Shown here: one piece after another, positions 1 through 64,000 of the stretch | How positions within the stretch are numbered: the first letter of the stretch is position 1 | Layout of the letters: each line of letters opens with the position of its first letter | Source of the DNA: Verrucomicrobiales bacterium | Lineage (GTDB): Bacteria > Verrucomicrobiota > Verrucomicrobiia > Limisphaerales > UBA9464 | DNA: 64,000 bases | NCBI GenBank assembly: GCA_027488845.1 | Contig: JAIYBC010000055.1 | Span: forward strand, 77,301-141,300 | Direction of reading: 5' to 3' | The notes under the pieces: generated by a model | The model's input: only the letters and a program-made list of their open reading frames with translations | Database searches by the model: none | What the model was told of the DNA's origin: nothing | Made by a program: the position numbers and the translations under genes

Positions 1-1
1 G

Positions 2-301
2 CAGCGGTCCAACCTGTCCGTCATCGCGTTGAAGTACTTCTCGATCCGGGCGCTGCCCCTCGCGGCCTTCGTCTGGCCCGTGGTGTTCCTCAACAACCTC
101 AAGTCGGGTCGGTGGTCGGTGTTGCGCCGCGACTTCCAGTCCCTGGCCGAGATTTTCCGCAGGGCTCCCGCGGCGATCCGATTCCGCCGTTCCAACACGG
201 CTTGGAACCGCAGCCATCCCGGCGAGGAATTCTTCCGGGAGGCGCGCTTCCAGCGGAGCGTGCCGGTGGATCCCTCCGCGACCGCCCGTCCCGCCGCTTG
301 A
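2..301 (+). CDS. 3' end of an unidentified protein, possibly membrane-associated; gene begins upstream of the window
   Basis: The frame is open from window position 2 to TGA at 299-301 and contains a hydrophobic stretch (PLAAFVWPVVFL). I recognise no motif, and the call rests only on ORF continuity to the window edge. Confidence 0.3.
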   Translation, partial: QRSNLSVIALKYFSIRALPLAAFVWPVVFLNNLKSGRWSVLRRDFQSLAEIFRRAPAAIRFRRSNTAWNRSHPGEEFFREARFQRSVPVDPSATARPAA

Positions 302-334
302 CCGCCCGGGGCTTCCCGCCGATAGATCTTCGCG

Positions 335-793
335 TTGTCGCTCCCGGTTCCATCTGGTTCCCACAGGTTCGGTCTCCGTTTCTTCGCGGGGATCCTCGCC
401 TTGCTGTGGGTGCTTTCAGGATCCCTGTGCGCCTACCATTGCAGTCACTCCGAACGCGGTGCCCAGATCGACAACGGGTCGGTCCAGACGGCCCACGGAT
501 GCTGTCACAAGGGCGGGGATCCAAGGGATCCGTCTCCCGGCAACGGCGGTGATTCCGAGGCCTCCTGCGTGATCCTGGCGCTGGCCGCGGGTTCACCGAC
601 CGGTCCGGCCGAAGGAGTCGCCTGGATTCCGTCCTCCGCGGTTCACTTCGAGCTCGTCTCCTCCATCCGCCTGGCTTCTCCGGGTTCGGTCGACGCGGCC
701 ATCTCCCCGGCACGCGCATCGGACAGGCCTTCGCTCCCGGCGGAGTTCCTCGGGCCGGCATTCCGTTCGCTGGCTCCTCCTTCGGTTTCCTGA
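335..793 (+). CDS. small Cys/His-rich protein with an N-terminal hydrophobic segment, possibly metal-binding
   Basis: This 152-aa ORF sits directly upstream of the heavy-metal RND operon. It has an N-terminal TM/signal-like stretch (FFAGILALLWVLSGSL) followed by CAYHCSHSE...HGCCHKGGD, which is dense in Cys/His. I did not recognise a family. Confidence 0.3.
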   Translation: MSLPVPSGSHRFGLRFFAGILALLWVLSGSLCAYHCSHSERGAQIDNGSVQTAHGCCHKGGDPRDPSPGNGGDSEASCVILALAAGSPTGPAEGVAWIPSSAVHFELVSSIRLASPGSVDAAISPARASDRPSLPAEFLGPAFRSLAPPSVS

Positions 794-954
794 CCCGGCC
801 CGGGTGCCCCTGGCCCCGGGATCGGTTCGCGCTGCCTCCGCCCTCCCGTGGCGCGCGTCCACGGATTCCACGGCTACCGCTCCCGGCGGGCCGCCTTCCT
901 CCCCATCCCGTTCCGTTTTCATCGGGTCCCCCGAAGGACCCATCCGTTCGTGTC

Positions 955-2268
955 ATGAAGAATTCCTTACCGAGAGTTGCGGTAGTGGCCGCCGTCGTCG
1001 CGGTCCTGTCGGCGGGTTCCATCCCCGCGGACGCCGAGCCGTTGTCCCCGGCCTTGGTGACCCGCCTGGCCGAGCCGCTGCGGACCGGGCATCCCGGCCT
1101 ACGCGCCCTGGCCCGGCACAGCGACGCCGCGCAGTCCGCCGCCGCATCCGTCCGCATCTGGGCGGATCCCACGCTCAAGGCCGGGGGCGCCGCGATGGGA
1201 TCGCGCGGACCCATGGCCACCCAGGACGGCGACCTCGTGCTGGGCCTGAGCCAGGACCTCCCTTGGATGGGTAAGGAGACCGCGCGCAGATCCGTCGCCC
1301 GGGAGGAAGCCCGTTCCGCCCAGGTCATGGAGGAGGCCCGGTGGATCGAGTTGCGACGGGACCTCTCAGCGGCACTGGCGAACGCCGCCCTCTCGGACCG
1401 CCTGTTGGGGTTGGCGAAGGACGAGGCCGCGTGGCTGCGGCGCATGGAGGAGGAGGCCGCGTCCCGGCACGCCTCCGGGACGGGGGAGGCGGTGGCGCTG
1501 CTCCGGATCGCCAACGAACGTTCCCGGGCTGCGCTCTCGGTCACCAACGGAGAGGGGTTCCGGCTCGATGCGCGCGCGACGTTGGAGCGATTGCTCGGAC
1601 GTCCCGCGGCCGAGGGCCTTCCGACCCTGGAGCTGCCCCCGCCGCTGTCCGAGATCCGGTTCGCGCCCGAACTGGTCGCGGTCGCGATGAACGCCGAGCC
1701 GCGTCTCCGGAGGGCGCGGCGCCGGACCAAGGAGGCCGCGGTCCGGATCGAGTCGGCACGCCGCGCGGGGCGCCCGGACCTCTCGCTGGGTGTCGACTCC
1801 CGCCAGTACTCCGGGGACGCCGGCCTGCGCGAGGCGATGGTCACCCTCAGCATGAGCCTTCCCTGGTTCAACCGGTCCCGGTACCGCGGCGAACTCGATC
1901 GGGAACGCTTCTCCGCCGAGGCGGCGAGGCTCGAACAGGTGGACCTGGAAACCGAGGTCGCCGCCGAGGTCCACCACCTGGTCACCGCCATCAACTCCGC
2001 CGGACGCGAACAGCGTCTCCATCGCGAGACGCTCCTGCCCCGGATCCGCGCCGCGCTCGAGATCGAGCTGGGTCGCTGGTCCACGGGCCGGGGTGAATTC
2101 CGCGACCTCCTCGACCTCCACCGCATGCAGGTCGACGCCGAGGTCCGGCTCGCCCGCGCCGCCGCCGAACAGTGGAACGCGATCGGCGAACTGCTGCTCT
2201 GCTGTGGCCTCGACGATCTCGAGGCCTTCGTCGTCCCCGCTCCCCTGGCCGCCTCCGCCAAGCCATGA
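955..2268 (+). CDS. RND efflux outer membrane factor, TolC/CusC/CzcC family
   Basis: 437 aa with a signal peptide and two outer-membrane-efflux repeats (PDLSLGVDSRQYSGD, TLSMSLPWFNRSRYRGE). Its stop overlaps the next start (ATGA at 2265-2268), so it is first in a CBA operon. Confidence 0.8.
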   Translation: MKNSLPRVAVVAAVVAVLSAGSIPADAEPLSPALVTRLAEPLRTGHPGLRALARHSDAAQSAAASVRIWADPTLKAGGAAMGSRGPMATQDGDLVLGLSQDLPWMGKETARRSVAREEARSAQVMEEARWIELRRDLSAALANAALSDRLLGLAKDEAAWLRRMEEEAASRHASGTGEAVALLRIANERSRAALSVTNGEGFRLDARATLERLLGRPAAEGLPTLELPPPLSEIRFAPELVAVAMNAEPRLRRARRRTKEAAVRIESARRAGRPDLSLGVDSRQYSGDAGLREAMVTLSMSLPWFNRSRYRGELDRERFSAEAARLEQVDLETEVAAEVHHLVTAINSAGREQRLHRETLLPRIRAALEIELGRWSTGRGEFRDLLDLHRMQVDAEVRLARAAAEQWNAIGELLLCCGLDDLEAFVVPAPLAASAKP

Positions 2269-4025
2269 AACCGCTCCCCCTTTCCGCCCTCTGCCTCCTC
2301 CTCGGCGCCGCCGCCGGCGCGTTCCTCCACGACCGGCTCGGGCACGCCCCGACCAAGGCCGCCACACCCGACCCAGGCACGCCGGGAGGACGCCGAATCC
2401 GGTTCTACCAGTCCCCGATGCACCCGTGGATCAAGTCCGACAAACCCGGACGCTGCACGATCTGCGGAATGGACCTCGCCCCCGTCTACGAGGGGGATGC
2501 GGGCATTGCCGACCTCCCCGGACGGGTGACGCTTGGCACCAATTCGATCCAGGTCCTGCACGTCGCCTCCGTTCCGGCGGCCACCAACCCGGTGGCCCGA
2601 CGTCTCGCGCTTTCCGGCACGGTGGACGACGACGAGTCCGCCCATCGGGTCGTCGCCGCCCCCTTCGATGCGCGGATCGAGCGCCTGGACGTCCAGGCCG
2701 TGGGCGAGGAGTTGGAGGCGGGCCGGAGGATCGCCGTGGTCTACTCGCCGACGCTGCTCGCCGCCGAACGCGAGTACCTGTCGCTGTTCCGGGCCGGTGC
2801 CACCGGGGCTTCCGGCAGCCCGGGAACCGGCGTGGACCGGCTTCTTCCCGCGGCGCGCCGAAGGCTTCTCCAGATGGGCCTGCTTCCGGCCCAGATCGAC
2901 GCCCTTCCTTCCAAGGATCCCAGCCTGGACACCTCCGAGCTTCTGGCCGCCGTCGGCGGGACGGTGGTGATGAAGACGGCCTTCGCGGGTCAGTACGTGA
3001 AGGAAGGGGATCCGCTTTTCGAGACGGCCGACCTCGGCACGATGTGGGTCCAGCTCGTGGCCTACGAATCCGACCTCCCGTGGATCCGGCCCGGACAGTC
3101 CGTCTCGCTGCGCGTGGATTCGGTCCCGGCCCGCGTCTTCGAAGGCCGCGTCGACTTCATCGATCCCAACCTGGATCCCGCCACCCGCAGCACCCGTGTC
3201 CGGGTCGTGGTGGCGAATCCCGTGGTTCCCACCGGAGAAGGACCGCGCCGGCTCCTTCGTCACCGCGTCACCGCGACCGCGCGGATCGAGGCGGGTTTCG
3301 AAGCCCTGTCCGTGCCCCGTTCCGCGGTGTTGCGCGGTGGCGGCCCTGCCGTGGTGTACGTCGACCATGGAGGCGGATCGTTCGAGCGCCGTGAGGTCCG
3401 GGTGGGACGGATCGGCGACCAACGCCTTGAGGTCCTCGCAGGGCTCGAGGAAGGGGAACGGGTGGTCGTCGAGGGCGCCTTGATGATCGACGCCCAGACG
3501 CAGCTGAACCGGCCCGCGGATTCCGCGGGCGATTCGCCGGCCACGTCGAAGGCGGGTTCCGGATCCTCCGAGGCGTTGCCGCCCGGACTGCTCGCCTGGC
3601 TCGGATTCTCGGACCGGATCGCGGCTTCGCTCGCCGGCTCGGACATGTCCGCCTTCCGGAAGGAGGTCGCACATCATGGCCCTATCCGGGCCGATGCCGT
3701 GGCTTCGCTGGCAGGGCGGTCGGACGCCCTGAAGGGGGCGGTGGATTCGCTTCCCGCCCCGCCCGATGCGCAGGCGCTGTCGGGGATCGAGGAGGCGCGG
3801 CGATGGTTCGTCGGATTCGGCCGCGCTTCCGCGGTGGTGGTCGGCGCGGCCCGTTCACTCGGGATCGAGGTGCCGTTCCGCATCTACCAGTGCCCGATGG
3901 TTTCGACGGCCTTCCCGGGGGCTCCCAAGCGGGCCGTGTGGATCCAGTCGGGTGCCGAGGTCCGCAATCCCTACTTCGGTGCGGCGATGCCCGACTGCGG
4001 CACCGAACTCCGGGAGGTCCGGTGA
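2265..4025 (+). CDS. heavy-metal efflux RND periplasmic adaptor (CusB/CzcB-like) with HMBD motif and an unusual C-terminal extension
   Basis: Begins MKPLPLSALCLLLGAAAG. The N-terminus carries YQSPMHPWIKSDKPGRCTICGMDL, the heavy-metal-binding-domain motif of CusB-like adaptors. The biotinyl-lipoyl/beta-barrel adaptor core follows. A roughly 170-aa C-terminal extension contains a second YQCPM...CG motif. The stop overlaps the pump start (GTGA at 4022-4025). Confidence 0.8.
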   Translation: MKPLPLSALCLLLGAAAGAFLHDRLGHAPTKAATPDPGTPGGRRIRFYQSPMHPWIKSDKPGRCTICGMDLAPVYEGDAGIADLPGRVTLGTNSIQVLHVASVPAATNPVARRLALSGTVDDDESAHRVVAAPFDARIERLDVQAVGEELEAGRRIAVVYSPTLLAAEREYLSLFRAGATGASGSPGTGVDRLLPAARRRLLQMGLLPAQIDALPSKDPSLDTSELLAAVGGTVVMKTAFAGQYVKEGDPLFETADLGTMWVQLVAYESDLPWIRPGQSVSLRVDSVPARVFEGRVDFIDPNLDPATRSTRVRVVVANPVVPTGEGPRRLLRHRVTATARIEAGFEALSVPRSAVLRGGGPAVVYVDHGGGSFERREVRVGRIGDQRLEVLAGLEEGERVVVEGALMIDAQTQLNRPADSAGDSPATSKAGSGSSEALPPGLLAWLGFSDRIAASLAGSDMSAFRKEVAHHGPIRADAVASLAGRSDALKGAVDSLPAPPDAQALSGIEEARRWFVGFGRASAVVVGAARSLGIEVPFRIYQCPMVSTAFPGAPKRAVWIQSGAEVRNPYFGAAMPDCGTELREVR

Positions 4026-7000
4026 TCTCCGCCCTCATCCGTTGGTCGCTCGCGAACCGCTTCCTGGTGCTGTGCGCCGCGTTGGCCGTCGCCGGCTTTG
4101 GCGTACGCGCGGTCCGGGACACGCCGGTCGACGCCATTCCCGACCTGAGCGAAAACCAGGTGATCGTGTACGCCGACTGGGCCGGCCGCAGCCCGAGGGA
4201 GGTGGAGGACCAGGTCACGTTCCCGTTGTCTTCGGGGCTCCGCGGCCTCGCCGGCGTCCGCGGCGTCCGGGCCACCAGCATGTTCGGGTTCTCGGTGATC
4301 ACGGCGATCTTCGAGGACTCCATGGACAACTACTTCGCCCGGACCCGCGTGCTCGAGCGGCTCAGCCAGCTGACGGGGCAGCTGCCGGCGGGCGTGGTGC
4401 CCCAGATGGGGCCGGATGCCACGGGTCTCGGATGGGTCTTCCAATACCATCTCACCGTGGACCCGACGAAGGCTCCCGATGGCGGATACGACCTGGGACG
4501 CCTCCGGGCGATCCAGGACTGGTTCGTGCGATTCGAGCTCGGTTCCGTTCCCGGAGTGGCCGAGGTGGGTTCCATCGGCGGCTTCGTCCGGCAATACCAG
4601 GTCGAGGCCTCCTCGAGCCGGCTCCGCGAACGGGGACTCGCCCTCGGCGACGTGCTCGCCGCGGTCGGTCGGGCGAACCTGAACGTGGGCGGCAAGGTGA
4701 TCGAGGAGAACGGCCTCGAGCTGGTCGTCCGCGGCGTGGGACTGGTGCGTTCGGTCGACGACCTGGAGCGGATCGTGGTCGGTTCCGGGACGTCCGCGCC
4801 GGTCTACCTCCGCGACGTGGCCACGGTCCGGATCGGAGGGGAGTTCCGGCGGGGGACCCTGGACGTGGACGGACAGGAAGCGGTGGGTGGTGTCGTCGTG
4901 ATGCGCAACGGCGAGAACGCGCGCGAGGTCATCCGACGTGTCCAGGAGCGGATCGCGAAGATCCGCCCCAGCCTGCCGGAAGGTGTCGGCATCGAGCCGT
5001 TCTACGACCGTTCCGACCTCATCGACCGCACGCTCGACACCCTCCGGCACGCGCTTTGGGAGGAGGTGCTCCTGGTCACCCTGGCCCACATCCTCTTCCT
5101 CTGGCATTTCCGCAGCATCCTGATCGTCACCCTGCCGCTGCCCCTCTCGATCCTCGTGGCGTTCGTTCTGATGCAGGTCTTCGGCATCTCCTCGAACATC
5201 ATGTCGCTGACCGGCATCGCCATCGCGATCGGCGTGCTGGTGGACGCCGCGATCGTCATGACCGAGAACGTGCTCCGGCACTGTGAACGCGCGGAGGCGG
5301 AATCCCTCGCCCGCGGCGGAGGGCCCCTGGACGCGGCGACGCGCCTGCGGCTCACCCTGGAGGCTTCGGTCCAGGTGGGACGTCCGGTGTTCTTCGCGAT
5401 GGCGATCATCCTCCTCGCGTTCGTGCCGGTCTTCTCGCTGTCGGGTCGGGAAGGGAAGCTCTTCCACCCGCTGGCCTTCACCAAGACCTTCGCGATGCTG
5501 GGTTCGACGGTGTTCGCCGTGACGTTGGTCCCGGTGCTGTGCTCGTTCTTGGTCCGGGGGCCGTTCCACCGCGAGGAGGACAACCTCGTGATGCGGTTCC
5601 TGCTGCGGCTCTACGACCCGGTCCTGGATGCGGCACTCCGCTGGCGCAGGACCGTCCTGGGCCTTGCCGGCCTGATGCTCGCGGCGGCGTTGGTCGTGGC
5701 CTTCGGCTTGCCGAGGCCGCTGCAGCAACGCGTGGAATCCGTCATGCCCCGTGGACTGGCCTCGCTGACCCGCGGCATGGGAAGCGAGTTCATGCCGCCT
5801 TTGGACGAGGGTTCGCTGCTCTTCATGCCGGTGCTGGCGCCGGGCACGTCGCTCACCCAGGTGAAGGAGATCCTCGCCTGGCAGGACCGCGAGATCCGGC
5901 AGCTGCCCGAGGTCGCGAAGGTCGGCGGCAAGCTGGGACGCTTCGAGACCGCGACCGACCCGGCCCCGGTGGAGATGATCGAGACGACCATCCTGCTGAA
6001 GCCCGAATGGATCGCCACGAACCGTCTCTGGCTGGGCTTCATCCCGGTCCCGTCGACGGTCCGCAACCCGGAGTGGCGGCCCGGTATCACCCGCAGGGAG
6101 ATCGTCGACGAGCTGAGTCGCCGGCTTTCGGCGGTGCCGGGCTACGTCCCGGGATTCCTCCAGCCGATCGAGAACCGGCTGCTCATGCTCAGCACCGGCA
6201 TCCGCGCACAGCTTGGGGTCAAGGTGCTCGGCGACGACCTCGACGCCCTGCAGCGCATGGCCTTCGAGGTCGAGCGGGTGGTGCGGACGGTGCCGGGAGC
6301 CGTCGGCGTCGCGCCCAGCCGCGTCCAAGGCAAACCGTATCTCGAGATCGAGGTCGACCGCGTCCGCGCCGGCCGCTTCGGACTCGATGTCCAGGACGTG
6401 TTGGAGGTGGTGGAGACCGGCATCGGTGGCACCACCGTGGGAAACACCATCGAAGGCCGTGAACGGTATCCCATCCAGGTCCGGCTCGAGGCGTCCGAAC
6501 GCGGCGACATCGACCGTCTCGGCGAACTGCTCATCCCGACCCGTGAAGGGGCCGCGATCCCGCTGGCCCTGGTGGCGGACATCCGCCGTGTGCCGGGGCC
6601 GGGCGAGATCGCCAGCGAGAACGGCCGGCTGCGGGTCTTCGTCCAGGCCAACGTCCAGGACCGCGACCTCGCCGGCTTCGTCGAGGAGGTCCAGGAACGG
6701 CTCGAACGGGAGATCGTTCCGCGGCTGGGGAAGGGGATGACGCTCGAGTATTCCGGGGAACATGAGAACCAGATCCGCGCCGCCCGGACGCTGCGCTGGA
6801 TGGTGCCGGTCGTGATCGGAGTGATCTTCGTGCTGCTCCGGATGGTCTACAATTCCACCCGCGAAGCCGCCCATGTGCTGCTCGCCGTCCCCTTCGCCCT
6901 TTCCGGAGGGGTCTTCCTCCAATGGTGGCTCGGCTGGAACTTCAGCGTCGCGGTCTGGGTCGGCTACATCGCCCTTTTCGGGACCGCGATCCAGACCGGC

Positions 7001-7321
7001 GTCGTGATGGTGGTCTACCTCGACGAACAGGTCGAAGCCGCCCGCGCACGGCTCGGTTCGGCGTTCAACCGCGAGGACCTGCGGCAGGCGGTCAAGGACG
7101 GCGCCCGGCTGCGGCTGCGTCCGAAGGTGATGACCGTGGCCACGATCGTGGCCTCGCTCCTGCCGATCTTCTGGAGCCACCGCACCGGGGCCGAGGTCAT
7201 GCAACCGATCGCCACCCCGGTCGTCGGCGGCATGGTCAGCAGCCTCCTGCACATCCTCGTGGTCACGCCGGTGATCTTCCTCTGGCTCCGCGAGCGCGAC
7301 CTCGGCAAGGCCGGTCACTGA
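4022..7321 (+). CDS. heavy-metal efflux RND transporter, CusA/CzcA family
   Basis: About 1100 aa with the 12-TM RND architecture and motifs typical of HME-RND pumps (WAGRSPREVEDQVTFPL; GIAIAIGVLVDAAIVMTENV). Translation is coupled to the adaptor. Confidence 0.85.
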   Translation: MISALIRWSLANRFLVLCAALAVAGFGVRAVRDTPVDAIPDLSENQVIVYADWAGRSPREVEDQVTFPLSSGLRGLAGVRGVRATSMFGFSVITAIFEDSMDNYFARTRVLERLSQLTGQLPAGVVPQMGPDATGLGWVFQYHLTVDPTKAPDGGYDLGRLRAIQDWFVRFELGSVPGVAEVGSIGGFVRQYQVEASSSRLRERGLALGDVLAAVGRANLNVGGKVIEENGLELVVRGVGLVRSVDDLERIVVGSGTSAPVYLRDVATVRIGGEFRRGTLDVDGQEAVGGVVVMRNGENAREVIRRVQERIAKIRPSLPEGVGIEPFYDRSDLIDRTLDTLRHALWEEVLLVTLAHILFLWHFRSILIVTLPLPLSILVAFVLMQVFGISSNIMSLTGIAIAIGVLVDAAIVMTENVLRHCERAEAESLARGGGPLDAATRLRLTLEASVQVGRPVFFAMAIILLAFVPVFSLSGREGKLFHPLAFTKTFAMLGSTVFAVTLVPVLCSFLVRGPFHREEDNLVMRFLLRLYDPVLDAALRWRRTVLGLAGLMLAAALVVAFGLPRPLQQRVESVMPRGLASLTRGMGSEFMPPLDEGSLLFMPVLAPGTSLTQVKEILAWQDREIRQLPEVAKVGGKLGRFETATDPAPVEMIETTILLKPEWIATNRLWLGFIPVPSTVRNPEWRPGITRREIVDELSRRLSAVPGYVPGFLQPIENRLLMLSTGIRAQLGVKVLGDDLDALQRMAFEVERVVRTVPGAVGVAPSRVQGKPYLEIEVDRVRAGRFGLDVQDVLEVVETGIGGTTVGNTIEGRERYPIQVRLEASERGDIDRLGELLIPTREGAAIPLALVADIRRVPGPGEIASENGRLRVFVQANVQDRDLAGFVEEVQERLEREIVPRLGKGMTLEYSGEHENQIRAARTLRWMVPVVIGVIFVLLRMVYNSTREAAHVLLAVPFALSGGVFLQWWLGWNFSVAVWVGYIALFGTAIQTGVVMVVYLDEQVEAARARLGSAFNREDLRQAVKDGARLRLRPKVMTVATIVASLLPIFWSHRTGAEVMQPIATPVVGGMVSSLLHILVVTPVIFLWLRERDLGKAGH

Positions 7322-7639
7322 GGAGACGGCTGCGTTTCGATGGTCCGAGGCGGGTTGCGCGCAGGTCGGTGGGGCGGGCCGTGAGGCCGTGTCGGAGGAA
7401 GCAGGAACCGGAATTCTCAGCGGTCCGCCCTCCGGAGCTGGCAGAAAGGTGGATGCCGGTGGCAGAACGTCCGGGTGCGCCGGAATGGTGGTGCTCCGTG
7501 GTGTTGGTCGTTGAGCCCGGCACGTCGGTGCGCAGACTCGCGGGGTTCCAGTGGCAAATGAGAGTCCGCTCCGGTTGGAGACGGCGATGGGACGCTCGGC
7601 GATGGTCGGAATGAGCCCTGGTGCAGAAAGCCGAAACAG

Positions 7640-8980
7640 ATGCAGACACGGATCCACAACTTGAAGAACGCGCTCCTTGCCTTCGTGTCCGGCGTCCTCG
7701 TCGTCGCCGCGGCGTCGGCCGTGGTTTCCGCGATGACGACGGAGGGCCTCGCCGATGGCGCCACCGCCGGCGACGCGGCCTCCGCTTCGGATCCGCGGTC
7801 GCTCGGTGACTCGACGGTCTCGTTGGAGAACCCGTCGAAGTCCGGCACTTCGCCCCGGCAAGGCGCGCCGCCGACTCGGGCGGAGCTGCGTGCCGCCATC
7901 GAGCGGGGGTTGGTGTTCCTGCAAAAGGCGCAGAACACGAACGGCTGGTGGTCCACGCCGGACCAGCCCGCGATCACGGCCCTGGTCCTGACCGCCATGA
8001 ACCTGGAACCGACCCGGAGATTCCAGCGGAGCCGGACCTCCGAGATGAGCCGGGCGTTCGACTACATCCTCTCCTGCGTGAAGGAGGATGGTTCCATCCA
8101 CCGGATCGGCTTGGCGAACTACAACACCTCGCTCTCGCTGATGGCGCTGATCTCGGCCGCCGACACCAACTTCCTGCCGGTCATCCTGAAGGCCCGCGGG
8201 TTCATCGCCGCCGGCCAGATCGACATGGGGGTCAAGGGGACGAACGACACGCCGTTCGACGGTGGTGTGGGCTACGGCAGCAAGTACCAGCACTCCGACA
8301 TGAACAACACGCTCGTGGCGATCGAGGCGATGCGTGCTTCCGAGGCGCTTCTGCAGAGGGAGTACCCATCGGCCGTTCAGCCATCGCCGGACTCCGACCT
8401 GAGGAACGTGCCGTTGCCGGACCTGGATTGGAAGGCGGTGGCGCGCTTCCTGGCGAACTGCCAGAACCTTCCCGGAACCAATGCCTCCGAGCGGGTGTCG
8501 AACGACCCGAAGGACCGGGGCGGCTTCTTCTATTATCCCGGTCACAGCATGGCCGGCGCGGTCACCAACCCGGTCACGGGGAAGGTGGCCCTTCGAAGCT
8601 ACGGCAGCATGAGCTACGGCGGTCTGTTGAGCTTCATCCACGCCCGGATGAGCCAGGATGATCCGAGGGTGCTCGCCGTCCGGGACTGGCTTCGGTCGAA
8701 CTACACGATCGAGGAGAACCCCGGAATGGGGCAGCAGGGCTACTTCTACTACCTGCACCTGATGACCAAGGCGCTGGCGATCGCGGAGGAAGGGAGCCTC
8801 CGGTTGTCCGATGGCACGGAGGTTCCCTGGCAGTCCCAGGTCGCCGGGCGACTCCTGCGGCTTCAGGGGGCTGACGGCTCGTGGGTGAATCCGGAGCCGC
8901 GCTGGTGGGAGGCCGATCGCGTCCTCGCCACCTGCTACGCCGTGATGACGTTGGAGACGCTGGACCGGAGGATGCCCTAG
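7640..8980 (+). CDS. secreted prenyltransferase/squalene-oxidase-repeat (terpenoid cyclase-like alpha/alpha toroid) protein
   Basis: Signal peptide, then the characteristic NGWWSTPDQPAITALVLTAM and LANYNTSLSLMAL repeat motifs. First gene of an overlapping three-gene operon. Confidence 0.65.
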   Translation: MQTRIHNLKNALLAFVSGVLVVAAASAVVSAMTTEGLADGATAGDAASASDPRSLGDSTVSLENPSKSGTSPRQGAPPTRAELRAAIERGLVFLQKAQNTNGWWSTPDQPAITALVLTAMNLEPTRRFQRSRTSEMSRAFDYILSCVKEDGSIHRIGLANYNTSLSLMALISAADTNFLPVILKARGFIAAGQIDMGVKGTNDTPFDGGVGYGSKYQHSDMNNTLVAIEAMRASEALLQREYPSAVQPSPDSDLRNVPLPDLDWKAVARFLANCQNLPGTNASERVSNDPKDRGGFFYYPGHSMAGAVTNPVTGKVALRSYGSMSYGGLLSFIHARMSQDDPRVLAVRDWLRSNYTIEENPGMGQQGYFYYLHLMTKALAIAEEGSLRLSDGTEVPWQSQVAGRLLRLQGADGSWVNPEPRWWEADRVLATCYAVMTLETLDRRMP

Positions 8981-8982
8981 TC

Positions 8983-9900
8983 GTGCCCGCCTCCCCGCCA
9001 GATTCACGTTGGCTGACACCGGCTGAGGTCGGGCCTTTGCCGGCCGGATTCGCCGGGCGTGTGTTGGCGCTGCTGGTGACCTGCGTCGGGTTGAACGCGG
9101 CCGGGTTACGCGCCGACGGCCTCCCGGCCAAACCACCCGAAGCCGCCTCGGGTGCGACAAACCCGGCCACTCCGGCGGCCCTCGAGAAGCTCCGGTTTCC
9201 TGGGGTGAACATCAACGTCGAGGAGCGGTGCGTGGATCTGGAGGGGGCGGTCTGCCTTCATCGGGGCGCGCTGGAGCTGGTGGCGTGCAGCAAGGGAACC
9301 AAGGAGCACGAGTCCATCGTCGCGATTGCGGCCAAGCCCATGCATGTGCACGCCGCCCTCCTGCTGCTGGGGGCCAAGCCGGGCAGCCCGGCCACCCGCG
9401 AGCCGCTGGGTGATCCGCCCGTACGGTGGTTGGATGTTCCACCCAAGGGGGGGCCGGTGGATGTCTTTCTGGTGCTCCAGGGCGATGGAGGGAAGTGGGT
9501 CGAGCATCCCATCAGCGCCTTCATCGTCCCGGCCCGCAGCAGGTCCGGCGATGCCGCCGAAGGGAACCCCAAGCATCGGTTCCCGACGGACACGTTCGTC
9601 TTCGCGGGATCGGTGTTGCAGGACAACGGGCCGGGTCCCCGCCGCTACCTTTGCGACCAAAGCGGGAACCTGATCTCCCTCTCCACCTTCGGCGACGAGG
9701 TGCTTTGCCTGCCTGCGATCCACAGCCAGGAGAACGAGGCGCTGCCGTGGCAGGTCGACCCGACGCTCCTGCCTCCCGTCGGCTCGAACGTGATCCTCCG
9801 TCTACGTCCACAACCGGTTCCCACCGCCAAGCCTCCGAAGTCCAACCCGTCAACCCCGACTCCCGGCCCGGAGGGAGTGCAGAGCCGACCGATCCCATGA
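8983..9900 (+). CDS. hypothetical secreted protein with Pro-rich C-terminal tail
   Basis: In-frame GTG at 8983 immediately after the upstream stop. A hydrophobic signal-like segment (RVLALLVTCVGLNAAG) and a conserved-looking core (LELVACSKGTKEHESIVAIAAKPMHVHAALLLLG). The stop overlaps the next ATG (ATGA at 9897-9900). Confidence 0.5.
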   Translation: MPASPPDSRWLTPAEVGPLPAGFAGRVLALLVTCVGLNAAGLRADGLPAKPPEAASGATNPATPAALEKLRFPGVNINVEERCVDLEGAVCLHRGALELVACSKGTKEHESIVAIAAKPMHVHAALLLLGAKPGSPATREPLGDPPVRWLDVPPKGGPVDVFLVLQGDGGKWVEHPISAFIVPARSRSGDAAEGNPKHRFPTDTFVFAGSVLQDNGPGPRRYLCDQSGNLISLSTFGDEVLCLPAIHSQENEALPWQVDPTLLPPVGSNVILRLRPQPVPTAKPPKSNPSTPTPGPEGVQSRPIP

Positions 9901-12347
9901 AGCGGACCCTCCCATTCCATTCCCTGACCTCGTTCGTCGTCGCCGCGCTGCTGGCGGTTCCCCACGGCGTCGTCGCCGCGGCGCCGAAAGGGCGTCCATC
10001 CATCCCCGATTTCACCCGGAACGAGCCCATTCCCGCCGGCGCAAGGCATGACTGGAACCTCGGGCCCACCGGGCTGAGGGGCTGGATGTACTGCGACCGG
10101 ATGGTGACCACCGAGGCGCGGCAGATCTCCGTCACCCGGGTGGAGAAGGGGTCCCCCGCCGAGGGCTCCTTCGTTGTCGGCGACGTTCTCCTCGGGGTCG
10201 GGGGCAAATCGTTCTCCCGCGACCCGCGCACCGAGTTCGGCAAGGCGATCACCGCCGCCGAAACGGAGGCGGGTGGCGGCAATCTGACAGTGACCCGCTG
10301 GCGGGCGGGCAAGACGGAAGAGGTCGTCGTGAAGCTGCCGGTTCTCGGAAGCTATGCGGCCACGGCGCCCTTCGACTGCCCGAAGTCGAAACGCATCCTG
10401 GATCAGGGGTACAAGGCGTTGGCGGCAAAGGTGGCGAAGCCTCGGTCGCAAGACGATCCCATCGTCCGTTCCATCAATTCGCTGGCCCTTCTCGCCAGCG
10501 GCGACCCCGCCTTTCTCCCGCTGGTCCGGAAGGAGGCGCAGTGGGCGGCCTCCTTCTCCGAAACCTCGATGCAGACCTGGTATTACGGCTACGTCATGCT
10601 GCTGCTCTCCGAGTATGTCCAGGCCACCGGAGACGTGTCGGTGATGCCGGGCCTGAGGCGTCTCGCGCTGGAAGCCGCCAACGGTCAGAGCGCCGTGGGT
10701 TCCTGGGGACACGGCTTCGCGAAACCCGACGGCCGCCTGGGCGGCTACGGGATGATGAATTCCCCGGGCTTGCCGCTGACCATTTCCCTGGTCTTGGCGC
10801 GCGAGGCCGGCGTGAAGGATCCCGAGCTGCCCCGCGCCATCGAACTCAGCGCCCGCCTGCTGCGGTTCTACATCGGCAAGGGTGCGATCCCCTACGGCGA
10901 CCACCACCCTTGGATTGAGAACCACGAGGACAACGGCAAGTGCGGCATGGCCGCCGTCCTCTTCAACCTGCTCGGCGAAGCCGAAGGCGCGGAGTTCTTC
11001 TCCCGTATGGGCGTCGCCTCCCACGGACCCGAGCGCGACACGGGTCACACCGGCAACTTCTTCAACATCCTCTGGGCGATGCCGGGAGTCGCCCAGTCCG
11101 GGCCGGACGCGACGGGAGCCTGGATGCAGGAGTTCGGATCCTGGTACTTCGACCTCGCCCGCCGCTGGGATGGAACGTTCTCCCATCAGGGTCCTCCGGA
11201 ACCGGACAACGACAGCTACGAAGGCTGGGACGCGACGGGCGCCTACCTGCTGGCGTACTCGATGCCCTTGAAGAAGATCAACCTGACCGGCAAACGCCCG
11301 GGAATCGTCCCGCGGCTCGACGCCGCCGGGGCCGAGGCGCTCATCCTCGACGGCCGCGGCTGGGACAACAAGGACCGCTACAGCGCCTACGACAGACTGG
11401 ACGAGGCTCAACTTGTGGAGCGTCTCGGCAGCTGGTCGCCGGTGGTCCGCGAGCGGGCCGCGATGGCGTTGGGACGGCGCAAGGAAGTTTCCATCGAACC
11501 CCTCGTGAAGCTGCTCGGGTCCCCGTCCTTGGAGTCCCGCTATGGCGCCTGCCAGGCCCTGACCGCCCTGCGGGGACGAGGGGCGCCGGCCATCGAAGCC
11601 CTGGCTCGGTGTCTCACCGAGAAGGACCTCTGGCTGCGCATCAAGGCCGCAGAGGCGCTCGCGGCGATGGGGCGCCCGGCCATGAAGACGGTTCCCAGGC
11701 TGCTGGAACTGCTGGCCGAGGTGGATCCGAAGGGGGACCCACGCGGCATGCAGCAGCGGTACCTTTCCTTCGCCCTCTTCGACAGTGGCGGAATGCTGGG
11801 ACGATCGCTCGAGGGCGTGGACCGCAAGGCGCTCTACGAGGCCGTGCGGGCCGGGCTCAAGAACCAGGACGGACGCGCCCGTGGCAGCATCGGATCGGTC
11901 TATCGGATCCTTTCGGCCGAGGAGATCCAGCCGCTGCTGCCGGCCATCTACCAGGCGATCGTCGAGCCGGCTCCGAGCGGTGAGATGTTCGCCGACACCA
12001 TCCGCGTGGAGGGGCTTCGCCTCTTGGCCAAACATCGGATCGAGGAGGGGATCGACGCCTGCGTGCGATACACGCGCGACCAGAATCCCTGGGCGAGCGA
12101 GCATCGGACGCCGGAATTGATGGAGATCCTCCTCAGCTACGGCACCCACGCCCAGGCGGTGATCCCGGAGCTGACACGGATCGGCAACTACTTCGAGAAG
12201 GAGGAGAAGGACTTCCCGAGGAACCTGATGCTCCAGAAGGCGAAGAGCGTTCGCGAAACGATACGGGCGATCGAGGCTTCGACGAACACTCCGGTCCTCG
12301 GTCGCATCCGGAAGGACTCCGACCGCGACAAGGAAACGGTCAGGTGA
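9897..12347 (+). CDS. large secreted protein with N-terminal PDZ domain and C-terminal HEAT/armadillo-like repeats
   Basis: MKRTLPFHSLTSFVVAALLAVPHGVVAAAP is a signal peptide. The PDZ-like segment is VTRVEKGSPAEGSFVVGDVLLGVGGKSF. The C-terminal third shows HEAT-like repeat periodicity (SPSLESRYGACQALTALRG; LWLRIKAAEALAAMG). 816 aa. Confidence 0.6.
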   Translation: MKRTLPFHSLTSFVVAALLAVPHGVVAAAPKGRPSIPDFTRNEPIPAGARHDWNLGPTGLRGWMYCDRMVTTEARQISVTRVEKGSPAEGSFVVGDVLLGVGGKSFSRDPRTEFGKAITAAETEAGGGNLTVTRWRAGKTEEVVVKLPVLGSYAATAPFDCPKSKRILDQGYKALAAKVAKPRSQDDPIVRSINSLALLASGDPAFLPLVRKEAQWAASFSETSMQTWYYGYVMLLLSEYVQATGDVSVMPGLRRLALEAANGQSAVGSWGHGFAKPDGRLGGYGMMNSPGLPLTISLVLAREAGVKDPELPRAIELSARLLRFYIGKGAIPYGDHHPWIENHEDNGKCGMAAVLFNLLGEAEGAEFFSRMGVASHGPERDTGHTGNFFNILWAMPGVAQSGPDATGAWMQEFGSWYFDLARRWDGTFSHQGPPEPDNDSYEGWDATGAYLLAYSMPLKKINLTGKRPGIVPRLDAAGAEALILDGRGWDNKDRYSAYDRLDEAQLVERLGSWSPVVRERAAMALGRRKEVSIEPLVKLLGSPSLESRYGACQALTALRGRGAPAIEALARCLTEKDLWLRIKAAEALAAMGRPAMKTVPRLLELLAEVDPKGDPRGMQQRYLSFALFDSGGMLGRSLEGVDRKALYEAVRAGLKNQDGRARGSIGSVYRILSAEEIQPLLPAIYQAIVEPAPSGEMFADTIRVEGLRLLAKHRIEEGIDACVRYTRDQNPWASEHRTPELMEILLSYGTHAQAVIPELTRIGNYFEKEEKDFPRNLMLQKAKSVRETIRAIEASTNTPVLGRIRKDSDRDKETVR

Positions 12348-12391
12348 ACACGGTCTGGGGAACCGACAGGGGAAGCTCCGAAAGGGGGAAT

Positions 12392-12480
<89 letters not shown>

Positions 12481-12566
12481 GCCGCGGCCCGCGGAGAGTG
12501 GAGGAACCGCCGGGCAGACCGCAACGGGTTTTTGTGACGGGCCTTCCGGCGGTCTGCCCGCGGGGC

Positions 12567-12833
12567 TCAGTTCTGCGGCGTCCAGGCGCCAACCGCACCC
12601 TTGCCCGGGGCCTTGGCGATGGGTTCGTCGGTCGGATCGCTCAAGGACCGGAGCACGGCTTCCGCACGGGCCGATTGGCCTTCGCCGAGATGCCGGAGCG
12701 CCGACCGGAAGGCGTCCAAGCGGAAATCCGCGTCGCCCTCCGCCCGGTCGACGCGGTCGAGGAACGCGGCGATCTCGATCAGCTTGCAACGGGCGTCCAT
12801 GAAGTAGAGGTCGAGCACCTGCTGGCGTGTCAT
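12567..12833 (-). CDS. hypothetical small protein (88 aa)
   Basis: ORF from MTRQQVLDLYFMDARCKLIEIAAFLDRVDRAEG..., divergent from proC. No recognised motif, and it could be a GC-driven artefact. Confidence 0.3.
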   Translation of the reverse strand: MTRQQVLDLYFMDARCKLIEIAAFLDRVDRAEGDADFRLDAFRSALRHLGEGQSARAEAVLRSLSDPTDEPIAKAPGKGAVGAWTPQN

Positions 12834-12970
12834 GGGGTCAGGATAGGCCGGGACGGACCGGTTTGGAAGGGGACGCCTTCGCCGTGGGTGTCGCGGAAGG
12901 GGCGGCATGGAATGGCGGCGGGGATTTTCCGGTGTCGCCGACGCGGTGCCGCTGCTAGACACCCCGTGCT

Positions 12971-13780
12971 ATGTCCGGACTCTCCATTGGATTCCTCGGT
13001 GCAGGGAAGATGGCCACCGCCTTGGGCAAGGGTTTCGTGGCCGCCGGCCTTGTCGGTCCGGACCGCCTGCTCGCCAGCGACCCGATCAAGGCCGCCCGGG
13101 ATGCGTTCGCCCGGGACACCGGCGGCAAGGTCAGCAATTCCAACTTCGACATCGTCGCCGCCGCGGACGTCCTTTTCCTCGCGGTGAAGCCGGATCAGGT
13201 CGCCGGGCTTCTCAACGAACTGCGCCCGAACATCGACGTGAAGAAGCACCTGGTGGTCTCGATCGCGGCGGGTGTGACCCTTGCACGCATGGAGGCGGCG
13301 GCGGCTCCCGGAACGCGGATCGTCCGCGTGATGCCCAACACGCCGGCGCTGGTCGGCGCGAGCGCCTCGGCCTTCGCCACCGGTTCCGCCGCCACGCGGG
13401 CCGACGCCGAGACCGCCCAAAGGCTGCTCGGATCCGTCGGACTCGCCATGGAGGTGAAGGAGAAGCTGCTCGACGCCGTGACCGGTGTCAGCGGAAGCGG
13501 ACCGGCCTACGCCTTCATGATGATCGAGGCGTTGGCGGATGGCGGCGTCGCGGCAGGGCTTCCCCGGGACATCGCGCAGCGGTTGGCCGCCCAGACGTTG
13601 CTCGGCGCGGCCAAGATGGTGCTCGAGACCGGTCAGCATCCCGGTGCGCTGAAGGACGCGGTCTGCAGCCCCGGAGGAACCACCATCGAGGCGGTGCATG
13701 AGCTGGAGAAGGGCGGTCTGCGGGCCACCTTGATCTCCGCCGTCCGGGTCGCCTCGGAGAAGGCCGCCCGGCTCGCCTGA
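12971..13780 (+). CDS. proC: pyrroline-5-carboxylate reductase
   Basis: The Rossmann motif GFLGAGKMATAL and full-length similarity to ProC, including VMPNTPALVG and SPGGTTIEAVHELEKGG. Confidence 0.9.
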   Translation: MSGLSIGFLGAGKMATALGKGFVAAGLVGPDRLLASDPIKAARDAFARDTGGKVSNSNFDIVAAADVLFLAVKPDQVAGLLNELRPNIDVKKHLVVSIAAGVTLARMEAAAAPGTRIVRVMPNTPALVGASASAFATGSAATRADAETAQRLLGSVGLAMEVKEKLLDAVTGVSGSGPAYAFMMIEALADGGVAAGLPRDIAQRLAAQTLLGAAKMVLETGQHPGALKDAVCSPGGTTIEAVHELEKGGLRATLISAVRVASEKAARLA

Positions 13781-13812
13781 GCCCGGTCCGCGACCCGACT
13801 TCCGCGTTTCCC

Positions 13813-15108
13813 ATGCTTCCTCCACCGACCGAGACCCAGTCCAGGATCCTCTGGTTCGCCTTCACGTCGGTCGCCGTCGCCGCGATCCTGGCGCTGCTCG
13901 GCGGCGTGGTGTGGAGCCTCGGCGTGCTGCTGCGCCTGCTCTCCCCGGTGCTCTGGCCCCTAGCGGTGGCCGGTGTGCTGGCCTACCTGCTCGATCCCCT
14001 GGTCGACCTGCTCGGCCGACGCGGCATCCCCAGGGCCCGGGCCATCCTGCTCGTCTTCGTCACCGCGCTTGCATTGATGGTGGGCGCCTTGGCCAGCGTC
14101 GTTCCCCAGATCTACCGGGAGACCCAGCAGTTCGCGGAACGGGTTCCCGGCTACAGCCAGAAGGTGCAACAGCAGGTCAACTCCTGGGCCACCAACCCGC
14201 CGGTGCTGGTGCGGAAGGCGCTCGACCTCCGCTCGCGCTTCCTTCCCGGCGCCTTGAAGGACACCAACGCCGCGGCCGCGAACGGCACCGACGCGGCGCC
14301 GAGGGATTCCTCACCGCACAATTCCGAAGGCGGCCCGGCCATCGATCCTGGGACCCTGAAGTCCGCCACCGCCTGGCTGGCGAACCTCCTGCCCGAGGCC
14401 GGGGCCTGGGCCTTCGGCCAGGTCAGCAAGGTGTCCGGCTGGTTCGGCATCCTCGCCGGCCTCGCGCTGATCCCGGTCTACGCGTTCTACTTCCTCCTGG
14501 AAAAGGACGGCATCGAACGCCGCTGGACCGACTACCTCCCGGTCCGCCACTCGGAGTTCAAGGACGAGCTGGTGTTCGTGCTCCGGTCCATCAACGACTA
14601 CCTCATCGTCTACTTCCGGAGCCAGGTGCTCGTGGCCCTCTGCGACGGCGTCCTCTACACCATCGGCTTCCTCGTCATCGGGCTGCCCTACGCGTTCCTC
14701 ATCGGGCTCGTGGCCACGGTGATGACCATGATCCCGTTCCTCGGCGCGATCGTCACCTGCGGCGCCGCGGTGGTCATCGGCTTCGCCACCTCCGGCAGCT
14801 GGCAGCTGCCCGCGGGGGCGGTGGTCGTGTTCGCGGTCGTCCAGGTGGTCGAAGGACTCGTCATCTCCCCCAAGATCATGGGCGAACGGGTCGGCCTCCA
14901 TCCGCTCACCATCATCATCGCCGTCATGGTCGGAACGAACGTCATGGGCGGCGTCCTCGGAGGCGTGCTCGCCATCCCGCTCACCGCCGCCCTGAGGGTG
15001 CTGATGTTCCGCTATGTCTGGCGCGTGCCGGCAAACGCGGGGAAGGGGGGCGCGAAGGCCGGGACCAAGCCGGCCAAGGGCTCCGCGAAGCCCGCGGCCG
15101 CGCGCTGA
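13813..15108 (+). CDS. AI-2E family transporter (PerM-like permease)
   Basis: A multi-TM protein with the AI-2E/UPF0118 hallmarks (LDPLVDLLGRRGIPRA; MIPFLGAIV; VVQVVEGLVISPKIMG) and a basic C-terminal tail. Confidence 0.8.
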   Translation: MLPPPTETQSRILWFAFTSVAVAAILALLGGVVWSLGVLLRLLSPVLWPLAVAGVLAYLLDPLVDLLGRRGIPRARAILLVFVTALALMVGALASVVPQIYRETQQFAERVPGYSQKVQQQVNSWATNPPVLVRKALDLRSRFLPGALKDTNAAAANGTDAAPRDSSPHNSEGGPAIDPGTLKSATAWLANLLPEAGAWAFGQVSKVSGWFGILAGLALIPVYAFYFLLEKDGIERRWTDYLPVRHSEFKDELVFVLRSINDYLIVYFRSQVLVALCDGVLYTIGFLVIGLPYAFLIGLVATVMTMIPFLGAIVTCGAAVVIGFATSGSWQLPAGAVVVFAVVQVVEGLVISPKIMGERVGLHPLTIIIAVMVGTNVMGGVLGGVLAIPLTAALRVLMFRYVWRVPANAGKGGAKAGTKPAKGSAKPAAAR

Positions 15109-15237
15109 GGTTGAACATCCGTGGGTGTCCGCGAGTCGTTGACCCGGGGAACCCGGCCCGGAATCCGTGATCGTCCCGGAAGGACGATTCCGTTCCGAAC
15201 TTCCGTTTGGCTTCCCACCCACCCCATTCCATAGTCC

Positions 15238-17913
15238 ATGTCCATGAAAGTCCGGATGTCGCGCTGGTCCGCCCTGCTGGCCTCGCTGCTGTCCCTGGCC
15301 GTCCTCGCGGACCAGCCCGGGGCCGCAACCAACCCTCCCGTCCACCTGGGGACATCGGACAGCGGGGTCCTGCCCTCGAAGTTCACGGCGCCCAAGACGC
15401 TGGCGCCCGAGGATTCCAACGGCGAGATCGCCAAGCTGGCCGCCCGGATGATCGAGCGCTCCCACTTCCTCCGGCGCGAGTTCGACGACGGCGTCTCCGA
15501 GCAGTTCTTCGAACGCTTCTTCGAGGCGCTCGACCCGCAGAAGCTCTATTTCCTGCAGTCCGACTACGAGGAGTTCCTCCCGCTGAAGAAGCAGCTGGAC
15601 GACCTGACGGTCCGCCGCGGCGACACGCGTCCGGCCTATGACGTCTTCAACCGCTACCTGCAGCGCATCGACCAGCAGTACGCCCTGGTGATGGAACAGC
15701 TGAAGGAGGAGCGCTTCGAGTTCGACCGCGACGTCCGGATCCTGCTGAACCGGAAGGATGCGCCGCGTCCGAAGTCGGTCGATGAGGCCCGTGGTCTTTG
15801 GAAGGAACGTCTGCGGTTCGAATACCTCTCCGAGAAGCTCAGCCGCGACTTCGACAGTCTTTCCACGAACCTGTGGACGAAGCTGACGACCGAACCCGAT
15901 CCGGAGCCCGAGGTGGAGCTCCCGGCGATCCCCGCGGCTGGCGACGCCCCGTCGACGGCCGCGACCAACAAGGTCGCCACCGCCAAGCCGGTGCCTGCCC
16001 CGGCGCCGAAGCCGTTGATGGTGGGTGGCAAGAAGGTGGCCGACCTGCATCTCGCCGGCCTGGAGAAGCGCCTCGGCGAACTGCTCAACACCAACCGGGC
16101 CGCCGAGTTCGCACGCCTCGCCGAGCAGGGCCGTTTCACCTCCGTCTCCGACGTCCGGGCCTTCGTGGAGAAGAACCTCCCCGAGGACCGGCACCAGGAC
16201 ATCGTGAAGACCCTCACCCGCCGTTACAACCGGGTGATGCGGAACCTCAAGCAGTTCGAGCCCAAGGAGGTCCTCCAGTTCTACCTCGACGCCCTCGCCC
16301 ACTCCTACGATCCGCATTCCAACTACTTCGGACCGCGTGAGGAGGACGCCTTCGCGATGTCCATGACCCTGTCGTTCGTGGGCATCGGCGCGGTCCTGAC
16401 CACCGAGGACGGCTATGCGATGATCAGCGAGATCAAGCCCGGCAGCCCGGCGGAGAAGTCCAAGTCGCTGAAGGCCGGCGACAAGATCGTCTCCGTGGCG
16501 CAGGACCGACAGCCCCCGGTCGACGTGATCGACGAGAAGCTGCAGAAGGTGGTGGAGCAGATCCGCGGGCCGAAGGGCACCAAGGTGACCCTGACCTACA
16601 TCCCGAAGGGCGCGGATCCGAGCACCCGGAAGTCGGTGACGATCACCCGGGATACCATCCCGTTGGAGGACCAGGAGGCGAAGGCGAAGCTGGTGTTGCT
16701 GCCCGGCTTGGACGGCAAGACCAACCGCATCGGCGTGATCGACCTTCCCGCCTTCTACAGCGGTGCCATCGGCGGCGGCGGCGCGACCAAGAGCCCGACC
16801 GCGGACGTGGCCAAGCTGCTCCGGAAGCTCATGTCGGAGAACGTCGACGGCGTGGTGCTCGACCTGCGTCGCAACGGCGGCGGTTCCCTCGAGGAATGCG
16901 TCAACCTCACCGGCCTCTTCATCAAGACCGGCCCGGTGGTGCAGGTCGTGAACTCCCTCGGCCAGCACCGCATCCTCGAGGACGAGGATCCGGACGTGCT
17001 CTACGAGGGACCGCTGGTGGTGTTGACCAGCCGCTTCAGCGCCTCGGCTTCCGAGATCCTTGCGGGTGCGCTTCAGGACTACGGCCGCGCGATCGTGGTG
17101 GGTGACAGCGCGACCCACGGAAAGGGAACCGTGCAGAACCTGCAGGCGCTCGATCCCTACTACCGCGGCCAGGGCAAGCCCGGCCAGGTGAAGGTGACCA
17201 TCAGCAAGTTCTACCGGCCTTCCGGTTCCTCCACGCAGCTCAAGGGCGTCGTCCCGGACATCGTCCTGCCGAGCGTGAACAACTACGCGGAGATCGGTGA
17301 ATCCGCGATGAGCAACGCGCTGCCGTGGAACACCATCAGCCCGGTGCGCTACGACCACTACACCAGGGTCCCCGCGCTGCTTCCCGAGCTGCGTCGCCGA
17401 TCGGACGAGCGGGTCGGTGCCGACCGTGACTTCTCCTACATCCGCGAGGACATCGAGCGCTTCCGCAAGCAGCTGGCCGACCGGACGGTTTCGTTGAACG
17501 AGTCGAGCCGGCTGGCCGAGATGCGGGCCGACAAGGAGCGTGCGGCCAAGCGGCGCGAGGAGATCGAATCCCGGAACGAACGGGAACCGCTCACCTACAA
17601 GCTCACCCTGAAGGACGCCGGCAAGCCGGGTCTGCCCGAGCCGGAGAACTCCAAGCCGTTGATCGCGGCGACCAAGCGCGACGAGCGGACCCTTCGCAGC
17701 GGCGCGGGCCGCGAATCCGCCTCCGCCTCGGAGAACCGCAAGAAGGAGAAGACCGCGGAAGGTGAAGCCGAAGAGGATGCCGAAGAAGAGGGCGTGGCCG
17801 CGGACGTGAACCTCCGCGAGGCCCAGCGCATCCTCATCGACTTCGTGCAGCTGTCGCGCGGCCAGAAGGGGCTCGCCGGCGCGCCGAAGACGGTCGATCC
17901 GAAGGCCAACTGA
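15238..17913 (+). CDS. carboxyl-terminal processing (tail-specific) protease, S41 family, Prc-like
   Basis: Signal peptide, a PDZ domain, the S41 catalytic region (VLTSRFSASASEILAGALQDYGRAIVVGDSATHGKGTVQ) and the Prc-type C-terminal domain. It has a long Ala/Pro-rich linker and a charged tail. The start may be 15244 rather than 15238. Confidence 0.8.
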   Translation: MSMKVRMSRWSALLASLLSLAVLADQPGAATNPPVHLGTSDSGVLPSKFTAPKTLAPEDSNGEIAKLAARMIERSHFLRREFDDGVSEQFFERFFEALDPQKLYFLQSDYEEFLPLKKQLDDLTVRRGDTRPAYDVFNRYLQRIDQQYALVMEQLKEERFEFDRDVRILLNRKDAPRPKSVDEARGLWKERLRFEYLSEKLSRDFDSLSTNLWTKLTTEPDPEPEVELPAIPAAGDAPSTAATNKVATAKPVPAPAPKPLMVGGKKVADLHLAGLEKRLGELLNTNRAAEFARLAEQGRFTSVSDVRAFVEKNLPEDRHQDIVKTLTRRYNRVMRNLKQFEPKEVLQFYLDALAHSYDPHSNYFGPREEDAFAMSMTLSFVGIGAVLTTEDGYAMISEIKPGSPAEKSKSLKAGDKIVSVAQDRQPPVDVIDEKLQKVVEQIRGPKGTKVTLTYIPKGADPSTRKSVTITRDTIPLEDQEAKAKLVLLPGLDGKTNRIGVIDLPAFYSGAIGGGGATKSPTADVAKLLRKLMSENVDGVVLDLRRNGGGSLEECVNLTGLFIKTGPVVQVVNSLGQHRILEDEDPDVLYEGPLVVLTSRFSASASEILAGALQDYGRAIVVGDSATHGKGTVQNLQALDPYYRGQGKPGQVKVTISKFYRPSGSSTQLKGVVPDIVLPSVNNYAEIGESAMSNALPWNTISPVRYDHYTRVPALLPELRRRSDERVGADRDFSYIREDIERFRKQLADRTVSLNESSRLAEMRADKERAAKRREEIESRNEREPLTYKLTLKDAGKPGLPEPENSKPLIAATKRDERTLRSGAGRESASASENRKKEKTAEGEAEEDAEEEGVAADVNLREAQRILIDFVQLSRGQKGLAGAPKTVDPKAN

Positions 17914-18208
17914 GCCGGATCCACGGAATGGGGCCTAGGAGGGACGGGGACCTCACGCCAATGCGCAAAGGCGCCAACGGGAAGCCGGATCCGGATCCGG
18001 GGCTGGAATGGGTCAGCCCCGGTTGACGTGACGGTCGCATTTGCTGCAGAGGGACCCGCGTTTCGCCCCTCCGGTTCCTTCGCGGCTTGGTGTCTTCGCA
18101 TGAGCCTCACTCCCTCTTGGGGCCGGTTGGGCCCGGAGGCCACGGCGCGCGTGCATTTCTGAAGCGCCCGGGCTTCACTCCGGGTTCCGTTTCGCATTTC
18201 GTCACCTC

Positions 18209-19189
18209 ATGAAACCACGCATCGCATTCGTCGGAGTCGGACGCATGGGGGCCAACATGGCCCGCCGTCTCCAGGAAACCGGATTCCGGGTCACCGCGGT
18301 CTTCGACGCCCGCCGCAAGACCGCCGAAGCCCTCGCCCAGGAACTCGGATGCGAGGCGCCCAAGCGCCTGGCCGACGTCGTGGCCGCCGCGGACGTGGTG
18401 GTTACGGTGGTGACCGACGACGCCGCCATGGAGCGGATCTTCGCCACGAAGGGCGACAGCCTGCTCCGCGGCGCCAAGGACCGTCTCTTCATCAACTGCG
18501 CCACGGTTTCCCCCGCGGTCCACGTGATGGTGGAGAAACGGGCCCAGGCGGTCGGGGCTTCCTCCCTGGAGGCCTGCATGGCCTCGAGCATCACCCAGGC
18601 ACGTCAGGGGTCGCTCTACCTGATGCTGGGTGGCACCGACGCGGCCTTCGAGCAGGCGAAGCCGGTGTTGGAGCGGCTTGCCTCCTCCAGCCGCTACATC
18701 GGGCCGGCCGGCACCGCGGCGCAGGTGAAGGCGCTGGTCAACATGGTGATGAACATCAACACCGCCGGCCTCGCCGAAGGACTCGGACTCGGCGCCGCTC
18801 TGGGTCTTGATCTCGCGATGCTGCGGGAAGTGTTCTCGCAGACCGGCGCGAACTCGCGGGTGTTGCAGACCGACGGCGAGGACATGCAGAACCGCGACCA
18901 CTCCTGCTTCTTCAGCGCCGCCCACGCGGCCAAGGACTCGGGCATCGCCCTCGGACTGGCGAAGGCCGCGAAGTGCCGGACCCCGCTGGCCAAGGCCACG
19001 TTCGACCAGTATTCCAAGATGGTTGCCTCCGGGTTGGGTGAACTCGACAAGTCGGGTGTCGCCGAACTGACCTTCCCCGGCCGTGGACCCAAGCCGCCCG
19101 CCCGTGCCAAGGCTTCCGCCCGTGCCAAGGCTTCCGCCCCGGCCAGCAAGCCGGCCGCGGCCAAGTCGAAGCCGGCGAAACGCCGCTGA
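18209..19189 (+). CDS. NAD(P)-dependent oxidoreductase, 3-hydroxyisobutyrate dehydrogenase/6-phosphogluconate dehydrogenase-like family, with Lys/Ala-rich C-terminal tail
   Basis: IAFVGVGRMGANMARRL Rossmann motif and beta-hydroxyacid dehydrogenase core. The C-terminal PKPPARAKASARAKASAPASKPAAAKSKPAKRR tail is encoded partly by an 18-nt tandem repeat at 19100-19137. Confidence 0.75.
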   Translation: MKPRIAFVGVGRMGANMARRLQETGFRVTAVFDARRKTAEALAQELGCEAPKRLADVVAAADVVVTVVTDDAAMERIFATKGDSLLRGAKDRLFINCATVSPAVHVMVEKRAQAVGASSLEACMASSITQARQGSLYLMLGGTDAAFEQAKPVLERLASSSRYIGPAGTAAQVKALVNMVMNINTAGLAEGLGLGAALGLDLAMLREVFSQTGANSRVLQTDGEDMQNRDHSCFFSAAHAAKDSGIALGLAKAAKCRTPLAKATFDQYSKMVASGLGELDKSGVAELTFPGRGPKPPARAKASARAKASAPASKPAAAKSKPAKRR

Positions 19190-19263
19190 GCGGAGCCCTT
19201 GAGGCTTCCGCAATCGCTTGGGCGCCGGATGCAGGCAGAGGGGACCGGCACGCAAAGAACCGA

Positions 19264-19287
19264 CCCCAACCGATTGGGGTGTTTTGC
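19264..19287 (+). terminator. putative rho-independent terminator
   Basis: A ccccaa-ccga-ttgggg hairpin followed by tgttttg, about 75 nt after the oxidoreductase stop. Confidence 0.4.
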
Positions 19288-19613
19288 TGCAATGAAGCGG
19301 CAGTCACCAAACTGTTTACATCGTTCAACGAGTTCGGCGTAAGTGGCTCGCAATCAACGTAACTGTCTTCACTTCATTGGTAGCCGCGAAGCCGCGGAAT
19401 CGGAATCCGACAGGTTGCCACCGGCCGGGATTTGGATCCGATGACCCGTTCGCGTCTTGGCATTTTTGCGTGAGGTCCCCTTCGCTCCTTTTGAATGGTT
19501 CAGGCGAAGCGGCGAGCTGGCGCTGGAGCGGGGAACTCGAGCGGAACCGGACGCAGCCTACGGCGGCCGAAGTGCGGGCCTGAGCCGGAGACCGGGCCGA
19601 ATTGGACCTCCGG

Positions 19614-20471
19614 TCAGGCGGCGAGGGCTGCGGTCCGCCCGCGCGGCGACGGCGAGAAGTGGAGGAAGCTGTCGAGCAGCAGCTGGACGCCGAAGTTGTT
19701 CACGCCGGATCCGAAGAACACCGGGGTGAGCTTGCCGGCGAGGACCGCGGAATGGTCGAACTCCGCGCCCGCCATCTCGACCATCTCAATCTGCTCGCGG
19801 ACGGTCGCATAGGTCTGGTCGTCGAGCTTCGAGCGGACGAGGGGATCGTCGAGGCCGGTCACGTTCACCGGTGCGCGGTACATGCCGCCGACCACCCGTT
19901 CGAAGAGGTGCACCCGCTTTTCCGCCCGGTCGTAGATGCCGCGGAAGTCGGTGCCGCTGCCGAGGGGCCAGTTCATCGCGCAGGAGCGGATGCCCAGCAC
20001 GGCCTCGAGTTCGTCCATGAGCCGGATCGGATCCTGGGCGGGCCGGTCGAGCTTGTTCATGAAGGTGAAGATCGGGACGCCACGGCGGGCGCAGACCTCG
20101 AACAGCTTCCGCGTCTGCGATTCCACGCCCTTGCCGGCGTCGATCACCATGATCACCGAGTCCACCGCGGTCAGCACCCGGTAGGTGTCCTCGGAGAAGT
20201 CCTTGTGACCCGGGGTGTCGAGCAGGTTGATCCGGTAGCCGAGGTACTCGAACTGCAGCACGGTCGAACTGATCGAGATGCCGCGCTTCTTCTCCAGCTC
20301 CATCCAGTCGGAGGTGGTCGCACGCTGGTTCTTGCGGGCGGTCACCGATCCCGCGAGCTGCACCGCGCCGCCGTAGAGCAGGAGCTTCTCGGTCAGCGTG
20401 GTCTTGCCCGCGTCGGGATGGGAGATGATGGCAAACGTCCGCCGTCGCCGGATTTCTTCCTGCAAAGTCAC
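19614..20471 (-). pseudogene. prfC: truncated peptide chain release factor 3 (G domain only; C-terminal ~250 aa missing)
   Basis: The 285-aa ORF aligns from its first residues to RF3 (RRTFAIISHPDAGKTTLTEK; NLLDTPGHKDFSEDTYR; FMNKLDR; NNFGVQLLLD matching GNFGVDHMLDGLVEWAPAP). It then runs into ...SPSPRGRTAALAA-stop instead of domains II/III. No continuation exists in any frame on this strand through the 425-bp lower-GC spacer at 19190-19613. Confidence 0.6.
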
Positions 20472-20565
20472 GAGGCGGGCAGCCTAGTCCGGCCCACGGG
20501 GGAGGGGAATTCCCAAAAGGCCTTGGGTCGGGTCGGCGTGCGGCCAGCCTGGCGGGTACGGACCA

Positions 20566-21873
20566 TCAGCCGTTGTCCGGTCGCCCTTCGTTCCGCAGGT
20601 AGACGGTCTGGGTGGGGAAGGCGAACTCGAGACCGGCTTCGTCGAAGCGTTGTTTCACCTGGAGATTCAGATTCTCCAAGGCCTCGGTGAAGACCTTCCA
20701 GTCGGTTGTGCCCACCAGGAGAATCACCTCGATGTTCAGGCTGGAAGCGTCATACCGGTTGAAGGTGACGAAGACGTCCTTGGTCAATGGGTGCCCGCCG
20801 AAGATCCCGCGGAGCAGCGCGGTCGCGGACTTCATGCGGTCGGCGGTGGTGCCGTAGGTCAGCCCGTAGTTGAGGACCGTCCGGATGAACGGGCGGGCCG
20901 AAATGTTGATGACCGTGTTGTTGCCCACGGACTTGTTGGGGACGGTGATGAGGTGTCCGTCGAGGTTGCGGACCCGCGTGGCCCTCAGGCCCATCTCCTC
21001 GACCGTTCCGTCCACGCCGGCGAGCTGGATCCGGTCGCCGACCTTGAACGGCTTGTCGACGAAGACCGCGACGGTGCCGAAGAGGTTGGACACGGTGTCC
21101 TGCGCCGCGAGGCCGAGCGCGAGGCCGAGCACGGACACGGATCCGAGCAGGGCCGTGATGTTCACGCCCACGTTGCTCAGGAGCGTCAGCACCGCGACGG
21201 TGACGAGGACCGCCTTGGTCAGCTTGCCGACGAGCAGGAGGAACTGGTCGTTGAAGGCCTTGTCGCCGGACGGACGGGGCTGTTCCCGCCAGAAGCCGAT
21301 GACGAAGTCGATGACCCTGAGGCAGACCACGATCAGGGCGACGGCCAGTGCGATGAGGGCCAGCTTGGAGAGCGCCCCTTCCAGCCATTCGGGCCAGTCG
21401 AAGACCTGGAGCCCGATGTGGAAGAGCACGACGAAGGTCACCATCTTCACGGGGCCGTCCGCGAGGGCGACGAGCACGTCGTCCCAACGGGTCGGCGTCT
21501 TCTCGGCCCAGGCCTTGAGGCGGCCCTTGATCAGCCAGTCGAGGCACCGGGAGGCGTAGAAGGCGAGGAGGATGTAGATCAGCGACGCCAGGTATTCCCA
21601 CCTGGGAACCCCCATGAGCGGCGGCTGCAGGACCGAGACTCCGTCGAGTCCGAAGGACAGCTCGGAGCGGTGGGTCTCGATGAAGTCGCGGCTGACCAGC
21701 TGCTGGGCGAGTTCCGTGGCCTGGGTCGCGGCCCGGACGACGTTGGTGCCCGCGACCGGCGCGGCCGGTGCGTCGGCGGCGAGGGCTCCCGACCAGATGC
21801 ACCAGACCAGCAGCGAGGCGAACCCGGCGGTCCAGGCGAACAGGGCGTGTTGGGGACGAATGCGAAGTCTCAT
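20566..21873 (-). CDS. mechanosensitive ion channel protein, MscS family
   Basis: Signal/TM N-terminus, TM helices, and the MscS beta-domain motifs (VAVFVDKPFKVGDRIQLAGVDGTVEEMGLRATRVRNLDGHLITVPN). Confidence 0.85.
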   Translation of the reverse strand: MRLRIRPQHALFAWTAGFASLLVWCIWSGALAADAPAAPVAGTNVVRAATQATELAQQLVSRDFIETHRSELSFGLDGVSVLQPPLMGVPRWEYLASLIYILLAFYASRCLDWLIKGRLKAWAEKTPTRWDDVLVALADGPVKMVTFVVLFHIGLQVFDWPEWLEGALSKLALIALAVALIVVCLRVIDFVIGFWREQPRPSGDKAFNDQFLLLVGKLTKAVLVTVAVLTLLSNVGVNITALLGSVSVLGLALGLAAQDTVSNLFGTVAVFVDKPFKVGDRIQLAGVDGTVEEMGLRATRVRNLDGHLITVPNKSVGNNTVINISARPFIRTVLNYGLTYGTTADRMKSATALLRGIFGGHPLTKDVFVTFNRYDASSLNIEVILLVGTTDWKVFTEALENLNLQVKQRFDEAGLEFAFPTQTVYLRNEGRPDNG

Positions 21874-21947
21874 CGGCGGTCGGGGAATAAGTCAGGAAGG
21901 GCCGCGGGCGCAAGGGCTCGATGGCCGGAGGTGGTCCATCGAACAGC

Positions 21948-24900
21948 TCAATGGGCGGCCAGGGCCGCACCGTCCCATCCGCCTCCCAGCGCCTTCACCA
22001 ACTGCACGGTCGCGACGCGGCGTTGGCCTTGGATCCGCGCGCTCTCCCGTCGGACGGCCAGCGCGGTGCGGTCGGCGTCGATGACCTCCAGTTGGCTCGA
22101 GGCCCCCGCGTCGTGGCGTGCCCGGGCCAGTTCCACGGCACGTCCCGCGGCCTTGTCCGCGGCCTCGGCCGCGACGGCCTGGTCCTGGAGGGATTTCAGG
22201 CCGGACAGGTTCTCCTGCACCTCGGCGAAGGCGACGAGGACCTGTTGGCGGTAGGCGCTGACCGCCTCGTCGTAGCCGGCCCGCGCTCGGGCGAGGTCGC
22301 TCCGGTTCCGGCCGCCCTGGAAGAGCGGCAGCGTGAGGGTCGGTCCGATCGCCCACGTCCGGCTGTCCCACTTGAAGAGGGTGTCCATGTCGGCGCTCAG
22401 CACCCCACCCGAGCCGGTCAGGCGGAGGGAAGGGAAGAAGGACGCCTTGGCGATTCCGATGCGGCTGTTCGCCGCGGCAAGCCGCCGCTCGGCGCGGGCG
22501 ACGTCGGGGCGTCGCTCGAGCAGGTCCGAGGGCAGGCCTGCGGGAACGGCCGGAACCTCCGGGTGGTAGTGGCCCGTGTCCGCGATGTGGAATCCCGGCG
22601 CCGGCACGCCGACCAGGACCGCGATGGCGGTTTCCAGCGAAGCGCGCGAGCGGTCGAGTCCGGCCAATTCCACCTCCGCGGAGGCCCGTTCCGTCTCCGC
22701 CCGCGCCAGGTCGAGCTCCGTGGCGGAACCGGCGTCGAGCCGTGACCGGACGATGGCCAGGGCCTCGGTGCGCAGGCGGAGCGTGTCGCGGACGATCCCC
22801 CGCTGGTTGTCGGTGCTGCGCAGGGTGAAGTAGGTCTGGGCGAGTTCCGACTGCACGGAGAGCAGCACGTTGGCGAAGTCCGCCACCCCCGCCTGCGCCT
22901 CCGACCGGGCTCCCTCGAAGGAGCGGCGGACGCGTCCCCAGAGGTCGATCTCGTAGCTGAGGTCCACGGGCACGCGCAGGGTGTTGAACGACGGCGAGCC
23001 GAAGTTGGGGAACTGGTTCGGCGAAAGCCGTTCGCGCCGCCAGGAGGGATCGAAGCTCAACGCCGGGAAGAACTCGCTGCGGGCGAGCCGGGCGTAGGCG
23101 CGGGCCTGGTCGATGCGCGCCAGCGCCCCGAGGACCTGCTGGTTGTTGGTGTTGGCGGCCGCCATGAGGCGGTCCAGCTCGGCATCGGCGAACAGCGTCC
23201 ACCAGGCGCCCTTGGGCAGCGTGTCTTTCGGTTCGCCCGCCTTCCAGGAGCCCGTGTTCTCGAAGGCGGCTGGAACGGAGTTGGTCGGACGCCGGTAATC
23301 GGGTCCGACGGTGAGCGAGCCGGCCTCGGCGCGGTCGGGGAAACCGGCAAGCAGCAGGGCCAGGGTCGTCGCGGCGGCGACGGCCTTGGCAGCGGGACCG
23401 ACCGCTGCCGATTTGCGTTGGAGCCGGGCGGTCATCTTCATGATCACCACGTAGAAGACCGGCGTCAGGAAGAGCCCGAAGAAGGTCACGCCGATCATGC
23501 CGGCGAACACGGCCACGCCCATCGCCTGGCGCATCTCCGATCCGGCACCGGTGGAGACCACCAGCGGATAGACGCCGGCGATGAAGGCGATGGAGGTCAT
23601 CAGGATCGGGCGCAGGCGGAGCTTGCAGGCCTCGAGCGCGGCCTCGACCGGTCCGAGTCCCTCGTGCTGCTTCTCGCGGGCGAACTCGACGATCAGGATC
23701 GCGTTCTTGCAGGCGAGTCCCACGAGAACGATCAGGCCGATCTGGGTGAAGATGTTGTTGTCCGAACCCTTGAGCAGCACGCCGACCATGGCGCTGAGCA
23801 GGGTCATCGGGACGATGAGGATGATCGCCAGGGGAAGGCTGAGGCTTTCGTACTGCGCGGCGAGGACGAGGAACACGAGCAGGATGCAGAGCGGGAAGAT
23901 GTAGGCCGCGGTGTTGCCGGCGATCCGCTGCTGGTAGGTGAGCTCGGTCCATTCGTAGGCCATGCCCGGGGGCAGGGACTTGCGGACGAGGTCCTCGATG
24001 AACCGTTCGGCCTGGCCGGAGCTGTATCCCGGTGCCGGCGCGCCGTTGATCTCGGCGGCGGGGTAGCCGTTGTAGCGCATGACCCGGTCGGGACCGAACG
24101 AGTCGCGGACCTTCACCAGCGTGCCGAGCGGGACCATCCGGCCCTGTTCGTTGCGGACGCGCAGGCGGCTGATGTCGTCGGCTCCGTCGCGGAACGGGGC
24201 GTCCGCCTGGGCCACGACCTGGAAGGTGCGGCCGAAGCGGTTGAAGTCGTTCACGTACAGCGAGCCGAGGTAGATCTGCATCGTCTCGAACAGCGACCCG
24301 AGCGGCACGCCGAGCGACTTGGCCTTCACGCGGTCCACGTCGAGGTCGATCTGGGGGACGTTGATCTGGTAGGTGGAATAGACGCCCTGGAGGACGTTGG
24401 TCTGGTAGGCTTGGCCGATGGCGCCCCAGGTCGCTCCGAAGAGCGCCTCGGGTCCGAGGTTGGCGCGGTCCTCGACGAACAGCTTGAAGCCGCCGCCGGT
24501 GCTGAGGCCGTTCACGGCCGGCGCGCCGATCACGATCATCCGCGCCTCCTGGATCTCGGCGAGGGCCTGGTAGAGCTTGCCGATGATGGCGTCGGCGCTC
24601 TTGTCGGGCGTCGTGCGCTTCTCGAAGTCCTCGAGCGTGATGAACGCGATGCCGGAGTTGGGGCTGGCGGTGAAGCCGTTGGGCGAGAGGCCTGGGAAGG
24701 CCACCGAGGCGGCCACGCCGGGAACCTTCAGCGCGAGGTCGCTCATGCGGCGGATCACGGCGTCGGTGCGGTCGAGCGACGCGGCGTCGGGCAGCTGGGC
24801 CACGCAGATGAGGAACTGCTTGTCCTGGTTCGGTATGAAGCCCGCGGGAACCGCCTGGAAGACGCGTCCGGTGAGGACGACGAGACCGGCGTAGACGAAG

Positions 24901-26549
24901 AGGGCCACGGCGCTGACGCGGATGACGCGGGCGACGGCGGCCGAATAGCGGCGCGAGGCCCAGTCGAAGAAGCGGTTGAACGGACGGAAGAACCAGCCGA
25001 ACACGGCGTCGAGCACGCGCGTGGGGGCGTCCTTCGGGGCGTGGTGGTCGCGGAGCAGCAGCGCGGACAGCGCGGGGGAGAGCGTCAGGGAGTTGAAGGC
25101 CGAGATCACCGTCGAGATGGCGATGGTGATGGCGAACTGCTTGTAGAACATGCCGCTGAGGCCGGAGATGAAGGCGGTCGGGATGAACACCGCGCAGAGC
25201 ACCAGGGCCGTCGCCACGATCGGACCGGTCACCTCGTTCATCGCCTTCCGCGTGGCGTCCACGGGCGAGAGGCCGAGGGCGATGTTCCGCTCGACGTTCT
25301 CCACCACCACGATGGCGTCGTCGACGACGATGCCGATGGCCAGCACCAGGCCGAAGAGCGAGAGCGCGTTGATCGTGAACCCGAGCCACGCCATCACCGC
25401 GAAGGTGCCGACCAGCGAGACCGGCACCGCCGCCAGCGGGATGATCGAGGCGCGCCAGGTCTGGAGGAACACCAGCACCACGACCACCACCAGGGCGATC
25501 GCCTCGAACAGCGTGTGGATCACGGCGTCGATGGACTTGTCCACGAAGACCGTCGGATCGTAGACGACGGCGTAGTCCAGTCCGGCCGGGAAGTTGCGCT
25601 TGAGCGTCTCCATGGCCTCGCGGACGTCGCGGGAGAGCTTGAGGGCGTTGCTGCCGGGCTGCTGGAAGACGGGGATGGCGACGGCGGACCTGTTGTTGAG
25701 CAGCGAGCGCAGGGCGAACTCGCCGGCGCCGAGCTCGATGCGGGCGACGTCGCGCAGCTGCACGGTTTCGCCGTGGGCACCGCGCTTCACGATGATGTCG
25801 CCGAACTCGGCCTCGGTCACGAGGCGGCCCCGGGTGTTGATCTGGAGTTCGAACGCGGCCGGGGAGGACACCGGCTGCTGGCCGATGGCGCCGGCGGCGA
25901 CCTGCACGTTCTGTTCGCGGATCGCGTTCACCACGTCGCCCGGCGTGAGCCCCTTGGAGGCGACCTTGTCGGGATCGAGCCACACCCGCATGGCGTAGTC
26001 GCCCGATCCGAAGATCTGCACCTGGCCGACGCCGTCGACGCGGGCCAGGACGTCCTTCACCTGGAGCGTGGCGTAGTTGCGGATGAAGATGTCGTCGTAG
26101 GAGGCGTCGGGGGAGAACAGGTGCACCACCATGGTGAGGTCCGGCGTGGACTTGATGGTGAGCACGCCGAGGCGGCGGACCTCCTCGGGCAGCTTCGGCA
26201 AGGCCTGGGAGACGCGGTTTTGGACCAGCACCTGGGCCTGGTCGATGTCGGTGCCGAGCTTGAAGGTCACCGTGAGCGTCATCACGCCGTCGCTGGTGGC
26301 CTGGGAGAAGGTGTAGAGCGAGTTCTCGACGCCGTTGAGCTGCTGTTCCAGCGGGACGGCGACGGTCTCGGAGATGGTCTTCGGATTGGCGCCGGGATAG
26401 ACGGCGCGGACGACGATCTGGGGCGGGACCACCTCGGGGTACTCGCTGATCGGCAGCCGGTACATCGAGATGAGGCCGACGATGAAGATCAGGATCGAGA
26501 GGACCCCGGCGAAGATGGGTCTCTTGATGAAGAAGTGGGAGAAGTTCAT
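21948..26549 (-). CDS. HAE1-family multidrug RND pump (AcrB-like) continuous in-frame with a NodT/OprM-family outer membrane factor
   Basis: A single stop-free 1533-aa frame. Residues about 1-1040 are a complete AcrB-like pump, starting [18 protein letters not shown] and ending at TM12 (...[18 protein letters not shown]). There is no stop, and the frame continues into [41 protein letters not shown] followed by a full outer-membrane-factor body with both repeat halves. Confidence 0.7.
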
Positions 26550-26576
26550 GGGGGACCGGGGCGGGACGGCCTGGGA

Positions 26577-27752
26577 TCAGCGGGCGGGGGAATTGGTGGC
26601 CTGGACCGGGGCGACCGGTTGGCCCGGGAACTGGATGCGGAGCTGGCCGTTCACCACCACCCGGTCGGTCGGGGTGAGCCCGGAGGCGACGAGGCGCTTG
26701 CCGCCGGAGAGCGGGCCGGTCGTGACGAACTTCTTCTCCACCGTGTTGGAGGCCGAGACGGTGTAGAGGAACTTGCGGCTCTGTTCGGTTCCCAGGACGT
26801 CGTCGGGAACGAACAGCGCGGTGGTCTTCGGTCCGGAGGGAAGGCTGACGCGGGCGAACAGGCCGGGGACGAAACGCTGGTCCGGATTCGCCAGCACGGC
26901 GCGCAGCACGAGGCTTCCGGTCGAGGGATCCAGTCGGTTGTCGAGCGACTCCACCGTGCCCACGTGGGGATATCCGGTCTCGTCGGCCAGACCGACCCCG
27001 ACCTCGATCCGCCCCTTGGCGTCGACGGGCAGGACGCCGTCGCGCCGGAAACGGTTCAGGCGGAGCAACACCGACTCGTCAAGGTCGGCGTACACGTACA
27101 CCGGGTCGACCGAGACCACGGTGGTCAACAGGGTGGTGGCGCCGTCCACGCCGGAGACGTTGTTTCCGGGCGTGACCAGCGCGCGGCTGACGCGACCGTC
27201 GATCGGAGACCGGATCTCGGCGTACTCGACGTTGAGCCGGGCCGTCACCAGCGCGGCCTCGGCCACGGCGACGGAGGCCTTCGCCTCGGACAGGCGCGTG
27301 CGACGCTGGTCGGCCTCCTCCACGGAGATGGCCTTGGTCTTCAGCATCTGCTCGGCGCGCGCGGCATCGCGGTCCGCCTGCGCGGCCCGGGTCTTCGCCG
27401 ACTCCAGGTCGGCCTCGGCGCGTTGGAGGGCCGCCTGGAAGGGGCGCGGATCGATCACGAACAGGACGTCCCCCTTGCGAACCGTCTGACCGGCTTGGAA
27501 CCGCACCTCGGCGAGGAAGCCTGAGACGCGCGCCCGGATCTCCACCGAGTCCACGGCGTCGATTCGGCCCGTGAGGGTCTCGGTCGGGATGTACTCCCGT
27601 GATTCCGGGGCCGCGACCGTGACCGTGGCCGGAGGTGCTGCGGTGGGGGCCGATGCGGCCCCGGCGCCTTCCTTCGAACAACCGGCAAGCCCGATCAGGG
27701 CGGCGGTGATGGCGGTGGTGAACGGGGTTGGCAGGGGCTTGGGACGGTTCAC
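26577..27752 (-). CDS. efflux RND periplasmic adaptor subunit (AcrA-like lipoprotein)
   Basis: Lipobox LIGLAGCS, followed by coiled-coil, lipoyl and beta-barrel segments typical of membrane fusion proteins. It lies 27 nt upstream of the pump. Confidence 0.85.
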
Positions 27753-28166
27753 GGCGGAAATGATGGAAAGGGTTTCGTGAAAGGGGGCTTCAGGCGGCGA
27801 AGGCGGAGGAATCCGCCCCCAACAGTCGTTGTTGTCGCAGATGCCAACGGCGCAGGCGCAGCAGCGTCTCCTCGAACAGGGACGGGAAGACCAACTCCGG
27901 CACCTCGGTGCTCCAGGCGAGGGCTTCCGCCTCGGCCCGTGCGTGCCGCACCAGATCCTCGGGCAGCCCCGACCTCAGGGCGGGATCGCCCAAGGGGTGC
28001 AGCGCAAACGCCCTCGGACGACGCGATGACGGCACTTTCGGAAGGGAACGGAACGGGACCATGGACTGCAGGAGATTCGAGGTGGAGAACGTTGTTAACT
28101 GACTGGTCAACATCCTATCACCCAAATTTGCTCCCGCAAGGGGGCGTTGGGTGAAAAGTTCGCAGC

Positions 28167-28772
28167 CTATCGGGACGGTGGAAGGATTCCGCCGAGGCGA
28201 CGAACGGATTCCTCAAGTGGATCGAGGACCGCCAGATCGTTGCGGATGCGGGCCTGCTGCAGCATGCCGATGGTCAGTGCCTGAAGGCTGGAGGCGACCT
28301 GATGCGGGTCACCCTGCGCGGCCAATCCCGACGATTGGGCCTCCCGGACGGTGGATTCCAGGTAACGGAGGTCGCGCTGGAAGATGTCCTCGCAGACATG
28401 GCGTAGCCTCTCATCGATTCCAGCCATCTCCGTTCCGATGCTGGAAATCGGGCAACCACATATCCTTCCGTACTTTGCGGCGATTTCCTGTTGGTGTTTC
28501 CGGATCAGGCCGCACCAGTCCATGAGGCGCTGGACGGGAGTGCTTTGGAGGGAAAAGACCGCGTCGTACTGGAGCTTCCATTCCTGCCATCCCGCCTCGT
28601 AGGCGGCGACCGCCAACTCGGACTTCGACGGGAAGAAGTGGTAGAAGCTGCCCTTGTTGACGCCGGCCCGTTCGCAGATCTGGTCCACGCTGACGCCCTC
28701 GAAGCTTTGGGTCCAAATGAGGTCCAATGCGGCGTCGAGCAGACGTTGTCGGGAATCGCTGGGGCGGGCCAT
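28167..28772 (-). CDS. TetR/AcrR family transcriptional regulator
   Basis: N-terminal helix-turn-helix (FEGVSVDQICERAGVNKGSFYHFFPSKSEL) and a C-terminal ligand domain. It is upstream of, and co-oriented with, the adaptor and pump. Confidence 0.85.
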   Translation of the reverse strand: MARPSDSRQRLLDAALDLIWTQSFEGVSVDQICERAGVNKGSFYHFFPSKSELAVAAYEAGWQEWKLQYDAVFSLQSTPVQRLMDWCGLIRKHQQEIAAKYGRICGCPISSIGTEMAGIDERLRHVCEDIFQRDLRYLESTVREAQSSGLAAQGDPHQVASSLQALTIGMLQQARIRNDLAVLDPLEESVRRLGGILPPSR

Positions 28773-28810
28773 GGTGAGGAGGAACGGAGAAACAGATGCC
28801 TCGAATATAC

Positions 28811-28820
28811 TGACCGGTCA
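28811..28820. promoter_or_regulatory. perfect 10-bp palindrome TGACCGGTCA, candidate TetR operator
   Basis: Lies 39 nt upstream of the TetR start. A near-copy, TGACTGGTCA, is at 28099-28108 in the tetR-to-adaptor spacer. Confidence 0.4.
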
Positions 28821-29080
28821 AATCATTTGCCTCGAAGGGACAAGGCTGAGGGGACGGAGACGAATTGGCGAACTACTCGGTTGTTCACCCGACAGCCGCA
28901 GAAGGGATCGGAACTCAAAGCCCGAATGCCGCGATGTGTTCGGCGATGGGAATCCCTCGCCGGCCATTGGTAGCCATTTCAGCCCCGGATCCAGCCCCTC
29001 CGGCGTCTTCGCGGATTTTCCTGAGGTCGGTCCTCTCCCACACCCAATTGATCCGGCCGGGACCTTGCTCCGCGGGTGGG

Positions 29081-30424
29081 CTATCTTCCCTGCCGGATGC
29101 GGATCCGGCGGTACTCCATCTGGCCCATGTCGCCCTCGAGTCCGATCGGACCGGTGGCGGGCACCTTGAAGGCGGCCTCGATCACCTCGCCGTTGCAGGT
29201 GCAGCGGGCAGTGCCTCCGGTCACGACGACTTCCAGGTCGTTCCAATCCTGGGCGCGGTAGTTCTTCAGGTCCTTGTAGGGACCGGCAATCGGGTAGTCG
29301 CGGCACTGCAGCTGGGGTCCACGCAGGAACACGCCGCTGTCCGCGTTCGGTGTCGCCCGGAACTGGAGCCGCAGCGTGAAGTCGCCGGTGAACTCGCGGG
29401 TCGTCCACATCTGCTGGATGCGTCGGGTCTCCGGCGGTTGGGTGACGATGATCCTTCCATGACGCGCCACGTAGCGGTGGTCCGGGCTCTTGGTCAGGCC
29501 GTCGAAGGCCTGCGCGCGGGTCACGATCGGCCAGTCCGGGGCGTTCGGATCGTTCTTCTTCCAGTTGGCGGCGCCCTGGATGTCGGCTTCCGGCGTCACC
29601 CGGACGCCCCAGCCGGTCAGGTCCCGGCCGTTGAAGAGGCTCTCGAATCCGGCCTCGGGCGTGAACGCTTCCGGCTCCCGTTCCAGGAAGCCCAAGGTGC
29701 CCAGCACCGGGCGGAGCGCGGCGGCCCACTTCGCGTAGCCGACGGCGTTCGGATGGAGCAGGTCGGGGAACTCCGACGCCTTGGCGTCACCCTTGGCGTC
29801 CGCGAAGAGCGGCCACGTCTCCAGGAGGAAGGTGTTCCGGTCGCCCTTCTTGATCTCGGCGTACAGGCGGTTGATCTCGCGGATCTTGTCGGCCGGACGC
29901 CGCACCGTCGCGGACGCGGGGAACACCTGGCACAGCACCACCGGCACGAAGGGATCCTGTTCGCGGAGCCGCTGCAGGATCAGGCGCACGTTGGCGGCGA
30001 TGACCGCGGGGTCGGCTCCCTCTTCGAGGTCGTTGGTGCCGATGAGCAGGACCACGGCGGCGGGCCGGAGCGCCAGCACGTCCTCCTTCATGCGGACGAG
30101 GATGCCGCGGGTGGTGTCTCCGCTGATGCCGCGGTTGGCGACCTTCAGTCCGGGGAACGCGCCGCCCAGGTCGTCGCCCCAGCCTTGGGTGATGGAATCG
30201 CCCAGGAAGACCACCGCATGCCGGTCCTTTTCCGCGCGGGTCGCCCAGGTGCTCCTCTTTTCCAACCACAGGTTCCGGAACCAGTCGTAGCGCCGGATCG
30301 GGCCTGCGCCGGGAAGACCCTCGTCCGTCGCCGGAATGGCGAGCTGGGAATCGGCTCCGTGGGCGAGGGGAAGGAGGCCCGAGAGCAGCAGCGGAAGGAG
30401 GCGGCGGAGGCGGGGCGCATTCAT
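29081..30424 (-). CDS. secreted SGNH/GDSL hydrolase fused to a C-terminal DUF1080 (3-keto-disaccharide-hydrolase-like jellyroll) domain
   Basis: Start at MNAPRLRRLLPLLLSGLLPLAHG (signal peptide); the listed ORF extends 92 codons further upstream, but that part looks non-genic. The GDSL block is AVVFLGDSITQGWG, followed by GTND and DLLHPN, and a C-terminal FNGRDLTGWGV...MEYRRIRIR domain. Confidence 0.75.
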   Translation of the reverse strand: MNAPRLRRLLPLLLSGLLPLAHGADSQLAIPATDEGLPGAGPIRRYDWFRNLWLEKRSTWATRAEKDRHAVVFLGDSITQGWGDDLGGAFPGLKVANRGISGDTTRGILVRMKEDVLALRPAAVVLLIGTNDLEEGADPAVIAANVRLILQRLREQDPFVPVVLCQVFPASATVRRPADKIREINRLYAEIKKGDRNTFLLETWPLFADAKGDAKASEFPDLLHPNAVGYAKWAAALRPVLGTLGFLEREPEAFTPEAGFESLFNGRDLTGWGVRVTPEADIQGAANWKKNDPNAPDWPIVTRAQAFDGLTKSPDHRYVARHGRIIVTQPPETRRIQQMWTTREFTGDFTLRLQFRATPNADSGVFLRGPQLQCRDYPIAGPYKDLKNYRAQDWNDLEVVVTGGTARCTCNGEVIEAAFKVPATGPIGLEGDMGQMEYRRIRIRQGR

Positions 30425-30829
30425 GGGATCGGCTTGGGATCCTGTGGACCGACGGCGCCACGGCCAAGCGAGGAATGGGTGGAATTCCGCGGAAACCGGG
30501 CGTCCTCGGCGATGTTGACACCGCGGGGCCGGGGTGACACTTGTCGGCGGTCGGTAGCAGCCTAAGTCATCCGCCTTCCTGCGGAGTGACGCGGGGGAAC
30601 CAACTTCCGCGGAGCGATCCGCGGACGGGGCGAACGGCACCGGGCAACCGGGGCCAAGGTCACTTCCAAGACCAAGCCCGTCAGCTAACCCCGTCGGCAA
30701 CTGGAAGGGCGAACCTCTAGCCCCGCCGCGTGGCGGGGATCCACGTTCACCCCGTTAGAAACCGCATGGCGGCCTCGTGCCGTCGTGCCCCGGTCCGACG
30801 CGCCCCGGCGTGGCGGACCTCTGACTGCC

Positions 30830-31072
30830 ATGAGTGAACTGAAGCATCGTGTCTCCCGCACCTGTCCCGAGTGCGGTTCCGCAAACCTCCGTCAAACCAC
30901 CACCGCCTCCGCCGGCGCCTACGGTCCGGTCCTGCTGCCCGGCCTCGGAGGCTTCCTCCATTCCGCGCAGCTCCGCGTGGTGGTCTGTGCCGATTGCGGC
31001 CTGACCCGCTTCTACGCGGATTCCAAGGCCTTGGCGAAGCTGCCCACGTCCGGTCGCTGGTTCGCCCTCTGA
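30830..31072 (+). CDS. small zinc-ribbon protein
   Basis: 80 aa with two CxxC pairs (CPECGS...CADCGL), 35 nt upstream of the flotillin gene. Confidence 0.5.
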   Translation: MSELKHRVSRTCPECGSANLRQTTTASAGAYGPVLLPGLGGFLHSAQLRVVVCADCGLTRFYADSKALAKLPTSGRWFAL

Positions 31073-31106
31073 CCCGACCACCCACCGAACAAGGAAAGGA
31101 GTTCCC

Positions 31107-32894
31107 ATGACCGCTGTCATTTCCGTCGCGGGTGCCGCCATCACGGCAGGCTGGATCCTGCTGGGCTTGCTCGTCCTCTACTGGCTCCTCGGCCTGGTCC
31201 TCATCGACGAGCGCCAGGTGGGCGTCGTCGTGAAGCGCTTCGCCTCGAAGTCCCTCCAGCCCGGACGCCTCGTCGCCCTCGACGGGGAGGCCGGCTACCA
31301 GGCGGACACGTTGGCTCCGGGCCTCCATTTCGGCTACTGGCGCTGGCAGTACCAGATCCTGAAGGTGCCCGTCACCGAGGTCGCCCCGGGCGGGATCGCG
31401 CTCGTGGTGGCCGCGGACGGCGCCCCCATCCCGCCCGAACGGATCCTCGGCCAGGTGGTGGACTGCGACGACTTCCAGGATGCCCGGAAGTTCCTTGTGA
31501 ATGGCGGTGAACGCGGGCGTCAGCTCGGCTTGATCACGGCCGGCACCTACCGCATCAACACGGCGCTGTTCACGGTGATCACCGCGATCCAGGCGCCTTC
31601 CCACGGCATGAGCCCGGGCGCCTTGTTCGTCCAGCGGGTGGAGCCGGACATGGTGGGCATCGTCACCACGCTGGACGGTCGCCCCATCGATCCGGGCGAG
31701 ATCGCCGGCCCCGTGGTGGCCAACCATGACAACTTCCAGAACGCCCAGGCGTTTCTCGATGGCGGCGGACGTCGCGGCCTCCAGGAGCAGGTGCTTCTCA
31801 GCGGCAGCTGGAACCTCAACCCGTGGTTCGCCCAGGTGGAGCAGGTGCGCATGGTGGAGGTGCCCATCGGGTCGGTCGGCGTGGTGATCTCCTACGTCGG
31901 CGCGGCGCATGTCGACGTCAGCGGCACCGACTTCAAGCACGGCGACCTGGTCAACGTGGGCCACAAGGGCGTGTGGGTTTCGCCGCTCTATCCGGGACGC
32001 CATCCGCTGAACACGCACATCATGAAGGTGGAGCTGGTGCCCACCACCAACATCGTCCTGAACTGGGCCTCGCGGACGGAGTCGCACCACTACGACGCCA
32101 AGCTCTCGTCGATCACCGTGCGGTCCTGCGACGGCTTCGCCTTCAACCTCGACGTCTCGCAGATCATCCATGTCGGGGCGCTCGACGCTCCCAAGGTGAT
32201 CTCGCGGGTGGGCTCGATGCAGAACCTGGTGGACCACGTCCTGCAGCCGATCGTGGGCAACTACTTCCGCAACTCCGCCCAGGACTACACCGTGCTCGAC
32301 TTCCTCGGCGCCCGCAGCCAGCGGCAGGTCGAGGCGGCCTCGCACATCCGCACGGCGTTGGCGGCCTACGACGTCCAGGCGATCGACACGCTGATCGGCG
32401 ACATCAACCCGCCGGGCGAGCTGATGCAGACCCAGACCGACCGCAAGATCGCCGAGGAACAGCGCAAGACCTACGAGGTGCAGGAGGCCGCCCAGGTGCA
32501 ACGCCAGCAGTTGGTGCGGCAGACCTCGATGGCGGACATCCAGCAGCAGGTGGTCGGTGCGGAGCAGGGGGTGAACATCGCCGAGCTGAAGTCCAACGCG
32601 CACATCAAGCAGGCCACCGGCGAAGCCGAGGCGATCCGCCTCCGTTCGATCGGCGAGGCCGAGGCCATCCGGGCGACCGGTTCGGCCAAGGCCGAGGCGT
32701 ATCGGTCGGGCGTGGAGGCCCTGGGCGCCCAAGGCTACACCCTGATGCAGATGATGCAGATCGTCGGCGAGCGGAACGTGCGGATCGTCCCGGATGTCGC
32801 CGTGACCGGCGCCGGCGGGCAGGCCGGCCTGGTGGAAGGCCTGCTCGGCACGCTGCTGCGGAAGGAAACCGTCGCCATCGCGTCCAAGGCGTGA
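31107..32894 (+). CDS. flotillin-like SPFH/band-7 family protein
   Basis: An N-terminal TM anchor, an SPFH domain, and a long Ala/Glu/Gln-rich coiled-coil C-terminus (EAEAIRLRSIGEAEAIRATGSAKAEAYRSG). Confidence 0.85.
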   Translation: MTAVISVAGAAITAGWILLGLLVLYWLLGLVLIDERQVGVVVKRFASKSLQPGRLVALDGEAGYQADTLAPGLHFGYWRWQYQILKVPVTEVAPGGIALVVAADGAPIPPERILGQVVDCDDFQDARKFLVNGGERGRQLGLITAGTYRINTALFTVITAIQAPSHGMSPGALFVQRVEPDMVGIVTTLDGRPIDPGEIAGPVVANHDNFQNAQAFLDGGGRRGLQEQVLLSGSWNLNPWFAQVEQVRMVEVPIGSVGVVISYVGAAHVDVSGTDFKHGDLVNVGHKGVWVSPLYPGRHPLNTHIMKVELVPTTNIVLNWASRTESHHYDAKLSSITVRSCDGFAFNLDVSQIIHVGALDAPKVISRVGSMQNLVDHVLQPIVGNYFRNSAQDYTVLDFLGARSQRQVEAASHIRTALAAYDVQAIDTLIGDINPPGELMQTQTDRKIAEEQRKTYEVQEAAQVQRQQLVRQTSMADIQQQVVGAEQGVNIAELKSNAHIKQATGEAEAIRLRSIGEAEAIRATGSAKAEAYRSGVEALGAQGYTLMQMMQIVGERNVRIVPDVAVTGAGGQAGLVEGLLGTLLRKETVAIASKA

Positions 32895-32906
32895 CATTCC
32901 GACACG

Positions 32907-32947
32907 CGGGGCCGGGATCCGACCCGTCGGATCCCGGCCCCTTTTTC
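32907..32947 (+). terminator. rho-independent terminator after the flotillin gene
   Basis: A 16-bp GC-rich stem (ggggccgggatccgac / gtcggatcccggcccc) followed by ttttt. Confidence 0.7.
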
Positions 32948-33075
32948 CCGGCATAGAGGAGATCTGTCTCCTCGTCGTCGCGTTTCGTTTTCCCGCGGGC
33001 TTGTCTCCGGCGCCGAGCGCGAACGAGAGTGCCGAAGCTGCCGGTTCGAAACGGCCGAAATTCCTCCGCTGACCC

Positions 33076-33306
33076 ATGGACGAAGCCATCAAGGGAATCC
33101 TGCTCGGAATGTTCCTGCTGGCTGCCGGAGCCTTCGCCTTCGGCGGCGCGGTTTGGCGCTGGGGATTCTACGTCTGCAGCCGCAAGTTTCGGAATCTGGA
33201 GGATTTGATCGGGGTCAAGGCGACCCAATGGTTCCATATCGTGTTGGGCATCGGGTTGATGTGCCTGGGTGTGGTCGTCCTGGTCGTTGTGGCCGTTCCG
33301 CGTTGA
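33076..33306 (+). CDS. small two-TM membrane protein
   Basis: 76 aa with two hydrophobic helices (ILLGMFLLAAGAFAFGGAV; IVLGIGLMCLGVVVLVVVAV). Low confidence. Confidence 0.4.
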   Translation: MDEAIKGILLGMFLLAAGAFAFGGAVWRWGFYVCSRKFRNLEDLIGVKATQWFHIVLGIGLMCLGVVVLVVVAVPR

Positions 33307-33360
33307 GGCTGTGGCAGCCTCCCTTCTCTTCGAAAGACGACAGACCCGTCCCATTCCGCC

Positions 33361-33508
33361 ACGTGACCACGTCTCCTTCGGCGTGCGGGTGTAGGAGACG
33401 ACGTGAGGAGTCTCTGGCCGACTTGCGGGCGTCGTGGATTGGGATTGGTTTCTCGGGGGGACAGAGACTCGTGACCTCGTCTCTTACGGCGTGCAGGGTT
33501 GCGTCATG
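33361..33508 (+). repeat. copy 1 of a repeated ~60-nt intergenic element (units U1-U2-U3 with ACGTG cores at 20-nt spacing), plus an adjacent partial second copy (U1-U2 at 33469-33508)
   Basis: The element reads acgtgaccacgtctccttcg|gcgtgcgggtgtaggagacg|acgtgaggagtctc. Related copies are at 37367-37398 and 42505-42564. The shared core is GTAGGAGACGACGTGAGGAG. Confidence 0.7.
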
Positions 33509-35962
33509 TGCGCGTTCTCATGGTTCCGGTGGAGGGGTGGGTTGACGTTGGCCCTGTGCTTCACTTTGCCTGCCTTCGCCGCGGACCGGACGCCGGCCCG
33601 TCCGAGCCTGAGTGGCATCTACCCGCATCTCGCCATGTTCAATGACGATGGGGAATGCGGCACGGGCGCCGTGGTGCCGTGGGCCGGTCGCCTTTGGGTG
33701 ATCACCTATTCGCCGCACAAGCCCAATGGGTCCACCGACAGGCTCTACGAGATCGACGACGCCCTGAATCCGACCATCCGCCCCGAGAGCGTCGGGGGCA
33801 CGCCGGCCAACCGGATGATCCATGCCGAGTCGCAGCAGCTCCTGATCGGGCCCTATGTGATCGACACGAACCGCCACGTCCGAGTGCTCACGCCCCAGAA
33901 GATGCCGGGTCGCCTCACCGGCACGGCGCGGCACCTGACCGATCCGGCGAACAAGGTCCTCTACGCCACGATGGAGGAGGGGTTTTACGAGGTGGACGTA
34001 CGTTCGCTCGCCGTCACCCGGCTTTACCCGGACGCGAATGGCGATGCCGGCGGCCATGCCGGGGCGCTGCTGCCGGGCTATCACGGCAAGGGCCTGTACT
34101 CCGGGCAGGGCCGGCTGGTGTACGCGAACAACGGCGAACTTTCCCGGGATGCCCAGACGCGTCCGGACATCGAGTCGGGCTGCCTCGCGGAATGGGACGG
34201 GACGAACTGGACCGTGGTCCGGCGCAACCAGTTCACCGACGTCTCCGGCCCCGGCGGCATCGCGGGCAACGCCCATGCCGCCACGGATCCGCTCTGGAGC
34301 ATCGGCTGGGACCACCGTTCGCTGATCCTGATGCTCCGCGACGGCGGGCGCTGGCAGACGTTTCGCCTGCCGAAGTCGAGCCACTCCTACGACGGCGCGC
34401 ACGGCTGGAACACCGAGTGGCCGCGCATCCGGGACATCGGCGAAAAGGATCTGCTGATGACGATGCACGGCCAGTTCTGGCGTTTCCCGAAGACCTTCTC
34501 CGCCGCAAACACGGCCGGCATCCGACCGCGCTCCAGCTACCTGAAGGTCGTGGGCGACTTCGCCCGTTGGCACGACCGGGTCGTCCTCGGCTGCGATGAC
34601 ACGGCGAAGAACGAGTTCCTGAACAAGCGTGCCGCCAAGGGCGCCCTTGCCGGACCGGGCCAGTCGCAGTCGAACCTCCAGTTCGTGGACCCCGCGCAGC
34701 TCGACCGCATCGGTCCGCCCCTGGGCCGCGGTGCGGTGTGGTGGAACGAGTCGGTGAAGGCGGGAGTTCCAAGCGATGCGTTCCTGTTCGCGGGCTTCGC
34801 CGAACGTGGCCTGCACCTGGCGCACGGCGAGGCGGCGCCCGTGACATTCACGCTGGAAACCGGCGACGCCCGCGGGCGCTGGAGAACCCTGCGATCCGTG
34901 ACCGTGCCGGCCCACGGCGCGCAGTGGATCGCCTTCCGGCCATCCGATCCTGGCGAATGGATCCGGCTCACCACGGACCGCGACGCGGCCCTGGTGTCCG
35001 CCCAGTTCCAGTACTCGGCCGAGGATTCCCGTTCGGCTCAGGCGGACTCCGTGTTCGCGGGCGTGGCGCCGGCGGAGGCGACGGACTATTCCGGTGGCGT
35101 CATCCGCACCCGCGGCGACAATCTGCGAACCCTCGCCTTTGCGGCCACCTCGGTTCGAGGCGGCCGGGCCGTGGGCGAGGGCTTTTACGAACTTGGCGCC
35201 GACCTGAAGCTGGTGCGGCGGAACGATCCGGCCGCCCTCGCGTGGACCAAGGCGAACACGGCGGTTCCCGCCGGCGTGCTGCGCGTGGACGCCGCCAGCG
35301 TGGTCTTCACCGACGACCGTGGGAGACGCTGGCGCCTGCCCAAGGGAGCCGCTGCGTTGGCCGGAGACGCCGCGTTGCCCCTGCGCGTGGACCGCGAGGT
35401 CTGCACCGAGCGCGACCTCTTCCAGGCCATGGGCACCTTCTACGAACTCCCGGCGGAGAATGCCGGAGGCTTCGCCAAGGTGCGTCCCATCACGACGCAC
35501 AACCGCCGCATCACCGACTATTGTTCGTATCGCGGCCTTCTCATCCTCTCCGGCGTCGCCACGGATGCACCGGCCGGAACTCCCCATGTCATCCGCTCCG
35601 AGGATGGTGCGGTCGCGTTGTGGGCCGGGGCGGTGGATGATCTGTGGCGCTTCGGCAAACCCCGCGGCCACGGCGGGCCGTGGATGGAAACCGCGGTGAA
35701 GGCGGGCGAACCGTCCGACCCGTATCTCATGACCGGCTACGACGAGAAGCGCCTCCGTTTGTCCCACGCAGAACGTGAGCCGGTGACCCTCCGCGTCGAG
35801 GTGGACCCCACCGGGAGCGGCGTTTGGCGGCCGTATCGGTCGTTTGCCGTGAAGCCGGGTGCGACCGTGAAGCACACCTTTCCGGAATCCTTCCACGCCT
35901 ATTGGGTGCGGGTCGTCGCCGACCGCGACGGCCGCGCCACCGCGCAGTTGGAGTATCGCTGA
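33506..35962 (+). CDS. large hypothetical secreted protein (818 aa)
   Basis: Start at MCAFSWFRWRGGLTLALCFTLPAFAADR (signal peptide). I recognise no family. Confidence 0.6.
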   Translation: MCAFSWFRWRGGLTLALCFTLPAFAADRTPARPSLSGIYPHLAMFNDDGECGTGAVVPWAGRLWVITYSPHKPNGSTDRLYEIDDALNPTIRPESVGGTPANRMIHAESQQLLIGPYVIDTNRHVRVLTPQKMPGRLTGTARHLTDPANKVLYATMEEGFYEVDVRSLAVTRLYPDANGDAGGHAGALLPGYHGKGLYSGQGRLVYANNGELSRDAQTRPDIESGCLAEWDGTNWTVVRRNQFTDVSGPGGIAGNAHAATDPLWSIGWDHRSLILMLRDGGRWQTFRLPKSSHSYDGAHGWNTEWPRIRDIGEKDLLMTMHGQFWRFPKTFSAANTAGIRPRSSYLKVVGDFARWHDRVVLGCDDTAKNEFLNKRAAKGALAGPGQSQSNLQFVDPAQLDRIGPPLGRGAVWWNESVKAGVPSDAFLFAGFAERGLHLAHGEAAPVTFTLETGDARGRWRTLRSVTVPAHGAQWIAFRPSDPGEWIRLTTDRDAALVSAQFQYSAEDSRSAQADSVFAGVAPAEATDYSGGVIRTRGDNLRTLAFAATSVRGGRAVGEGFYELGADLKLVRRNDPAALAWTKANTAVPAGVLRVDAASVVFTDDRGRRWRLPKGAAALAGDAALPLRVDREVCTERDLFQAMGTFYELPAENAGGFAKVRPITTHNRRITDYCSYRGLLILSGVATDAPAGTPHVIRSEDGAVALWAGAVDDLWRFGKPRGHGGPWMETAVKAGEPSDPYLMTGYDEKRLRLSHAEREPVTLRVEVDPTGSGVWRPYRSFAVKPGATVKHTFPESFHAYWVRVVADRDGRATAQLEYR

Positions 35963-36051
35963 GCGGCCAAGACTAGGGGGCTGCACACGTATCGCGGGAA
36001 TTGCGGCATCCGTTGACCGAGGCACGCCCCGGCCTTGAGAGTCGAATCCCG

Positions 36052-37365
36052 ATGAGAGTCCCCCTCCTGTTGCTTGCGGGAATCGCGGTCGGAGCCGCCC
36101 GCGTCCCGGCCGCTGGATCGACGAATCCGCCGCCCGTGGTCACGGCGATCCGCGCCGCCCGCTGGCTGCGGGTCGAGTCCGGCGAGGTGGTCTCGAACGC
36201 CGTGGTGCTGGTCTCGGAAGACCGGATCGTGGACGCCGGAGCCGCTGGGAAAGTGGTCGTGCCGGCCGACGCGAAGGTCATCGACCTCCCGCGTGGCACG
36301 CTGCTGCCCGGCCTCATCGACGGTCACACCCACCTGACCTTCGACGTCGAGCCGGGTTGGGAGAACGGGTCGGTCCGCGAGTCCGCCGCCGAGTCGGCCC
36401 TGCGCGGTGCGCGCAATGCGGCGGTCACGTTGCTTTCCGGCTTCACCACCGTCCGCAACCTCGGTGCCGAAGGCTTCGCGGACGTGGCCTTGGCGAAGGC
36501 CGTGGAGAAGGGCTGGGTCATCGGACCGCGGATCGTGCCCTGCGCCCATGTGCTGAGCCCGACCGGAGGTCCGGGGGACAACGACGGCTTCATTCCGGGC
36601 GTGGTCGAGCGGGGCTACCGCCAGGGAGTCGCGGACGGCGTGGAGGCGGCGGTTGCGGCGGTCCGTTACCAGATCAAGCACGGCGCGAAGGTCGTGAAGG
36701 TGATGGCCACCGCAGGGGTGATGTCCTTCGAGGGCACCGCGGGTGCCCAGCAGTTCTCCGAGGCGGAACTGCGGGCGATCTGCGAGGAAGCCCACCGACA
36801 TGGCGTCCGGGTCGCGGCGCACGCGCACGGACCGGAGGGGATCGAGGCGGCGATCCGGGCCGGCGTGGACTCCGTCGAGCACGGTTCGCTGATGGGCGAC
36901 GCCGGGATCACCCTGATGAAGGAGAAGGGGACCTGGCTCGTGCCGACCCTGGCCACCTGGTACTGGGACCAGTTCACCCCGGAGGACAGCTATCCGGCGG
37001 CGATGTGGAAGAAGATCCGCTCGATGGGTCGGCTCCGTGTGGATTTCCAGAAGAAGGCCATCGCGGCCGGCGTGAAGGTGGCGCTGGGCTCGGACGCGGG
37101 CACATATCCACACGGGAAGAACAACCTGGAGTTCTGGCAGCTCACGGAGTTCGGGCTGACGCCGCTGCAGGCAGTCCAGGCCGGCACCATCCGCGCGGCG
37201 GAGATGCTGGGGATGGAGAAGGAGATCGGTCGGGTCTCTCCCGGATTCCTCGCCGACCTGGTGGTGGTGGACGGCGATCCGGTGGCCGACATCCGGGCGA
37301 TGGAACGCGTCGGCTTCGTGATGAAGGGCGGCGTGGTCTACACGAACGCGTGGAGACCGAAGTAG
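36052..37365 (+). CDS. secreted amidohydrolase family protein (metal-dependent hydrolase)
   Basis: Signal peptide, then the amidohydrolase metal-binding motifs (GLIDGHTHL; VAAHAHGPEG; VEHGS; ALGSDAG). Start at MRVPLLLLAG. Confidence 0.8.
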   Translation: MRVPLLLLAGIAVGAARVPAAGSTNPPPVVTAIRAARWLRVESGEVVSNAVVLVSEDRIVDAGAAGKVVVPADAKVIDLPRGTLLPGLIDGHTHLTFDVEPGWENGSVRESAAESALRGARNAAVTLLSGFTTVRNLGAEGFADVALAKAVEKGWVIGPRIVPCAHVLSPTGGPGDNDGFIPGVVERGYRQGVADGVEAAVAAVRYQIKHGAKVVKVMATAGVMSFEGTAGAQQFSEAELRAICEEAHRHGVRVAAHAHGPEGIEAAIRAGVDSVEHGSLMGDAGITLMKEKGTWLVPTLATWYWDQFTPEDSYPAAMWKKIRSMGRLRVDFQKKAIAAGVKVALGSDAGTYPHGKNNLEFWQLTEFGLTPLQAVQAGTIRAAEMLGMEKEIGRVSPGFLADLVVVDGDPVADIRAMERVGFVMKGGVVYTNAWRPK

Positions 37366-37366
37366 C

Positions 37367-37398
37367 TCGCACGTGTAGGAGACGACGTGAGGAGTCTC
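37367..37398 (+). repeat. copy 2 (short form, U2-U3) of the repeated element
   Basis: gctcgcacgtgtaggagacgacgtgaggagtctc starts 2 nt after the amidohydrolase stop. The U3 tail is identical to copy 1. Confidence 0.65.
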
Positions 37399-37520
37399 AA
37401 ACAGCCGACAAGGATAGGCGGTAGACCGAGGTCCCGGAATTCCCGGGAAGTCCGTCTGCGATGGGCCGTGGATTCGGGCGGGGGTAGGCGTTCCGTAACC
37501 CTCGGCCGGGTCGGATGCGG

Positions 37521-38243
37521 TCAACCGCCGCCGCGTCTCCGAAGCCGGTTCCATCCCGCGCAGGCCGCGACGGCCACGATGGCGGTCCAAGTCGAGGACT
37601 CCGGCACGGCCGTCGCGCCCGAAAGGGTCAACGACCAGCTTTCCAGTCGCATCTGTCCGCCCAATTCGAGGTCCGCCACGTTCAGCCGCCACAGACCGTT
37701 TCCGTCCTGTCCGTGGAAGACCGCCAAGGACAAGGGCCGTTGGGTGTCGGCCGGCTGCACCCGGCCATCCGGTTGGAAGGCTCCGGCGAGGATCCCATCC
37801 AGCAGGGTCGCCCCGTGGATGTCCCCTCCCACGGCGTCGTCGGCGAGGGTCACATCCCAGCCGTTGTAGCCGTGGCCGATCGGATCCCCGAGGGAGATGC
37901 CCACGCCGTTGATCAGGTTCGCCGTCCGGAGCTCGGTGGATCCAGCCACGTCGAGCACCTGCGACAACGAGACGAACATCTCGCTGGCGAAACCGCCCAC
38001 CCCGTCCACGCCGCGTAGCACCAGACCGACCTCGACTCTGGATACGGACCGGATCGACGAGTCGACAACCTCGATGTCGAAACCCACCGGTACCGGTTGG
38101 TCGTCGGCGAGCGTGTAGCCGATGGACTGGAAGCGTGACGCCTCGGAGACGAAGTCCGCCCAGGCGGAGCCGCTGACGAGCAGGGCCGCTCCCAGGGTTG
38201 GTGCGAATCGGGAGAACCGGGGACAGAAAGGGAAGGGCTTCAT
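37521..38243 (-). CDS. PEP-CTERM sorting-domain protein with a proprotein-convertase P-domain-like beta-sandwich
   Basis: A signal peptide and a C-terminal VPESSTWTAIVAVAACAGWNRLRRR, which has the PEP motif, a TM helix and an Arg cluster. Its start overlaps the upstream gene's stop (38240-38243). Confidence 0.75.
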   Translation of the reverse strand: MKPFPFCPRFSRFAPTLGAALLVSGSAWADFVSEASRFQSIGYTLADDQPVPVGFDIEVVDSSIRSVSRVEVGLVLRGVDGVGGFASEMFVSLSQVLDVAGSTELRTANLINGVGISLGDPIGHGYNGWDVTLADDAVGGDIHGATLLDGILAGAFQPDGRVQPADTQRPLSLAVFHGQDGNGLWRLNVADLELGGQMRLESWSLTLSGATAVPESSTWTAIVAVAACAGWNRLRRRGGG

Positions 38244-39025
38244 GGCTGGGATACGGCGCGGTAGAGGCGCATCGGGGAGGTGGTTGTGGGATCAACCTGA
38301 CGGAAGACGCCGTTGGTTCCCGCGGTTGTCGAACCGGGAAGGTTGCTCCAGACGCGGGGAGGCAGGAGGTCGTCGGTGAACTGGACCCGGTAGGTCCGGT
38401 ACGGCACGCCGATGAAGAGGATCTCGATCTCGGCTCCGGTGTGCCGGAGTCGCAGCGCGTTCGGGGCGGACTCGGGCTCGCCGGGAACGGAGAACCTCAG
38501 CCGGACGGTGCCGAATGCCCGGTGCGAGGAACCGGCTTGGCCGTCGGAGACGACATACCGGAACTCGTCGTCGCCGGGAGGACCCGCAGGCGGTTGGTAC
38601 ACCAGCCACGAACCGACCCGGGCGATTGACCCGCCGCGTTCGGTGGTGTTCGACCAGCCTTCGAGGATCAACCCGTAGCCCAACAGCGAGCGGTCGTCGG
38701 CCACGAGCGAGGCCAACGGGATCTTCACGGAACGGCCCGCCTGGAACTCCGCGACGTCCTCGGTCGGCGCGACCACCGATCTCAACGTGAGGACGTTCCA
38801 GAAGCCGGAGTGCAGGAGGAACCCGGACGTGGAGCGGGTCGACGTGCCCGCGACCGCCTGGCCCACGCTGCCCGAGAGGGCGAAGCAGGAACCGGAGGCC
38901 GAGGCGGAACCGTGGAAGGAGCCCCGCACGAGGCCGAACTCCGCGCGCAGACGCGAGGCGGCGGGCACCAGCGACAGGCCGACGCCGAGGGCGTAGGCGC
39001 AGGAACGGAATCGGGAGGTCTTCAT
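38240..39025 (-). CDS. hypothetical secreted protein
   Basis: Start at MKTSRFRSCAYALGVGLSLVPAAS (signal peptide); the ORF-track upstream extension is unlikely to be genic. It is 22 nt downstream of the tail-fiber-like gene, and its stop overlaps the next gene's start. Confidence 0.55.
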   Translation of the reverse strand: MKTSRFRSCAYALGVGLSLVPAASRLRAEFGLVRGSFHGSASASGSCFALSGSVGQAVAGTSTRSTSGFLLHSGFWNVLTLRSVVAPTEDVAEFQAGRSVKIPLASLVADDRSLLGYGLILEGWSNTTERGGSIARVGSWLVYQPPAGPPGDDEFRYVVSDGQAGSSHRAFGTVRLRFSVPGEPESAPNALRLRHTGAEIEILFIGVPYRTYRVQFTDDLLPPRVWSNLPGSTTAGTNGVFRQVDPTTTSPMRLYRAVSQP

Positions 39026-39047
39026 CGCGGTGTTGGAACCTTCCGGA

Positions 39048-42000
39048 TCAGGGACGTGCGGCGCCGGCGCGTTGGACGAGCTGCTCGACCAGGCCGCGGA
39101 GCGATTCGAGATCCCGGCGGAGAGCGCGGTTTTCGGCCTGTTCGATCTCCAGCGCCTCAGCCAGTTCACGGGTGCGGTGATGCAGGCCCTGGATCGCGGC
39201 CAGCGCGACCCCGTCTGCGTCGACCGTGGCGATCGAGCGGTCGGAGGCGCCGAGTCCAAACGCCGCGTGGAAGTCCTGTGCCATCGGGCCGAGGTGCGGC
39301 GTCGCCGACGGGTCGTTCGTGTAGTGCCAGGTCTGGACCGAAAGTGCGGCCACCTTCTCCAGCACCGCCGCGACGTCCACGTCGGCGAACCCGGCCTTCT
39401 TGTTCCGGTCGCTCAGGGTGACAAAGGAGGTCGCGGCGACATGCCCCGCATTCTCGATGGCGACGACCCAGTCCGTCGCGTTCCCGAAGCGGGCCAGGCG
39501 GCCGCTGTCCGCCGAGACATTCAGGGCGCCGTCGTTCGAGGTCCCGCGGCCGTTGATCCGGAGCGCCGGGCTCGCGTTCGAGTTGGTGCTCATGTTCTCG
39601 ATGTGCACCACCGCCGACCGATAGTCCCCCGTCCGGCTCCCGACGAGGTTCGCAGCCCGGTTGCCTGCCGGCGCAGCCACGGAGAGGGTCCCTCCGGCGG
39701 TCAGTGCATTGCTGACAGTCAATGTCGCCGGGATGGTCACATCGCCCCCGAAGACGCTGTCGGCGTTCTGGTCCCATCGCAGGGCGAAGGTCTGTCCGAA
39801 GCGGGTCGATCCCAGGGCGCCACCGCTGTAGCCGTAGAGGACGGGGCCATCCACGGCCACACCGGCGAACGGACGTTGGGTCCCTCCGAACCAGCCGAGT
39901 CCGTGGTTGGTGTCCGAGCCGGCCCTCAGGAACAGGTCGTGGTCGGAAAGCCGCAGGTCGGAGGCAAGGACGGGGTTGCCGTCCAGGCGCGCCAGGTTGG
40001 CTCCGAGCCGAGCGTCGGGCACGGTGCCGGAGGCGAGTTGGGAGGCATTGAGGTCGGTCAGCAGGGATCCGGATCCCCTGAGGTCCGTGGCGTCGACAAA
40101 TCCTCCGATGATGTGCTCCGCTTGGACTGAGTCGGCATAGACCCCCCCATTGGAAACCATGAGCGATCCTCTTGGCAGTCTTACGTCTCCATCCGACTCC
40201 CAAGAGAGCGCGATTTGTTGACCTTCCGAAGTCGAGCCCAAGGCGCCACCTTCGTTGCCGTAGAGCACCGGGCCGTCCACGGCGACCCCTGCGAAGGTGC
40301 GCGGGGCACCACCGAACCATCCGAGCCCGTGGGCCTTGTCGGTCCCACCTCGCAGGAGCAGGTCCTTGTCGGAGAGACGGATGTCGGAGGAGAACACGGG
40401 AAAGCCATCCAGGCGCGGGATGTTCGTCCCGATCCGTGCGTCGGGAAGGATGCCCGAGGTGATTTTGGCGCCATCCAGTCCCGGGATCCGGGAATCGGAA
40501 AGGGTGCCACTCACGATCTTTGACGCATCCAGGTCCGGGATTCGGGCCGCATTGAAGACGCCCGCAACGACCTTGGATGCATTCAGGTCCGGAACCCGGT
40601 CGGTATCGAAGATGCCGGTCGTGATCTTGGACGCGTCGAGGTCCGGGATCCGCGCTGAAGCGAAGACTCCGGAGCCGACGTTCGAAGCGACGAGGTTGGT
40701 GATCTCAGAACCGTCTCCCAGGAATCGTTGCGCACTGACCCCGCCCTGGAAGTTCGCAGTGCTATCGAGCCTTGCGAAGCGAGCCTCTCCATCCGATTCT
40801 GAGACGATGACTAGATGATCTCCGGCCAGTCCACCGGATATCGAGATCACTTTACCCTGTATGCTGGGCATCTGAAAATTACCCCATCCCACTACCTCGC
40901 CATTGCTTTTTAATGCAACACACCCACTCCTAAACGACTCAATTGCAACAACATTGCTCAAGCCGATAGGTACATTCAGGTGCGGTATAATTGGAATGAA
41001 TTGGGAATTTATGTAGCGGGTCGCTCGAACGGTTCCGTCTGGCAAAAGGTATACAAAGGCCCCTGAATTCATTCTGCAGTCGACGATGTTTCGCTGGAAC
41101 ACGTTCGAAAAGCTTGGTTCTTCAAGGGTTCCGTGCGAATTATAGCCAACTCGAGCACCGGATCTGGAGATGATGATGTATTCCTCCATTGAAAAGGTTG
41201 CTATATTTGTATAGCTGTTTGATTGGAATCCCCAAGTCCGTAGGGTTCCGTCTCTGGTAAGTGCTCCTGATCTCCTGTAACCAGCCGCAATCTTCACGAT
41301 GTTGGAAAGCCCCGATGGTATGTTACATTGACCTACACTGTTATCACCCCAGGCGAGGAGTTGGCCTTCCTTGTCCAAGGCCAAGATGTGATCGACACCC
41401 ACTGCCACATCCACGATTCCGGTCTTGGTGGAGGCGATCGAAAGGAGGCCGTTTTGATCCGGACTTCCTGGAATCAGCCGACCATCTCGAGTCAAACCAA
41501 CGATGACCTCGCCCACGGCCACCTTGGTGATTTCCCGTTCTGTGGTTGGGAATCCTAGGAAACTTGGGTAGTGAAAGTTTGAGATCACCTGAACCGACGC
41601 GGATCGGTTTCGGAGCCCTGCTGCGGCGATATTGGTCAGTCCAGCCCCGTTTCCAGTGAACACCCCTCCTGTGATCCGGCTCGCATCCAGTTCCGGCACC
41701 TGTGCGGCCGCCAGAACCCCGGTGACCTGGGATGCCGAAACCGTCCCGCTGAGGGCCGACGCCGTGGCGGCGGTCGTGGCCGTCGACGCGGACTGGGCGC
41801 TGATCGCGGTCGCTGCATGGATTGCATACGGCGTCGGGGACACCGGTTGGCGGGTCGGCAGCGTCTCGTACGCCAATGCGCCGTTGGTTCGGATCCCGAT
41901 CTCAAGCCACCGGGCGGCTCCGTTGAACCGGGGGCCGAAGTCCAGGGTCGCCTGGAAGAGGCCGTTGGTGAGGGTCAGGGCCGCGGCGTCCACCACGGGT

Positions 42001-42209
42001 CCCTGCTGTTCGCCGGCGGTCGCCGCGTCCCAAAGTGTGAAACGCAGGTCGTACACCCCGTTTGCGGCGGAGGGGCCGTCGGTGAGTTGGCCTTGAAAGC
42101 CGAAAGCCGTGCCCTGGGCGGCTGCCCGCACAAGGCCCAGGGCGAGGGCGACGAGAAGTATCCAGTTCCGCGATCCAGACTTGGGGCGGAGGAAAAGTGG
42201 CCGGTGCAT
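39048..42209 (-). CDS. secreted tail-fiber-domain protein: RCC1-like beta-propeller, IPDLDASKI-type 14-aa repeats, duplicated ~145-aa module, C-terminal peptidase-S74 intramolecular chaperone domain
   Basis: Signal peptide MHRPLFLRPKSGSRNWILLVALALG. RCC1-like blades include LAWGDNSVGQCNIPSGLSNIVKIAAGYRRSGALTRDGTLRTWG. Five tandem repeats follow the pattern RIPDLDASKI(V/T)SG. Two copies of SD(I/L)RLSD.DL.LR.G.D..HGLGWFGG..R.FAGVAVDGPVLYG..GGALGST are present. The C-terminal SDRNKKAGFADVDVAAVLEKVAALSVQTWHYTNDPSATPHLGPMAQDF...IQGL matches the auto-cleaving chaperone domain of phage tail spikes and fibres. Confidence 0.8.
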   Translation of the reverse strand: MHRPLFLRPKSGSRNWILLVALALGLVRAAAQGTAFGFQGQLTDGPSAANGVYDLRFTLWDAATAGEQQGPVVDAAALTLTNGLFQATLDFGPRFNGAARWLEIGIRTNGALAYETLPTRQPVSPTPYAIHAATAISAQSASTATTAATASALSGTVSASQVTGVLAAAQVPELDASRITGGVFTGNGAGLTNIAAAGLRNRSASVQVISNFHYPSFLGFPTTEREITKVAVGEVIVGLTRDGRLIPGSPDQNGLLSIASTKTGIVDVAVGVDHILALDKEGQLLAWGDNSVGQCNIPSGLSNIVKIAAGYRRSGALTRDGTLRTWGFQSNSYTNIATFSMEEYIIISRSGARVGYNSHGTLEEPSFSNVFQRNIVDCRMNSGAFVYLLPDGTVRATRYINSQFIPIIPHLNVPIGLSNVVAIESFRSGCVALKSNGEVVGWGNFQMPSIQGKVISISGGLAGDHLVIVSESDGEARFARLDSTANFQGGVSAQRFLGDGSEITNLVASNVGSGVFASARIPDLDASKITTGIFDTDRVPDLNASKVVAGVFNAARIPDLDASKIVSGTLSDSRIPGLDGAKITSGILPDARIGTNIPRLDGFPVFSSDIRLSDKDLLLRGGTDKAHGLGWFGGAPRTFAGVAVDGPVLYGNEGGALGSTSEGQQIALSWESDGDVRLPRGSLMVSNGGVYADSVQAEHIIGGFVDATDLRGSGSLLTDLNASQLASGTVPDARLGANLARLDGNPVLASDLRLSDHDLFLRAGSDTNHGLGWFGGTQRPFAGVAVDGPVLYGYSGGALGSTRFGQTFALRWDQNADSVFGGDVTIPATLTVSNALTAGGTLSVAAPAGNRAANLVGSRTGDYRSAVVHIENMSTNSNASPALRINGRGTSNDGALNVSADSGRLARFGNATDWVVAIENAGHVAATSFVTLSDRNKKAGFADVDVAAVLEKVAALSVQTWHYTNDPSATPHLGPMAQDFHAAFGLGASDRSIATVDADGVALAAIQGLHHRTRELAEALEIEQAENRALRRDLESLRGLVEQLVQRAGAARP

Positions 42210-42504
42210 GACGTCCCCAGTCTTGGGGAACGCCGTGGACGAGTGTCATCGCCCTTAAGGAGGAGACCCAACGGGTCTACGATCGTCCATTCAGGTGATG
42301 TCGTTTCCGCCACGCCAGTATCGTGGCTCGGTTGTTCTGCCGGTTTCCGCCGAGCCTGTCCGCGTCGCCGGGGAAGACGACGGTGCGGCGGATCGGGACC
42401 GCGTCCGGGAGGCCGTCGTCCCGAGGCGGGATGGAAAGCGGCGCCTCCGGGGCTCCGCCCCTGAGCGGGCTGGAAGAGGGGACTGGAAAGCTTGGGAAGG
42501 AGAA

Positions 42505-42564
42505 TCGTGACCTCGCCTGCTACGACGTGCGCGGGTAGGAGACGACGTGAGGAGGTGCCAACTT
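42505..42564 (+). repeat. copy 3 (full U1-U2-U3) of the repeated element
   Basis: tcgtgacctcgcctgctacg|acgtgcgcgggtaggagacg|acgtgaggaggtgcc, with CGTG at 42506, 42526 and 42546. It lies between the enolase stop and the tail-fiber gene start. Confidence 0.7.
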
Positions 42565-42632
42565 CGAGGAACGAGGAAGGCCGCAATCCGTGGGAACGGA
42601 CTGCGGCCTTTGAGCGGGAAGTCCCGGACCGA

Positions 42633-43931
<1,299 letters not shown>

Positions 43932-44048
43932 TCAGGATTCGTACGGAAGCGGCGAGGGAAGCGCAGGGGACCCGGAGCGTCAAGGAAGGGCCGGGAGTCC
44001 GCGGTCGGGGATTGAGCCCCGCCCGGCGGCCCGTGTTCACTCCGGTCC

Positions 44049-44711
44049 ATGACGACGCTCTTCATCGCCACCGGCAACGCGCACAAGGTGGAGGAGATCC
44101 GGCAGGTCCTCGGCGGATCGGTGACGGTGCTCTCGCAACGGGATGCGAACGTCCGGCTCGAAGTGGAGGAGACGGGCGCGACCTTCCGTGAGAACTCCGG
44201 GATCAAGGCGGTGACCTGGGCGGGTTACCTGGCGGCCGATGTCTGCAACCTGGGTGCGGACTACGTGCTGGCCGACGACTCGGGACTGGAAGTGGATGCC
44301 TTGGGCGGGGCGCCGGGAGTCCATTCGGCGCGGTTCGCGGCGTTGGACGACGGACGAAAGGGGAATTCCTCCGACGCCGAGAACAACGCGAAGCTGTTGC
44401 GGTTGCTGGCCGGAGTGCCGGTCGGGAAGCGGACTGCGCGATTCCGGTGCGTCCTGTCGCTGACGCCCATCCTTCCCGGCGAATCCCCGGCGGCGATGGC
44501 CGCGGCGACCGAGTTCTTCGACGGCACCTGCGAGGGGCGCCTGCTGGAAGTGCCGAATGGGGCCGGCGGTTTCGGCTACGACCCGTTGTTCATTCCGGAC
44601 GGTTTTGACCGGACGTTCGCCGAGCTTGGACCGGAGGTGAAGAACCGGCTCAGCCATCGCGCCCGTGCGCTCGCGGCATTGATGGGTCGGTGGTTGGGCA
44701 TGAAGGGCTGA
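44049..44711 (+). CDS. rdgB: RdgB/HAM1 family non-canonical purine NTP pyrophosphatase
   Basis: TLFIATGNAHKVEEI at the N-terminus, followed by the FGYDPLF motif. Confidence 0.85.
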   Translation: MTTLFIATGNAHKVEEIRQVLGGSVTVLSQRDANVRLEVEETGATFRENSGIKAVTWAGYLAADVCNLGADYVLADDSGLEVDALGGAPGVHSARFAALDDGRKGNSSDAENNAKLLRLLAGVPVGKRTARFRCVLSLTPILPGESPAAMAAATEFFDGTCEGRLLEVPNGAGGFGYDPLFIPDGFDRTFAELGPEVKNRLSHRARALAALMGRWLGMKG

Positions 44712-45218
44712 AGCGGAAAAGATCCGGCCCGGTCGGGGTTCACCGTGCATCCACCTCTGCGCGCGGGTCCGGTGAATCCGTTGGCGGTGGTGGCACGCCG
44801 GCGACAACGGGGAGGCCCTCGGCAAGGGGCCGATCCAAAATTGCGGCGGAGGCGGCAACGACGCGCACGCAAGTCCGGGGGAGAGTGCCACCGAGGATCC
44901 CCAGGATCCGGCGTGCGATTGCCGCTGGGACTTCGCAGCCGACCGTGGGCGGCCGGGTCCATCTCCGATCGGGGCCGGGAACCGGAGAGGACCGAAGCCG
45001 GGCGGAGGGATGTGCCGCCGCCGTTCTTCTCTGAAGCGAGTGCGGATCACCCCGGCCGAGGCCCCGTCTGGCAGGGGAAATCCCCGTTCCGGAAGCCATC
45101 GGCTCCCGGCTTCCCGGATTCCCAGGCACCCCGTCCCGCGGGTGACGTGATGGATCTTCTTCGCATTAACCACTTGTCTTCCGGCGTTCCACCCGTATTT
45201 TAAAGGGCCTTTGCGGTC

Positions 45219-45518
45219 ATGAAATCTGATATCCATCCGAAGAACTATCGCCTGATGATTTTCCGCGACTCGGCCTCGAGCCAGTCGTTCCTGACCCGCT
45301 CGTGTGCGAACACGAACCTCACGGCAACGTGGGAGGACGGTCAGGAGTATCCCCTGTACTTGATGGGCATCAGCGCGTTCACCCACCCCTTCTACACCGG
45401 CCAGCAGAAGTTCGTCGACACCGCCGGCCGTGTGGACAAATACCAGCAGCGTCTCGCCAAGACGCAGGCCGCCCAGGCCGCGATGGCGGAGGCCGCCTCG
45501 AAGAAGAAGAAGAAGTAG
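45219..45518 (+). CDS. rpmE: 50S ribosomal protein L31, type B (no zinc ribbon)
   Basis: MKSDIHPKNYRLMIFRD...HPFYTGQQKFVDTAGRVDKYQQRL with the CxxC pairs absent. Lys-rich tail KKKKK. Confidence 0.85.
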   Translation: MKSDIHPKNYRLMIFRDSASSQSFLTRSCANTNLTATWEDGQEYPLYLMGISAFTHPFYTGQQKFVDTAGRVDKYQQRLAKTQAAQAAMAEAASKKKKK

Positions 45519-45530
45519 GCGCCACGTCGG

Positions 45531-45579
45531 AAACCGCCCGCCGGCCGTCCCGTACGGTCTGCGGGCGGTTTTTCTTTTC
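45531..45579 (+). terminator. rho-independent terminator after rpmE
   Basis: aaaccgcccgc ... gcgggcggttt stem followed by ttttctttt. Confidence 0.7.
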
Positions 45580-45624
45580 CTCGGACCGCCGTCGCCCAAC
45601 CCCGTTTCCTTTTCGCCCAAGCCC

Positions 45625-46716
45625 TTGGACCTCCAGCCGTTCATCGAGAAGTTTCGCCGACGCTTCCAGGAGGTGGAAGCCCAGCTCGGTGCGCCCGACG
45701 CCTTCGCGAATCCCGCGCGCGGGCAGGAACTCACCCGCGAGCATTCGCGCCTCCGACAGTTGGTCGCCGACGGCGACGCCTGGCTCAAGGCGACCCGCGA
45801 GCTGACCGAGAACCAAGCCTTGATCGCGGCGGAACCGCCCGGTTCCGAGATGGCCCTGATGGCCGCCGAGGAGGGCCGGGATCTGGAGGCGCGGGTGGCC
45901 TCGCTGGGACTCGCCGTGCAGCTGGGCATCGTCCCGCCGGATCCCACGGATTCCCGCAACACCGTGCTCGAGATCCGCGCCGGTGCGGGCGGCGCCGAGA
46001 GCGCCCTCTTCGCCGCCGACCTCTTCCGCATGTACCAGCGGTACGCCGAGGACCGCGGATGGAAGGTCGAGCTGATGGATTCCAGCCCGTCCGACCTCGG
46101 TGGACTGAAGGAAGTCATCTGCCTGGTCACCGGCGAGGACGTCTACAAGCGCCTCAAGCACGAGTCCGGGGTCCATCGGGTCCAACGGGTGCCAGCCACC
46201 GAGGCCCAGGGGCGCATCCACACCAGCACCGTCACCGTGGCCGTGCTGCCCGAGGCCCAGGAGGTCGACGTGGTGATCAAGCCCGAGGACCTCGAGATCA
46301 ACGTCTGCCGCGCCGGCGGGCACGGAGGGCAGGGTGTGAACACCACCGATTCCGCGGTCCGGGTCTTCCACAAGCCGTCGGGCATCGAGGTCCGCTGCCA
46401 GGACCAGCGTTCCCAGCAGAAGAACAAGGCGCAGGCGATGATGGTGCTCCGCTCGCGGTTGCTGGAGCGGAAGATGGCCGAGGAGAACGCCAAGTACGCC
46501 CAGGCCCGGAAGGACCAGGTCGGCTCGGGCGAACGGTCGGAGAAGATCCGCACCTACAATTTCCCCCAGAACCGGGTCACCGACCACCGGCTCGAACTCA
46601 CCCTCTACAACCTCTCCGTCTTCATCGAAGGCGATCTGGAACCGATGCTCCGCCCCCTCGTGGAGTCCGAGCTCAAGTCCCGGCTCGCCGTACTGGAAGC
46701 CCAATCCCATGTCTGA
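45625..46716 (+). CDS. prfA: peptide chain release factor 1
   Basis: RF1-specific PATEAQGRIHTSTVTVAV (the PxT tripeptide), the GGQ motif (RAGGHGGQGVNTTDSAVR) and QDQRSQQKNK. No ATG; the start is probably TTG at 45625, which is uncertain. Confidence 0.8.
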   Translation: MDLQPFIEKFRRRFQEVEAQLGAPDAFANPARGQELTREHSRLRQLVADGDAWLKATRELTENQALIAAEPPGSEMALMAAEEGRDLEARVASLGLAVQLGIVPPDPTDSRNTVLEIRAGAGGAESALFAADLFRMYQRYAEDRGWKVELMDSSPSDLGGLKEVICLVTGEDVYKRLKHESGVHRVQRVPATEAQGRIHTSTVTVAVLPEAQEVDVVIKPEDLEINVCRAGGHGGQGVNTTDSAVRVFHKPSGIEVRCQDQRSQQKNKAQAMMVLRSRLLERKMAEENAKYAQARKDQVGSGERSEKIRTYNFPQNRVTDHRLELTLYNLSVFIEGDLEPMLRPLVESELKSRLAVLEAQSHV

Positions 46717-47296
46717 CATCCGCGCCCTGATCTTCGACTGCGACGGCACCATCGCCCATACCATGCCCCTCCACTGGCGGGCATGGAACGCCACCACCGT
46801 CCGCTACGGACTCGTGTTTCCGGAGGAGCGGTTCTACGCGCTGGGCGGCGTGCCGGCCCGGCAGATCCTCCGCCAGTTGTGCGCTGAGCAGGGGCGTCCC
46901 GAGCTGGATCCCCTGGCCATCGCCAAGGAGAAGGAGGGCGTCTACCTGGGCCTGCTCTCGGAAGTCACGCCGGTGGAGCCCGTGCTCGAGATCGCGCGCC
47001 GGAACCGCGGCAAGCTGCCCATGGGCATCGCCACCGGCGGTTCGCGCCCGGGCATCCCGACCGTGCTCCGGCACCTTGGCATCCTCGACTGGTTCGGTGC
47101 CGTGGTGACCAGCGAGGACGTCGTCAACCAGAAGCCGGCCCCGGACATCTTCCTCGAGGCCGCAAGGCAGCTCGGTGTCGAACCGCGTCACTGTCGCGCC
47201 TTCGAGGACACCGACCTCGGGATGCAGTCGATCGTTTCCGCCGGCATGGAAGCCGTGGACGTGCGGCTCATGCCCGACTATCCGGGGCGCCGCTGA
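46709..47296 (+). CDS. HAD-superfamily hydrolase (beta-phosphoglucomutase-like subfamily IA)
   Basis: LIFDCDGTI motif I, ATGGSR motif II, and a C-terminal ED..G motif. Overlaps the prfA stop. Confidence 0.8.
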   Translation: MSDIRALIFDCDGTIAHTMPLHWRAWNATTVRYGLVFPEERFYALGGVPARQILRQLCAEQGRPELDPLAIAKEKEGVYLGLLSEVTPVEPVLEIARRNRGKLPMGIATGGSRPGIPTVLRHLGILDWFGAVVTSEDVVNQKPAPDIFLEAARQLGVEPRHCRAFEDTDLGMQSIVSAGMEAVDVRLMPDYPGRR

Positions 47297-47301
47297 TCGG
47301 T

Positions 47302-48129
47302 TCAGGCCCCGGCCGGGTGCGGTGCCGCGTCCGTTCCCGGGGGCTCTTCGCTGACCGGTTGTCCTTCGACGACCACCACGATCCGGCGCAGTCCCGATCC
47401 CTGGATGCTGTATCCCGGGGCGATCGTGCCGCGGATCGGGGTTCCGGGGGACGGTTCCGAGCCGTCGGCCGCCTGATGGCGCTGTGGGTCGAACGGTTCC
47501 CCAGGTCGGGCTTCCAGGGCGACCAGCCCGATGCGTCGCACTGCGTCCAGGCAGGCGGCTCGGTAGGCGCCCAGCTGCTGGATCAGTTGGGGTTGACCGG
47601 AATTCACGGCGGCCTGGAAGAGGGCATGGCAGTGGTCCAACAGATGGAGGATCACCTGCACGACCTCCTGTTCCCCGCGGCGCAGCTTCTCGATCTCCAG
47701 ACGCAATGCGCCCTTCTCGGCGTCGTTGGAACGGGCGAGGAACTCCGTGAACCCGCGCGCCTCGGCGGCGATCTGCTTCGCGATTTCCCCGGCGGTGCCC
47801 ACCGTCTTTCCCGACGCGTCCTGGATCTGCTGCCATTGGGCGGTGGCGTTGGCGATCTGCTTGGCCACGGCGTCCAGCGAACCCAGCTGCTGGGCGGCCG
47901 ATGCGAGATTGGACTGCTCCCAAAGCATCACTGCCGCCTCATGGTCCCGCAGGAAGGGCTGGATGAAGACCCAGGAACCCAATCCCAGCAAACCACCCAC
48001 GGCGACCATCTCCTTCCAGGTCCAAACCGGGGCTGCATTCCAAGCCAGCCATCCCGCCGCGCCCACGAGGACGAGGTCGGCCAGCAGGAATGGCCATTTG
48101 GCGGTGCGCGGTGCTTCGGTCAACGACAT
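47302..48129 (-). CDS. membrane-anchored protein with GrpE-like C-terminal domain
   Basis: N-terminal TM helices (WPFLLADLVLVGAAGWLAWN...), a coiled-coil middle, and a C-terminus (VILHLLDHCHAL...GEPFDPQRHQA...GTIAPGYSIQGSGLRRIVVVVEG) reminiscent of GrpE dimerisation and beta-sheet regions. The family assignment is tentative. Confidence 0.45.
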   Translation of the reverse strand: MSLTEAPRTAKWPFLLADLVLVGAAGWLAWNAAPVWTWKEMVAVGGLLGLGSWVFIQPFLRDHEAAVMLWEQSNLASAAQQLGSLDAVAKQIANATAQWQQIQDASGKTVGTAGEIAKQIAAEARGFTEFLARSNDAEKGALRLEIEKLRRGEQEVVQVILHLLDHCHALFQAAVNSGQPQLIQQLGAYRAACLDAVRRIGLVALEARPGEPFDPQRHQAADGSEPSPGTPIRGTIAPGYSIQGSGLRRIVVVVEGQPVSEEPPGTDAAPHPAGA

Positions 48130-48311
48130 GGCGAAACCGTAAGTCGATCCGATGGAACGTCGGAAGCGTCTTCTCGACGAACTCCATCCGATGAAAAGTG
48201 CAGAAAAAGTGAAATGGTGAAAATATTGCAGAATAAATGCAAAAACGTGGAAATGTCATAAAAAGTGAAATACCGTGCCGTTGAAGGTCAACTCCCAGCG
48301 GAGACGAGAAC

Positions 48312-48947
48312 ATGGCGACGAGAACCATCCTGATGGCGGACATCATCGGCAGCCGGCGGCGGTCGCCGGAGAAGCTGATGGAGCAGTTTTCCGGCGTCTG
48401 CGAGGCGGCCAATCGGGAGTTCCGCCCTCATTTGAAGTCCCCGATCACGATAACGCTCGGGGATGAGTTTCAATGCGTGGTCGGCAGTTGGGAGTCGGGC
48501 GTCGACCTGATCCTGTTCCTGGAAGAGGAGATGGTCCGCCGCGATCTGGCGTTTTCCCTGCGTTACGTCCTTTCGCAGGGGGACATCGGGACCCGGGTGA
48601 ATCCGGAGGTGGCCTACGGGATGTTGGGTGAGGGGCTGACGCGGGCCCGGGAGACCTTGGAGTCCTCCAAACGATCCGATTCCCGATTCCGCTTCCTCGA
48701 CGGTCCGGAGCCTTCCTGCGGGCTGCTCAACCGGCTGTTCGTGGTCTATGCGGCGTTGCGCGATGCCTGGCGGCCTGGGAAGGACCTGCCGTTGGTCGCC
48801 CACTTGATCAAGGATCCGGACTACCGGAGTGTCGCGGCCGCGGTCGGCAAGGACCCGTCGCAGATCTGGAAACGGAAACGGACCCTGGGGATCGTTCCGT
48901 ACCTCGAGTTGCGGGAGGCCCTCTGTTCGGTCGCGCGGATGCCATGA
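48312..48947 (+). CDS. SatD family protein
   Basis: ILMADIIGSRRR at the N-terminus, the TLGDEFQCVV motif, and a length of about 210 aa fit SatD as I recall it. Its stop overlaps the next ORF's start by 4 nt. Confidence 0.55.
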   Translation: MATRTILMADIIGSRRRSPEKLMEQFSGVCEAANREFRPHLKSPITITLGDEFQCVVGSWESGVDLILFLEEEMVRRDLAFSLRYVLSQGDIGTRVNPEVAYGMLGEGLTRARETLESSKRSDSRFRFLDGPEPSCGLLNRLFVVYAALRDAWRPGKDLPLVAHLIKDPDYRSVAAAVGKDPSQIWKRKRTLGIVPYLELREALCSVARMP

Positions 48948-49273
48948 AGATTCTCCTGATCCTCCTGCTGCTGGTCGTTTCCGAAATGGCGTTGGCCTTC
49001 CTGTTCGCGGCCGTCTCCCAGATCTTCTACAAGCGCCTGGGCCTCGACTTCCGCTCGGTCGCAAAGGGGGTGCTGGAGCGGACCTTCCTCGTGGTTGCGC
49101 TTCTCCTCGACTACCCACACGCCATGACGCTGTTCAGCGCGTTGAAGCTGGCGACGCGCCTGAGGCGGGAGGGGGCGGAGGAGCGCGGATTCAACGACTA
49201 CTACCTCATGGGGAACCTCCTCTCGGTGCTCGCCGCAATGGGCTACGTGCTGCTGATCCGGAAGCTCCGCTGA
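48944..49273 (+). CDS. SatE-like small membrane protein (DUF3307-type)
   Basis: 109 aa with three TM helices, translationally coupled to the SatD-like gene. Confidence 0.5.
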   Translation: MKILLILLLLVVSEMALAFLFAAVSQIFYKRLGLDFRSVAKGVLERTFLVVALLLDYPHAMTLFSALKLATRLRREGAEERGFNDYYLMGNLLSVLAAMGYVLLIRKLR

Positions 49274-49423
49274 TCCGATCCGACGGAGCGGGGGAGGACC
49301 TCGCACAGAACGCCAGGGCCCCAGCGATGAGCCAGGGCTGCCGGCGAAATGGCCGCCGCCGCGAACTTCTTCGGTTGCCGCAGGGGTGAACCGGTCCAGT
49401 GTCCCGGGTTCGTCCACCTTGTC

Positions 49424-50734
49424 ATGTCCCGTCCCACCCTCGCCATCCTCGGAACCGGCATCGCCGGACTCGGCTGCGCCCATTTCCTGCACCGGCGCTT
49501 CGACCTGACCCTGTTCGAACGCAATGCGCACACGGGCGGACACACGAACACCATCGACGTCGACGAATCCGGACGGCCGGTGCCCTTCGACACCGGGTTC
49601 ATGGTCTTCAACCGGGTCACCTACCCGTACCTCTGCGCCCTGTTCGAGGAGCTGAAGGTGCCGGTCCAGCCCACCGACATGTCCTTCTCGGTGCAGCATG
49701 TCCCCTCGGACCTCGAGTTCGCCGGCTCGAGCGTGAACCACCTCTTCGCCCAGCGCCGCAACCTGTTCCGTCCGCGCCACTGGGCCTTGCTCTACCAGGT
49801 CAACCGCTTCAACGCCGAGGCCGTCCGCGCCCTCGACGAACCGCAATGGCAGGGGATGGACGTCGGCACCTACGTCGGGAAACGGGGCTATGGACGCGAT
49901 TTCCTGGAGCACTACCTCGTGCCGATGAGCAGCGCCGTCTGGAGCACCCCTCCGGACCGCATGCTGGAGTTCCCGGCGATGACCCTCATCCGGTTCTTCC
50001 ACAACCACGGGTTCCTCGGCCTGCACACGCAGCATCCCTGGTGGACCGTCACCCACGGTGCCCGAGAATATGTGCGCCGACTGGTCCCGCCATTCGCCGA
50101 CCGCATCCGCAACGGACTCCCGGCGATCTCCGTGCGCCGCGTCGAGAACGGCACCGGCGCCGTCGTGACCACGGTCGACGGCCAAAGCACACGGTTCGAC
50201 AAGGTCATCCTCGCCGCCCATGCGGACGAGAGCCTCCGCATGTTGGCCGACGCGGACGCGGACGAACGGCGCCTCCTCGGCGAGTTCCGCTACCAGACCA
50301 ACCGGGCCACCGTGCACAGCGATCCCAAGGTCATGCCGAAGGCGAAACTGGCCTGGTCCGCGTGGAACTACCGGATGGCCACCGCGCCGGATGGAGCCGT
50401 GCGGCCCCAGACCGTCTACTGGATGAACCGGCTGCAGAACATGGACTGCAGGAAGGACTACTTCGTCTCCATCAACGGCGAACACGAGATCGACCCCGCC
50501 CGGGTCCATCGGAAGATCGACTACGAGCATCCTCTCTTCAGCCTGGGGGCGATCCGGGCGCAGTCGGAGTTGCCGCGCCTCAACCGCCGTTCCCCGGACC
50601 AGGCCGTGTACTTCGCGGGATCCTATTTCCGATACGGCTTCCATGAGGATGCCTTCGGTTCCGCCGTCGATCTCAGCCGGGTGATCCTTGGGGAACCGGT
50701 CTATCCGGGGATCGGGTGGCTGCCGGCGGCCTGA
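49424..50734 (+). CDS. NAD(P)/FAD-dependent oxidoreductase (amine-oxidase-like, CFA-synthase-associated type)
   Basis: LAILGTGIAGLGCAHFL dinucleotide-binding motif. Start at MSRPTLAILG. The overall family resemblance is consistent. Confidence 0.75.
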   Translation: MSRPTLAILGTGIAGLGCAHFLHRRFDLTLFERNAHTGGHTNTIDVDESGRPVPFDTGFMVFNRVTYPYLCALFEELKVPVQPTDMSFSVQHVPSDLEFAGSSVNHLFAQRRNLFRPRHWALLYQVNRFNAEAVRALDEPQWQGMDVGTYVGKRGYGRDFLEHYLVPMSSAVWSTPPDRMLEFPAMTLIRFFHNHGFLGLHTQHPWWTVTHGAREYVRRLVPPFADRIRNGLPAISVRRVENGTGAVVTTVDGQSTRFDKVILAAHADESLRMLADADADERRLLGEFRYQTNRATVHSDPKVMPKAKLAWSAWNYRMATAPDGAVRPQTVYWMNRLQNMDCRKDYFVSINGEHEIDPARVHRKIDYEHPLFSLGAIRAQSELPRLNRRSPDQAVYFAGSYFRYGFHEDAFGSAVDLSRVILGEPVYPGIGWLPAA

Positions 50735-50839
50735 AGCGGCCGTCGGCCGTCGTCCATCGCGCGTTTGTCGGGATCGGTCCCGGGCGCTCCTTCTTGTCGG
50801 AGGGCTTCCCATTTGGAGGTTCCACCGTAGGCTTTCGCC

Positions 50840-52054
50840 ATGCACCGCGGATCGCGCCCCTGGGACCGGAGGAATTTCCTCCGCGCCGGCCTGATCGGAA
50901 CCACCGGCCTCGCCCTCGCCGACTCGGTCGAGCTGCCGTTCGAGTTCGGTACCCGGCCCTTGGTGAAGTATCCGCAGAAACGGCCGCTGATCCGTCTCAC
51001 CACGCGTCCGCCCCAGCTGGAGACGCCGTTTGAGGTGTTCAACGAAAGCCTGCTGACGCCCAACGACGCCTTCTTCGTCCGGTACCACCTCGGCGGCTCG
51101 CCGCCGCCCGCGTCCGTCCTCGATCCGAAGACCTTCCGTCTCACCGTGGCCGGGACCGTCGGCAAGGAGCTGTCGCTTTCCCTCGAGGAACTCCGGAACG
51201 GCTTCGAGAACGTGGAGGTGGTGGCGGTGAACCAGTGTTCGGGCAACAGCCGCGGCCATTTCCAACCCCGTGTCCCGGGCGGCCAGTCGGGCCACGGTGC
51301 GATGGGATGTGCCCGTTGGCGCGGTGTCCGGCTGGCGGACGTTCTCAAGGCCGCGTCCCCGGCCGCGGGTTCGAGGCAGGTGCTGTTCGACGGCCTCGAC
51401 CGGCCGCTCGTGCCGACCATCCCGGACTTCGTGAAGTCCCTGGAACTGGAGGAGGCGTTGGAGTCCGGCGGCCTGCTGGCCTGGGAGATGAACGGCGAGG
51501 CGTTGCCGTGGCTCAACGGCTATCCGCTGCGCCTCGTGCTTCCGGGCCACTACGGCACCTACTGGATCAAGCACCTGCACTCGATCCGGCTGGTGGACGC
51601 CGAGTTCAAGGGCTTCTGGATGAACCCGGCCTACCGCATCCCGGACGATCCCTGCGCCCATGTGGAACCCGGGACGGCGCCGAAGCGCACCGTGCCGATC
51701 CGGCGTTTCAACGTGCGCTCCTTCCTGACCAGCCTGACGTCCGGAGCCCGCGTGCCTTCCGGGAACGAAACCCTCCTGCGCGGCATCGCCTTCGACGGCG
51801 GCGCCGGGATCCGTGAGGTCCTGGTCTCGACGGACGACGGACGCAGCTGGTCCGGGGCCGCGCTGGGACGCGACCTCGGGCGGTTCGCCTTCCGCGAATG
51901 GACCTTGGCCTGGAAGCCGTCCGTGGCCGGCGCCACCGCGGTGAAGGTCCGAGCGGTGAACCGGCTCGGGGAAGGCCAGCCGATGGAGCCCCTCTGGAAT
52001 CCCTCCGGGTACATGCGCAACGTCGTCGAACGCACCCCACTCGTCGTCCTATGA
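50840..52054 (+). CDS. sulfite oxidase-family molybdopterin oxidoreductase (SorA-like periplasmic sulfite dehydrogenase)
   Basis: Tat signal RRNFLRAGL, the Mo-ligand cysteine context VNQCSGNSRGHF, and a dimerisation domain. Confidence 0.8.
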   Translation: MHRGSRPWDRRNFLRAGLIGTTGLALADSVELPFEFGTRPLVKYPQKRPLIRLTTRPPQLETPFEVFNESLLTPNDAFFVRYHLGGSPPPASVLDPKTFRLTVAGTVGKELSLSLEELRNGFENVEVVAVNQCSGNSRGHFQPRVPGGQSGHGAMGCARWRGVRLADVLKAASPAAGSRQVLFDGLDRPLVPTIPDFVKSLELEEALESGGLLAWEMNGEALPWLNGYPLRLVLPGHYGTYWIKHLHSIRLVDAEFKGFWMNPAYRIPDDPCAHVEPGTAPKRTVPIRRFNVRSFLTSLTSGARVPSGNETLLRGIAFDGGAGIREVLVSTDDGRSWSGAALGRDLGRFAFREWTLAWKPSVAGATAVKVRAVNRLGEGQPMEPLWNPSGYMRNVVERTPLVVL

Positions 52055-52437
52055 GCCCATCCCGTCGTCCGAAATCCTCCCCGACCGACGCCGTGGCGTG
52101 GTTGGCTGCGTTCCCCGTGGGCCTGGCCGTCGTGGCATTGGCCGCCGTCGGACCCGTGGCCGTGCCCGAGGAACCGCCGCGCAATCCCCACGCGGCGGAC
52201 GCCTGGACGTTGCCGGCCGGCGAGCCGGTGTTCCCGGCCGACGAGGACGCCATGCCGTTGCGCCGCCACTGCCAGCTTTGCCATTCCTCGGACTACATCT
52301 CCACCCAGCCCCGGCTGTCCCGCAAGGCCTGGGAGGCGAACGTCGAGAAGATGCGCTCGAAGTACGGCGCCCCCATCCCGACCAACGCCGTCCCGGCCAT
52401 CGTGGAGTACCTGGTGAGGAACCACGGCACGCCATGA
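52051..52437 (+). CDS. mono-haem cytochrome c subunit (SorB-like)
   Basis: ATGA overlap with the preceding gene, a signal/TM segment, and a single CQLCH haem motif. Confidence 0.7.
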   Translation: MSPSRRPKSSPTDAVAWLAAFPVGLAVVALAAVGPVAVPEEPPRNPHAADAWTLPAGEPVFPADEDAMPLRRHCQLCHSSDYISTQPRLSRKAWEANVEKMRSKYGAPIPTNAVPAIVEYLVRNHGTP

Positions 52438-52462
52438 GGCTTCCCCGCGTCCGTCGATCCCG

Positions 52463-54307
52463 ATGACCTTCCTCGCCCCGGCCGCGTTCCTCTTCGCCCT
52501 GGCCCTGCCGGTGGTGCTGGCGATGTACCTGCTCAAGCGCAGGAGGACGTCCCGGGTGGTTCCGAGCCTCCGGGTGTGGGAACGCTTCCTCGCCGAGAGC
52601 CGCGCCAACAGTCCGTTCCAGAAGCTCCGTCGACAGCTGCTGCTCCTGCTCCAGCTGCTGTTCGTCGCCCTCCTCGTGTTCGCCCTCGCACGGCCGCGGC
52701 TCCAGGGGTGGGTCCGCAAATCGGGCCTCCGGATACTGGTCCTCGACGCCAGCGCCTCGATGCAGAGCACCGACGAGAAGCCATCCCGCTTCGCACGGGC
52801 CCGCGCGGAGGCGATGGCCTTCGTCGACGCGCTGCCTTCGTCCGACGTACAGGCGGTGGTCCTCGTCGCCGGGGCCTCCACCGAAGTGCGCCAGGCCGCC
52901 ACCTCGGATCCCGCCGCCCTGCGCCGCGCGCTCGAAGGGGCGTCGGCCGACGATTCGCCGAACCGGCTGACCGACGCCCTGGCGATCGCCGAGACATTGG
53001 TCCGCAATGTGAGGGACGCCGAGGTGCACCTGTTCAGCGACGGTGCCGTGGGCGGCCTTGAGGCGTTCGCCACCCGGGACCTTCCGCTCGTCTACCACCG
53101 TGTCGGACAACGCGTCCGCAACGTCGGGATCGTCCGCATGGAGGTGCGTTCCGATCCCGAGGATTCCCGTCGCCGCTCCGTCTTCGCCGTGGTGCGCAAC
53201 CCGGGGCCGGAGTCCATCGCCGGCGTGGCGGACCTGCTCCTCGACGGAGCCGTGCTCGAATCGCGCCCGTTCGACATCGCGTCGACCAACGCGCTCGCCC
53301 TGTCCTTCGGCCTGCTTCAGGAGCGCGATGCCGTGGTCTCGGTGAGGCTGGCGGTCGAGGACGACCTCGCCGTGGACAACGAGGTCCGCTGGGTCAGCCG
53401 TCTGCCGCAGCCGGTGAAGGTCCGGTTGGTCACGCAGGGAAACCGTTTCCTCGAGAAGGCCCTGCGCGCGGCCGGTCCCCGGGTCCGGCTCGAGGTGGTT
53501 CCCGACATCGTGCCCGGCATGGAGGACGTCTCGGTCACGGTGTTGGACGACGTGTTGCCGCGCCTCTGGCCGAAATCCGGCGGGGTGCTCGCGATCCATG
53601 CGGTTCCACCGGCGTGGTTCCCGGCCGGCTCGACTCCATTGGAATCCCCGGCCGTCATCGACTGGCGGGGCACCCATCCGCTCCTGCGTTTCGTCGGATT
53701 CGACACGGTCCAGGTCGCCCGGGCCGAATCGGTCGCCACGCCGCCGTGGGCGGAATCCCTGGTCGACTCGCAACGGTCCTCCCTGTTGATGGCCGGCGAG
53801 GTCGGCGGCAACCGCGTCGCGTGGGTCGGCTTCGACCTGCTTCAGAGCACCTGGCCCCTGCGGGTCGGATTCCCGATCTTCGTGGCCAACGCCGTGGAAT
53901 GGCTCGATCCGGAGACACGGCGCGACGCCGGACTCCAGATCCGGCCCGGAGACGCCTTCCGTTGGCCGATCGAAAACCCGGGGACGACGGCCCGGATCGT
54001 CCTGCCCGACCGGTCGTCGGAGTCCGTGCCGCTGGGAAACGGCGCGACCGAGCTGGTCTTCGCCGGGACGGGACGACAGGGACTCTACCGGTTCGAATCC
54101 GGCACCAATGTGGTCACCTTCGCCGCCAACCTCCTCGACCCGCAGGAGACCGACTCAAGGCCCGCGGAATCCCTCGACCTCGGAAAGCGGGGCCGGGTGG
54201 AGGCGGCGGAAGAGGTCCGAGGCGGACAGGAACTCTGGCGCTGGTTCGGGGTGTCCGCCCTGGTCCTGCTGATGCTCGAGTGGTGGTGGTTCCACAGGAG
54301 GACGTGA
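52463..54307 (+). CDS. BatA-like VWA-domain membrane protein
   Basis: The characteristic N-terminal double-TM LKRRR segment (FLFALALPVVLAMYLLKRRRTSRVVPSLRVWERF), a VWA fold (LVLDASASM), and a C-terminal TM. Confidence 0.75.
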   Translation: MTFLAPAAFLFALALPVVLAMYLLKRRRTSRVVPSLRVWERFLAESRANSPFQKLRRQLLLLLQLLFVALLVFALARPRLQGWVRKSGLRILVLDASASMQSTDEKPSRFARARAEAMAFVDALPSSDVQAVVLVAGASTEVRQAATSDPAALRRALEGASADDSPNRLTDALAIAETLVRNVRDAEVHLFSDGAVGGLEAFATRDLPLVYHRVGQRVRNVGIVRMEVRSDPEDSRRRSVFAVVRNPGPESIAGVADLLLDGAVLESRPFDIASTNALALSFGLLQERDAVVSVRLAVEDDLAVDNEVRWVSRLPQPVKVRLVTQGNRFLEKALRAAGPRVRLEVVPDIVPGMEDVSVTVLDDVLPRLWPKSGGVLAIHAVPPAWFPAGSTPLESPAVIDWRGTHPLLRFVGFDTVQVARAESVATPPWAESLVDSQRSSLLMAGEVGGNRVAWVGFDLLQSTWPLRVGFPIFVANAVEWLDPETRRDAGLQIRPGDAFRWPIENPGTTARIVLPDRSSESVPLGNGATELVFAGTGRQGLYRFESGTNVVTFAANLLDPQETDSRPAESLDLGKRGRVEAAEEVRGGQELWRWFGVSALVLLMLEWWWFHRRT

Positions 54308-54317
54308 GGGGGGCCGG

Positions 54318-54403
54318 GTTGAAGGGTTGAACGGTGAAGGGTTGAAAGGTGAAGGGTTGAAGGGTTGAAGGGTTGAAGGGTTGAAGGGGGAAGGGCTGAA
54401 GGG
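54318..54403. repeat. tandem 8-nt repeat (GTTGAAGG)n, ~12 units
   Basis: gttgaagg gttgaacg gtgaagg gttgaaag gtgaagg (gttgaagg)x4 gggaagg gctgaagg. Begins 10 nt after the VWA stop, between convergent genes. Confidence 0.85.
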
Positions 54404-54504
54404 ACAAGTGACAGGGGGAGTAGGTCAGAGGAACGGGAGAAGCGGGGGAGGCCAGCTGCAACTGGCAACAGCCAACGGACCACTGGCAACGGACCAACAG
54501 CAAC

Positions 54505-55326
54505 TCAGACGTACAATTCCCTGCGGAGCTCGTAGGCCACCACCGACATCGAGCCGTAGCGGCGGTCGGGATCCTGTTCGAGGCACTTCAGGATGATCCG
54601 CTCGAGTCCCGCCGGGATGTCCGGGTTCAGTGCGCGTGGGGTCTGGAATCCGGCCCGGTCCCGCTGGCCGCGGTACACGTCGTCGGCGCTCTCGCCCGGG
54701 AACGGCTTGCGGTAGGTGAGCAATTCGAACGCGCTCACCCCAAAGGCCCAGACGTCGGCCCGGTGGTCCACCGGTTCACGGCCGAGCTGTTCGGGGGACA
54801 TGTAGTGCGGGGTGCCCGGGTTCTTGTCCAGTTTGCGGGGCGGATTCGGGATCGGCTGGGCGAGGTCGAAGTCGATCAGGCGCAGGCTGCCGTTCCGGGT
54901 CAACAGCACGTTCTCCGGCTTGAAGTCGAGGTGCATGAACCCGCGGTCGTGGACCACCTCAAGGGACTCGGCCATGTCGATCAGCACCTGGGCGATGCCC
55001 TCGGACAACACCGGGTCGTTGGCGGCCATCCGCAGCTTCAGGTTCTCGCCCTCCACGTACTCCAGCACCAACGCCAGTTCGCCGCCGATCTTGCCGTGCT
55101 CGATGTAGCCGATGATGTGGCGTCCGTCCTGGCAGGCCTTCAACGTCTCGCAGCCGGTCAGGAATCGCCGACGCTCGGTGAAGGCGAACGTCGAGTTGTT
55201 GAGCATCAGCCGCACCGCCACCGCCTTGCCCGTGGTGTCGGTCCCCAGCCAGATCTCGGACATGCCTCCGGCGTTGATCTCCTCGTGGAGCGTGTAGGGG
55301 CCGAGTTGGGTTCCGTGGCGGGACAT
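54505..55326 (-). CDS. minimal Ser/Thr protein kinase (kinase domain only, 273 aa)
   Basis: Gly-rich loop context GGMSEIWLG, AVAVRL, HRGFMHLDFKPENVLL, IDFDLA, GTPHYMSPE and DVWAFGV. The upstream in-frame extension in the ORF track is not genic. Confidence 0.8.
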   Translation of the reverse strand: MSRHGTQLGPYTLHEEINAGGMSEIWLGTDTTGKAVAVRLMLNNSTFAFTERRRFLTGCETLKACQDGRHIIGYIEHGKIGGELALVLEYVEGENLKLRMAANDPVLSEGIAQVLIDMAESLEVVHDRGFMHLDFKPENVLLTRNGSLRLIDFDLAQPIPNPPRKLDKNPGTPHYMSPEQLGREPVDHRADVWAFGVSAFELLTYRKPFPGESADDVYRGQRDRAGFQTPRALNPDIPAGLERIILKCLEQDPDRRYGSMSVVAYELRRELYV

Positions 55327-55443
55327 GGAGCTGAAATCGCGGCGGTGAGCTAACAGAAAGGGCCGGCTCCTCCAAACGAAAGTTCCGGGGAACGTCGCTT
55401 TGGCGGGTTTCCGCCGGGTCCGTTCCGGGGCATTCTCCCCGAC

Positions 55444-56820
55444 GTGAACCGCAGGTCCCTCCTGAATCGCCTCGCCCGTTCCCTCGAGGACGGCGAACTC
55501 AGCTTCACCCCGGAAGCCATCCGCTCCCATTCCGGCGACAAGTGGTTCGCCAGCCACCCTCCCGAGGCGGTGGCCCTTCCGCGCTCCGTCGAGTCGGTCT
55601 CCCGGATCCTCACCTTCGCCCACCGCCACCGCATCCCCGTCACCCCACGCGGCGCGGGACACGGCTATGTCGGCGGCTGCGTGCCGGTCCAGGGCGGCAT
55701 CGCGCTCTCGGTCGCCGGCATGGACCGGATCCTGGACATCAGCGCCGCCGACTTCACCGCGACCGTCCAGCCCGGCGTCATCACCGCGCGCCTCCAGGAA
55801 GCGGTCGAACGGAAGGGCTTGTACTACCCGCCGGATCCCGCGAGCCGGGCCGACTGCTCGATCGGTGGCAACGTGGCGACCAACGCCGGCGGGCCGCGGT
55901 GCCTCAAGTACGGCGTGACCCGCGACTACGTGCTCGGCCTGGAGGTGGTGCTCGCCGACGGCGGCCGCGTCCGGCTCGGCGGAAGGACACACAAGAACAA
56001 GACCGGATTCGACCTGCACCGCCTCTTCGTGGGCAGCGAGGGGATGCTGGGCGTGGTGACGGAGGCGACACTGAAGCTCATCCCGTTGCCGCAGTACCGC
56101 GCCTGCCTCGGCATGGGCTTCCGCGACATGGCCACGGCCACCCGGGTGCTGAAGGCGATCTTCCGCGCCGGCTTCCTTCCCAGCGCCCTCGAGCTGGCCG
56201 ACGGCTTCACCATCGAGGCGGCCCGCAAACGCACCGGCTCCGACCTGTTGAAGGGCGCCGGGGCCCTGATGATCGTCGAGCTGGACGGCCATGAGCGGAG
56301 CGTGCGTCGGGAGATCGCGGACCTCGGCCGGCTGCTGGGGCCGTTCCAACCCACGTTCTGCCAGAAGGGCCTCGGTCCGGAGGGCTGCGAGCGCTTCTGG
56401 CAACTGCGGCGGGAGTTCAGCTACTCGCTGCGGGACACCGGACTCACCAAGCTCAACGAGGACGTCGTCGTCCCGCGTGGCCAACTCGGGGCGCTGTTCC
56501 GGCTCGGGGCCTCCATCCAGAAGCGTCACGGAATCCGCGTCGCCTGCTTCGGCCACGCCGGCGACGGGAACATCCACGTGAACCTCATGGTGGACGACAC
56601 GCGTCCCGAACAGCGGGCCGCCTGCGATGCCGCGTTGGACGAGCTTTTCCGCGGCGTCGTCGCGCTTGGCGGGAGCGTCACCGGCGAACATGGCATCGGC
56701 CTCGCGAAGAAGCCCTGGTGGCCGATCGCCGTGAGCCCCGAGTCCGACGCCCTCCACCGCCGGATCAAGGCTGCCTTGGACCCGCACGGGATCCTGAACC
56801 CGGGCAAGTTCCTCGGCTGA
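55444..56820 (+). CDS. FAD-binding oxidoreductase, GlcD/D-lactate dehydrogenase family
   Basis: FAD-binding PCMH domain (PRGAGHGYVGG; SIGGNVATNAGG) and the C-terminal family motif GSVTGEHGIGLAKK. GTG start. Confidence 0.8.
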   Translation: MNRRSLLNRLARSLEDGELSFTPEAIRSHSGDKWFASHPPEAVALPRSVESVSRILTFAHRHRIPVTPRGAGHGYVGGCVPVQGGIALSVAGMDRILDISAADFTATVQPGVITARLQEAVERKGLYYPPDPASRADCSIGGNVATNAGGPRCLKYGVTRDYVLGLEVVLADGGRVRLGGRTHKNKTGFDLHRLFVGSEGMLGVVTEATLKLIPLPQYRACLGMGFRDMATATRVLKAIFRAGFLPSALELADGFTIEAARKRTGSDLLKGAGALMIVELDGHERSVRREIADLGRLLGPFQPTFCQKGLGPEGCERFWQLRREFSYSLRDTGLTKLNEDVVVPRGQLGALFRLGASIQKRHGIRVACFGHAGDGNIHVNLMVDDTRPEQRAACDAALDELFRGVVALGGSVTGEHGIGLAKKPWWPIAVSPESDALHRRIKAALDPHGILNPGKFLG

Positions 56821-57050
56821 GCCGGGACCAATCAATGGGGGACAAAGTGGACCTCACGCCAACGCGCCAGGACGCCGACGGGGGATGGGATTCCGGGGCG
56901 GATCGCCGCCTCCGTTGGAGTCTCCGCGGTTGGGTTCCGGTTCGATTGCGGCTGCGCGCCATGGCGTGAGGGGCCCTTCTGAAGGGACCCGGTGAAACTG
57001 AACCGGCCGGCCCCGTTTCCAGGGCCGGCCGGTCGTGTCCCCACACGGAC

Positions 57051-60000
57051 CTACTCCACCACCTCGCGGAGGCGGAAGAAGCGGGTCCCAGAGCCGTCGA
57101 TGGAACCGGCGTCCAGTTCCACGGAAAGTCCGGTCATGCGCACCGGTCCGCCGATGCCCTTCCAGTCGGGCTCGGTCAGGCTGGAGGTCTGCTCCAGCCG
57201 GACACGCCGGCCGACCGGCGCCTGGACGCGGACCTTGAGGCCCGAGTCGGTGCTCCGGATGTCGTCGATTCCGAATCGGCTGGAGGGTGACCGGGGATCC
57301 GCGCCGCTGCGGAACTCCTGCACCGCGCTCAGGCCGTCGCCGTCGAGGTCCGCGGCCGCGTCGGCCGGGTTCGTCGGGTTCAACCCGTTCTGGATCTCCC
57401 AACCGTCGGGCAACCCGTCCCGGTCGAGGTCGCTGGCCGCCTCGTCGGGGTTGCCGCCGATGTGCCAGGCCGAGCCGAGCGTCGGCGGGTTGGTCCCGCT
57501 GGCGGGCGTGAACACGAGGAATGAACCGAGGTCCAGCTGGCCGACTTCCAGCTCGGTCGGATTGTAGTCCGCCACGACCGCCTCGAAGCGTGCGGGCTGG
57601 TCTTCGGTCGCCTGGGTCCAGAGCTCCAGACGGATCCCGGCGAGCGCCCGGGCTTCAACCCCGCCGTTCCTCACGGTGCGGCCGCCCACGAAGATGATCC
57701 CCGCGTCGGTGAGCCGGCTGCCCACGTTGGCGGCCACGTAGAGGCTGTCGTTCACGATCCGGACACGGTCGAGCGTCCGGATGCGGGTCGGATCCGGGTT
57801 GATCCGGTCCACCACGCGCAGCTGGTACTGGACGCAGCCGCCTCCCTGGCAGACACGGAACCAGTCGCGGGGCAGTCCCGGGCAGTCCCGAAGCTGTGTG
57901 CAGGAGGCGAGACTCCCGATGTTGCCGGCCGGACAGGTGTCCTCCGCGTCGGGAATGCCGTCGTTGTCGTCGTCGAGGTCCTCGCAGTTCCGCCGTCCGT
58001 CGCCGTCCGTGTCGTCACCCTCGAAGCCCGTGATGTCCCCGCCGCCGCTCTGGCACACCGGACCGACGTAGCGTCCGATGACCGTCTGGGACGAGAACTC
58101 GTGCTGGTCGACGTGGTTGAGGCAGCCGTCGCCGTCGAGGTCGGCGTCGCAGACGTCGCCGATGCCGTCGAGGTCCATGTCCTCCTGGCGGCCGTTGGCC
58201 GTGGTACGGCAGTTGTCACAGGTGTCGCCGACGCCGTCGCGGTCGGCGTCCTCCTGCTTCGGGTTCGCCCGGAAGCGGCAGTTGTCGTAGCGGTCGGGGA
58301 CGCCGTCACGGTCCACGTCGGCCGGTGAGCCGACGCCGACGTCGTTCCAGGAGCTTTCCACGAGCACGGCGTCCCAGTTCTGGAAGCCATGGGTCCCGCG
58401 CTGCGCCCATTCACGGGCGAGGGAGGCCTCACGGGTGCGGGCGTCCAGGAAGCCCGAGCTGGAGGTCAGCGTGCGCATGGCGTCGAACTTCAGGCGCAGG
58501 ATCTTCTGCACCGACATCGGCTGGACGGTCGCGCCGGAGACGATCCGCGAGGTCCGGGCGAGGATGTAGGCCGCGAAGTTCGGGATGCCGGAGTTCGCAT
58601 GCACGTTGCCGTAGTCGTTGGCCATGGTGTCCGAGCCGTCGCCGGGATCGAACTGGCCGAGAAACCGGATGGCTTCGTTGGGGATGTCACGCACGGCGCC
58701 GACGGTTCCGACCCGGTTCTCGCCCAGGGTCCAGTTGACGTCCCCGGCCTGGTGGTCGGCGAACAGGGCCATGACGTCGGCGTAGCTCTCGTTGAGCGCG
58801 CCGGACTGCATGAAGTAGCGCAGCCTGCTGCTCGAGCCGATCACGCCGTGGGCCAGCTCGTGGACCATGACCTCGTAGTCGACCCATCCGTCGCGGAAGG
58901 AGATCGTCCGGCAGGCGCCGCTCCACTGGGCGTTGTCCACCGCGCTGTGGGCGTAGACCTTCATCTCGGAAGGCCCGTTGTCGTAGGAGCGCCAGCCGAA
59001 GTTCCGGTTGAAGAAGGCGTACGCCTGCCGCGCCACGTTCCAGGTCGCGACCATGTTGACGTCGCCCTGGTAGGCCTGGACCAGGCCGTCCTGCGTGCCG
59101 GCGAGGAGCACGTTCGTCGAGCCGTAGCACACGGGCTGGTTGGTCGGCGTGCTGGGTGTGAAGAGGTTCCGTGCGTCGCGGAGCCTCATGTTCATCCCGT
59201 CGAGCGGGTTGTTGACCGAATGCTCCAGGGCGTTGCGGAACACCACCGCGCCGGTGCGGGCGTCGAGCAGCAGCTCCTCCGGGGCGCCGTCGAGTCGGAC
59301 CCGCCAGACCAGTCGGGGATCCGGAGCGGCTTCCACCAGCAGGCTGCGGTCGAAGATCGCCAGCTCGATCTCGCCGTCCTCGAGCGTCGCGCCGTTCGTC
59401 ACCGAGGCCCGGGCGAGGTCGACCGCCGCCTCGGAGGTGAGGACGGGGTCGATGTCGAATCCGGCGGCGGCGAGATCCTCGGTCGGGAGCAGTCCGCCGA
59501 CGGCGTCGACGACGTCCTCACCGGAGACGAGCACCGAGAGCGAGGAATCGAGGACGCGCAATCCGCGGTACACGTGCTCGAAGCGGACGGCCCGGAGGGT
59601 CGGATCGGCGTCGGGCTCGGGGGCTTCCGCGACCAGTTCGGTCTCGGGCGACTGGATCCGGAACGCGGCCCGGTGGCGGCGCACGAGGTTTGCAGCCCGT
59701 TCCTCGGCGCTGGCGCCCGGCAGGCGGAAGCGTCCGCTCAGGACGTTGGGATGTCCGCTTCGCAGGACCAGTTCAGCCGGGGTGGTCGAGGCACTCCGCA
59801 GTTCCTCGAGCGCCGTCATCAGGGGATCGGTGTCCGGGGAGTTGGGCACGTAGCAGACCCCGGCCGGGAGGACGTCGCGGCCGTTCGGCGAATCGGCGAC
59901 GACGTCGTAGGGGCCGAGCGGGTCGGCGGCCGGCAGCGGCGGGATTTCGCCGACGATCTCGGTTCCCGCCTCGTTGACCACGGGATTGAGGAGTTCGGAC

Positions 60001-63000
60001 GAGGCCGCATCGCCGGAGGGGAATGCGATCCGTATGCGGGTGTCGGCGGTCAGGTTGGTGCCGACCACGGACACCCGGATGCCGCCCACGGCGAACACGG
60101 CCCGCGGGGTGACGAAGTAGAGGCGGGGCAGGGCGCCTCCGGTGCATGCGGCGGCGCGTTCCGCGACGACGACACCGCAGCGGCGGACCTGGAGCGTGTG
60201 CGATCCGGCGGGGAGCGCCGGCGCCGTCCCGCGGAGCTCGCCGGGACCGACCAGGACGAGGTCGTCCACCGGGACGCCATCCAGGAGGACCTCGTCGGAG
60301 CCTGTGAAGCCGCTGCCGAGGACGGTGAGCGGTGTTCCGCCGGCGACCGCGATGGCGGACGGATTCACGGCGGCGATTTCCGGTGCGGGGAAGCGGAGGC
60401 GCATCGGGACCACCTGCTCGAAGGTGCGCCCGATGCGGAGCCCATCGGCGATGAAGGCACCGGTCGCGTACAGGCCGACCTGCTGGACCGATCCGAGGTC
60501 GAAACCGGAAAGCTCGATGCCATCCGCCGGCTCGGGTGCCCCGGGGGCGGGATTCACGTGGAGCACGAAGCGGTCGGCGCCGGCGCGGAACTCGCACCGC
60601 ACCACGAGCAGCGTGGGGCTGCCGGATTCGGGGCCGGGGGCCGCGGAGGCGGTTTGGTCGGCACCGCCACGCCGTTCCAGCACCCAACGCCCAAGGGCGC
60701 CGTCACCGGGCTTGCCCACGAACAGGTCGTCGCCGTTGGAACCGTTCAGCGTGAGGCCGAAGAAGCCGTTGAAGACACCCTGTCCCAGGACACCGTCGGG
60801 CTGCAGGACCAGTGAGACGTACGCCGTGGTGCCATCGGAGCCGAGCGGTGCGGCCAAGGTCCGGACCCGTCCACCCAGCTCCTGCCTCGCCGAGGCCCGC
60901 AACGCCCCGCCGGAGCGGGCGAGCGTCTCGGGTGCGACGGAGTTCGTCTGGTGGCTGAAGTCGACGCCCCCTTCGGCTCCGACGTTGAATCCGCCGGTGG
61001 TCCAGGAGCCGTTGAAACCGATGCCACCGCCGTCCTGTTCCGCGAAGGGCTCGTCGGCCAGCAGGTCCGCGGGGTCGGTGGCCTGGTCGCGCACCGTCAC
61101 CTGGAACGTGGCGACGCTCCGGTTCCCTGCGGCGTCCTCGGCCGTGGCGGTCACCTGGGTCGTTCCGAAGGGGAAGAGGCCCCCGGACGCCGGTTCGAAG
61201 CGGACGACGGCGGGGCCGCTGCAGCGGTCCTCCGCGGAGCCCGCGAAGTTCACGAACGCGCCGCAGGGCTGGTCGGCGACGACCGAGAGGTTGGGCAGCG
61301 GGGCGATCACGGGCGGTTCCGGATCCGCCCCGAGTTCCAGGACGGTCGAGGCGGTCGCGCCGAGTTCGTCTTCGGCCAGCACCACGAGGCTGCGAGCCCC
61401 GGCGGGAATCGCGATTTCGGCAGCCCGCTCCGTCCCAGTGCCGCAATCCGCGCAGATTTCCACAGGCGCGGCGTCGTCGATGCGGTAGCTCAGTCGGCCG
61501 ATCCGCTGGCCACAGGTCCCAAGCTTCACGCGCAGCGTCGCGGTGGTCCCGGCGGCGCAGGTGGGCAGGGTGGCCTCGAGCCGCAGGCAGGCTTCCACGC
61601 AGACGCGTTCGCGGGCTCGGACCCGGACCGGGATGGGCAGCAGCTCGGTGGAGGCGTCGGATCCGTCGGGGGCGATCGAGTTCACCGCCGGTTCCAGGAT
61701 GTAGTCGCCCTCGGGCAGGGCCATCGTCACGACGTCCTCCAGGGCCGCGTCCGCGCGGGAGATACGGGGGCCGTAGGAATCCTCCACGGTGACCCGGTAC
61801 GATCGGGTTTGCCCACCGAAGCCAGGGCCCGGAAGGGCGGTGCCGTTCCCCGTCACGCGCGCCAGGTAGAAACGGTCCGTCCGGGAGCGGAACCGCACGC
61901 ACACCTCGCCGAATCCGTACTCGACGTCACCTGCCGTCTGGGAGGCGGGTTGGACCGAGACGTCCGGGGCCTCCGGCTCCGCGATCACGATGCGTTCGGT
62001 CACCGCGGCGCGGCCGGGGCCGTCGGCGACCCGGAAGCTCAGAACCAGTTCATCGCGCTTCCAGAGTCCGCCGCTGCGCCTCAGGCCGCCCAGGGGCAGG
62101 TCATATCGTCCGACCCACGCGGACGCGGCCTCGTCGAAGGCTCCGTCGATGCCCGAGGAGACCCGGCCGCCGGCGGTCGAGTACGGGTCGCCGGGCCGGA
62201 CCCGGGGCACTCCGTGCGCCGTGAGGTAGGTGGTGTGGATGCCGTTGGCCTCGACTCCGTTCGGGATCCCCTCCGGACTGCTGCCGAACTCGCCGGCCTG
62301 GATGAGTCCCCGAAGGACCGACCGGGAATCGGGCGTCTCCACCGGACCGACCAGACGCACCGCGCCGGCGAGGTGTCCGGGATCGATCACGAAGGTGTCC
62401 CCGAGGTCCACCCGTTCACCCGGGGCCAGGGACACCCCGGGATTCCCACCCTCGCCGAGGGCGGGCGTGACCACGTGGGTGAAGTGGGCGTTGGTCCGGA
62501 TGTGGAACTCGGCCTGGATCCGCCACGGAACCGCGTCAGGCCCCATCCCTGTGGGGACGAGGCGGGCGAGATCGAAGTCGCCGCTGGCGGGAGCCAAGAG
62601 GTTGTCGCCGGCCAACAGGGCGTAACGGCGGTTCTCGGAAGGACCGGTGGCCAACACCGCGGTCCTGCCCCGCAGGGGACTGAAGCCGGTCGGTCCGGTC
62701 GACCATTCGAACTCCCCGAGGATGTCCGCGGTTCCACGGATGCTTCCCAGCTGCCCCGAGCCGGGGAGGGTCACCCTCACCTCGCCGATGCCGTCGCACG
62801 GCACGGTCGTGGTGAGCCGCACGGAGTCGGTGATCTCATCGGAGTAGACGTCGCTTCCGCGGCGGATCGAGAGGACGACCGTCGCCTCGACGCCGCCCGG
62901 CACCAGGATCCGGCGGCGGGTGCTGCCGGGAACCGTCGAATGCACGATTCCCCGCTGGCCGCTCGCGTCGAACACCCCGCCGCTCGCGTCGTCGACGGCG

Positions 63001-63482
63001 ATCGCGTTGCCGTCCGCGTCGACGAAGACGAGTTCAAGCACGCCCACGCATTCCTCGACGTCCACCACCACGGGTTCGGTGCCGCGGACCAGCGGGGGTG
63101 TGGAACCACCCGACAGGAAGTAGCCGGCCCGGTCCTGGTCGGTGTAGAGGATGAAGGAGATCCCGTACGCGATCGCGGAGGCCTCGTCGGTGCCGGCCTG
63201 TGCGAGGATCTGGTAGCGGTTCTCGAGGAGGTTCGTGGCCGGCCGGGATCCGCTGGAGCGCAGTCCGGCCCGCGGTGCCAGGCTGTCGGCGACGGCGACC
63301 ACGGAGGCCATCCCGAGGCGGCCGGGTTCGTCGAGGATGCGGAGCACCGCGGGGTCGGCGTTGCGGAAGCGGACGCGTCCCTCGATGGGGCGTGTCTGGA
63401 GATCGGCATCCGCGGCGGAAATCCGGGGAAGGAGCAGCAGGGCCAGGAGTAGGACAAACGGTTTCACGCCGCTGTTCAGCAA
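57051..63482 (-). CDS. giant secreted multidomain M4 (thermolysin-like) zinc metalloprotease with IPT/TIG, HYR and thrombospondin type-3 repeats
   Basis: Signal peptide MLNSGVKPFVLLLALLLLPRISAAD. HEXXH (MVHELAHGV) is followed by GALNESYADV and NVHANSGIPNFAAY, which is the M4 signature. TSP3 calcium-binding repeats include DRDGVPDRYDNCRFRANPKQEDADRDGVGDTCDNC. Hyalin-repeat-like and IPT-like Ig segments are present. 2143 aa. Confidence 0.8.
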   Translation of the reverse strand: MLNSGVKPFVLLLALLLLPRISAADADLQTRPIEGRVRFRNADPAVLRILDEPGRLGMASVVAVADSLAPRAGLRSSGSRPATNLLENRYQILAQAGTDEASAIAYGISFILYTDQDRAGYFLSGGSTPPLVRGTEPVVVDVEECVGVLELVFVDADGNAIAVDDASGGVFDASGQRGIVHSTVPGSTRRRILVPGGVEATVVLSIRRGSDVYSDEITDSVRLTTTVPCDGIGEVRVTLPGSGQLGSIRGTADILGEFEWSTGPTGFSPLRGRTAVLATGPSENRRYALLAGDNLLAPASGDFDLARLVPTGMGPDAVPWRIQAEFHIRTNAHFTHVVTPALGEGGNPGVSLAPGERVDLGDTFVIDPGHLAGAVRLVGPVETPDSRSVLRGLIQAGEFGSSPEGIPNGVEANGIHTTYLTAHGVPRVRPGDPYSTAGGRVSSGIDGAFDEAASAWVGRYDLPLGGLRRSGGLWKRDELVLSFRVADGPGRAAVTERIVIAEPEAPDVSVQPASQTAGDVEYGFGEVCVRFRSRTDRFYLARVTGNGTALPGPGFGGQTRSYRVTVEDSYGPRISRADAALEDVVTMALPEGDYILEPAVNSIAPDGSDASTELLPIPVRVRARERVCVEACLRLEATLPTCAAGTTATLRVKLGTCGQRIGRLSYRIDDAAPVEICADCGTGTERAAEIAIPAGARSLVVLAEDELGATASTVLELGADPEPPVIAPLPNLSVVADQPCGAFVNFAGSAEDRCSGPAVVRFEPASGGLFPFGTTQVTATAEDAAGNRSVATFQVTVRDQATDPADLLADEPFAEQDGGGIGFNGSWTTGGFNVGAEGGVDFSHQTNSVAPETLARSGGALRASARQELGGRVRTLAAPLGSDGTTAYVSLVLQPDGVLGQGVFNGFFGLTLNGSNGDDLFVGKPGDGALGRWVLERRGGADQTASAAPGPESGSPTLLVVRCEFRAGADRFVLHVNPAPGAPEPADGIELSGFDLGSVQQVGLYATGAFIADGLRIGRTFEQVVPMRLRFPAPEIAAVNPSAIAVAGGTPLTVLGSGFTGSDEVLLDGVPVDDLVLVGPGELRGTAPALPAGSHTLQVRRCGVVVAERAAACTGGALPRLYFVTPRAVFAVGGIRVSVVGTNLTADTRIRIAFPSGDAASSELLNPVVNEAGTEIVGEIPPLPAADPLGPYDVVADSPNGRDVLPAGVCYVPNSPDTDPLMTALEELRSASTTPAELVLRSGHPNVLSGRFRLPGASAEERAANLVRRHRAAFRIQSPETELVAEAPEPDADPTLRAVRFEHVYRGLRVLDSSLSVLVSGEDVVDAVGGLLPTEDLAAAGFDIDPVLTSEAAVDLARASVTNGATLEDGEIELAIFDRSLLVEAAPDPRLVWRVRLDGAPEELLLDARTGAVVFRNALEHSVNNPLDGMNMRLRDARNLFTPSTPTNQPVCYGSTNVLLAGTQDGLVQAYQGDVNMVATWNVARQAYAFFNRNFGWRSYDNGPSEMKVYAHSAVDNAQWSGACRTISFRDGWVDYEVMVHELAHGVIGSSSRLRYFMQSGALNESYADVMALFADHQAGDVNWTLGENRVGTVGAVRDIPNEAIRFLGQFDPGDGSDTMANDYGNVHANSGIPNFAAYILARTSRIVSGATVQPMSVQKILRLKFDAMRTLTSSSGFLDARTREASLAREWAQRGTHGFQNWDAVLVESSWNDVGVGSPADVDRDGVPDRYDNCRFRANPKQEDADRDGVGDTCDNCRTTANGRQEDMDLDGIGDVCDADLDGDGCLNHVDQHEFSSQTVIGRYVGPVCQSGGGDITGFEGDDTDGDGRRNCEDLDDDNDGIPDAEDTCPAGNIGSLASCTQLRDCPGLPRDWFRVCQGGGCVQYQLRVVDRINPDPTRIRTLDRVRIVNDSLYVAANVGSRLTDAGIIFVGGRTVRNGGVEARALAGIRLELWTQATEDQPARFEAVVADYNPTELEVGQLDLGSFLVFTPASGTNPPTLGSAWHIGGNPDEAASDLDRDGLPDGWEIQNGLNPTNPADAAADLDGDGLSAVQEFRSGADPRSPSSRFGIDDIRSTDSGLKVRVQAPVGRRVRLEQTSSLTEPDWKGIGGPVRMTGLSVELDAGSIDGSGTRFFRLREVVE

Positions 63483-63730
63483 CGTCCGTCCGCCTGGGTT
63501 ACAGGGAATCCGAACGGAATCTGAGACGGAGAACTTCCATGGGCGCGAAGTGGCATCTCATCCGAGGAACCGGCTCCGACCTTTCGGTGTGTTCCCGTGC
63601 CCTCAACCGTCCTGAGTTGCGTCGTCCTTCCGCCGTCCGGGAGAAGGGATACGCGGAGGTACGGAGGCCGCGTGGAGTGGGCCGACGGTCTCTTCAACCT
63701 CCCACGGATCGGGCGCCGCATTCCTGCGGC

Positions 63731-64000
63731 TCAGGGCGCCGAAAGAAGACGCACGCCGGACGCGGTCTGCACCGCCAGATGTCGTCCGTCCGGGGAGAAG
63801 CGCAGCCAGTGCTCGGCATCCGGCATGGGCAGCGTGGCCACCTCGCGGAACGTCGACATGTCCCAGAGCCGGACTCCGGTGCCGGTCTCGAGGGAGGCGA
63901 GGATGCGTCCGTCCGGCGAATAGGCGACCGCATCCACGGAGGTCCGGTGCCCCTTCAACAGCGCCACCGGTTCCAATCCGGGTACCCGCCAAAGCCCGAT
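63731..64000 (-). CDS. WD40-repeat protein, C-terminal part (gene continues beyond window end)
   Basis: GHRTSVDAVAYSPDGRILAS...VRLWD...FSPDGRHLA are WD40 blades. The ORF is open to the window edge. Confidence 0.6.
   Translation of the reverse strand: MGLWRVPGLEPVALLKGHRTSVDAVAYSPDGRILASLETGTGVRLWDMSTFREVATLPMPDAEHWLRFSPDGRHLAVQTASGVRLLSAP

Follow-up and report, generated by a model that had tools for sequence, protein, structure and literature searches.

Gram-negative bacteria owe their intrinsic drug efflux mainly to tripartite RND pumps, which reviews present as assemblies of three separate proteins. The window analysed here, a 64,000-nucleotide stretch of DNA from a Verrucomicrobiales bacterium, raises the question of whether two of the three can be made as one. 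A single open reading frame at 21948..26549, on the minus strand like the rest of its operon, runs from an ATG start to a stop codon at 21948-21950 and encodes 1533 amino acids, comprising a pump, an internal signal peptide and an outer-membrane factor (OMF). It must be asked whether this is a genuine gene and, if so, whether the cell obtains one protein from it or two.

The ORF listing confirms the uninterrupted 1533-aa frame reported by the first-pass annotation, which did not give the strand. The protein strings that it quoted (52 letters) recur exactly in the translation without a stop between them, codon 1070 is indeed TTC (Phe), and past the second Met of an MKM motif the frame contains neither ATG nor GTG nor TTG until the OMF core. 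Third-position GC content (GC3) is 0.94 across the ORF and stays at 0.75-1.0 throughout the joint between the two parts, and the 1533-aa frame is thus the true coding frame. The other frames of the locus also contain long shadow ORFs, but these are without domains and are attributed to high GC.

Both parts are complete: a MexF/OqxB-type RND pump occupies aa 1-1040 and a NodT/OprN-type OMF aa ~1077-1533. Profile matches, alignments to PDB chains and hydropathy place the permease (23430..26549) in the HAE1 lineage of MexF, OqxB and CeoB. ACR_tran (PF00873) covers aa 3-1036 at profile positions 1-1020 of 1021, RND_permease_1 (NF000282) reaches 1433 bits, above its cutoff of 1250, and TIGR00915 reaches 1147.6 bits, above its cutoff of 940. 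RND chains from the PDB align from aa 1 to about 1040, and 12 hydropathy peaks correspond to 12 transmembrane (TM) helices. The proton-relay motifs include VVDDA (aa 408) and ten-residue strings at aa 947 and aa 977, with a further 15-residue string also listed; by comparison with the AcrB sequence, their key residues correspond to AcrB D407, D408, K940, R971 and T978. The short cytoplasmic ending that usually follows TM12 in an RND permease is absent, and the chain continues for another 493 residues. Solved RND chains among the matches listed are all of 1069 aa or fewer.

The predicted mature OMF (aa 1077-1533, 49.4 kDa; 21951..23321) is NodT/OprN/OprJ-like and has no Cys that could be lipidated. 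The NodT profile TIGR01845 matches aa 1081-1524 at positions 12-460 of 460 (375.6 bits, cutoff 210), two OEP repeats are present, and residues 3-454 of OprJ can be aligned. The AF2 model has a mean pLDDT of 83, and Foldseek gives target-normalised TM-scores of 0.80-0.85 to OprN, OprJ and OprM. The conserved N-terminal motif GPDY-x-x-P is also found. The window OMF therefore resembles the NodT lipoproteins (TIGR01845; OprM, OprN, OprJ, CusC) in profile length, fold and N-terminal motif. It differs from them in lacking a lipobox Cys, in not being encoded by a gene of its own with a start codon, and in carrying an A-x-A motif within a 9-residue insertion. In being predicted non-lipidated when mature, it is like TolC.

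The fusion is not peculiar to one assembly. The same 1533-aa ORF is found full-length in six independent assemblies, all in the same 90% cluster. Complete in-frame fusions of ~1430-1610 aa occur in 23 species-level genomes (GTDB species representatives), and the junction is spanned in frame in seven further GTDB species representatives, giving 30 besides the window. These are mostly short-read Verrucomicrobia metagenome-assembled genomes (MAGs) produced with different assemblers. Recurring as it does in six independent assemblies and 30 other species-level genomes, the continuity of the frame is more than chance; the independent assemblies likewise refute the assembly error that had been offered as one option. 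Relatives do not uniformly carry two genes with a junction identical but for a stop, the pattern by which the first-pass annotation would have recognised an artefact.

Sequence divergence indicates that the fusion has been maintained. Against the relative L003, which shares 96% amino acid identity, the alignment is free of gaps although 259 synonymous differences have accumulated (dS 0.255). On the same comparison, the pump has a dN/dS of 0.03 and the OMF one of 0.10. Across relatives, the fusion is conserved down to about 55% identity at the junction. The gene fusion is real, old and selectively maintained. A recent loss of the stop codon and lipobox, as had been suggested, does not accord with this age or with purifying selection on both halves.

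Among the best 150 representatives of 50% clusters, approximately 30 span the junction, and those from other phyla include full-length proteins of 1484-1541 aa. The fusions in Acidobacteriota and Omnitrophota probably arose independently. A route to such events is suggested by unfused relatives (n=9), in which the OMF starts 1-4 codons past the pump stop and in the same frame, so that a single stop-to-sense change would yield the fused architecture. In neighbour-joining distance trees, which carry no support values, fused and unfused genes are intermixed, as are lipobox and A-x-A types. The presence of unfused genes within the clade indicates that fusion is not obligatory.

All fused examples found come from MAGs or metagenome contigs, and none from an isolate genome. 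A tblastn search of 72,556 plasmids and chromids recovered no cultured fusion; every listed match was split into 2-3 pieces corresponding to separate genes. The matches from cultured Burkholderia and Ralstonia were pumps labelled ceoB or adeF with an OMF adjoining. A word-index protein search, queried first with the junction and later with a profile built from 9 junction sequences, returned only proteins of <500 aa, none of them full-length or from an isolate. Many were frameshift-broken fragments of long-read assemblies, though in-frame junctions were shown to exist. Two long-read loci, L001 and L002, were dropped as evidence for or against fusion, since indel errors make even their adaptor and pump appear fused.

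What joins the two parts is a stretch of 36 aa between pump residue 1040 and OMF residue 1077, and it reads as the OMF's own intact Sec signal peptide, now internal. Its n-region, the cytoplasmic tail of the pump (aa 1041-1055; 23385..23429), contains 4 basic and 0 acidic residues. Across relatives, the length of this region ranges from 8 to 29 aa, with 3-6 K/R and 0-2 D/E; its sequence changes quickly yet stays in frame (dN/dS 0.77). The h-region, or '13th helix' (aa 1056-1070; 23340..23384), is defined by hydropathy and AF2, which predicts a helix at aa 1052-1068; its hydropathy peak is below that of every one of the 12 TM helices. The c-region PDRAEA (aa 1071-1076; 23322..23339) ends at a predicted signal-peptidase-I cut at A1076/G1077, between bases 23322 and 23321. 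The criteria for a Sec signal peptide are thus present in the basic n-region, the length of the h-region (~10-15 aa expected) and the small residues at -3 and -1, the exception being N-terminal placement, as the peptide starts at residue 1041 behind 12 TM helices.

The cut site is predicted from the -3/-1 rule and from conservation. The -1 residue is Ala in 23/23 Cys-less fused relatives, although shared phylogeny means that these are not 23 independent events; the -3 position is occupied by small or aliphatic residues (A, T, S, L, V or I), and -2 varies. Fused relatives without A-x-A have L-x-G-C at that place, so that the position always holds one signal-peptidase motif or the other. The periplasmic side of the joint is constant (A-x-A, ~5 aa, then GPDY), and variation in length is confined to the cytoplasmic side. 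In the AF2 model, aa 1076-1081 is the sole internal segment with pLDDT <50. A genuine fusion, with an extra helix taking the chain to the periplasm, had been one option of the first reading. That option holds for the gene, while the helix is better explained as the h-region of an intact internal signal peptide whose signal-peptidase-I site is conserved. With such a peptide at the joint, pump and OMF are probably not covalently linked when mature.

The lipobox requires separate consideration. No Cys occurs within aa 1041-1100, nor in 7 close relatives, in which the corresponding position reads LAGF in five and LAGV in two (L003 has the codon GTC). The single-base difference between TTC and TGC, noted earlier, is correct at the DNA level, but LAGF as a recent mutation of LAGC is rejected. 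F1070 sits 13 residues ahead of PDY; in OprJ and in fused relatives of the lipobox type, the Cys that carries the lipid sits 3-4 ahead. One alignment (A3) nevertheless places LLAG over the lipobox positions -3 to -1, with AEA|G within the 9-residue insertion. On this alignment, LAGF may be the remnant of an old lipobox whose function has since moved to the AEA|G site in the insertion.

These observations suggest a course of events for the chain. In the established RND topology, the end of the chain past TM12 is cytoplasmic. The basic tail would retain the N-side of the joint there, and the 15-residue Ala/Leu h-region is predicted to enter the membrane N-in/C-out as a 13th span. The OMF part of ~455 residues would then pass through SecYEG to the periplasm, by the path that the two large periplasmic loops of the pump itself take. 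Signal peptidase I, the predicted enzyme, would cleave behind A-E-A (A1076|G1077). The products would be a 116-kDa pump, with the signal peptide left on its C-terminus as an additional helix, and a separate 49-kDa OMF without lipid, which could reach the outer membrane by the normal insertion route. Output of pump and channel would be 1:1, as in the assembled trimer:trimer complex, a predicted benefit in stoichiometry; the adaptor, present in 6 copies, remains a separate gene. We put the probability of this reading as a whole, namely a real and maintained fusion with an internal OMF Sec signal peptide and a polyprotein that signal peptidase I separates into two proteins, at about 0.7.

There is a precedent for such processing. 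Bradyrhizobium japonicum FbcH is a cytochrome b-c1 precursor that is cut at an internal signal peptide, and its cleavage has been proven. As in the window, one chain holds a multi-span inner-membrane protein and, behind it, an exported partner with its signal peptide, giving 1:1 amounts that are separated after translocation. The proteins themselves are different, and both FbcH products remain at the inner membrane, whereas the second product of the window is bound for the outer membrane and its cleavage is predicted. The locus may encode an FbcH-type polyprotein, to which its two-protein, single-ORF architecture and the selection on both halves would be suited. One point may count against a cleaved, non-lipidated OMF, namely that lipid-free NodT-type OMFs may fold poorly. 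PDB entries 4k34 and 4k7k are reportedly CusC Cys1 mutants that fail to form the barrel. Their titles refer to conformational changes accompanying CusC folding and transmembrane channel formation.

An unlikely alternative is that the OMF is made alone by internal initiation, for example at M1037 or M1039 (VIMKM), in which case the joint would be an ordinary N-terminal signal peptide and the full-length chain a by-product. Two ATG codons do lie directly ahead of the basic tail, and the sequence read from them is a textbook signal peptide. However, no stop is present for ribosomes translating the pump, so the fused chain would arise in any case. The Met of MKM is also kept in unfused relatives (L030, L031, L034, L043 and L067), which marks it as the pump's own residue. 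No in-frame start is conserved inside the linker (L017 has none), and many distant fused proteins are without Met near the joint.

We regard as decidedly improbable a fusion that stays covalent, with the 13th helix as a permanent anchor and the OMF either tethered to the inner membrane or part of a chain across both membranes. This would suit the uninterrupted frame and the helix that AF2 assigns to the h-region, and cleavage of the joint is itself a prediction. The geometry is adverse. In AcrAB-TolC and MexAB-OprM structures, >100 Å separate the inner membrane from the position of the OMF N-terminus. An uncleaved tether is implausible over such a distance, since only ~5-10 residues lead from the h-region to the OMF core (~5 from the cut site). 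A tether should be long and periplasmic, but the periplasmic link is ~10 residues and constant in length. A conserved A-x-A or L-x-G-C would be purposeless in an uncleaved chain, and an h-region of 15 aa with weak hydrophobicity is signal-peptide-like rather than anchor-like. It is scarcely credible that the locus is an assembly or sequencing error, or a dying gene with a non-functional OMF, for although long-read metagenome contigs of relatives are rich in frameshifts and broken fragments (with a spurious adaptor-pump fusion in L001) and a 3.9-kb contig (P0335) encodes a 96%-identical pump ending at its own stop, identical ORFs in independent assemblies, 23 complete fusions mostly from short-read MAGs, the gapless L003 alignment with its low OMF dN/dS, and the GC3 kept through the joint all speak against it.

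Cleavage by signal peptidase I, as preferred here for the window, would be one of two variants. Fused proteins with an internal lipobox (for example P0179 Acidobacteriota/Bryobacteraceae, P0123, P0129, L038 Omnitrophota, L051 Vicinamibacterales) share the pump-joint-OMF architecture, the basic tail and the hydrophobic segment. They differ in keeping L-x-G-C, which implies processing by Lgt/LspA, and have only 32-40% junction identity to the window. The lipobox-bearing sister genes would accordingly be cut by Lgt/LspA instead. In IMG, such proteins are labelled 'HAE1 family protein/NodT family efflux transporter outer...', and no description of them was found in the literature searched. On balance, it seems probable that RND-OMF fusions form a recurrent, undescribed class of envelope polyproteins split at an internal signal peptide, by signal peptidase I in the Verrucomicrobial clade and by Lgt/LspA at an internal lipobox elsewhere, with a leftover 13th helix on the pump. 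No description of a natural RND-OMF fusion was found in the literature searched, although absence there is not proof of novelty. The portions of a large 2021 Chem Rev review that the search terms reached do not mention a natural pump-channel fusion.

A conserved natural fusion suggests that pump and channel can come from one precursor, that a NodT-type channel can do without a lipid anchor, and that signal peptidases may work on a signal peptide behind twelve membrane helices. If the polyprotein class is real, lipoprotein and leader peptidases would routinely act at internal sites that follow a protein of 12 helices, and fusing the genes would be a natural means of fixing pump:channel stoichiometry. 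Matched A-x-A and lipobox variants in sister genes offer a natural test case for internal signal-peptide processing. One might speculate that the retained 13th helix affects pump assembly. For annotation, 1500-aa 'RND permeases' of this fused type are not errors, and should be neither split nor flagged as pseudogenes.

The surrounding operon is ordered as TetR regulator, small ORF, adaptor and pump-OMF. As in MexEF-OprN, CeoAB-OpcM and OqxAB (HAE1), adaptor, pump and OMF follow in the same order. Those systems encode pump and OMF separately, the OMF gene having its own start and an N-terminal lipoprotein signal. In the window a single ORF serves for both, the signal is internal and lacks the Cys, and the regulator is of the TetR family. 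The closest pump profiles are OqxB and RND_permease_1, and among solved OMFs, OprJ, OprN and OprM are the most similar in sequence or fold. The periplasmic adaptor (MFP; 26577..27752), of MexE/OqxA type, matches NCBIfam RND_mfp at 252.7 bits (cutoff 94.9), with MexE/OqxA as the best named matches, and its N-terminus carries its own lipoprotein signal ending in the lipobox LAGC (LIGLAGC). Other secreted proteins in the window have N-terminal signal peptides similar to that of the joint, for example ADA|E and AFA|A. The TetR-family regulator (28167..28772) stands at the operon head, with Pfam TetR_N and TetR_C_13 and the same gene order in L001 and L002. Between it and the adaptor gene lies a conserved small ORF of ~110 aa (27790..28125), whose start codon is uncertain and which belongs to no known family, a Pfam search giving no match. 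Alignment with its positional counterparts in L001 and L002 gives 35-37% identity and 20 invariant columns.

[quoted passage not shown] The first-pass annotation described this frame as uninterrupted, and the translation bears it out: every string quoted there is present, no stop separates the halves, and no in-frame ATG, GTG or TTG occurs between the MKM at the end of TM12 and the OMF core. In searches against Pfam and NCBIfam, aa 1 to about 1040 form a complete RND permease (ACR_tran over profile positions 1-1020 of 1021; RND_permease_1 at 1433 bits, cutoff 1250; OqxB is the second-best model), and aa 1081-1524 form a complete NodT-type OMF (TIGR01845 at 375.6 bits, cutoff 210, over profile positions 12-460 of 460; two OEP repeats). 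GC3 is 0.94 across the ORF and remains high through the joint, so the annotated frame is the true coding frame. The OMF half has the sequence and fold of the NodT family and lacks that family's defining lipoprotein feature.

Upstream, also on the minus strand, are genes for a MexE/OqxA-like adaptor with its own lipoprotein signal, ...LIGLAGC (26577-27752), a conserved protein of about 110 aa (27790-28125), and a TetR regulator (28167-28772). A gene for an MscS-like channel lies downstream. The same gene order is found at two related long-read loci, L001 and L002. The conserved ORF, which sits between the TetR and adaptor genes in fused-pump operons, has no Pfam or other known family; its counterparts (L001 1493-1816, L002 1817-2164) show 35-37% identity and a NEAEALAW.T..P.L.FP motif. 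The host is a high-GC Verrucomicrobium, whose closest genome match is an uncultured Verrucomicrobia MAG (L003); proteins in the enolase cluster carry the label Verrucomicrobiota.

The joint has the layout of a signal peptide. After ...FYVVIMKM-T come a basic n-region of 15 residues, a 15-residue Ala/Leu h-region, and a c-region (PDRAEA) whose Pro is helix-breaking and whose -3 and -1 residues are Ala, followed by the OMF. It thus has the features of a Sec/signal peptidase I signal peptide in all but its internal position, and resembles the N-terminal signal peptides of other secreted proteins in the window, such as the ...SIPADA|E of a separately encoded OMF (955-2268, plus strand). Hydropathy analysis gives 12 strong transmembrane peaks (19-aa mean 1.7-2.7) and a weaker thirteenth at aa 1049-1070 (1.6). 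An AF2 model of aa 1001-1533, built from a 63-sequence alignment (mean pLDDT 83), has a helix at aa 1052-1068 followed by coil, and its sole internal stretch below pLDDT 50, aa 1076-1081, coincides exactly with the predicted cut. For the OMF core the model has high confidence, and against OprN, OprJ and OprM the target-normalised TM-score is 0.80-0.85.

Among fused relatives, the cytoplasmic side of the joint is 8-29 residues long and contains 3-6 K/R and 0-2 D/E, while the periplasmic side is fixed in two forms. One consists of a lipobox (L-x-G-C), 2-3 residues and GPDY, and occurs at L004, L007, L009, L013, L022 and L025 and in all distant fused proteins. The other consists of A-x-A, about five residues and GPDY, and differs from the first by a 9-residue insertion after LLAG. 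In this second form the -1 residue is Ala in 23 of 23 sequences and the -3 residue is one of A, T, S, L, V and I. Position -2 varies and often holds a charged residue. This pattern is the classical signal peptidase I rule. One of two signal-peptidase motifs is therefore always present at this place.

The best explanation is a polyprotein with a predicted signal peptidase I cut at A1076|G1077, a reading favoured by geometry and by the conserved -3/-1 pattern. RND pumps have a cytoplasmic C-terminus. The segment after the pump, positively charged on its N-side and built around a short hydrophobic core, would insert N-in/C-out and start translocation of the downstream OMF, using machinery that the pump's own 300-residue periplasmic loops already require. 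The predicted products are a 116-kDa pump, retaining the signal peptide as a thirteenth helix, and a non-lipidated OMF of 49.4 kDa. A plausible benefit would be obligatory 1:1 synthesis of parts that assemble trimer to trimer, with the hexameric adaptor made separately. A gene for a tail-specific periplasmic protease (Prc/Tsp, S41) lies 4 kb from the fused gene (15238-17913, plus strand); there is no evidence that it has a role in processing the fusion.

Two other fates of the chain can be considered. Independent translation of the OMF from M1037 or M1039 would yield a perfect N-terminal signal peptide, but it is unlikely, as that Met is also kept in unfused relatives, the linker itself has no conserved in-frame start, and ribosomes on the pump meet no stop in any case. 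That the fusion stays uncleaved and tethered is very doubtful, being contradicted both by the conserved cleavage motifs and by geometry. The h-region and the first structured part of the OMF are only about 5-10 residues apart, whereas in assembled AcrAB-TolC or MexAB-OprM, as established structures imply, the distance from the inner membrane to the OMF N-terminus is well beyond 100 Å; an uncut chain could therefore not seat its barrel in the outer membrane.

The LAGF sequence had been suggested, as one of several options, to reflect recent loss of a lipobox, and its TTC codon (F1070) is indeed one base away from TGC. However, F1070 lies 13 residues before PDY, and the acylated Cys of OprJ and the lipobox-type fusions only 3-4 before it; close relatives have F (five) or V (two; the L003 codon is GTC) and none has Cys. 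LAGF may be the remnant of an old lipobox and, judging from these relatives, is no fresh lesion. The organism does make lipoproteins, since the neighbouring adaptor uses LAGC.

A protein identical to the fusion is already on record in NCBI, on a 275-kb contig, and its 90% cluster has six members, each full-length at 1533 aa, which come from separate assemblies and have an identical joint. L003 shares 96% protein identity with no gaps, at dS = 0.255. Its dN/dS against the window gene is 0.03 for the pump and 0.10 for the OMF, which indicates purifying selection on both halves; the h- and c-regions give 0.27 and the basic tail 0.77. In these sequences, the joint is evidently able to vary and yet never loses frame. 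One genome per GTDB species was scanned with the 269-aa junction, and the frame was then traced in the DNA. At 23 loci a complete frame, about 1430-1610 aa long, stays open through the junction; five more are in frame until a contig edge, two are in frame within long-read contigs, and 19 have a stop and hence separate genes. The fused loci are mainly short-read Verrucomicrobia MAGs (Pedosphaera, Limisphaerales, subdivision 3) from various assemblers. In an exhaustive HMMER search over 1.84 billion cluster representatives, about 30 of the best 150 matches spanned the junction, and full-length fusions of 1484-1541 aa occur in other lineages, including Acidobacteriota/Bryobacteraceae. No isolate genome with the fusion was found in the GTDB species scan, by tblastn of plasmids and chromids, or in a protein word-index search. 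Assembly error or recent pseudogenisation is barely credible, given the six assemblies, the gapless L003 alignment, the dN/dS values and the 23 complete relatives.

In the long-read MAG contig of L001, adaptor and pump start are called as one 616-aa product (2141-3991), and indel errors break the pump into five pieces. Such indels produce false fusions and fissions, and counts of fusions in such assemblies need caution. P0335, from a 3924-bp metagenome contig (sample ERZ21844627), is an unfused 1054-aa pump nearly identical to the window pump over its first ~900 residues (a handful of substitutions) and clearly more divergent thereafter; its tail differs, and it terminates at a stop codon of its own, 69 nt short of the contig end. 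Either recombination gave rise to an unfused allele in a close relative, or the contig is chimeric.

Nine unfused relatives have their OMF start codon in the pump's frame, 1-4 codons past the pump stop, so that one stop-to-sense change would, on this arrangement, give a fused gene whose internal signal peptide was already in place. That start Met persists in some distant fused proteins. Such an origin accounts for fusions that recur, apparently independently, across phyla. In simple NJ trees of the Verrucomicrobial clade, unfused L030, L031, L034, L043 and L067 are scattered among fused genes, and the unfused OMF of L043 has a signal peptidase I-type signal. On these trees, fusion or fission, and the change from lipobox to A-x-A, have occurred more than once.

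The system functions like a MexEF-OprN, CeoAB-OpcM or OqxAB-type tripartite pump; in cultured bacteria, however, pump and OMF of this type are separate genes among the matches listed. Databases already include pump-OMF fusions, with a double name in IMG and as RND permease subunits in NCBI. No PDB chain spanning both halves was found, and natural RND-OMF fusions were found neither in full-text literature searches nor in the searchable part of a major 2021 review. The closest mechanistic precedent known is the Bradyrhizobium FbcH cytochrome b-c1 precursor. The components are ordinary, and cleavage is the key step that we infer. The fusion should be a moderate surprise for efflux specialists and provides a case in which internal signal-peptide processing can be tested directly.

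A second, conventional efflux system of three genes occupies 955-7321 on the plus strand: the separate OMF, an adaptor that carries a heavy-metal-binding domain (within ORF 2172-4025), and an RND pump (ORF 3803-7321, ACR_tran match from aa 79). The genome therefore also encodes separate non-lipidated OMFs. Elsewhere, a c-di-AMP (ydaO/yuaA) riboswitch (30549-30714, plus strand; Rfam score 52.2 bits, gathering threshold 38) precedes the gene for a 595-aa SPFH/Band-7 protein (31107-32894) by about 390 nt. A 285-aa ORF (19614-20471, minus strand) encodes an EF-Tu-type GTPase domain alone (GTP_EFTU, E = 1.4e-51), without the usual C-terminal domains. A 1053-aa protein (39048-42209, minus strand) has RCC1 repeats and, at its C-terminus, Peptidase_S74, the chaperone domain of endosialidases or tail spikes, which is reminiscent of phage tail fibres; neither of the adjoining ORFs (37521-38243 and 38240-39259) matched a family. 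A secreted protein of 2143 aa (57051-63482, minus strand) joins a thermolysin-like M4 peptidase to repeats of the TIG, HYR and thrombospondin-type-3 kinds.

Follow-up and report, generated by a model that had tools for sequence, protein, structure and literature searches.

What is the short sequence that recurs between genes at three places in the 64-kb stretch of DNA analysed here (the window), and to which class of element does it belong? An earlier note had described it as a ~60-nt element of three 20-nt units with CGTG cores, present in four copies on one strand. It had offered a regulator-binding array, a small structured RNA, and a REP-like or recombination-site family as possible explanations, and had stated that it could not match the element to any described motif. 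We read all three loci and verified that the sequences reported in that note are present at the coordinates given there. The unit of repetition and the nature of the element are considered in turn below.

The repeat unit in the window

The 19-mer TAGGAGACGACGTGAGGAG occurs exactly three times in the window, at 33392, 37376 and 42536, identical in all three copies as had been claimed and on the + strand only. In shuffled windows 0.02 occurrences are expected, and 0 of 100 shuffles reached three. The pattern CGTG-N16-CGTG-N16-CGTG is found at 33362 and 42506 only (0.07 expected), and CGTGACCNCGYCT recurs exactly at 33362, 33470 and 42506. An unsupervised repeat search of the window independently returned the same families (D5, D16 and D19). 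Since these counts lie far above shuffle expectation, the repeats are real and beyond chance.

The division into three 20-nt units with CGTG cores is nevertheless a mis-parse. Aligning the flanks of loci that carry the 19-mer, we found that what is conserved, across 200 related loci, is a 24-nt arm, GTAGGAGACGACGTGAGGAGTCTC, which reads GTAG-GAGAC-GA-C-GTGA-G-GA-GTCTC and has a small hairpin behind its GTAG head. Positions 5-9 pair with 20-24 in a 5-bp stem, positions 10-11 with 18-19 form a tandem G.A/A.G step, and the pair 12/17 carries a GTNA loop. Behind GTAGGAGACGACGTGAGGAGTCTC come 10-55 variable nt and then usually an inverted arm ending ...CTCCTAC, which is either the exact complement of GTAGGAGACGACGTGAGGAGTCTC or of a second type, GTAGGAGTCGAGGTGACGAGACTC on its own strand. 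The second type differs from the first by A-T to T-A at pair 8/21 and by C-G to G-C at pair 12/17. Both swaps are compensatory within one arm, indicative of each arm being its own hairpin.

An arm-pattern scan allowing mismatches places six REP arms in the window, on both strands, rather than four copies of a longer element, and all of them are intergenic relative to the called genes. The statement that every copy lies on the same strand thus holds for the exact 19-mer and fails for the arms. The supposed ~60-nt element consists of two arms paired head to head, a - strand arm and a + strand arm, with an 11-nt linker between them. What had been read as its first direct unit (U1) is the + strand reading of an arm on the - strand (33356-33379, 33464-33487 and 42500-42523). 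The second unit (U2) is the linker together with the beginning of the + arm, and the third (U3) is the remainder of that arm (33391-33414, 37375-37398 and 42535-42558).

Locus 1 lies upstream of a + strand gene. Its first arm, on the - strand at 33356..33379 (GAAGGAGACGTGGTCACGTGGCGG on that strand), is the U1 of the earlier first copy and is decayed: it carries 5 mismatches to the pattern GTAGGAGNCGANGTNANGAGNCTC, its head reads GAAG instead of GTAG, and its outer stem is gone. An 11-nt head-to-head linker (33380..33390, GGCGTGCGGGT), which contains the middle CGTG, leads to a perfect + strand arm at 33391..33414 with 0 mismatches to GTAGGAGACGACGTGAGGAGTCTC, the commonest arm sequence across at least 79 assemblies. 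This arm forms the left half of a REPIN, a tail-to-tail doublet whose loop is a 49-nt spacer (33415..33463); the ends of the spacer lengthen the stem (CTCTG/CAGAG). The right arm is of the second type (33464..33487, - strand, GTAAGAGACGAGGTCACGAGTCTC on that strand, 1 mismatch), ends 18 nt short of the ATG at 33506, and accounts for the partial second copy formerly assigned to 33469-33508. Since it has G-C for C-G at 12/17, its own hairpin is retained. In a DNA fold, the doublet (33387-33491) is predicted at -20.5 kcal/mol with a z of -3.5, and 0 of 200 shuffles were equally stable. A linker-like copy, GGCGTGCAGGGT (33488..33499), follows the right arm with no + arm next to it.

At locus 2, a lone perfect arm (37375..37398, + strand, 0 mismatches, no partner arm) begins 9 nt past the TAG stop (37363-37365) of an amidohydrolase gene (assigned by Pfam) and is intergenic by public gene calls. 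Locus 3 lies between the stop of an enolase gene (42633) and the start of a gene of 1053 aa (42209), both on the - strand. Its left arm (42500..42523, - strand, GTAGCAGGCGAGGTCACGATTCTC on that strand) has 2 mismatches and a weakened stem, with no stable hairpin predicted for it alone in a DNA fold. Across an 11-nt head-to-head linker (42524..42534, GACGTGCGCGG) stands a + strand arm (42535..42558), also with 2 mismatches and with no downstream partner. In this arm the final TCTC has been replaced by GTGC, which removes the 3' half of the stem, and the DNA fold predicts no hairpin. Locus 1 comprises one intact doublet and a decayed arm, and at locus 3 a head-to-head pair has been partly eroded.

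The linkers GGCGTGCGGGT, GACGTGCGCGG and GGCGTGCAGGGT are related, and their shared pattern GRCGTGCNSGG occurs three times in the window and in none of the 199 other loci searched. The CGTG triplet is made of the two loop regions of opposed arms and one CGTG from the linker. Because this middle CGTG sits in a lineage-specific linker, the 20-nt periodicity is a by-product of the head-to-head pair; the exact spacing stands as a pattern of the window (33362 and 42506) and not as a property of the family, in view of its linker being found in 0 of 199 other loci. Two candidate features within the repeat were dropped, namely an RNA stem between U1 and U2/U3 (CGTCTCC/GGAGACG), which is absent at locus 3, and small open reading frames starting with a Shine-Dalgarno-like sequence plus GTG inside the 19-mer, the downstream frames of which differ and one of which runs antisense to enolase.

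In strains 98.9-100% identical to the window, loci 1 and 2 are unchanged, and close strains at 98.5-100% identity have the same arms there. The locus 1 doublet is present in strains L213 and L214, and the locus 2 arm is conserved in strains L213-L216. Among the close strains compared, we found no clean case of an empty-site polymorphism or transposition. Two breaks in homology were observed. In strains L213 and L214, homology to the window breaks off 1 nt short of the GTAG head at 33391. A segment of low GC begins there, which encodes a large serine recombinase of 496-500 aa, and the TAG stop of this recombinase coincides with the TAG of the REP head. In strain L205, homology ends at the enolase stop, ~70 nt from locus 3, and no arms lie beyond.

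Hairpin, doublets and distribution of the arm

The loci retrieved by the 19-mer, 0.9 Mb in all, contain 281 arms. Since a pairing test on arms chosen for their stems would be circular, we searched all loci with the 11 unpaired positions only (GTAG, GA, GT.A and GA), allowing at most 1 mismatch. This stem-blind search yielded 709 arms, 664 of which have at least five of the six proposed pairs, compared with 3.5% of random 24-mers from the same DNA. In the 148 distinct arms, standard pairs make up 85.1% of cells; column shuffles give 67.1%, and 0 of 500 reached the observed value. Two-sided changes fill 148 cells where 59 are expected. The covariation score is 0.415 as against 0.149 after shuffling, and sliding the partner by 1-3 columns lowers it to 0.03-0.09. 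Compensatory changes, which the earlier note had suggested looking for, are thus present, for example at pair 8/21 (AU 54, CG 33, UA 21) and at pair 12/17 (CG 80, GC 53). In the same 148 arms, the unpaired GTAG head, G10 and A11, G13, T14 and A16, and G18 and A19 are each at least 90% conserved. A single arm reaches only -2.7 kcal/mol in a nearest-neighbour DNA model (z -0.8), a stability that is unexceptional; the case for the small hairpin therefore depends on covariation and not on predicted stability.

The stem-blind arms form 235 tail-to-tail pairs with their heads outward, separated by a median gap of 27 nt (quartiles 21 and 43). A further 70 pairs are head-to-head, their linkers being 7-13 nt long. 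Counted as clusters, there are 160 pairs versus 113 singlets, and arrays reach 14 arms. In 142 of the 235 tail-to-tail pairs the two arms are unlike at pair 12/17, which shows that the hairpin of the individual arm is better preserved than the long hairpin of the doublet. Arm density is 0.8-1.8 per 10 kb, the value of 1.8 coming from flanks that lie away from the RAYT gene described below, and the window has 6 arms in 64 kb; extrapolating density from partial genomes would give hundreds of copies per genome. In other genomes, 32% of arm clusters fall inside a long open frame compared with 67.5% of random windows, a test that is crude in GC-rich DNA. With about a third of clusters still in open frames, 'extragenic' means depletion and not exclusion.

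In a scan of one genome per species, the exact 19-mer was found in at least 119 stretches from at least 79 species-level assemblies. Among the matches listed, nearly all assemblies are titled Verrucomicrobiota, Verrucomicrobiia, Limisphaerales, Pedosphaera or subdivision 3. About a dozen of the matches listed carry other titles ('Klebsiella', 'Bifidobacteriaceae', 'Akkermansia muciniphila') at 65-66% GC, and these we take to be mislabelled bins. Over the at least 79 assemblies, which span 48-68% GC, the arm is constant and its spacers and linkers are rewritten.

The gene bracketed by the arms

We used an E. coli RAYT sequence purely as a tblastn lure, and re-tested every match by Pfam, NCBIfam and fold search. 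Several weak matches directly adjoin arms. An open reading frame in L077 (1597-2166) is bracketed by them, and its relatives in L106, L081 and L010 lie within ~60 nt of an arm. The flanked protein matches NCBIfam REP_Tyr_transpos over positions 9-145 of 146 with an E-value of 3e-9 and 36.9 bits, below the cut-off of 80, and Pfam Y1_Tnp with 17.4 bits, below the cut-off of 23. It has 1,451 homologue clusters, mostly 'hypothetical' at NCBI and in many cases labelled 'REP element-mobilizing transposase RayT' by JGI. An alignment of 33 homologues shows an invariant H69-x-H71 (within DHIHL) and Y128-x3-N132-P133. Since a PDB sequence search with the protein returned only noise, a fold search was needed. 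The AlphaFold model (pLDDT 89.1, pTM 0.85) has as its top PDB match 4ER8, the E. coli RAYT-REP hairpin complex (E 1e-8, TM 0.59/0.67), and IS200/IS605 TnpA proteins come next at E 1.5e-4 or worse. Sequence identity to E. coli RAYT is ~16%, and the RAYT proteins of the arm family are about 63-75% identical among themselves. Judged by its motifs, its sub-threshold NCBIfam match and its predicted fold, the flanked gene is a putative divergent RAYT rather than an IS200-type gene. A canonical RAYT in L087 (81.5 bits) was not used as the cognate enzyme, lying unbracketed 1.4 kb from the nearest arm.

The association of gene and arm was examined independently with 80 metagenome loci that were retrieved by the protein and not by the repeat, the arms being sought afterwards. 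Of the loci with sufficient flank, 74 of 75 have an arm no more than 300 nt upstream of the Y1/HUH gene, 70 of 73 have one at most 300 nt downstream, and 66 of 68 have arms on both sides. In 72 of 74 loci the upstream arm is a + arm and the downstream one a - arm, so that the heads face outward, and the stop codon is often separated from the downstream arm by ~21 nt. Alternating arm arrays adjoin the RAYT gene, for instance in L121, L129 and L183. Within the 64-kb window itself there is no RAYT gene.

From the arm and its covarying hairpin, the doublet layout and the gene bracketing seen in other genomes, we conclude with high confidence that the elements are a GTAG-type REP/REPIN family of Verrucomicrobiota with a cognate RAYT. 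REPs (repetitive extragenic palindromes) are short repeats that form hairpins and that a tyrosine transposase of their own, RAYT, copies around bacterial genomes; here they are met in a phylum that has been little studied. Of the explanations offered at the outset, the REP-like option alone survives. The element can also be matched to a described class, the GTAG-REPs of Nunvar 2010 (PMC2817692) and Di Nocera 2013 (PMC3733652). The earlier note had held that a match to a known REP family would speak against novelty, and such a match was found at the level of the class. The note had given a riboswitch the same weight, and no Rfam family is present at the three loci at gathering score, nor at E<=1 on 33300-33560.

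On the model of E. coli RAYT and IS200/IS605 TnpA (IS608/ISDra2), the arm hairpin and its GTAG head would be bound on single-stranded DNA by the single-copy Y1/HUH enzyme, which would cut at or near the head and copy or move doublets to new intergenic sites. Tail-to-tail doublets can fold as one long hairpin and are sometimes chained by short head-to-head linkers in the manner of BIME arrays, and the RAYT gene is bracketed by arms of the family that also makes up the dispersed doublets. Any influence on adjacent genes, for example by protecting mRNA 3' ends or by altering translation, would be secondary.

It is also possible, though we hold this only tentatively and consider it somewhat doubtful, that the REPIN-RAYT partnership is old and strongly constrained, with the arm unchanged to the letter in an order-level or wider part of the Verrucomicrobiota, over which its RAYT has drifted to ~65% identity and the spacers of the doublets have been rewritten entirely. 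If this is true, selection would act on the arm sequence itself, through an enzyme-read non-canonical G.A/GTNA hairpin or an added host function, and the family would be a good model of REPIN persistence outside Proteobacteria.

A different emphasis would place host use first, the arms being kept mainly as 3'-end hairpins, as modulators of termination or translation, or as nucleoid-protein sites, with the RAYT just maintaining them. The identity of the 19-mer in at least 79 species-level assemblies, where the RAYT is only ~63-75% identical, points this way, as does the conservation of unpaired arm positions at 90% or more, although recognition by the RAYT accounts equally well for the conserved unpaired bases. 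The locus 2 arm 9 nt past a stop codon, and arms soon after stop codons in other genomes (e.g. L116 and L118), would suit a role at 3' ends, but the orientation of arms relative to neighbouring genes is mixed, with locus 3 between - strand genes and locus 1 before a + strand gene. Host roles of REPs are treated as established for E. coli in passages of PMC3733652 and PMC3479197. We consider host use as the main reason for the arms unlikely; it is compatible with the REP/RAYT explanation and not opposed to it.

That the repeats form a riboswitch-like family of structured cis-regulatory RNAs or of small RNAs is very improbable. The compensatory hairpin, the GNRA-like GTGA loop and the tandem G.A are common features of RNA, and locus 1 falls in a probable 5' leader. 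Yet both strands carry copies, at 5', 3' and convergent intergenic places, the reverse complement of each arm folds into the same hairpin, and the arms are tied near-obligately to the gene of a DNA-cutting HUH enzyme. The both-strand copies, the mixed gene contexts and the lack of an Rfam match, whether at gathering score or with E<=1, make the small structured RNA suggested earlier unlikely.

Equally hard to credit is that the arms are attachment or recombination sites, serving as island junctions for a serine recombinase. The junction of L213 and L214 at the GTAG head at 33391, with its large serine recombinase, and the second synteny break ~70 nt from locus 3 speak for this reading. However, a single clean junction was seen, most arms occupy ordinary intergenic spacers with no nearby recombinase, and the gene regularly bracketed by arms is of the Y1/HUH and not the serine recombinase type. 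Other mobile elements insert beside or into REPs, for which no special role of the REP is required.

Least credible of all is a direct-repeat array with ACGTG cores 20 nt apart for an oligomeric transcription regulator: the CGTG-N16-CGTG-N16-CGTG pattern does occur twice in the window against 0.07 expected, but its three CGTGs are non-equivalent (two opposed arm loops and one lineage-only linker), other genomes retain the arm with unrelated 7-13-nt linkers, stem covariation is a structural and not a sequence-reading constraint, and the copies number hundreds per genome by extrapolation and flank a transposase-like gene, so that lineage-specific linker, covariation and copy number all contradict the binding array proposed earlier.

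The REP/REPIN assignment, returned to here, bears on annotation, in which such loci should be labelled REP/REPIN repeats and not regulatory sites or RNA genes. Masking with the 24-nt pattern would cover hundreds of sites in genomes of the Limisphaerales type, and repeats of this sort break up metagenomic assemblies. With more than 1,400 clusters, the cognate protein family is a large one; it is mostly called 'hypothetical' and escapes the Pfam and NCBIfam thresholds. The REP-RAYT pair described here lies outside Proteobacteria and has a hairpin that is well defined and supported by covariation, through which RAYT specificity and long-term REPIN persistence become testable in a second phylum. 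Unusual in this family is the very wide conservation of the arm sequence while spacers and linkers change.

Comparison with known REP and IS200/IS605 systems

REP, REPIN, BIME and RAYT are all well described, and the present family is not a new kind of element. The Rfam scan over the window found a tRNA and a c-di-AMP riboswitch elsewhere and nothing at the arm loci, and a full-text search of about 8 million papers returned no mention of a 17-mer of the arm.

The likeness to the ends of IS200/IS605 elements lies in a Y1/HUH enzyme for small imperfect hairpins of single-stranded DNA, as with the TnpA of IS608 and ISDra2, the binding in the present family being presumed from these analogues. Unlike in IS200/IS605, the hairpins of the present family are scattered in high number apart from the gene, and the gene is single and bracketed by arrays of arms. 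In contrast to IS605, no TnpB or other IS605 partner adjoins the present gene in the loci examined.

GTAG REPs have been reported from the verrucomicrobium Opitutus terrae, as families GTAG-17 to GTAG-20 (PMC3733652). These share with the present elements the phylum, the GTAG class and the spacer rule: according to Di Nocera 2013 (PMC3733652), tail-to-tail spacers are variable and head-to-head spacers are conserved within a genome, and the linker of the window is repeated three times. The same paper describes 'heterodimers'. The REP-encoded peptides given for O. terrae in the text of that paper (VGPALAAG, GTGVPPV and HGRHARAT) fit no frame of the present arm, so that the arm sequence is probably different from those of GTAG-17 to GTAG-20. 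GTAGGAG and GACGTGAGG are absent from the text and supplements of PMC3733652, its consensus figure aside.

Like REPINs and BIMEs, the present elements consist of inverted arms around a spacer and form a long hairpin (33391-33487 in the window), doublets are the commonest arrangement, and singlets and eroded arms occur. Alternating arm arrays by the RAYT gene are a further likeness to BIMEs. In comparison with REPINs, the present spacers are short (median 27 nt) and variable in both length and sequence, and 142 of the 235 doublets are heterodimeric at pair 12/17.

The closest parallel is drawn with the REP-RAYT systems of Nunvar 2010 (PMC2817692), in which RAYT genes bracketed by inverted GT(A/G)G-headed REPs are the defining layout. 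As in that set, the present arm is an imperfect palindrome in the 20-40-nt range with a GT(A/G)G head and compensatory changes, and its GTAGGAG heptamer is common to REPs of Pseudomonas entomophila, P. putida W619 and Xanthomonas (PMC2817692). Here, too, the rayt gene is bracketed by opposed REPs, often within ~20 nt of its stop, and the enzyme has HUH and Tyr motifs and a RAYT-like predicted fold, although compared with E. coli RAYT it is only ~16% identical and falls under the Pfam and NCBIfam cut-offs. The differences lie in the host and in the arm. An origin within Gammaproteobacteria was proposed for REP-RAYT systems, and the REPs tabulated vary by species (PMC2817692). In contrast, the host phylum of the present arm is Verrucomicrobiota, its stem is short (5 bp) and broken by a conserved tandem G.A step, and the arm is near-invariant over at least 79 species-level assemblies.

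Strain differences beside REP loci 1 and 3

Comparison with close strains placed breaks in sequence continuity beside two of the REP loci. At REP locus 1 (33356-33487), the contigs L213 and L214 from two close strains are 98.85% identical to window 33390-40611, and the point at which they diverge from the window lies exactly 1 nt ahead of the GTAG head of a REP arm, the 24-nt hairpin unit (33390/33391). Past this point both contigs carry a low-GC segment (L213 7198-8708; L214 7198-8720). The segment encodes an HTH protein and a large serine recombinase of 496-500 aa with Resolvase and Recombinase domains, and the TAG stop of the recombinase is the TAG within the REP head. The segment resembles an integrated element with its junction directly against a REP.

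At REP locus 3 (42500-42558), there is a synteny break between window 42558-42633 and L205 5980-6200, from a strain 98.5% identical. The match of L205 to the window begins at the enolase stop (42631) and continues onward only. Downstream of enolase, the window carries the head-to-head REP pair and the gene for a 1053-aa protein (39048-42209, minus strand) that contains RCC1 repeats and, at its C terminus, an endosialidase-chaperone (Peptidase_S74) domain. On this side of enolase, L205 lacks REP arms and has other genes, one for a DHH-family protein and one an ORF of 139 aa.

Neighbouring genes and elements

The 1053-aa gene falls in a cluster for secreted-looking proteins between REP loci 2 (37375-37398) and 3, together with a Big_9 Ig-domain protein (38240-39259, minus strand) and a 240-aa protein (37521-38243, minus strand) showing a weak proprotein-convertase P-domain match and a PEP-CTERM-like tail. 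Next to REP locus 1, the 818-aa protein at 33506-35962 had no match in Pfam.

Further along, at 54292-54408 (plus strand), 8-nt units are repeated in tandem; they read GGGTTGAA or a variant of it, for example GGTGAAG. Ahead of it stands GGAGGACGTGAGGGG, which bears a loose likeness to the REP core and failed the REP arm search. At 30549-30714 on the plus strand, the sequence matches the c-di-AMP riboswitch family of Rfam (RF00379, 52.2 bits), and a 595-aa SPFH/Band 7 (flotillin-like) ORF (31107-32894) follows ~390 nt downstream; to our knowledge, SPFH/Band 7 genes are outside the usual gene classes of this riboswitch.

The REP family and RAYTs in other genomes

The window has a GC content of 67.8%, versus a median of 57.6% among the other REP-bearing loci (L001-L199), and its doublet spacers are GC-rich where theirs are AT-rich. 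Despite this difference, the arm core is unchanged. In some genomes the arms are contained in longer composite repeats, with units of ~190 nt or ~1.1 kb, or are densely arrayed, with as many as 14 arms together (L013 107-503; L005 1287-2402; L172, L183 and L190), which suggests that REP-containing blocks were secondarily amplified.

L087, a locus bearing the window's REP family, also encodes a second, more canonical RAYT transposase (7115-7807; NCBIfam REP_Tyr_transpos, 81.5 bits, over the cut-off). Since no arms bracket this gene and the nearest lies 1.4 kb away, REP-bearing genomes may harbor more than one RAYT lineage, the additional one presumably paired with a different REP.

Follow-up and report, generated by a model that had tools for sequence, protein, structure and literature searches.

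A probable S74-matured surface fiber with two conserved partner proteins, next to dispersed GTAG-headed REP repeats in a Verrucomicrobial genome

The 64-kb stretch of DNA analyzed here (the window) contains three copies of a short repeated element around an operon whose first gene encodes a protein resembling a phage tail fiber. This arrangement raises the question of what such a fiber does in a cellular genome and whether the repeat takes any part in it. The explanation that we favor combines an ordinary dispersed repeat of the REP type, a fiber matured by an S74 domain, and anchoring of the fiber by its partner proteins; taken as a blend of these parts, we consider it probable.

The operon and its fiber protein

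An earlier note on this DNA had read a three-gene operon on the minus strand at 37521-42209, and the tight spacing of the open reading frames (1053, 261, and 240 aa) bears this out. The fiber and Big_9 genes are separated by 22 nt, and the Big_9 and P-domain genes share a 4-nt ATGA overlap. The features of the operon are the following.

39048..42209, minus strand: fiber gene, 1053 aa (open reading frame and translation; Pfam RCC1_2 and Peptidase_S74)
40710..41612, minus strand: RCC1 propeller "head" of the fiber, aa ~200-500 (GC profile, homolog identity)
39805..40688, minus strand: shaft region of the fiber (direct-repeat families D1 and D2; translation)
39258..39413, minus strand: Peptidase_S74 core of the fiber (Pfam match, residues 933-984)
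38240..39025, minus strand: secreted Big_9/cadherin-like Ig-domain protein, 261 aa (Pfam Big_9)
37521..38243, minus strand: P-domain protein, 240 aa (AF2 and Foldseek; family tails)

The fiber protein begins with a signal peptide (aa 1-31, cleavage between AAA and QG) and a conserved N-domain (aa ~32-170), followed by an RCC1 beta-propeller (aa ~200-500; Pfam RCC1_2, E 9e-19; BLIP-II/RCC1 matches in the PDB), shaft repeats, an S74 autocleaving chaperone, and a C-terminal coiled coil. More than 50 homologs combine RCC1 and S74. The shaft consists of three 54-nt repeats of the "IPDLDASKI" type (40505-40688) and two duplicated modules of ~142 aa (39805-40073 and 40231-40499). Collagen, which had been suggested as the repeat type, was not what we found; the repeats are RCC1 blades and the "IPDLDASKI"-type shaft repeats.

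The Peptidase_S74 match covers residues 933-984 (E 7e-10, 39.5 bits against a Pfam cut-off of 22). The earlier note had made its S74 assignment depend on a catalytic Ser-Lys dyad, and this dyad is present as S933 (codon 39411-39413) and K938 (codon 39396-39398) in the motif SDRNKK; the S, D, R, and K of SDRxxK are invariant across 21 homologs. Profile alignment places the SDRnaK of the fiber onto the motif of the MyRF ICA domain in 7dc3. The S74 domain was modeled by AF2 with moderate confidence (pLDDT 72.9), and the three best fold hits of the model are all to 7dc3, albeit weak (E 0.03). MyRF ICA (7DC3) is thus the best match by both profile and fold, the match to the endoNF K1F tailspike (3GW6) is weaker, and the window domain shares only 12-18% identity with the solved ICA domains. 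Like both of these proteins, the fiber ends in an autocleaving chaperone with an S-D-x-x-x-K Ser-Lys dyad. With a Sec-type signal peptide, an S74 end, and secreted partners in the same operon, the 1053-aa protein is very likely a secreted, S74-matured fiber, much as the earlier note had proposed.

The partner proteins and the recurrence of the triad

The second gene had been called a secreted hypothetical protein; its 261-aa product is indeed secreted and matches Big_9 (Pfam, cut-off 23.6) with 26.8 bits. Homologs with 36-51% identity occupy the same operon position at four other loci (L121, L123, L131, and L132). The 240-aa product of the third gene has a signal peptide, a P-domain jelly roll, and a C-terminal VPES followed by a transmembrane helix and RRR. 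Its P_proprotein score of 20.0 bits falls just below the Pfam cut-off of 21, and Foldseek matches its AF2 model (pLDDT 85.7) to the P domains of Aeromonas ASP, Kex2, and furin with a probability score of 1.0. The earlier description of this protein as a PEP-CTERM P-domain protein holds for the fold and for the type of tail, which, like those of PEP-CTERM/exosortase proteins, combines a C-terminal Pro-Glu motif with a hydrophobic helix and an Arg cluster. It does not hold to the letter, as the tail reads VPES rather than PEP and the PEP-CTERM HMMs did not match the protein; nor does the 64-kb window contain an exosortase gene. Within the family, 31 of 35 members end in [VIA]PEx, succeeded on inspection by a hydrophobic stretch and then a basic cluster, and eleven relatives have the canonical [VI]PEP form.

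The triad of fiber, Big_9 protein, and P-domain/PEP-CTERM protein recurs at L121, L123, L131, L132, L196-L203, and on the P0013 contig. A related arrangement on the P0188 contig has a cut gene of 3177 aa in the fiber position, for which no Pfam hits are on record, and an additional 484-aa gene. These loci usually stand beside regulators, whereas the window copy has no adjacent two-component regulator. The sensors adjoining the relatives carry periplasmic domains of the Reg_prop/Y_Y_Y kind, which glycan-sensing hybrid kinases also have. The fiber and its two conserved partners represent a little-studied three-gene module of Verrucomicrobia.

A mosaic fiber head

Across loci, the fibers have in common the signal peptide, the N-domain, and the S74 end, while their beta-propeller heads vary (RCC1, or LVIVD/BNR). 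The N-domain is 43-62% identical among fibers with different heads, and its cleavage context, AxA followed by QGTAF, is constant. In the window, the head is a low-GC island (GC 0.47-0.50, GC3 about 0.5) in a gene that otherwise has a GC3 of 0.8-0.94. Its identity to any homolog is at most 35%, as compared to 57-62% for the N-domain and 50-70% for the shaft/S74 region. In addition, the 99%-identical sister strains diverge increasingly from the window toward the head, with no more than 1 SNP per 500 nt farther away but 29 within the 112 nt of 40500-40611; their contigs end near the head at 40531-40611 and 41821. Taken together, the low-GC island, the low identity of the head, and the sister-strain divergence support that the head is a mosaic module.

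Reading the fiber

The S74 domain is typical of phage fibers and spikes, which could indicate that the protein belongs to a particle derived from a phage (prophage remnant, tailocin, eCIS, or gene-transfer agent) with its other genes elsewhere. Relatives of the C-terminal domain, with 28-52% identity, are encoded by 61 viral contigs, and the homolog P0070 is a VgrG-S74 fusion. However, phage-like particle proteins assemble in the cytoplasm, which does not fit a Sec-type signal peptide whose cleavage context is conserved. The constant partners are secreted Ig-like and PEP-CTERM proteins and not baseplate or tail genes, the neighbors are regulators and housekeeping genes, and the nearest relatives, with 60-70% identity in S74, are Verrucomicrobial proteins of cellular origin. 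The window genes that were scanned against Pfam gave no phage structural, integrase, or terminase domain, in agreement with the earlier statement that this is not a prophage. A particle component is therefore very unlikely.

The order of propeller, stalk, and autocleaving chaperone is that of endoNF, the endosialidase of phage K1F. This layout suggests another reading, a secreted tailspike-like enzyme that binds or degrades glycans for polysaccharide foraging, with the partners as accessory binding proteins. Faint matches to BNR or Sortilin-type and LVIVD repeats in paralogous fibers and the Reg_prop/Y_Y_Y sensors next to relatives would fit. The window fiber differs from endoNF in having a signal peptide and no capsid- or tail-binding domain, and its propeller is RCC1/BLIP-II-like and not a sialidase. 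Against the enzyme reading, propellers of this type bind but do not hydrolyze, no glycoside-hydrolase family was matched in Pfam or NCBIfam, and the PEP-CTERM partner indicates association with the cell. We consider foraging unlikely, though less so than a particle.

The best reading, as the earlier note had it, is a putative cell-surface fiber or adhesin, for which the mosaic adhesive trimer (MAT) fibers of Bdellovibrio bacteriovorus are a precedent; these include surface-located cellular S74 fibers in which a conserved N-domain follows the signal peptide and modules can be swapped (Caulton et al. 2024, PMC10769870). The MAT family is the closest published analog. Its S74 subgroup (e.g., Bd3182) resembles the window fiber in being cellular and not viral, in its length of about 1000 aa, and in having a conserved beta-rich N-domain after the signal peptide (a likeness of layout), a long fiber, an S74 end with SDxxxK, a mosaically exchanged binding module, and several paralogs per genome. 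It differs in that the variable module of MAT fibers is at the C-terminal tip, whereas in the window it is a beta-propeller between N-domain and shaft. Moreover, two dedicated partner genes (Big_9; P-domain/PEP-CTERM-type) come after the fiber gene, usually joined by regulators at the other loci, and the host phylum is non-predatory.

Our current model of this surface fiber is that the 1053-aa protein would be exported through its Sec-type signal peptide, and the S74 domain would drive trimerization of the preceding shaft and then cut itself off at S933 via the S933/K938 dyad. The mature trimer would consist of the conserved N-domain, a ligand-binding beta-propeller head, and the shaft. The P-domain protein could be anchored via its PEP-CTERM/exosortase tail and, with the Big_9 protein, could hold or assemble the fiber at the cell surface via the N-domain; this anchoring role is a tentative proposal to which we give slightly less than even weight. 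The propeller head would be exchangeable, here having been replaced by a low-GC RCC1 variant.

The repeated element

The element was defined by an exact 20-mer, GTAGGAGACGACGTGAGGAG, which occurs three times in the window (33391, 37375, and 42535), always on the plus strand, so the three copies reported around the operon are confirmed; shuffled sequence gave 0 matches. A looser search found six units in three clusters, all six intergenic. The clusters and the genes between the first two are the following.

33356..33487: REP trimer, 33356-33379 (minus, degenerate), 33391-33414 (plus), and 33464-33487 (minus) (looser repeat search)
33506-35962, plus strand: secreted hypothetical protein, 818 aa (sister-contig gene calls, Pfam)
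36001-37365, plus strand: amidohydrolase (best NCBIfam match, Xaa-Pro dipeptidase)
37375-37398, plus strand: REP singleton, between the convergent stops of the amidohydrolase (37365) and P-domain (37521) genes
42500-42558: REP head-to-head doublet, 42500-42523 (minus) and 42535-42558 (plus) (repeat searches)

Copies 1 and 2 do bracket the secreted-protein/amidohydrolase pair, as had been noted, and this pair lies outside the fiber module. In the trimer, the degenerate unit is head-to-head with a 97-nt tail-to-tail REPIN formed by the other two units, which folds with -17.9 kcal/mol (z = -3.2), while the hairpin of a single unit is thermodynamically weak (-2.7 kcal/mol, z = -0.8). The doublet lies 75 nt past the enolase stop and ~290 nt before the fiber start. 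Copy 1 immediately precedes the 818-aa gene, and the fiber gene has copy 3 upstream of it.

Each unit consists of an unpaired GTAG head and a short hairpin in which positions 5-9 pair with 20-24, with one 12-17 pair, a GTRA loop, and a conserved tandem GA/GA. In an alignment of 273 units, 88% of stem cells are paired and compensatory changes occur at 6/6 pairs; 0 of 500 shuffles reached the observed value. Among 134 non-seed units, the GTAG head is kept in 109 and the loop reads GTGA or GTAA in 108. Besides singletons there are head-to-head dimers and tail-to-tail inverted doublets (REPINs), the latter being common, and units occur in both orientations independent of gene direction. The exact 20-mer was found at ≥119 loci in ≥80 Verrucomicrobiota assemblies, with record titles that include Limisphaerales, Pedosphaera, and subdivision 3. 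A search of 2.9 million viral contigs hit it only twice.

Based on these features, the element is almost certainly a GTAG-headed REP/REPIN, an ordinary dispersed bacterial repeat. The GTAG-REP super-family includes Verrucomicrobia (Di Nocera et al. 2013, PMC3733652), and the window features agree with its published description. As in that super-family and in the REP/REPIN/BIME and RAYT systems of E. coli and Pseudomonas, there is an unpaired GTAG head and a short hairpin, sub-families are set apart by compensatory stem changes, units occur singly, as head-to-head and tail-to-tail dimers, and in clusters, they mostly lie between genes (behind a stop codon or where two genes converge), and a Y1/HUH transposase gene has the repeat on its flanks. 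The window element differs by its 5-bp stem with one closing pair, tandem GA/GA, and GTRA loop, by a 20-mer that is exact across ≥80 Verrucomicrobiota assemblies, and by transposase-like proteins that are divergent and below the curated RAYT cut-off.

The 64-kb window contains no RAYT gene. Elsewhere, RAYT-like ORFs with HUH and Y motifs abut REPs at L104, L118, and L120, on both sides at L120. The NCBIfam scan covered the ORFs of L104, L120, and L086, the L118 ORF being assigned by motifs. Those of L104 and L120 match "REP-associated tyrosine transposase" (E 3e-10 and 4e-11) at 40-43 bits against a curated cut-off of 80, and the RAYT-like ORFs beside REPs have no Pfam Y1_Tnp match. A classic RAYT (E 4e-23) is located at L086, about 1.4 kb from its REP. 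The element is linked to RAYT-like transposases. By analogy with characterized REP systems, a RAYT-type Y1 (HUH) transposase would recognize and spread REP units as single-stranded hairpins, and these would accumulate in intergenic spacers, where they can work as hairpins at RNA 3' ends or in RNA processing, as well as hotspots of rearrangement.

Repeat and operon as neighbors

Could the element instead be a transcription factor operator or a structured regulatory RNA specific to the window genes? It is partly palindromic, with a covarying hairpin and a GNRA-like loop, and copies 1 and 3 precede genes. However, copy 2 sits where two genes converge, between their stop codons. Across 80 assemblies the element is found in either orientation beside genes that have no detectable similarity to the window genes, it flanks its own transposase-like gene, and no Rfam family matches it. 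This is the least probable of the readings considered.

The earlier note had taken the bracketing by a shared element to suggest co-regulated or mobilizable cassettes, with the fiber operon and the secreted-protein/amidohydrolase pair each forming one unit. All three clusters do lie within 9.2 kb while the other 55 kb of the window has none, which by our own calculation is only marginally unusual (p about 0.06). Furthermore, relatives of the operon adjoin two-component regulators whereas the window copy stands between enolase and the dipeptidase gene, so the operon has changed place in the past. The sister strains part from the window sequence 1 nt past the GTAG head (33390/33391), where a strain-specific serine-recombinase element stops exactly at the head of REP copy 1.

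Against this, the ≥119 loci in 80 assemblies carry the 20-mer beside genes that show no detectable similarity to those here, and six window proteins (operon and neighbors) have no detectable homolog across 843 kb of REP loci. REP orientation does not follow gene direction, the element comes with a transposase type of its own, and no promoter-like or operator-like context was found. The sister strains have all of 33390-40611 in the same place and order, the singleton at 37375-37398 included (L126-L128), and the variable DNA falls beyond this block (the serine-recombinase element) or within the fiber gene (its head region), not at the cassette ends. Cassettes are thus highly improbable; the REP is not a cassette boundary, and REP and fiber operon are two unrelated things side by side. 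Regardless, in four other loci with the same operon type, REPs stand at the gene junctions of the operon and at no other place in the locus, which counts toward the cassette reading; the repeats may therefore still affect expression of the fiber operon locally.

Operon layout and surroundings

The operon consists of three minus-strand genes that encode a tail-fibre-like protein (hereafter the fibre) and two partner proteins, in a window with a GC content of ~68%. The genes and their neighbours are as follows.

39048-42209, minus strand: fibre gene, 1053 aa, Pfam RCC1_2 and Peptidase_S74
38240-39025, minus strand: Big_9 gene, 261 aa, Pfam Big_9
37521-38243, minus strand: P-domain gene, 240 aa, Pfam P_proprotein near threshold
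42633-43922, minus strand: enolase gene, neighbour of the operon
36001-37365: amidohydrolase gene, neighbour, with Xaa-Pro dipeptidase as top NCBIfam match
Neighbour of the operon: gene for an 818-aa secreted protein without family assignment

The three genes are tightly packed as an operon: 22 nt separate the fibre gene from the Big_9 gene, and the Big_9 and P-domain genes overlap at ATGA. The enolase clusters with proteins that, where named, come from Verrucomicrobiota MAGs. A 20-mer, GTAGGAGACGACGTGAGGAG, occurs on the plus strand of the window in exactly three copies (33391, 37375, and 42535) and zero times in shuffles. The exact 20-mer count, the ORFs, and Pfam confirm the repeat copies and the three-gene operon as the earlier note had described them. 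A promoter and terminator scan of 37300-42700 returned nothing exceeding shuffles, and the synteny around enolase is not kept in L124 and L125, relatives at 90% nucleotide identity (L- and P-numbers denote loci or contigs from other genomes). The earlier note also concluded that the locus is not a prophage, and this is borne out by the lack of phage or integrase domains (capsid, tail, baseplate, terminase, and integrase) among the window genes scanned against Pfam. Genes of these kinds are likewise missing around the homologous operons.

The fibre carries a C-terminal S74 domain

The fibre begins with a Sec-type signal peptide (aa 1-31, AAA/QG), followed by a conserved N-domain that extends to ~aa 170, an RCC1/BLIP-II-like propeller (aa ~200-500), a shaft with 'IPDLDASKI'-type repeats and two ~142-aa duplicated modules, and an S74 domain that starts at S933 and precedes a coiled-coil tail. 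Peptidase_S74 (PF13884) was matched with 39.5 bits against a cut-off of 22 over residues 933-984 of 1053. The sequence S933-D-R-N-K-K938 fits the S-D-x-x-x-K motif, and its S, D, R, and K do not vary across 21 homologues. The assignment to S74 is thereby upheld, with S933 and K938 as the predicted catalytic Ser-Lys dyad.

A single-sequence search of the PDB with the S74 region gave no match, and a profile was needed. [quoted passage not shown] With an AF2 model of the region (pLDDT 72.9), the top three Foldseek matches were again MyRF ICA 7dc3 (probability 0.93-0.97, E 0.03-0.06, TM ~0.38), and endoNF 3gw6 ranked 11th. The fibre resembles an endosialidase tailspike, and the main rival to a cell-surface fibre is a secreted tailspike-like glycan binder or depolymerase, a reading that we regard as rather doubtful.

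The partner proteins

The 261-aa protein carries a signal peptide as well as a Big_9/cadherin-like domain. The 240-aa protein was matched by Pfam P_proprotein with 20.0 bits, just below the cut-off of 21, and its AF2 model (pLDDT 85.7) matches chains of Aeromonas ASP, Kex2, and furin (Foldseek probability 1.0, E 5e-6 to 1e-3), which are proteases that carry P domains. The fold predicted by the model is that of a P-domain jelly-roll.

The 240-aa protein terminates in VPESSTWTAIVAVAACAGWNRLRRRGGG, which comprises VPES, a helix (modelled at residues 216-238), and RRR. Across the P-domain family (34 clusters), a C-terminal [VIA]PEx is found in 31 of 35 sequences, eleven of which have the canonical [VI]PEP, and by inspection the motif is followed in relatives by a hydrophobic stretch and a basic cluster. 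The protein had been called PEP-CTERM in the earlier note; the motif, helix, and basic cluster expected of such a C-terminus are present, but PEP-CTERM HMMs did not match it in either Pfam (E <= 0.01) or NCBIfam (E <= 0.1). No exosortase was found among the window genes scanned.

The partners also bear on whether the fibre could belong to a phage particle. Relatives of the C-terminal domain on viral contigs are 28-52% identical to it, as compared to cellular Verrucomicrobial proteins that reach 60-70%. Given the signal peptide and the two partner proteins, a phage-particle fibre is unlikely.

The gene order is conserved in other Verrucomicrobial loci

The order fibre, Big_9, P-domain is repeated in L121, L123, the P0013 contig, L131, L132, and L196-L203. 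The triads of L121, L123, and P0013 have a LuxR-type response regulator on their flanks together with a Reg_prop/Y_Y_Y-HisKA_3 kinase, and those of L131, L132, and L196-L203 lie beside genes for an ECF-type sigma factor and for a Ser/Thr kinase. The window triad has no adjacent regulator. In the fibres of L131, L132, and L196-L203, LVIVD and faint BNR, Sortilin, or DUF6242 matches replace RCC1, while the signal peptide and S74 end are the same as in the window fibre and the N-domain is 43-47% identical. All of the Verrucomicrobial fibres share the signal peptide and a conserved N-domain of ~140 aa with 43-62% identity.

In L121 (8001-15488), two tandem fibre paralogues of 1328 and 1134 aa with different RCC1 heads are followed by a single Big_9/P-domain pair. 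Since L121 and L131 come from one genome, several fibre systems can be present per genome. The P0188 contig has a related arrangement, in which the contig end truncates the gene at the fibre position, a gene for which Pfam matches are lacking on record. No published description of the fibre/Big_9/P-domain triad was found in the literature.

The head of the fibre has been replaced

The segment encoding aa ~200-500 of the fibre (40710-41612) has a GC content of 0.47-0.50 and a GC3 of ~0.5, as compared to a GC3 of 0.8-0.94 on both sides and ~0.85 for the genome. This low-GC island coincides with the RCC1 propeller, and no homologue exceeds 35% identity to the head segment. A search for a donor of the low-GC RCC1 module among 5.8 billion proteins gave a best relative with 33% identity over 70% of the segment.

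Sister strains of ~99% identity (contigs L126-L128) differ from the window by at most 1 SNP per 500 nt across 37500-39999, by 17 SNPs in 40000-40499, and by 29 over the final 112 nt of their contigs. Breaks in short-read contigs fall on both edges of the island, at 40531-40611 in the sister strains and at 41821 in the window's own strain. Based on the low GC3, the low identity, the rise in SNPs, and the contig breaks, we conclude that the head was recently replaced and is probably variable between strains. A test for mosaic exchange found that the common N-domain and S74 end carry RCC1 heads in some fibres and LVIVD/BNR heads in others, besides the low-GC head and strain divergence that grows nearing the head. 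Replacement of the head at the strain level fits the diversifying pressure expected on a surface-recognition protein.

The bracketing repeat is a GTAG REP/REPIN

A loose search of the window recovered six units of the repeat in three clusters, with all six intergenic.

33356-33487: trimer, intergenic
37375-37398: singleton, intergenic, between two convergent stop codons
42500-42558: head-to-head dimer, intergenic, downstream of enolase

Within these clusters, the units at 33391-33487 form a tail-to-tail REPIN, those at 33356-33414 and at 42500-42558 are head-to-head dimers, and the unit at 37375 stands alone. In flanks from other genomes, the typical unit consists of GTAG and then a hairpin, very often with an inverted copy after a 10-60-nt spacer, and inverted doublets are many.

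Of 134 units outside the seed selection, 115 have A-T, T-A, or C-G at positions 8/21 and 126 have C-G or G-C at positions 12/17. A GTGA or GTAA loop is seen in 108, the tandem GA/GA persists in 121, and 109 have the GTAG head, which is not base-paired. With 96 distinct units, 88% of stem cells are paired and compensatory change is seen at 6 of 6 pairs; none of 500 shuffles scored as high and no slid register came close. The folding energy of a lone unit is not significant (-2.7 kcal/mol), and the support for the hairpin is covariation rather than thermodynamics; the 97-nt doublet at 33391-33487 folds with -17.9 kcal/mol (z = -3.2). Rfam gave zero matches at the window repeats with either threshold.

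The anatomy is the same as that of the GTAG REP super-family (Di Nocera et al., PMC3733652). In that super-family the GTAG head lies outside of the stem, the sub-families differ by complementary changes in the stem, units form dimers both head-to-head and tail-to-tail, positions are mostly post-gene, and there is an association with REP-associated tyrosine transposases (RAYTs); Opitutus terrae, a Verrucomicrobium, was already known to carry it. The repeat belongs to an established class, GTAG REP/REPIN, and the window family is distinguished by a 20-nt core that is identical across at least 80 assemblies.

Spread of the repeat and candidate transposases

In a scan that used one genome per species, the exact 20-mer was found in at least 119 stretches from at least 80 assemblies, one of which contributed at least 7 contigs. 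Nearly all of these assemblies are titled Verrucomicrobiota, Limisphaerales, Pedosphaera, or subdivision 3 among the matches listed. Of 2.9 million viral contigs, the 20-mer is present on only 2. Several REP-bearing contigs (L012, L018, L047, L064, L086, L094, L102, and others) are in MAGs titled Klebsiella, Bifidobacterium, or Akkermansia muciniphila, records that look mislabelled or mis-binned; otherwise, among the matches listed, the REP is confined to MAGs titled as non-Akkermansia Verrucomicrobiota groups. It should be noted that stop-to-stop ORF cover carries no information on avoidance of ORFs by REPs in these GC-rich genomes.

RAYT-like ORFs with HUH (MPDHIHL) and Tyr (FYIxxNPV) motifs directly abut REPs in three loci, with a REP on both sides in L120.

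L104, 2-568: both motifs, NCBIfam NF047646, E 3e-10
L118, 1-420: both motifs
L120, 7296-7886: both motifs, NCBIfam NF047646, E 4e-11

The sole NCBIfam match of the L104 and L120 ORFs is NF047646, 'REP-associated tyrosine transposase', below its curated cut-off, and neither is matched by Pfam Y1_Tnp. These divergent ORFs may form a distinct Verrucomicrobiota RAYT subgroup. L086 has a more classical RAYT (82 bits) ~1.4 kb from its REP, and no RAYT gene is present within the 64-kb window. A REP core identical in at least 80 Verrucomicrobiota assemblies, together with candidate RAYTs, offers a route to the long-term persistence of REPINs outside of the Proteobacteria.

One reading frame of the REP reverse complement encodes SSRRLL, and in a few cases it lies in frame before a hydrophobic leader, as at L027 ~1920, where it precedes the prepilin-like GFTLIELMVV, and at L121 15606-15629. 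A routine role of the reverse-complement REP as a signal-peptide n-region was rejected as a general rule (2-3 of 278 units).

The cassette reading is not supported

The earlier note had proposed that the repeats are the ends of co-regulated or mobilisable cassettes, which our comparisons with sister strains and with other genomes do not support. Contigs L126-L128 match the window with 98.9-99.2% identity between 40611 and 33390, and REP copies 1 and 2 are kept. The variation comprises all sequence past the head of REP copy 1 and the fibre gene upstream of ~40.5 kb; the block between the repeats is not the part that varies. Recognition of a REP/REPIN family in place of a cassette boundary removes a false lead.

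The sister strains part from the window 1 nt past the GTAG head of REP copy 1 (33390/33391). Beyond this point (L126 7218-8720 onward, and also in L127 and L128) is a large serine recombinase of 496-500 aa with Resolvase and Recombinase domains, the stop codon of which is the TAG of the REP's GTAG, followed by an HTH_3 gene and then a TraG/TrwB-like gene. The DNA abutting REP copy 1 in these strains is a strain-specific integrative or conjugative element.

Three clusters within 9.2 kb of 64 kb correspond to p ~0.06 for three random points by our own calculation. In 843 kb of REP loci from other genomes, zero homologues of the fibre, Big_9, P-domain, 818-aa, amidohydrolase, and enolase proteins were found among the matches listed, and most REPs are therefore located elsewhere. 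The 10-20-kb loci fetched via the operon proteins have REP units only at junctions of the fibre operon type.

L121, 8091-8187 and 15606-15629: REP units in front of the fibre and Big_9 genes or inside their 5' ends
L131, 8144-8210: REP/REPIN between fibre and Big_9
L132, 8012-8035: REP between fibre and Big_9
L196, 7873-7997, also L197-L203: REPIN(s) between fibre and Big_9

The enrichment at junctions has a naive p of 0.01-0.06 in a sample that is small and partly orthologous. REPIN number between fibre and Big_9 varies among strains of one population (L196-L203), and Big_9 gene calls (339 versus 251-254 aa) differ in whether they include the REPIN in the ORF. REPs of E. coli affect the relative expression of upstream and downstream genes. 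The junction REPs may mark tolerant long spacers or may have such an effect on expression here.

A proposed surface-fibre system

The closest parallel is the mosaic adhesive trimer (MAT) fibres of Bdellovibrio, which are cellular proteins with a signal peptide, a conserved beta-rich N-domain of ~130 aa, an S74 SDxxxK end, swappable modules, and a surface location established by experiment; how they are held on the cell was left open (PMC10769870). The window fibre likewise is cellular and has a signal peptide, an S74 end with SDxxxK, and swappable modules, together with an N-domain conserved among the Verrucomicrobial fibres and a predicted surface location. Unlike the MAT fibres, it has a variable propeller near the N-terminus and two dedicated partners, and it is from another phylum.

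Our tentative hypothesis, put forward as a possibility, is that the triad is a dedicated Verrucomicrobiota surface-fibre system that consists of a MAT-like S74-matured trimer, an Ig-like adaptor, and an exosortase-sorted P-domain anchor. As to mechanism, the fibre would most likely be exported by Sec, its shaft would trimerise with assistance from S74, self-cleavage at S933 would follow, and the mature trimer would display the propeller head for ligand binding. The Big_9 protein and the exosortase-sorted P-domain protein would keep the conserved N-domain attached to the cell surface, and in the relatives expression would depend on the environment via sensor systems. Under the surface-fibre hypothesis, recombination between strains would exchange the head and so alter its ligand specificity, and REPINs between the cistrons may adjust how much fibre is made relative to its partners.

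Cellular tail-fibre-like adhesins have so far been shown experimentally only in Bdellovibrio, and the operon would extend them to a free-living, widespread phylum. The two conserved partners are candidates for holding the fibres on the cell; if the surface-fibre hypothesis is true, it would name the anchor that was not identified in the MAT study.

Other features of the window

Three further features were noted in the window.

21948-26573, minus strand: single 1541-aa ORF with a full AcrB-type RND pump (ACR_tran, aa 11-1044) and an outer-membrane efflux protein domain (OEP, best-scoring stretch aa 1350-1530)
30549-30714, plus strand: c-di-AMP riboswitch of the ydaO type (52 bits), with an SPFH/Band 7 gene downstream (31107-32894)
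57051-63554, minus strand: secreted multidomain protein of 2167 aa that combines a thermolysin-type M4 peptidase with HYR, TIG, and TSP_3 repeats

By its domain content, the 1541-aa ORF may be a pump fused to an outer-membrane factor. The riboswitch overlaps the 5' end of a divergent GDSL-lipase ORF.

Follow-up and report, generated by a model that had tools for sequence, protein, structure and literature searches.

The closest described counterparts of the gene considered here are S74 phage tail fibres and tailspikes of the endosialidase type, with which it shares a Peptidase_S74 domain with invariant Ser and Lys, repeats matched by PHROGs tail families, and a modular build of conserved ends, an exchangeable middle and a breakpoint at a linker. 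Unlike those fibres, it is chromosomal, carries a predicted signal peptide and stands in an operon with Big_9 and P-domain-like genes, and its variable module is internal and N-proximal, whereas theirs is distal. The module itself resembles BLIP-II and other RCC1_2 short-blade, seven-bladed propellers in having blades of ~39 aa and in its structural match to 3qi0 and 1jtd, but sequence identity is 21–28%, one blade is of low confidence and four lack WG/consensus motifs; BLIP-II is also a stand-alone protein, whereas this propeller cassette is embedded in a fibre. Flagellin, and Rhs proteins with their GC-rich cores and AT-rich tips, may offer further parallels. As in surface proteins with a low-GC hypervariable centre and in Rhs C-terminal displacement (PMC2935791), conserved flanks here surround a divergent, compositionally distinct module, and diversity appears to be made or kept by recombination in those flanks. 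In contrast to Rhs proteins (PMC2935791), whose tips are unrelated, the cassette is internal, homologous and collinear family-wide, and neither orphan cassettes nor immunity genes were seen. A link between recombination and gene GC content in bacteria has been published as the GC-biased gene conversion hypothesis (Lassalle et al. 2015, PMC4450053). The shared features are a reduced GC3 in places where less homologous recombination is expected and, in the flanks, a pattern independent of amino-acid conservation; that study compared whole genes, whereas the comparison here is between domains within one gene.

The fibre gene and its chromosomal setting

The window, a 64-kb stretch of DNA, carries on its minus strand (as for all coding features given below with coordinates) a gene for a fibre-like surface protein of 1053 aa (39048–42209; open reading frame and translation, Pfam, PHROGs). 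An identical NCBI protein, P0001, lies on a 275-kb contig and has no cluster mates. In order, the protein comprises a predicted signal peptide, a conserved N-terminal domain, LDASKIT-type repeats, the propeller cassette, a duplicated ‘GLGWFGG’ module, a Peptidase_S74 chaperone and a coiled-coil tail. Residues 1–31 (42117–42209; MHRPLFLRPKSGSRNWILLVALALGLVRAAA), a hydrophobic stretch preceding an invariant QGTAF motif, are predicted to form a signal or anchor peptide. The N-terminal domain that follows (aa 32–185; 41655–42116) has a host-like GC3 of 0.81–0.82, 60–66% identity to relatives and many invariant columns in the family alignment. Three 54-nt (18-aa) IPDLDASKI-type fibre repeats, found by repeat search, lie just 3′ of the cassette (40505–40688), and a related PELDASRI unit lies just upstream of it (41682–41696); a match to the minor tail protein family phrog_7565 extends across aa 479–578. 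The duplicated ‘RLDGxPV...GLGWFGG...GGALGST’ module (39805–40499) consists of two copies that are 72% identical (39805–40073 and 40231–40499), between which there is a second, minor GC dip (0.57–0.60 at 40050–40300). The Peptidase_S74 intramolecular chaperone domain (aa 933–984; 39258–39413) scored 39.5 bits against a Pfam cut-off of 22. Endosialidase-type cleavage sites have their catalytic Ser and Lys at a spacing of five residues, as do S933 and K938 of the motif S933-D-R-N-K-K938, in which S933, D934, R935 and K938 are invariant across 12 family members. By analogy with such proteins, the fibre probably trimerises via its C-terminal chaperone, which would then cleave itself off.

A sequence-only reading of this DNA had described the gene as tail-fibre-like, and the PHROGs tail and tail-fibre matches together with the Peptidase_S74 end bear this out. 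It had also described the propeller as a distal binding domain and drawn a parallel with receptor-binding-module shuffling in phage tail fibres. The distal placement is contradicted by the position of the propeller (aa 206–495 of 1053), with fibre repeats and S74 chaperone both following it; the gene is not itself a phage gene, given housekeeping neighbours, a conserved Big_9/P-domain-like operon and the lack of any relative of the cassette in tblastn searches of viral contigs and phage genomes. The gene is chromosomal and belongs to a conserved operon without phage context. Downstream lies a gene for a bacterial Ig (Pfam Big_9) protein (38240–39259). As listed, its ORF runs into the fibre gene, the true start being probably near 39050, and it is followed by a third operon gene (37521–38243) with a weak P_proprotein match (E 7.5e-4, just under the Pfam cut-off). 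The order fibre–Big_9 is kept in L001, L002, L163, L165 and L166, the weak P_proprotein match recurs in the gene after Big_9 in L001, L163 and L165, and a LuxR-type two-component system often adjoins the operon. Upstream lies an enolase gene (42633–43922; Pfam Enolase_C and Enolase_N), from which the fibre gene is set off by a spacer of 420 bp and a hairpin resembling a terminator, and other neighbours encode Ham1, a release factor and an amidohydrolase. Genomes with 96% and 92% identical enolases showed no synteny on either side and no fibre gene in the enolase flanks, and literature searches returned nothing on this fibre family.

A low-GC island encoding a propeller

Across the window, GC averaged 0.678 (s.d. 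0.037; 300-bp windows), with a minimum of 0.457 at 40901, six standard deviations below the mean; the only other stretch below 0.56 was 48001–48500. In 150-bp windows, GC was 0.45–0.48 at 40800–41350 and 0.52–0.57 at 41350–41650, against 0.66–0.72 in both flanks. Maximum-likelihood segmentation of the gene with two breakpoints delimited the island proper at 40791–41594 (aa 206–473), with a GC of 0.494 inside and 0.671 in the rest of the gene (log-likelihood ratio 39.5). Segmentation on third codon positions gave a wider block, from 41672 down to 40707 (aa 180–501), with a GC3 of 0.53 against 0.81 elsewhere in the gene; GC3 in the remaining genes of the window is 0.83–0.97. The AT-shifted stretch measures ~0.8–0.95 kb within a gene of ~68% GC. 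Within the island there are two grades, ~0.54 at aa 206–327 and ~0.46 at aa 328–473; the AT-richest and most degenerate sub-block (40791–41309, aa 301–473) has GC1, GC2 and GC3 values of 0.47, 0.45 and 0.49 and a codon adaptation index (CAI) of 0.20. Island CAI was 0.20–0.33 compared with 0.56–0.93 in reference genes (462 reference windows of 100 codons, minimum 0.351), and 78 of 288 codons (27%) were rare compared with 2.9% in the reference set. A uniform ~70% GC is thereby excluded, since sliding-window GC, GC3 and codon adaptation all fall across the island, and the low-GC stretch that had been placed at 40790–41650 is confirmed both by the segmentation and as the GC minimum of the window. 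Contrary to the earlier description, the drop is gradual rather than abrupt: AT3 density climbs over ~aa 157–205 and drops over ~aa 475–520. Scanning the AT-rich stretch for internal promoters or terminators revealed no enrichment.

The reading frame is maintained throughout, as the first reading had stated, with no stops compared with 10–16 in each of the other five frames, and none of 20,000 shuffles stayed open. The low-GC stretch coincides with an RCC1-type propeller module, and the RCC1_2 matches and quoted peptides fell where they had been placed. Among the RCC1-like propeller profiles in Pfam, RCC1_2 (PF13540) matched three stretches with 67.1 bits (cut-off 22), and WD40_RLD (PF25390) reached 53 bits, under its cut-off of 150. 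WG motifs are spaced with a period of 38–39 aa, consistent with seven blades. An AlphaFold2 model of the cassette had a pTM of 0.68, with six blades at pLDDT 70–94 and a low-confidence region (pLDDT 29–45) at aa 331–370 (41100–41219; model residues 152–191), the expected place of the seventh blade. Foldseek returned BLIP-II, UVR8, HERC2 and RCC1 as best matches of the model, the closest structures being those of BLIP-II (3qi0 and 1jtd; E about 1e-13). We take the island to encode an RCC1_2/BLIP-II-like propeller, probably of seven blades. Four of its blades are without WG/consensus motifs, and in aa 301–473 one blade alone was recognised by the family blade HMM. Because the frame is strongly maintained and six of the seven blades were modelled confidently, the cassette is functional sequence. 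As delimited by GC3 (40707–41672), it comprises an upstream linker (TGGVFTGNGAGLTNI), the propeller of probably seven blades and a downstream linker (ARFARLDSTANFQGGVSAQRFLGDGS).

Origin of the low-GC cassette

Comparison with related genes places the island in a family-wide pattern. In 12 related high-GC genes from other metagenome-assembled genomes, each of the 15 propeller cassettes falls below the N-terminal domain of its gene in GC3, with dips of 0.06–0.33 (0.29 in the window copy, 0.33 in L005 and 0.27–0.30 in L165), and three relatives’ cassettes dip as far as that of the window. The earlier expectation that low GC would not be shared by orthologues is therefore largely overturned at synonymous sites. 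In total GC the window cassette remains apart, at 0.46–0.50 compared with 0.60–0.70 in every relative’s cassette. In L005 and the second gene of L003, both ends of the dip fall at the linkers that bound it in the window copy, and AT-ending codons are shared with the window copy more often than expected (0.15–0.28 vs 0.08–0.15); the low-GC3 state is thus inherited, the dip in L003 and L005 being in part due to shared descent.

The cassettes also diverge much further than the rest of the gene. In L001, L003 and L005, N-termini are 86–92% identical and cassettes 44–68%; between the window and its relatives, the values are 60–66% and 27–37%, and the window cassette is the most diverged copy in the comparison. 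It is nonetheless collinear with family cassettes end to end (query residues 1–322, 28–33% identity), and the low-GC3 block takes in the family-specific linkers. Cassette GC3 increases with the average identity of a cassette to the others (Spearman 0.77, p 8e-4; with the window copy left out, 0.72, p 0.004), p-values that are optimistic because the cassettes share a phylogeny and are not independent. Invariant cassette columns have a GC3 of 0.75 and the most variable ones 0.63, whereas N-terminal columns stay at 0.88 regardless of conservation; in the window copy, the most degenerate half of the cassette is also the AT-richest. Across 13 cassettes, neither blade canonicalness nor inter-blade identity correlated significantly with the dip. 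The family counts roughly 600 loci in GTDB genomes. Its genes carry zero, one or two propeller cassettes, and a check for recombination breakpoints located one, in P0012/P0013, exactly at the upstream linker of the cassette, supporting the mosaic, modular gene family that had been proposed.

No donor was found. Searches of 5.8 billion clusters and 1.84 billion representatives returned none above ~45–60% identity; a word-indexed search with the island, covering proteins of ~0.58–1.75 times query length, returned none, nor did exhaustive phmmer against the 1.84 billion representatives, a result limited to relatives above ~60% identity because hits to the two canonical blades in giant multi-repeat RCC1 proteins dominated its ranking. 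Likewise, tblastn of the cassette against phage genomes, viral contigs and metagenome contigs yielded no donor, no close relative of the fibre gene turned up in the searched collections, and the window holds no paralogues that might have served as intragenomic donors. The best matches to the cassette were 27–37% identical within the family and 34% identical outside it, and P0001 alone matched over the full length. Among the hallmarks of a recently acquired segment, atypical composition and codon usage are present, whereas a donor and sharp breakpoints were not found. Recent acquisition from a low-GC donor, as first proposed, thus finds no support from the searches, the gradual edges, the inclusion of family linkers or the collinearity with the family cassette; of that interpretation as a whole, the propeller match, the likeness to tail fibres and the mosaicism stand, and recency and distal position do not.

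Because the dip at synonymous sites recurs in related high-GC genes, we regard the window copy as an extreme case of a fast-evolving cassette rather than as a demonstrably recent import. The explanation that we favour, with about an even chance of being right, is that the island is a family-wide hypervariable propeller cassette of a secreted verrucomicrobial fibre protein, whose long-standing, regime-driven drift towards AT is not the trace of a single recent import. The cassette, placed between a conserved linker and ‘LDASKIT’ repeats that are probably prone to recombination, evolves much faster than the conserved gene ends. AT-biased mutation may be only weakly opposed in a cassette too divergent for internal recombination, the force holding GC3 near 0.9 elsewhere being either recombination-linked GC-biased gene conversion or codon selection. 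The window copy would then mark the far end of the trend, as the most diverged and most AT-shifted cassette, amino-acid positions included.

Somewhat short of even, yet to be taken seriously, is the possibility that homologous recombination at the conserved linker and LDASKIT repeats swapped the native cassette for one from an unsampled family member of ~45–50% GC, perhaps not recently. Conserved repeats lie on both sides of the cassette, the P0012/P0013 breakpoint falls precisely at the upstream linker, and mid-GC genomes also carry members of the family (L008, 0.53; L010, 0.55) whose cassettes show no dip, an absence predicted more naturally by exchange. The codon anomaly is strong, with island CAI below the reference minimum and 27% rare codons against 2.9%, cassette divergence is about twice that predicted from the flanks, and lower GC in more distant donors would likewise make GC3 fall with divergence. 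Composition does not separate the two: a test of codon-position GC against native RCC1 modules of 36% and 53% GC genomes fitted import and in-situ drift alike, and import is equally compatible because GC1, GC2 and GC3 of the whole window cassette (0.53, 0.45 and 0.53) fit the native RCC1 module of a ~50% GC genome. However, no family locus exceeds ~37% identity over the cassette and nothing in any collection exceeds ~45–60%, the edges are gradual, and a family-wide dip would require import in each lineage. RCC1 modules of 36–53% GC genomes keep their blade consensus (44–58 bits per blade), which four blades here have lost, and high-GC cassettes are nearer to each other (52–68% identity) than to mid-GC ones (43–58%), so that no general flow from low-GC lineages is visible.

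A more specific version of the favoured drift, in which a recombination-cold hypervariable cassette escapes GC-biased gene conversion within an otherwise freely recombining gene, strikes us as rather unlikely. An assembly or binning chimera, in which the metagenome assembler joined a low-GC stretch of another organism, is very improbable: the source is seemingly metagenome-assembled and only one NCBI contig is known to encode the protein, but the insert keeps the frame and matches the family exactly in cassette length, blade number and linkers, composition shifts gradually with no k-mer-scale junction, two precise in-frame joins inside 1 kb would be very unlikely, and milder dips occur in relatives from independent assemblies. 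Targeted hypermutation by a diversity-generating retroelement (DGR) or other local mutator is scarcely credible, for although AT enrichment goes together with divergence and both are limited to one binding-type domain, a repeat search of the 64-kb window uncovered no template for any part of the island, the subset of neighbouring ORFs scanned included no reverse transcriptase, the region of 800–960 bp is far longer than the known DGR variable regions of roughly 100–200 bp, and DGR targets are C-type-lectin or Ig folds and are not known to include propellers.

Implications for GC maintenance and the fibre family

Islands of deviating composition are commonly attributed to recent horizontal transfer. 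At this locus the attribution does not stand up, because every high-GC relative examined has a dip at the corresponding domain and the dip grows with divergence; the case is a useful warning for island-calling. A single gene family in which hypervariable parts adjoin conserved ones also provides a compact test system for what maintains high GC3 in GC-rich bacteria. Should the cassette prove to be recombination-cold, it would constitute an intragenic natural experiment, showing that a force linked to recombination, rather than codon selection, holds GC3 at ~0.9 in high-GC bacteria, and aa 301–473, with a GC of ~0.47 at all codon positions, would approximate the mutational equilibrium of the genome. 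More broadly, our results flag an uncharacterised, widespread family of verrucomicrobial surface fibres, combining a predicted signal peptide, a BLIP-II-like propeller, an S74 chaperone and a Big_9/P-domain operon. Judging from the modelled fold, the propeller is likely to be the ligand-binding part of the protein, and this variable module is probably the specificity determinant of the family.

Composition of the island and its edges

The strongest compositional drop of the window lies inside the fibre gene (39048..42209, minus strand; 1053-aa product), where GC in 300-bp windows falls to its minimum of 0.457 at 40901, compared with a mean of 0.678 (sd 0.037) across the 64 kb. In 150-bp windows, GC was 0.45–0.48 at 40800–41350 and 0.52–0.57 up to 41650, between flanks of 0.66–0.72. 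Maximum-likelihood segmentation placed the island at 41594..40791 on the minus strand (aa 206–473; GC 0.494 vs 0.671), and third codon positions alone placed it at 41672..40707 (minus strand, aa 180–501; GC3 0.53 vs 0.81), an extent that we call the cassette and that comprises the propeller and both linkers; GC3 was 0.83–0.97 in the window's other genes. The drop affects all three codon positions (GC1/2/3 of 0.47/0.45/0.49 over aa 301–473). Codon adaptation index was 0.20–0.33 in the island (minimum among 462 reference 100-codon windows, 0.351), and host-rare codons made up 27%, against 2.9% in the reference set. Within the cassette, Ile rose from 3.7% to 9.3% and Ala fell from 15% to 5.6%, and the canonical motif is gone from most blades.

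Sliding-window GC, GC3, codon adaptation and segmentation thus confirmed the drop, and the reading frame is intact as the sequence-only reading had it: the coding frame holds no stops, the other five frames hold 10–16 each, and an open frame was kept in none of 20,000 shuffles. The edges, described there as abrupt, are gradual, with AT-ending codons climbing over ~aa 157–205 and declining over aa 475–520. The sole other stretch with 300-bp GC below 0.56 (48001–48500; 0.53) covers the divergent starts of a weak GrpE-like ORF (47302–48129, minus strand) and a SatD-family ORF (48312–48947, plus strand).

The fibre protein and its chromosomal setting

Pfam matches above the cut-off cover RCC1_2 repeats (67 bits) in the fibre protein and, towards its C-terminus, a Peptidase_S74 intramolecular chaperone domain (39.5 bits); a signal peptide at the N-terminus is suggested by the translation. 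PHROGs tail and tail-fibre families matched its 18-aa 'IPDLDASKI' repeats, S74 region and RCC1 part. The description 'tail-fibre-like' fits these matches; the surroundings are chromosomal, with phage genes absent from the neighbourhood. By sequence the protein belongs to both Peptidase_S74 and RCC1_2, and it may work by analogy like phage S74 fibres; unlike them, its gene is no phage gene, and the propeller, once envisaged as a distal binding domain, is not distal. An AlphaFold2 model of aa 180–501 (pTM 0.68) contained six confident blades and a low-confidence segment (aa 331–370), with BLIP-II as top structural match (E ~1e-13), then UVR8, HERC2 and RCC1; from this predicted fold, the propeller is probably the ligand-binding part. 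WG-motif spacing gives a blade period of 38–39 aa, equal to that of relatives. A 'RLDGxPV...GLGWFGG...GGALGST' module is duplicated in the gene (39805–40073 and 40231–40499; 72% identical, 426 bp apart), with 0 or 1 copies in relatives, and a minor dip lies between the copies (40050–40300; GC 0.57–0.60, GC3 0.57–0.65).

Enolase lies upstream, separated by a terminator-like hairpin, and Ham1, release factor and amidohydrolase genes are near; downstream, a Big_9 gene and then a P-domain-like (P_proprotein-like) gene follow in an order kept in relatives. The neighbourhoods of relatives (loci L001, L002, L163–L166) often have a divergent LuxR-type response regulator upstream, whose place enolase occupies in the window, and a Y_Y_Y/HisKA_3 kinase nearby. 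Verrucomicrobiota MAGs carry the family in abundance (588 loci confirmed among GTDB species representatives), and some genomes (L001, L003) carry two tandem paralogues each. Metagenome contigs L080 and L081, with enolases 96% and 92% identical to that of the window, represent the nearest relatives detected for its genome; on neither side of enolase do they retain its gene order, and their enolase flanks lack the fibre operon.

Several other elements were observed. A 49-nt direct repeat (33362–33410 and 42506–42554; 86% identical), possibly regulatory or REP-like, has one copy just before an ORF starting at ~33434 and a second in the 420-bp spacer that precedes the fibre gene. Downstream of a c-di-AMP riboswitch (30549–30714, plus strand; Rfam RF00379, 52 bits vs gathering score 38) is a gene for an SPFH/Band 7 domain protein (31107–32894, plus strand), to our knowledge an unusual position for such a gene in that class. 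An intergenic tandem array (54292–54408) has GGGTTGAA-like units at 8- and 15-nt spacing, and a 47–65 nt element at 17937–18001, 19425–19489 and 56845–56891, in inverted orientation and 75–77% complementary, may be a dispersed intergenic repeat. An outer-membrane efflux protein (OEP) domain and a complete AcrB-type transporter share one 1542-aa stop-to-stop ORF (21951–26576, minus strand), which represents either a fusion or, the ORF call being crude, two genes joined by read-through.

The cassette and its GC3 dip across relatives

Relatives share an architecture of signal peptide, conserved N-terminal domain, repeats, linker, seven-blade cassette, linker, repeats and S74, with 0, 1 or 2 cassettes each. 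The window protein is 60–66% identical to them in the N-domain and 60–69% in the C-terminal part, but 27–37% in the cassette, where relatives are 44–68% identical among themselves. With both family-specific linkers, the window cassette nonetheless aligns end-to-end to family cassettes, and LDASKI-type conserved units stand on both sides. A recombination breakpoint was found at the pre-cassette linker of two relatives' proteins, P0012 and P0013, whose identity rises from about 70–85% in the N-domain to 90–97% from 'SGGTFTGNGAGL' to the pre-S74 region (alignment columns about 205–630); as the switch falls exactly at this linker, recombination at the cassette's upstream boundary occurs in the family.

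Among 12 family genes with 15 cassettes from independent high-GC assemblies, cassette GC3 was below that of its own N-domain in every case, placing the window's synonymous-site dip (0.82 to 0.53) inside the family range. Dips elsewhere ran from 0.93 to 0.60 in L005, bounded by the linkers that also bound the window's dip, through 0.93 to 0.62–0.66 in L165 and 0.93 to 0.67–0.72 in L001, to among the mildest in L163 (0.91 to 0.81). When L003 gene 2 and L005 were aligned codon by codon, AT-ending codons were shared above chance, which shows the low-GC3 state there to be inherited, not fresh. The higher a cassette's mean identity to the others, the higher its GC3 (rho 0.77, p 8e-4; 0.72 when the window is left out), with optimistic p-values because cassettes share phylogeny and are not independent. 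Within cassettes, invariant columns had a GC3 of 0.75 and the most variable columns one of 0.63; N-domain columns had 0.88 whatever their conservation. Orthologues thus largely share the composition at synonymous sites, which favours a long-standing cassette-specific regime over the recent acquisition proposed by the sequence-only reading; the extra GC loss at first and second codon positions is unique to the window cassette.

Donor searches and the origin of the island

The low-GC donor lineage expected from searching the island alone was not found, nor did protein, phage genome, viral contig or metagenome contig searches return a donor. Best matches to the island (295 aa) were generic RCC1 proteins at ~34% identity; this search seemingly listed only proteins ~0.58–1.75 times the query length, with the parent (P0001, identical to the window protein) missing, so it was not exhaustive, and domain-level queries miss long multidomain proteins. 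An exhaustive representative search matched only the protein itself at full length, the rest reaching ~45% over two canonical blades, and since giant repeat proteins dominate its ranking, the relatives it rules out are only those with more than roughly 60% identity. The full-length protein search gave no non-family protein above ~40% over the cassette, and no cassette relative turned up among phage genomes, viral contigs or metagenome contigs.

The main rival explanation, which we regard as serious though less likely than the favoured regime, is that the cassette was swapped for a homologous one from an unsampled family member with a genome of roughly 45–50% GC. Its codon-position triple (0.53/0.45/0.53) would suit such a donor, mid-GC relatives lack the dip and linker recombination is documented in P0012 and P0013, yet the donor is missing from the searched collections, the island edges are soft, the window blades are degenerate where RCC1 modules of 36–53% GC genomes are canonical, and every lineage would require its own import. 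Chimeric assembly is very unlikely, and targeted hypermutation such as by a DGR slightly more so, a template repeat of the island being absent from the 64-kb window.

At roughly even confidence, we favour a long-standing cassette-specific regime of AT-biased changes in a hypervariable propeller, with the window copy the most advanced. The propeller would sit between recombination-prone conserved linkers and accumulate AT-biased changes that a GC-ward force acting on the remaining genome would offset incompletely; that force may be recombination-linked gene conversion, as proposed for bacteria (PMC4450053), or selection on codons that interference has weakened. The compositional pattern fits a known kind, a conserved frame with a hypervariable, compositionally atypical module, of which Rhs C-terminal displacement (PMC2935791) is a looser analogue. 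The dip cautions that low GC need not mean recent transfer, and the forces that maintain GC3 in GC-rich bacteria could perhaps be tested within single genes of the fibre family.
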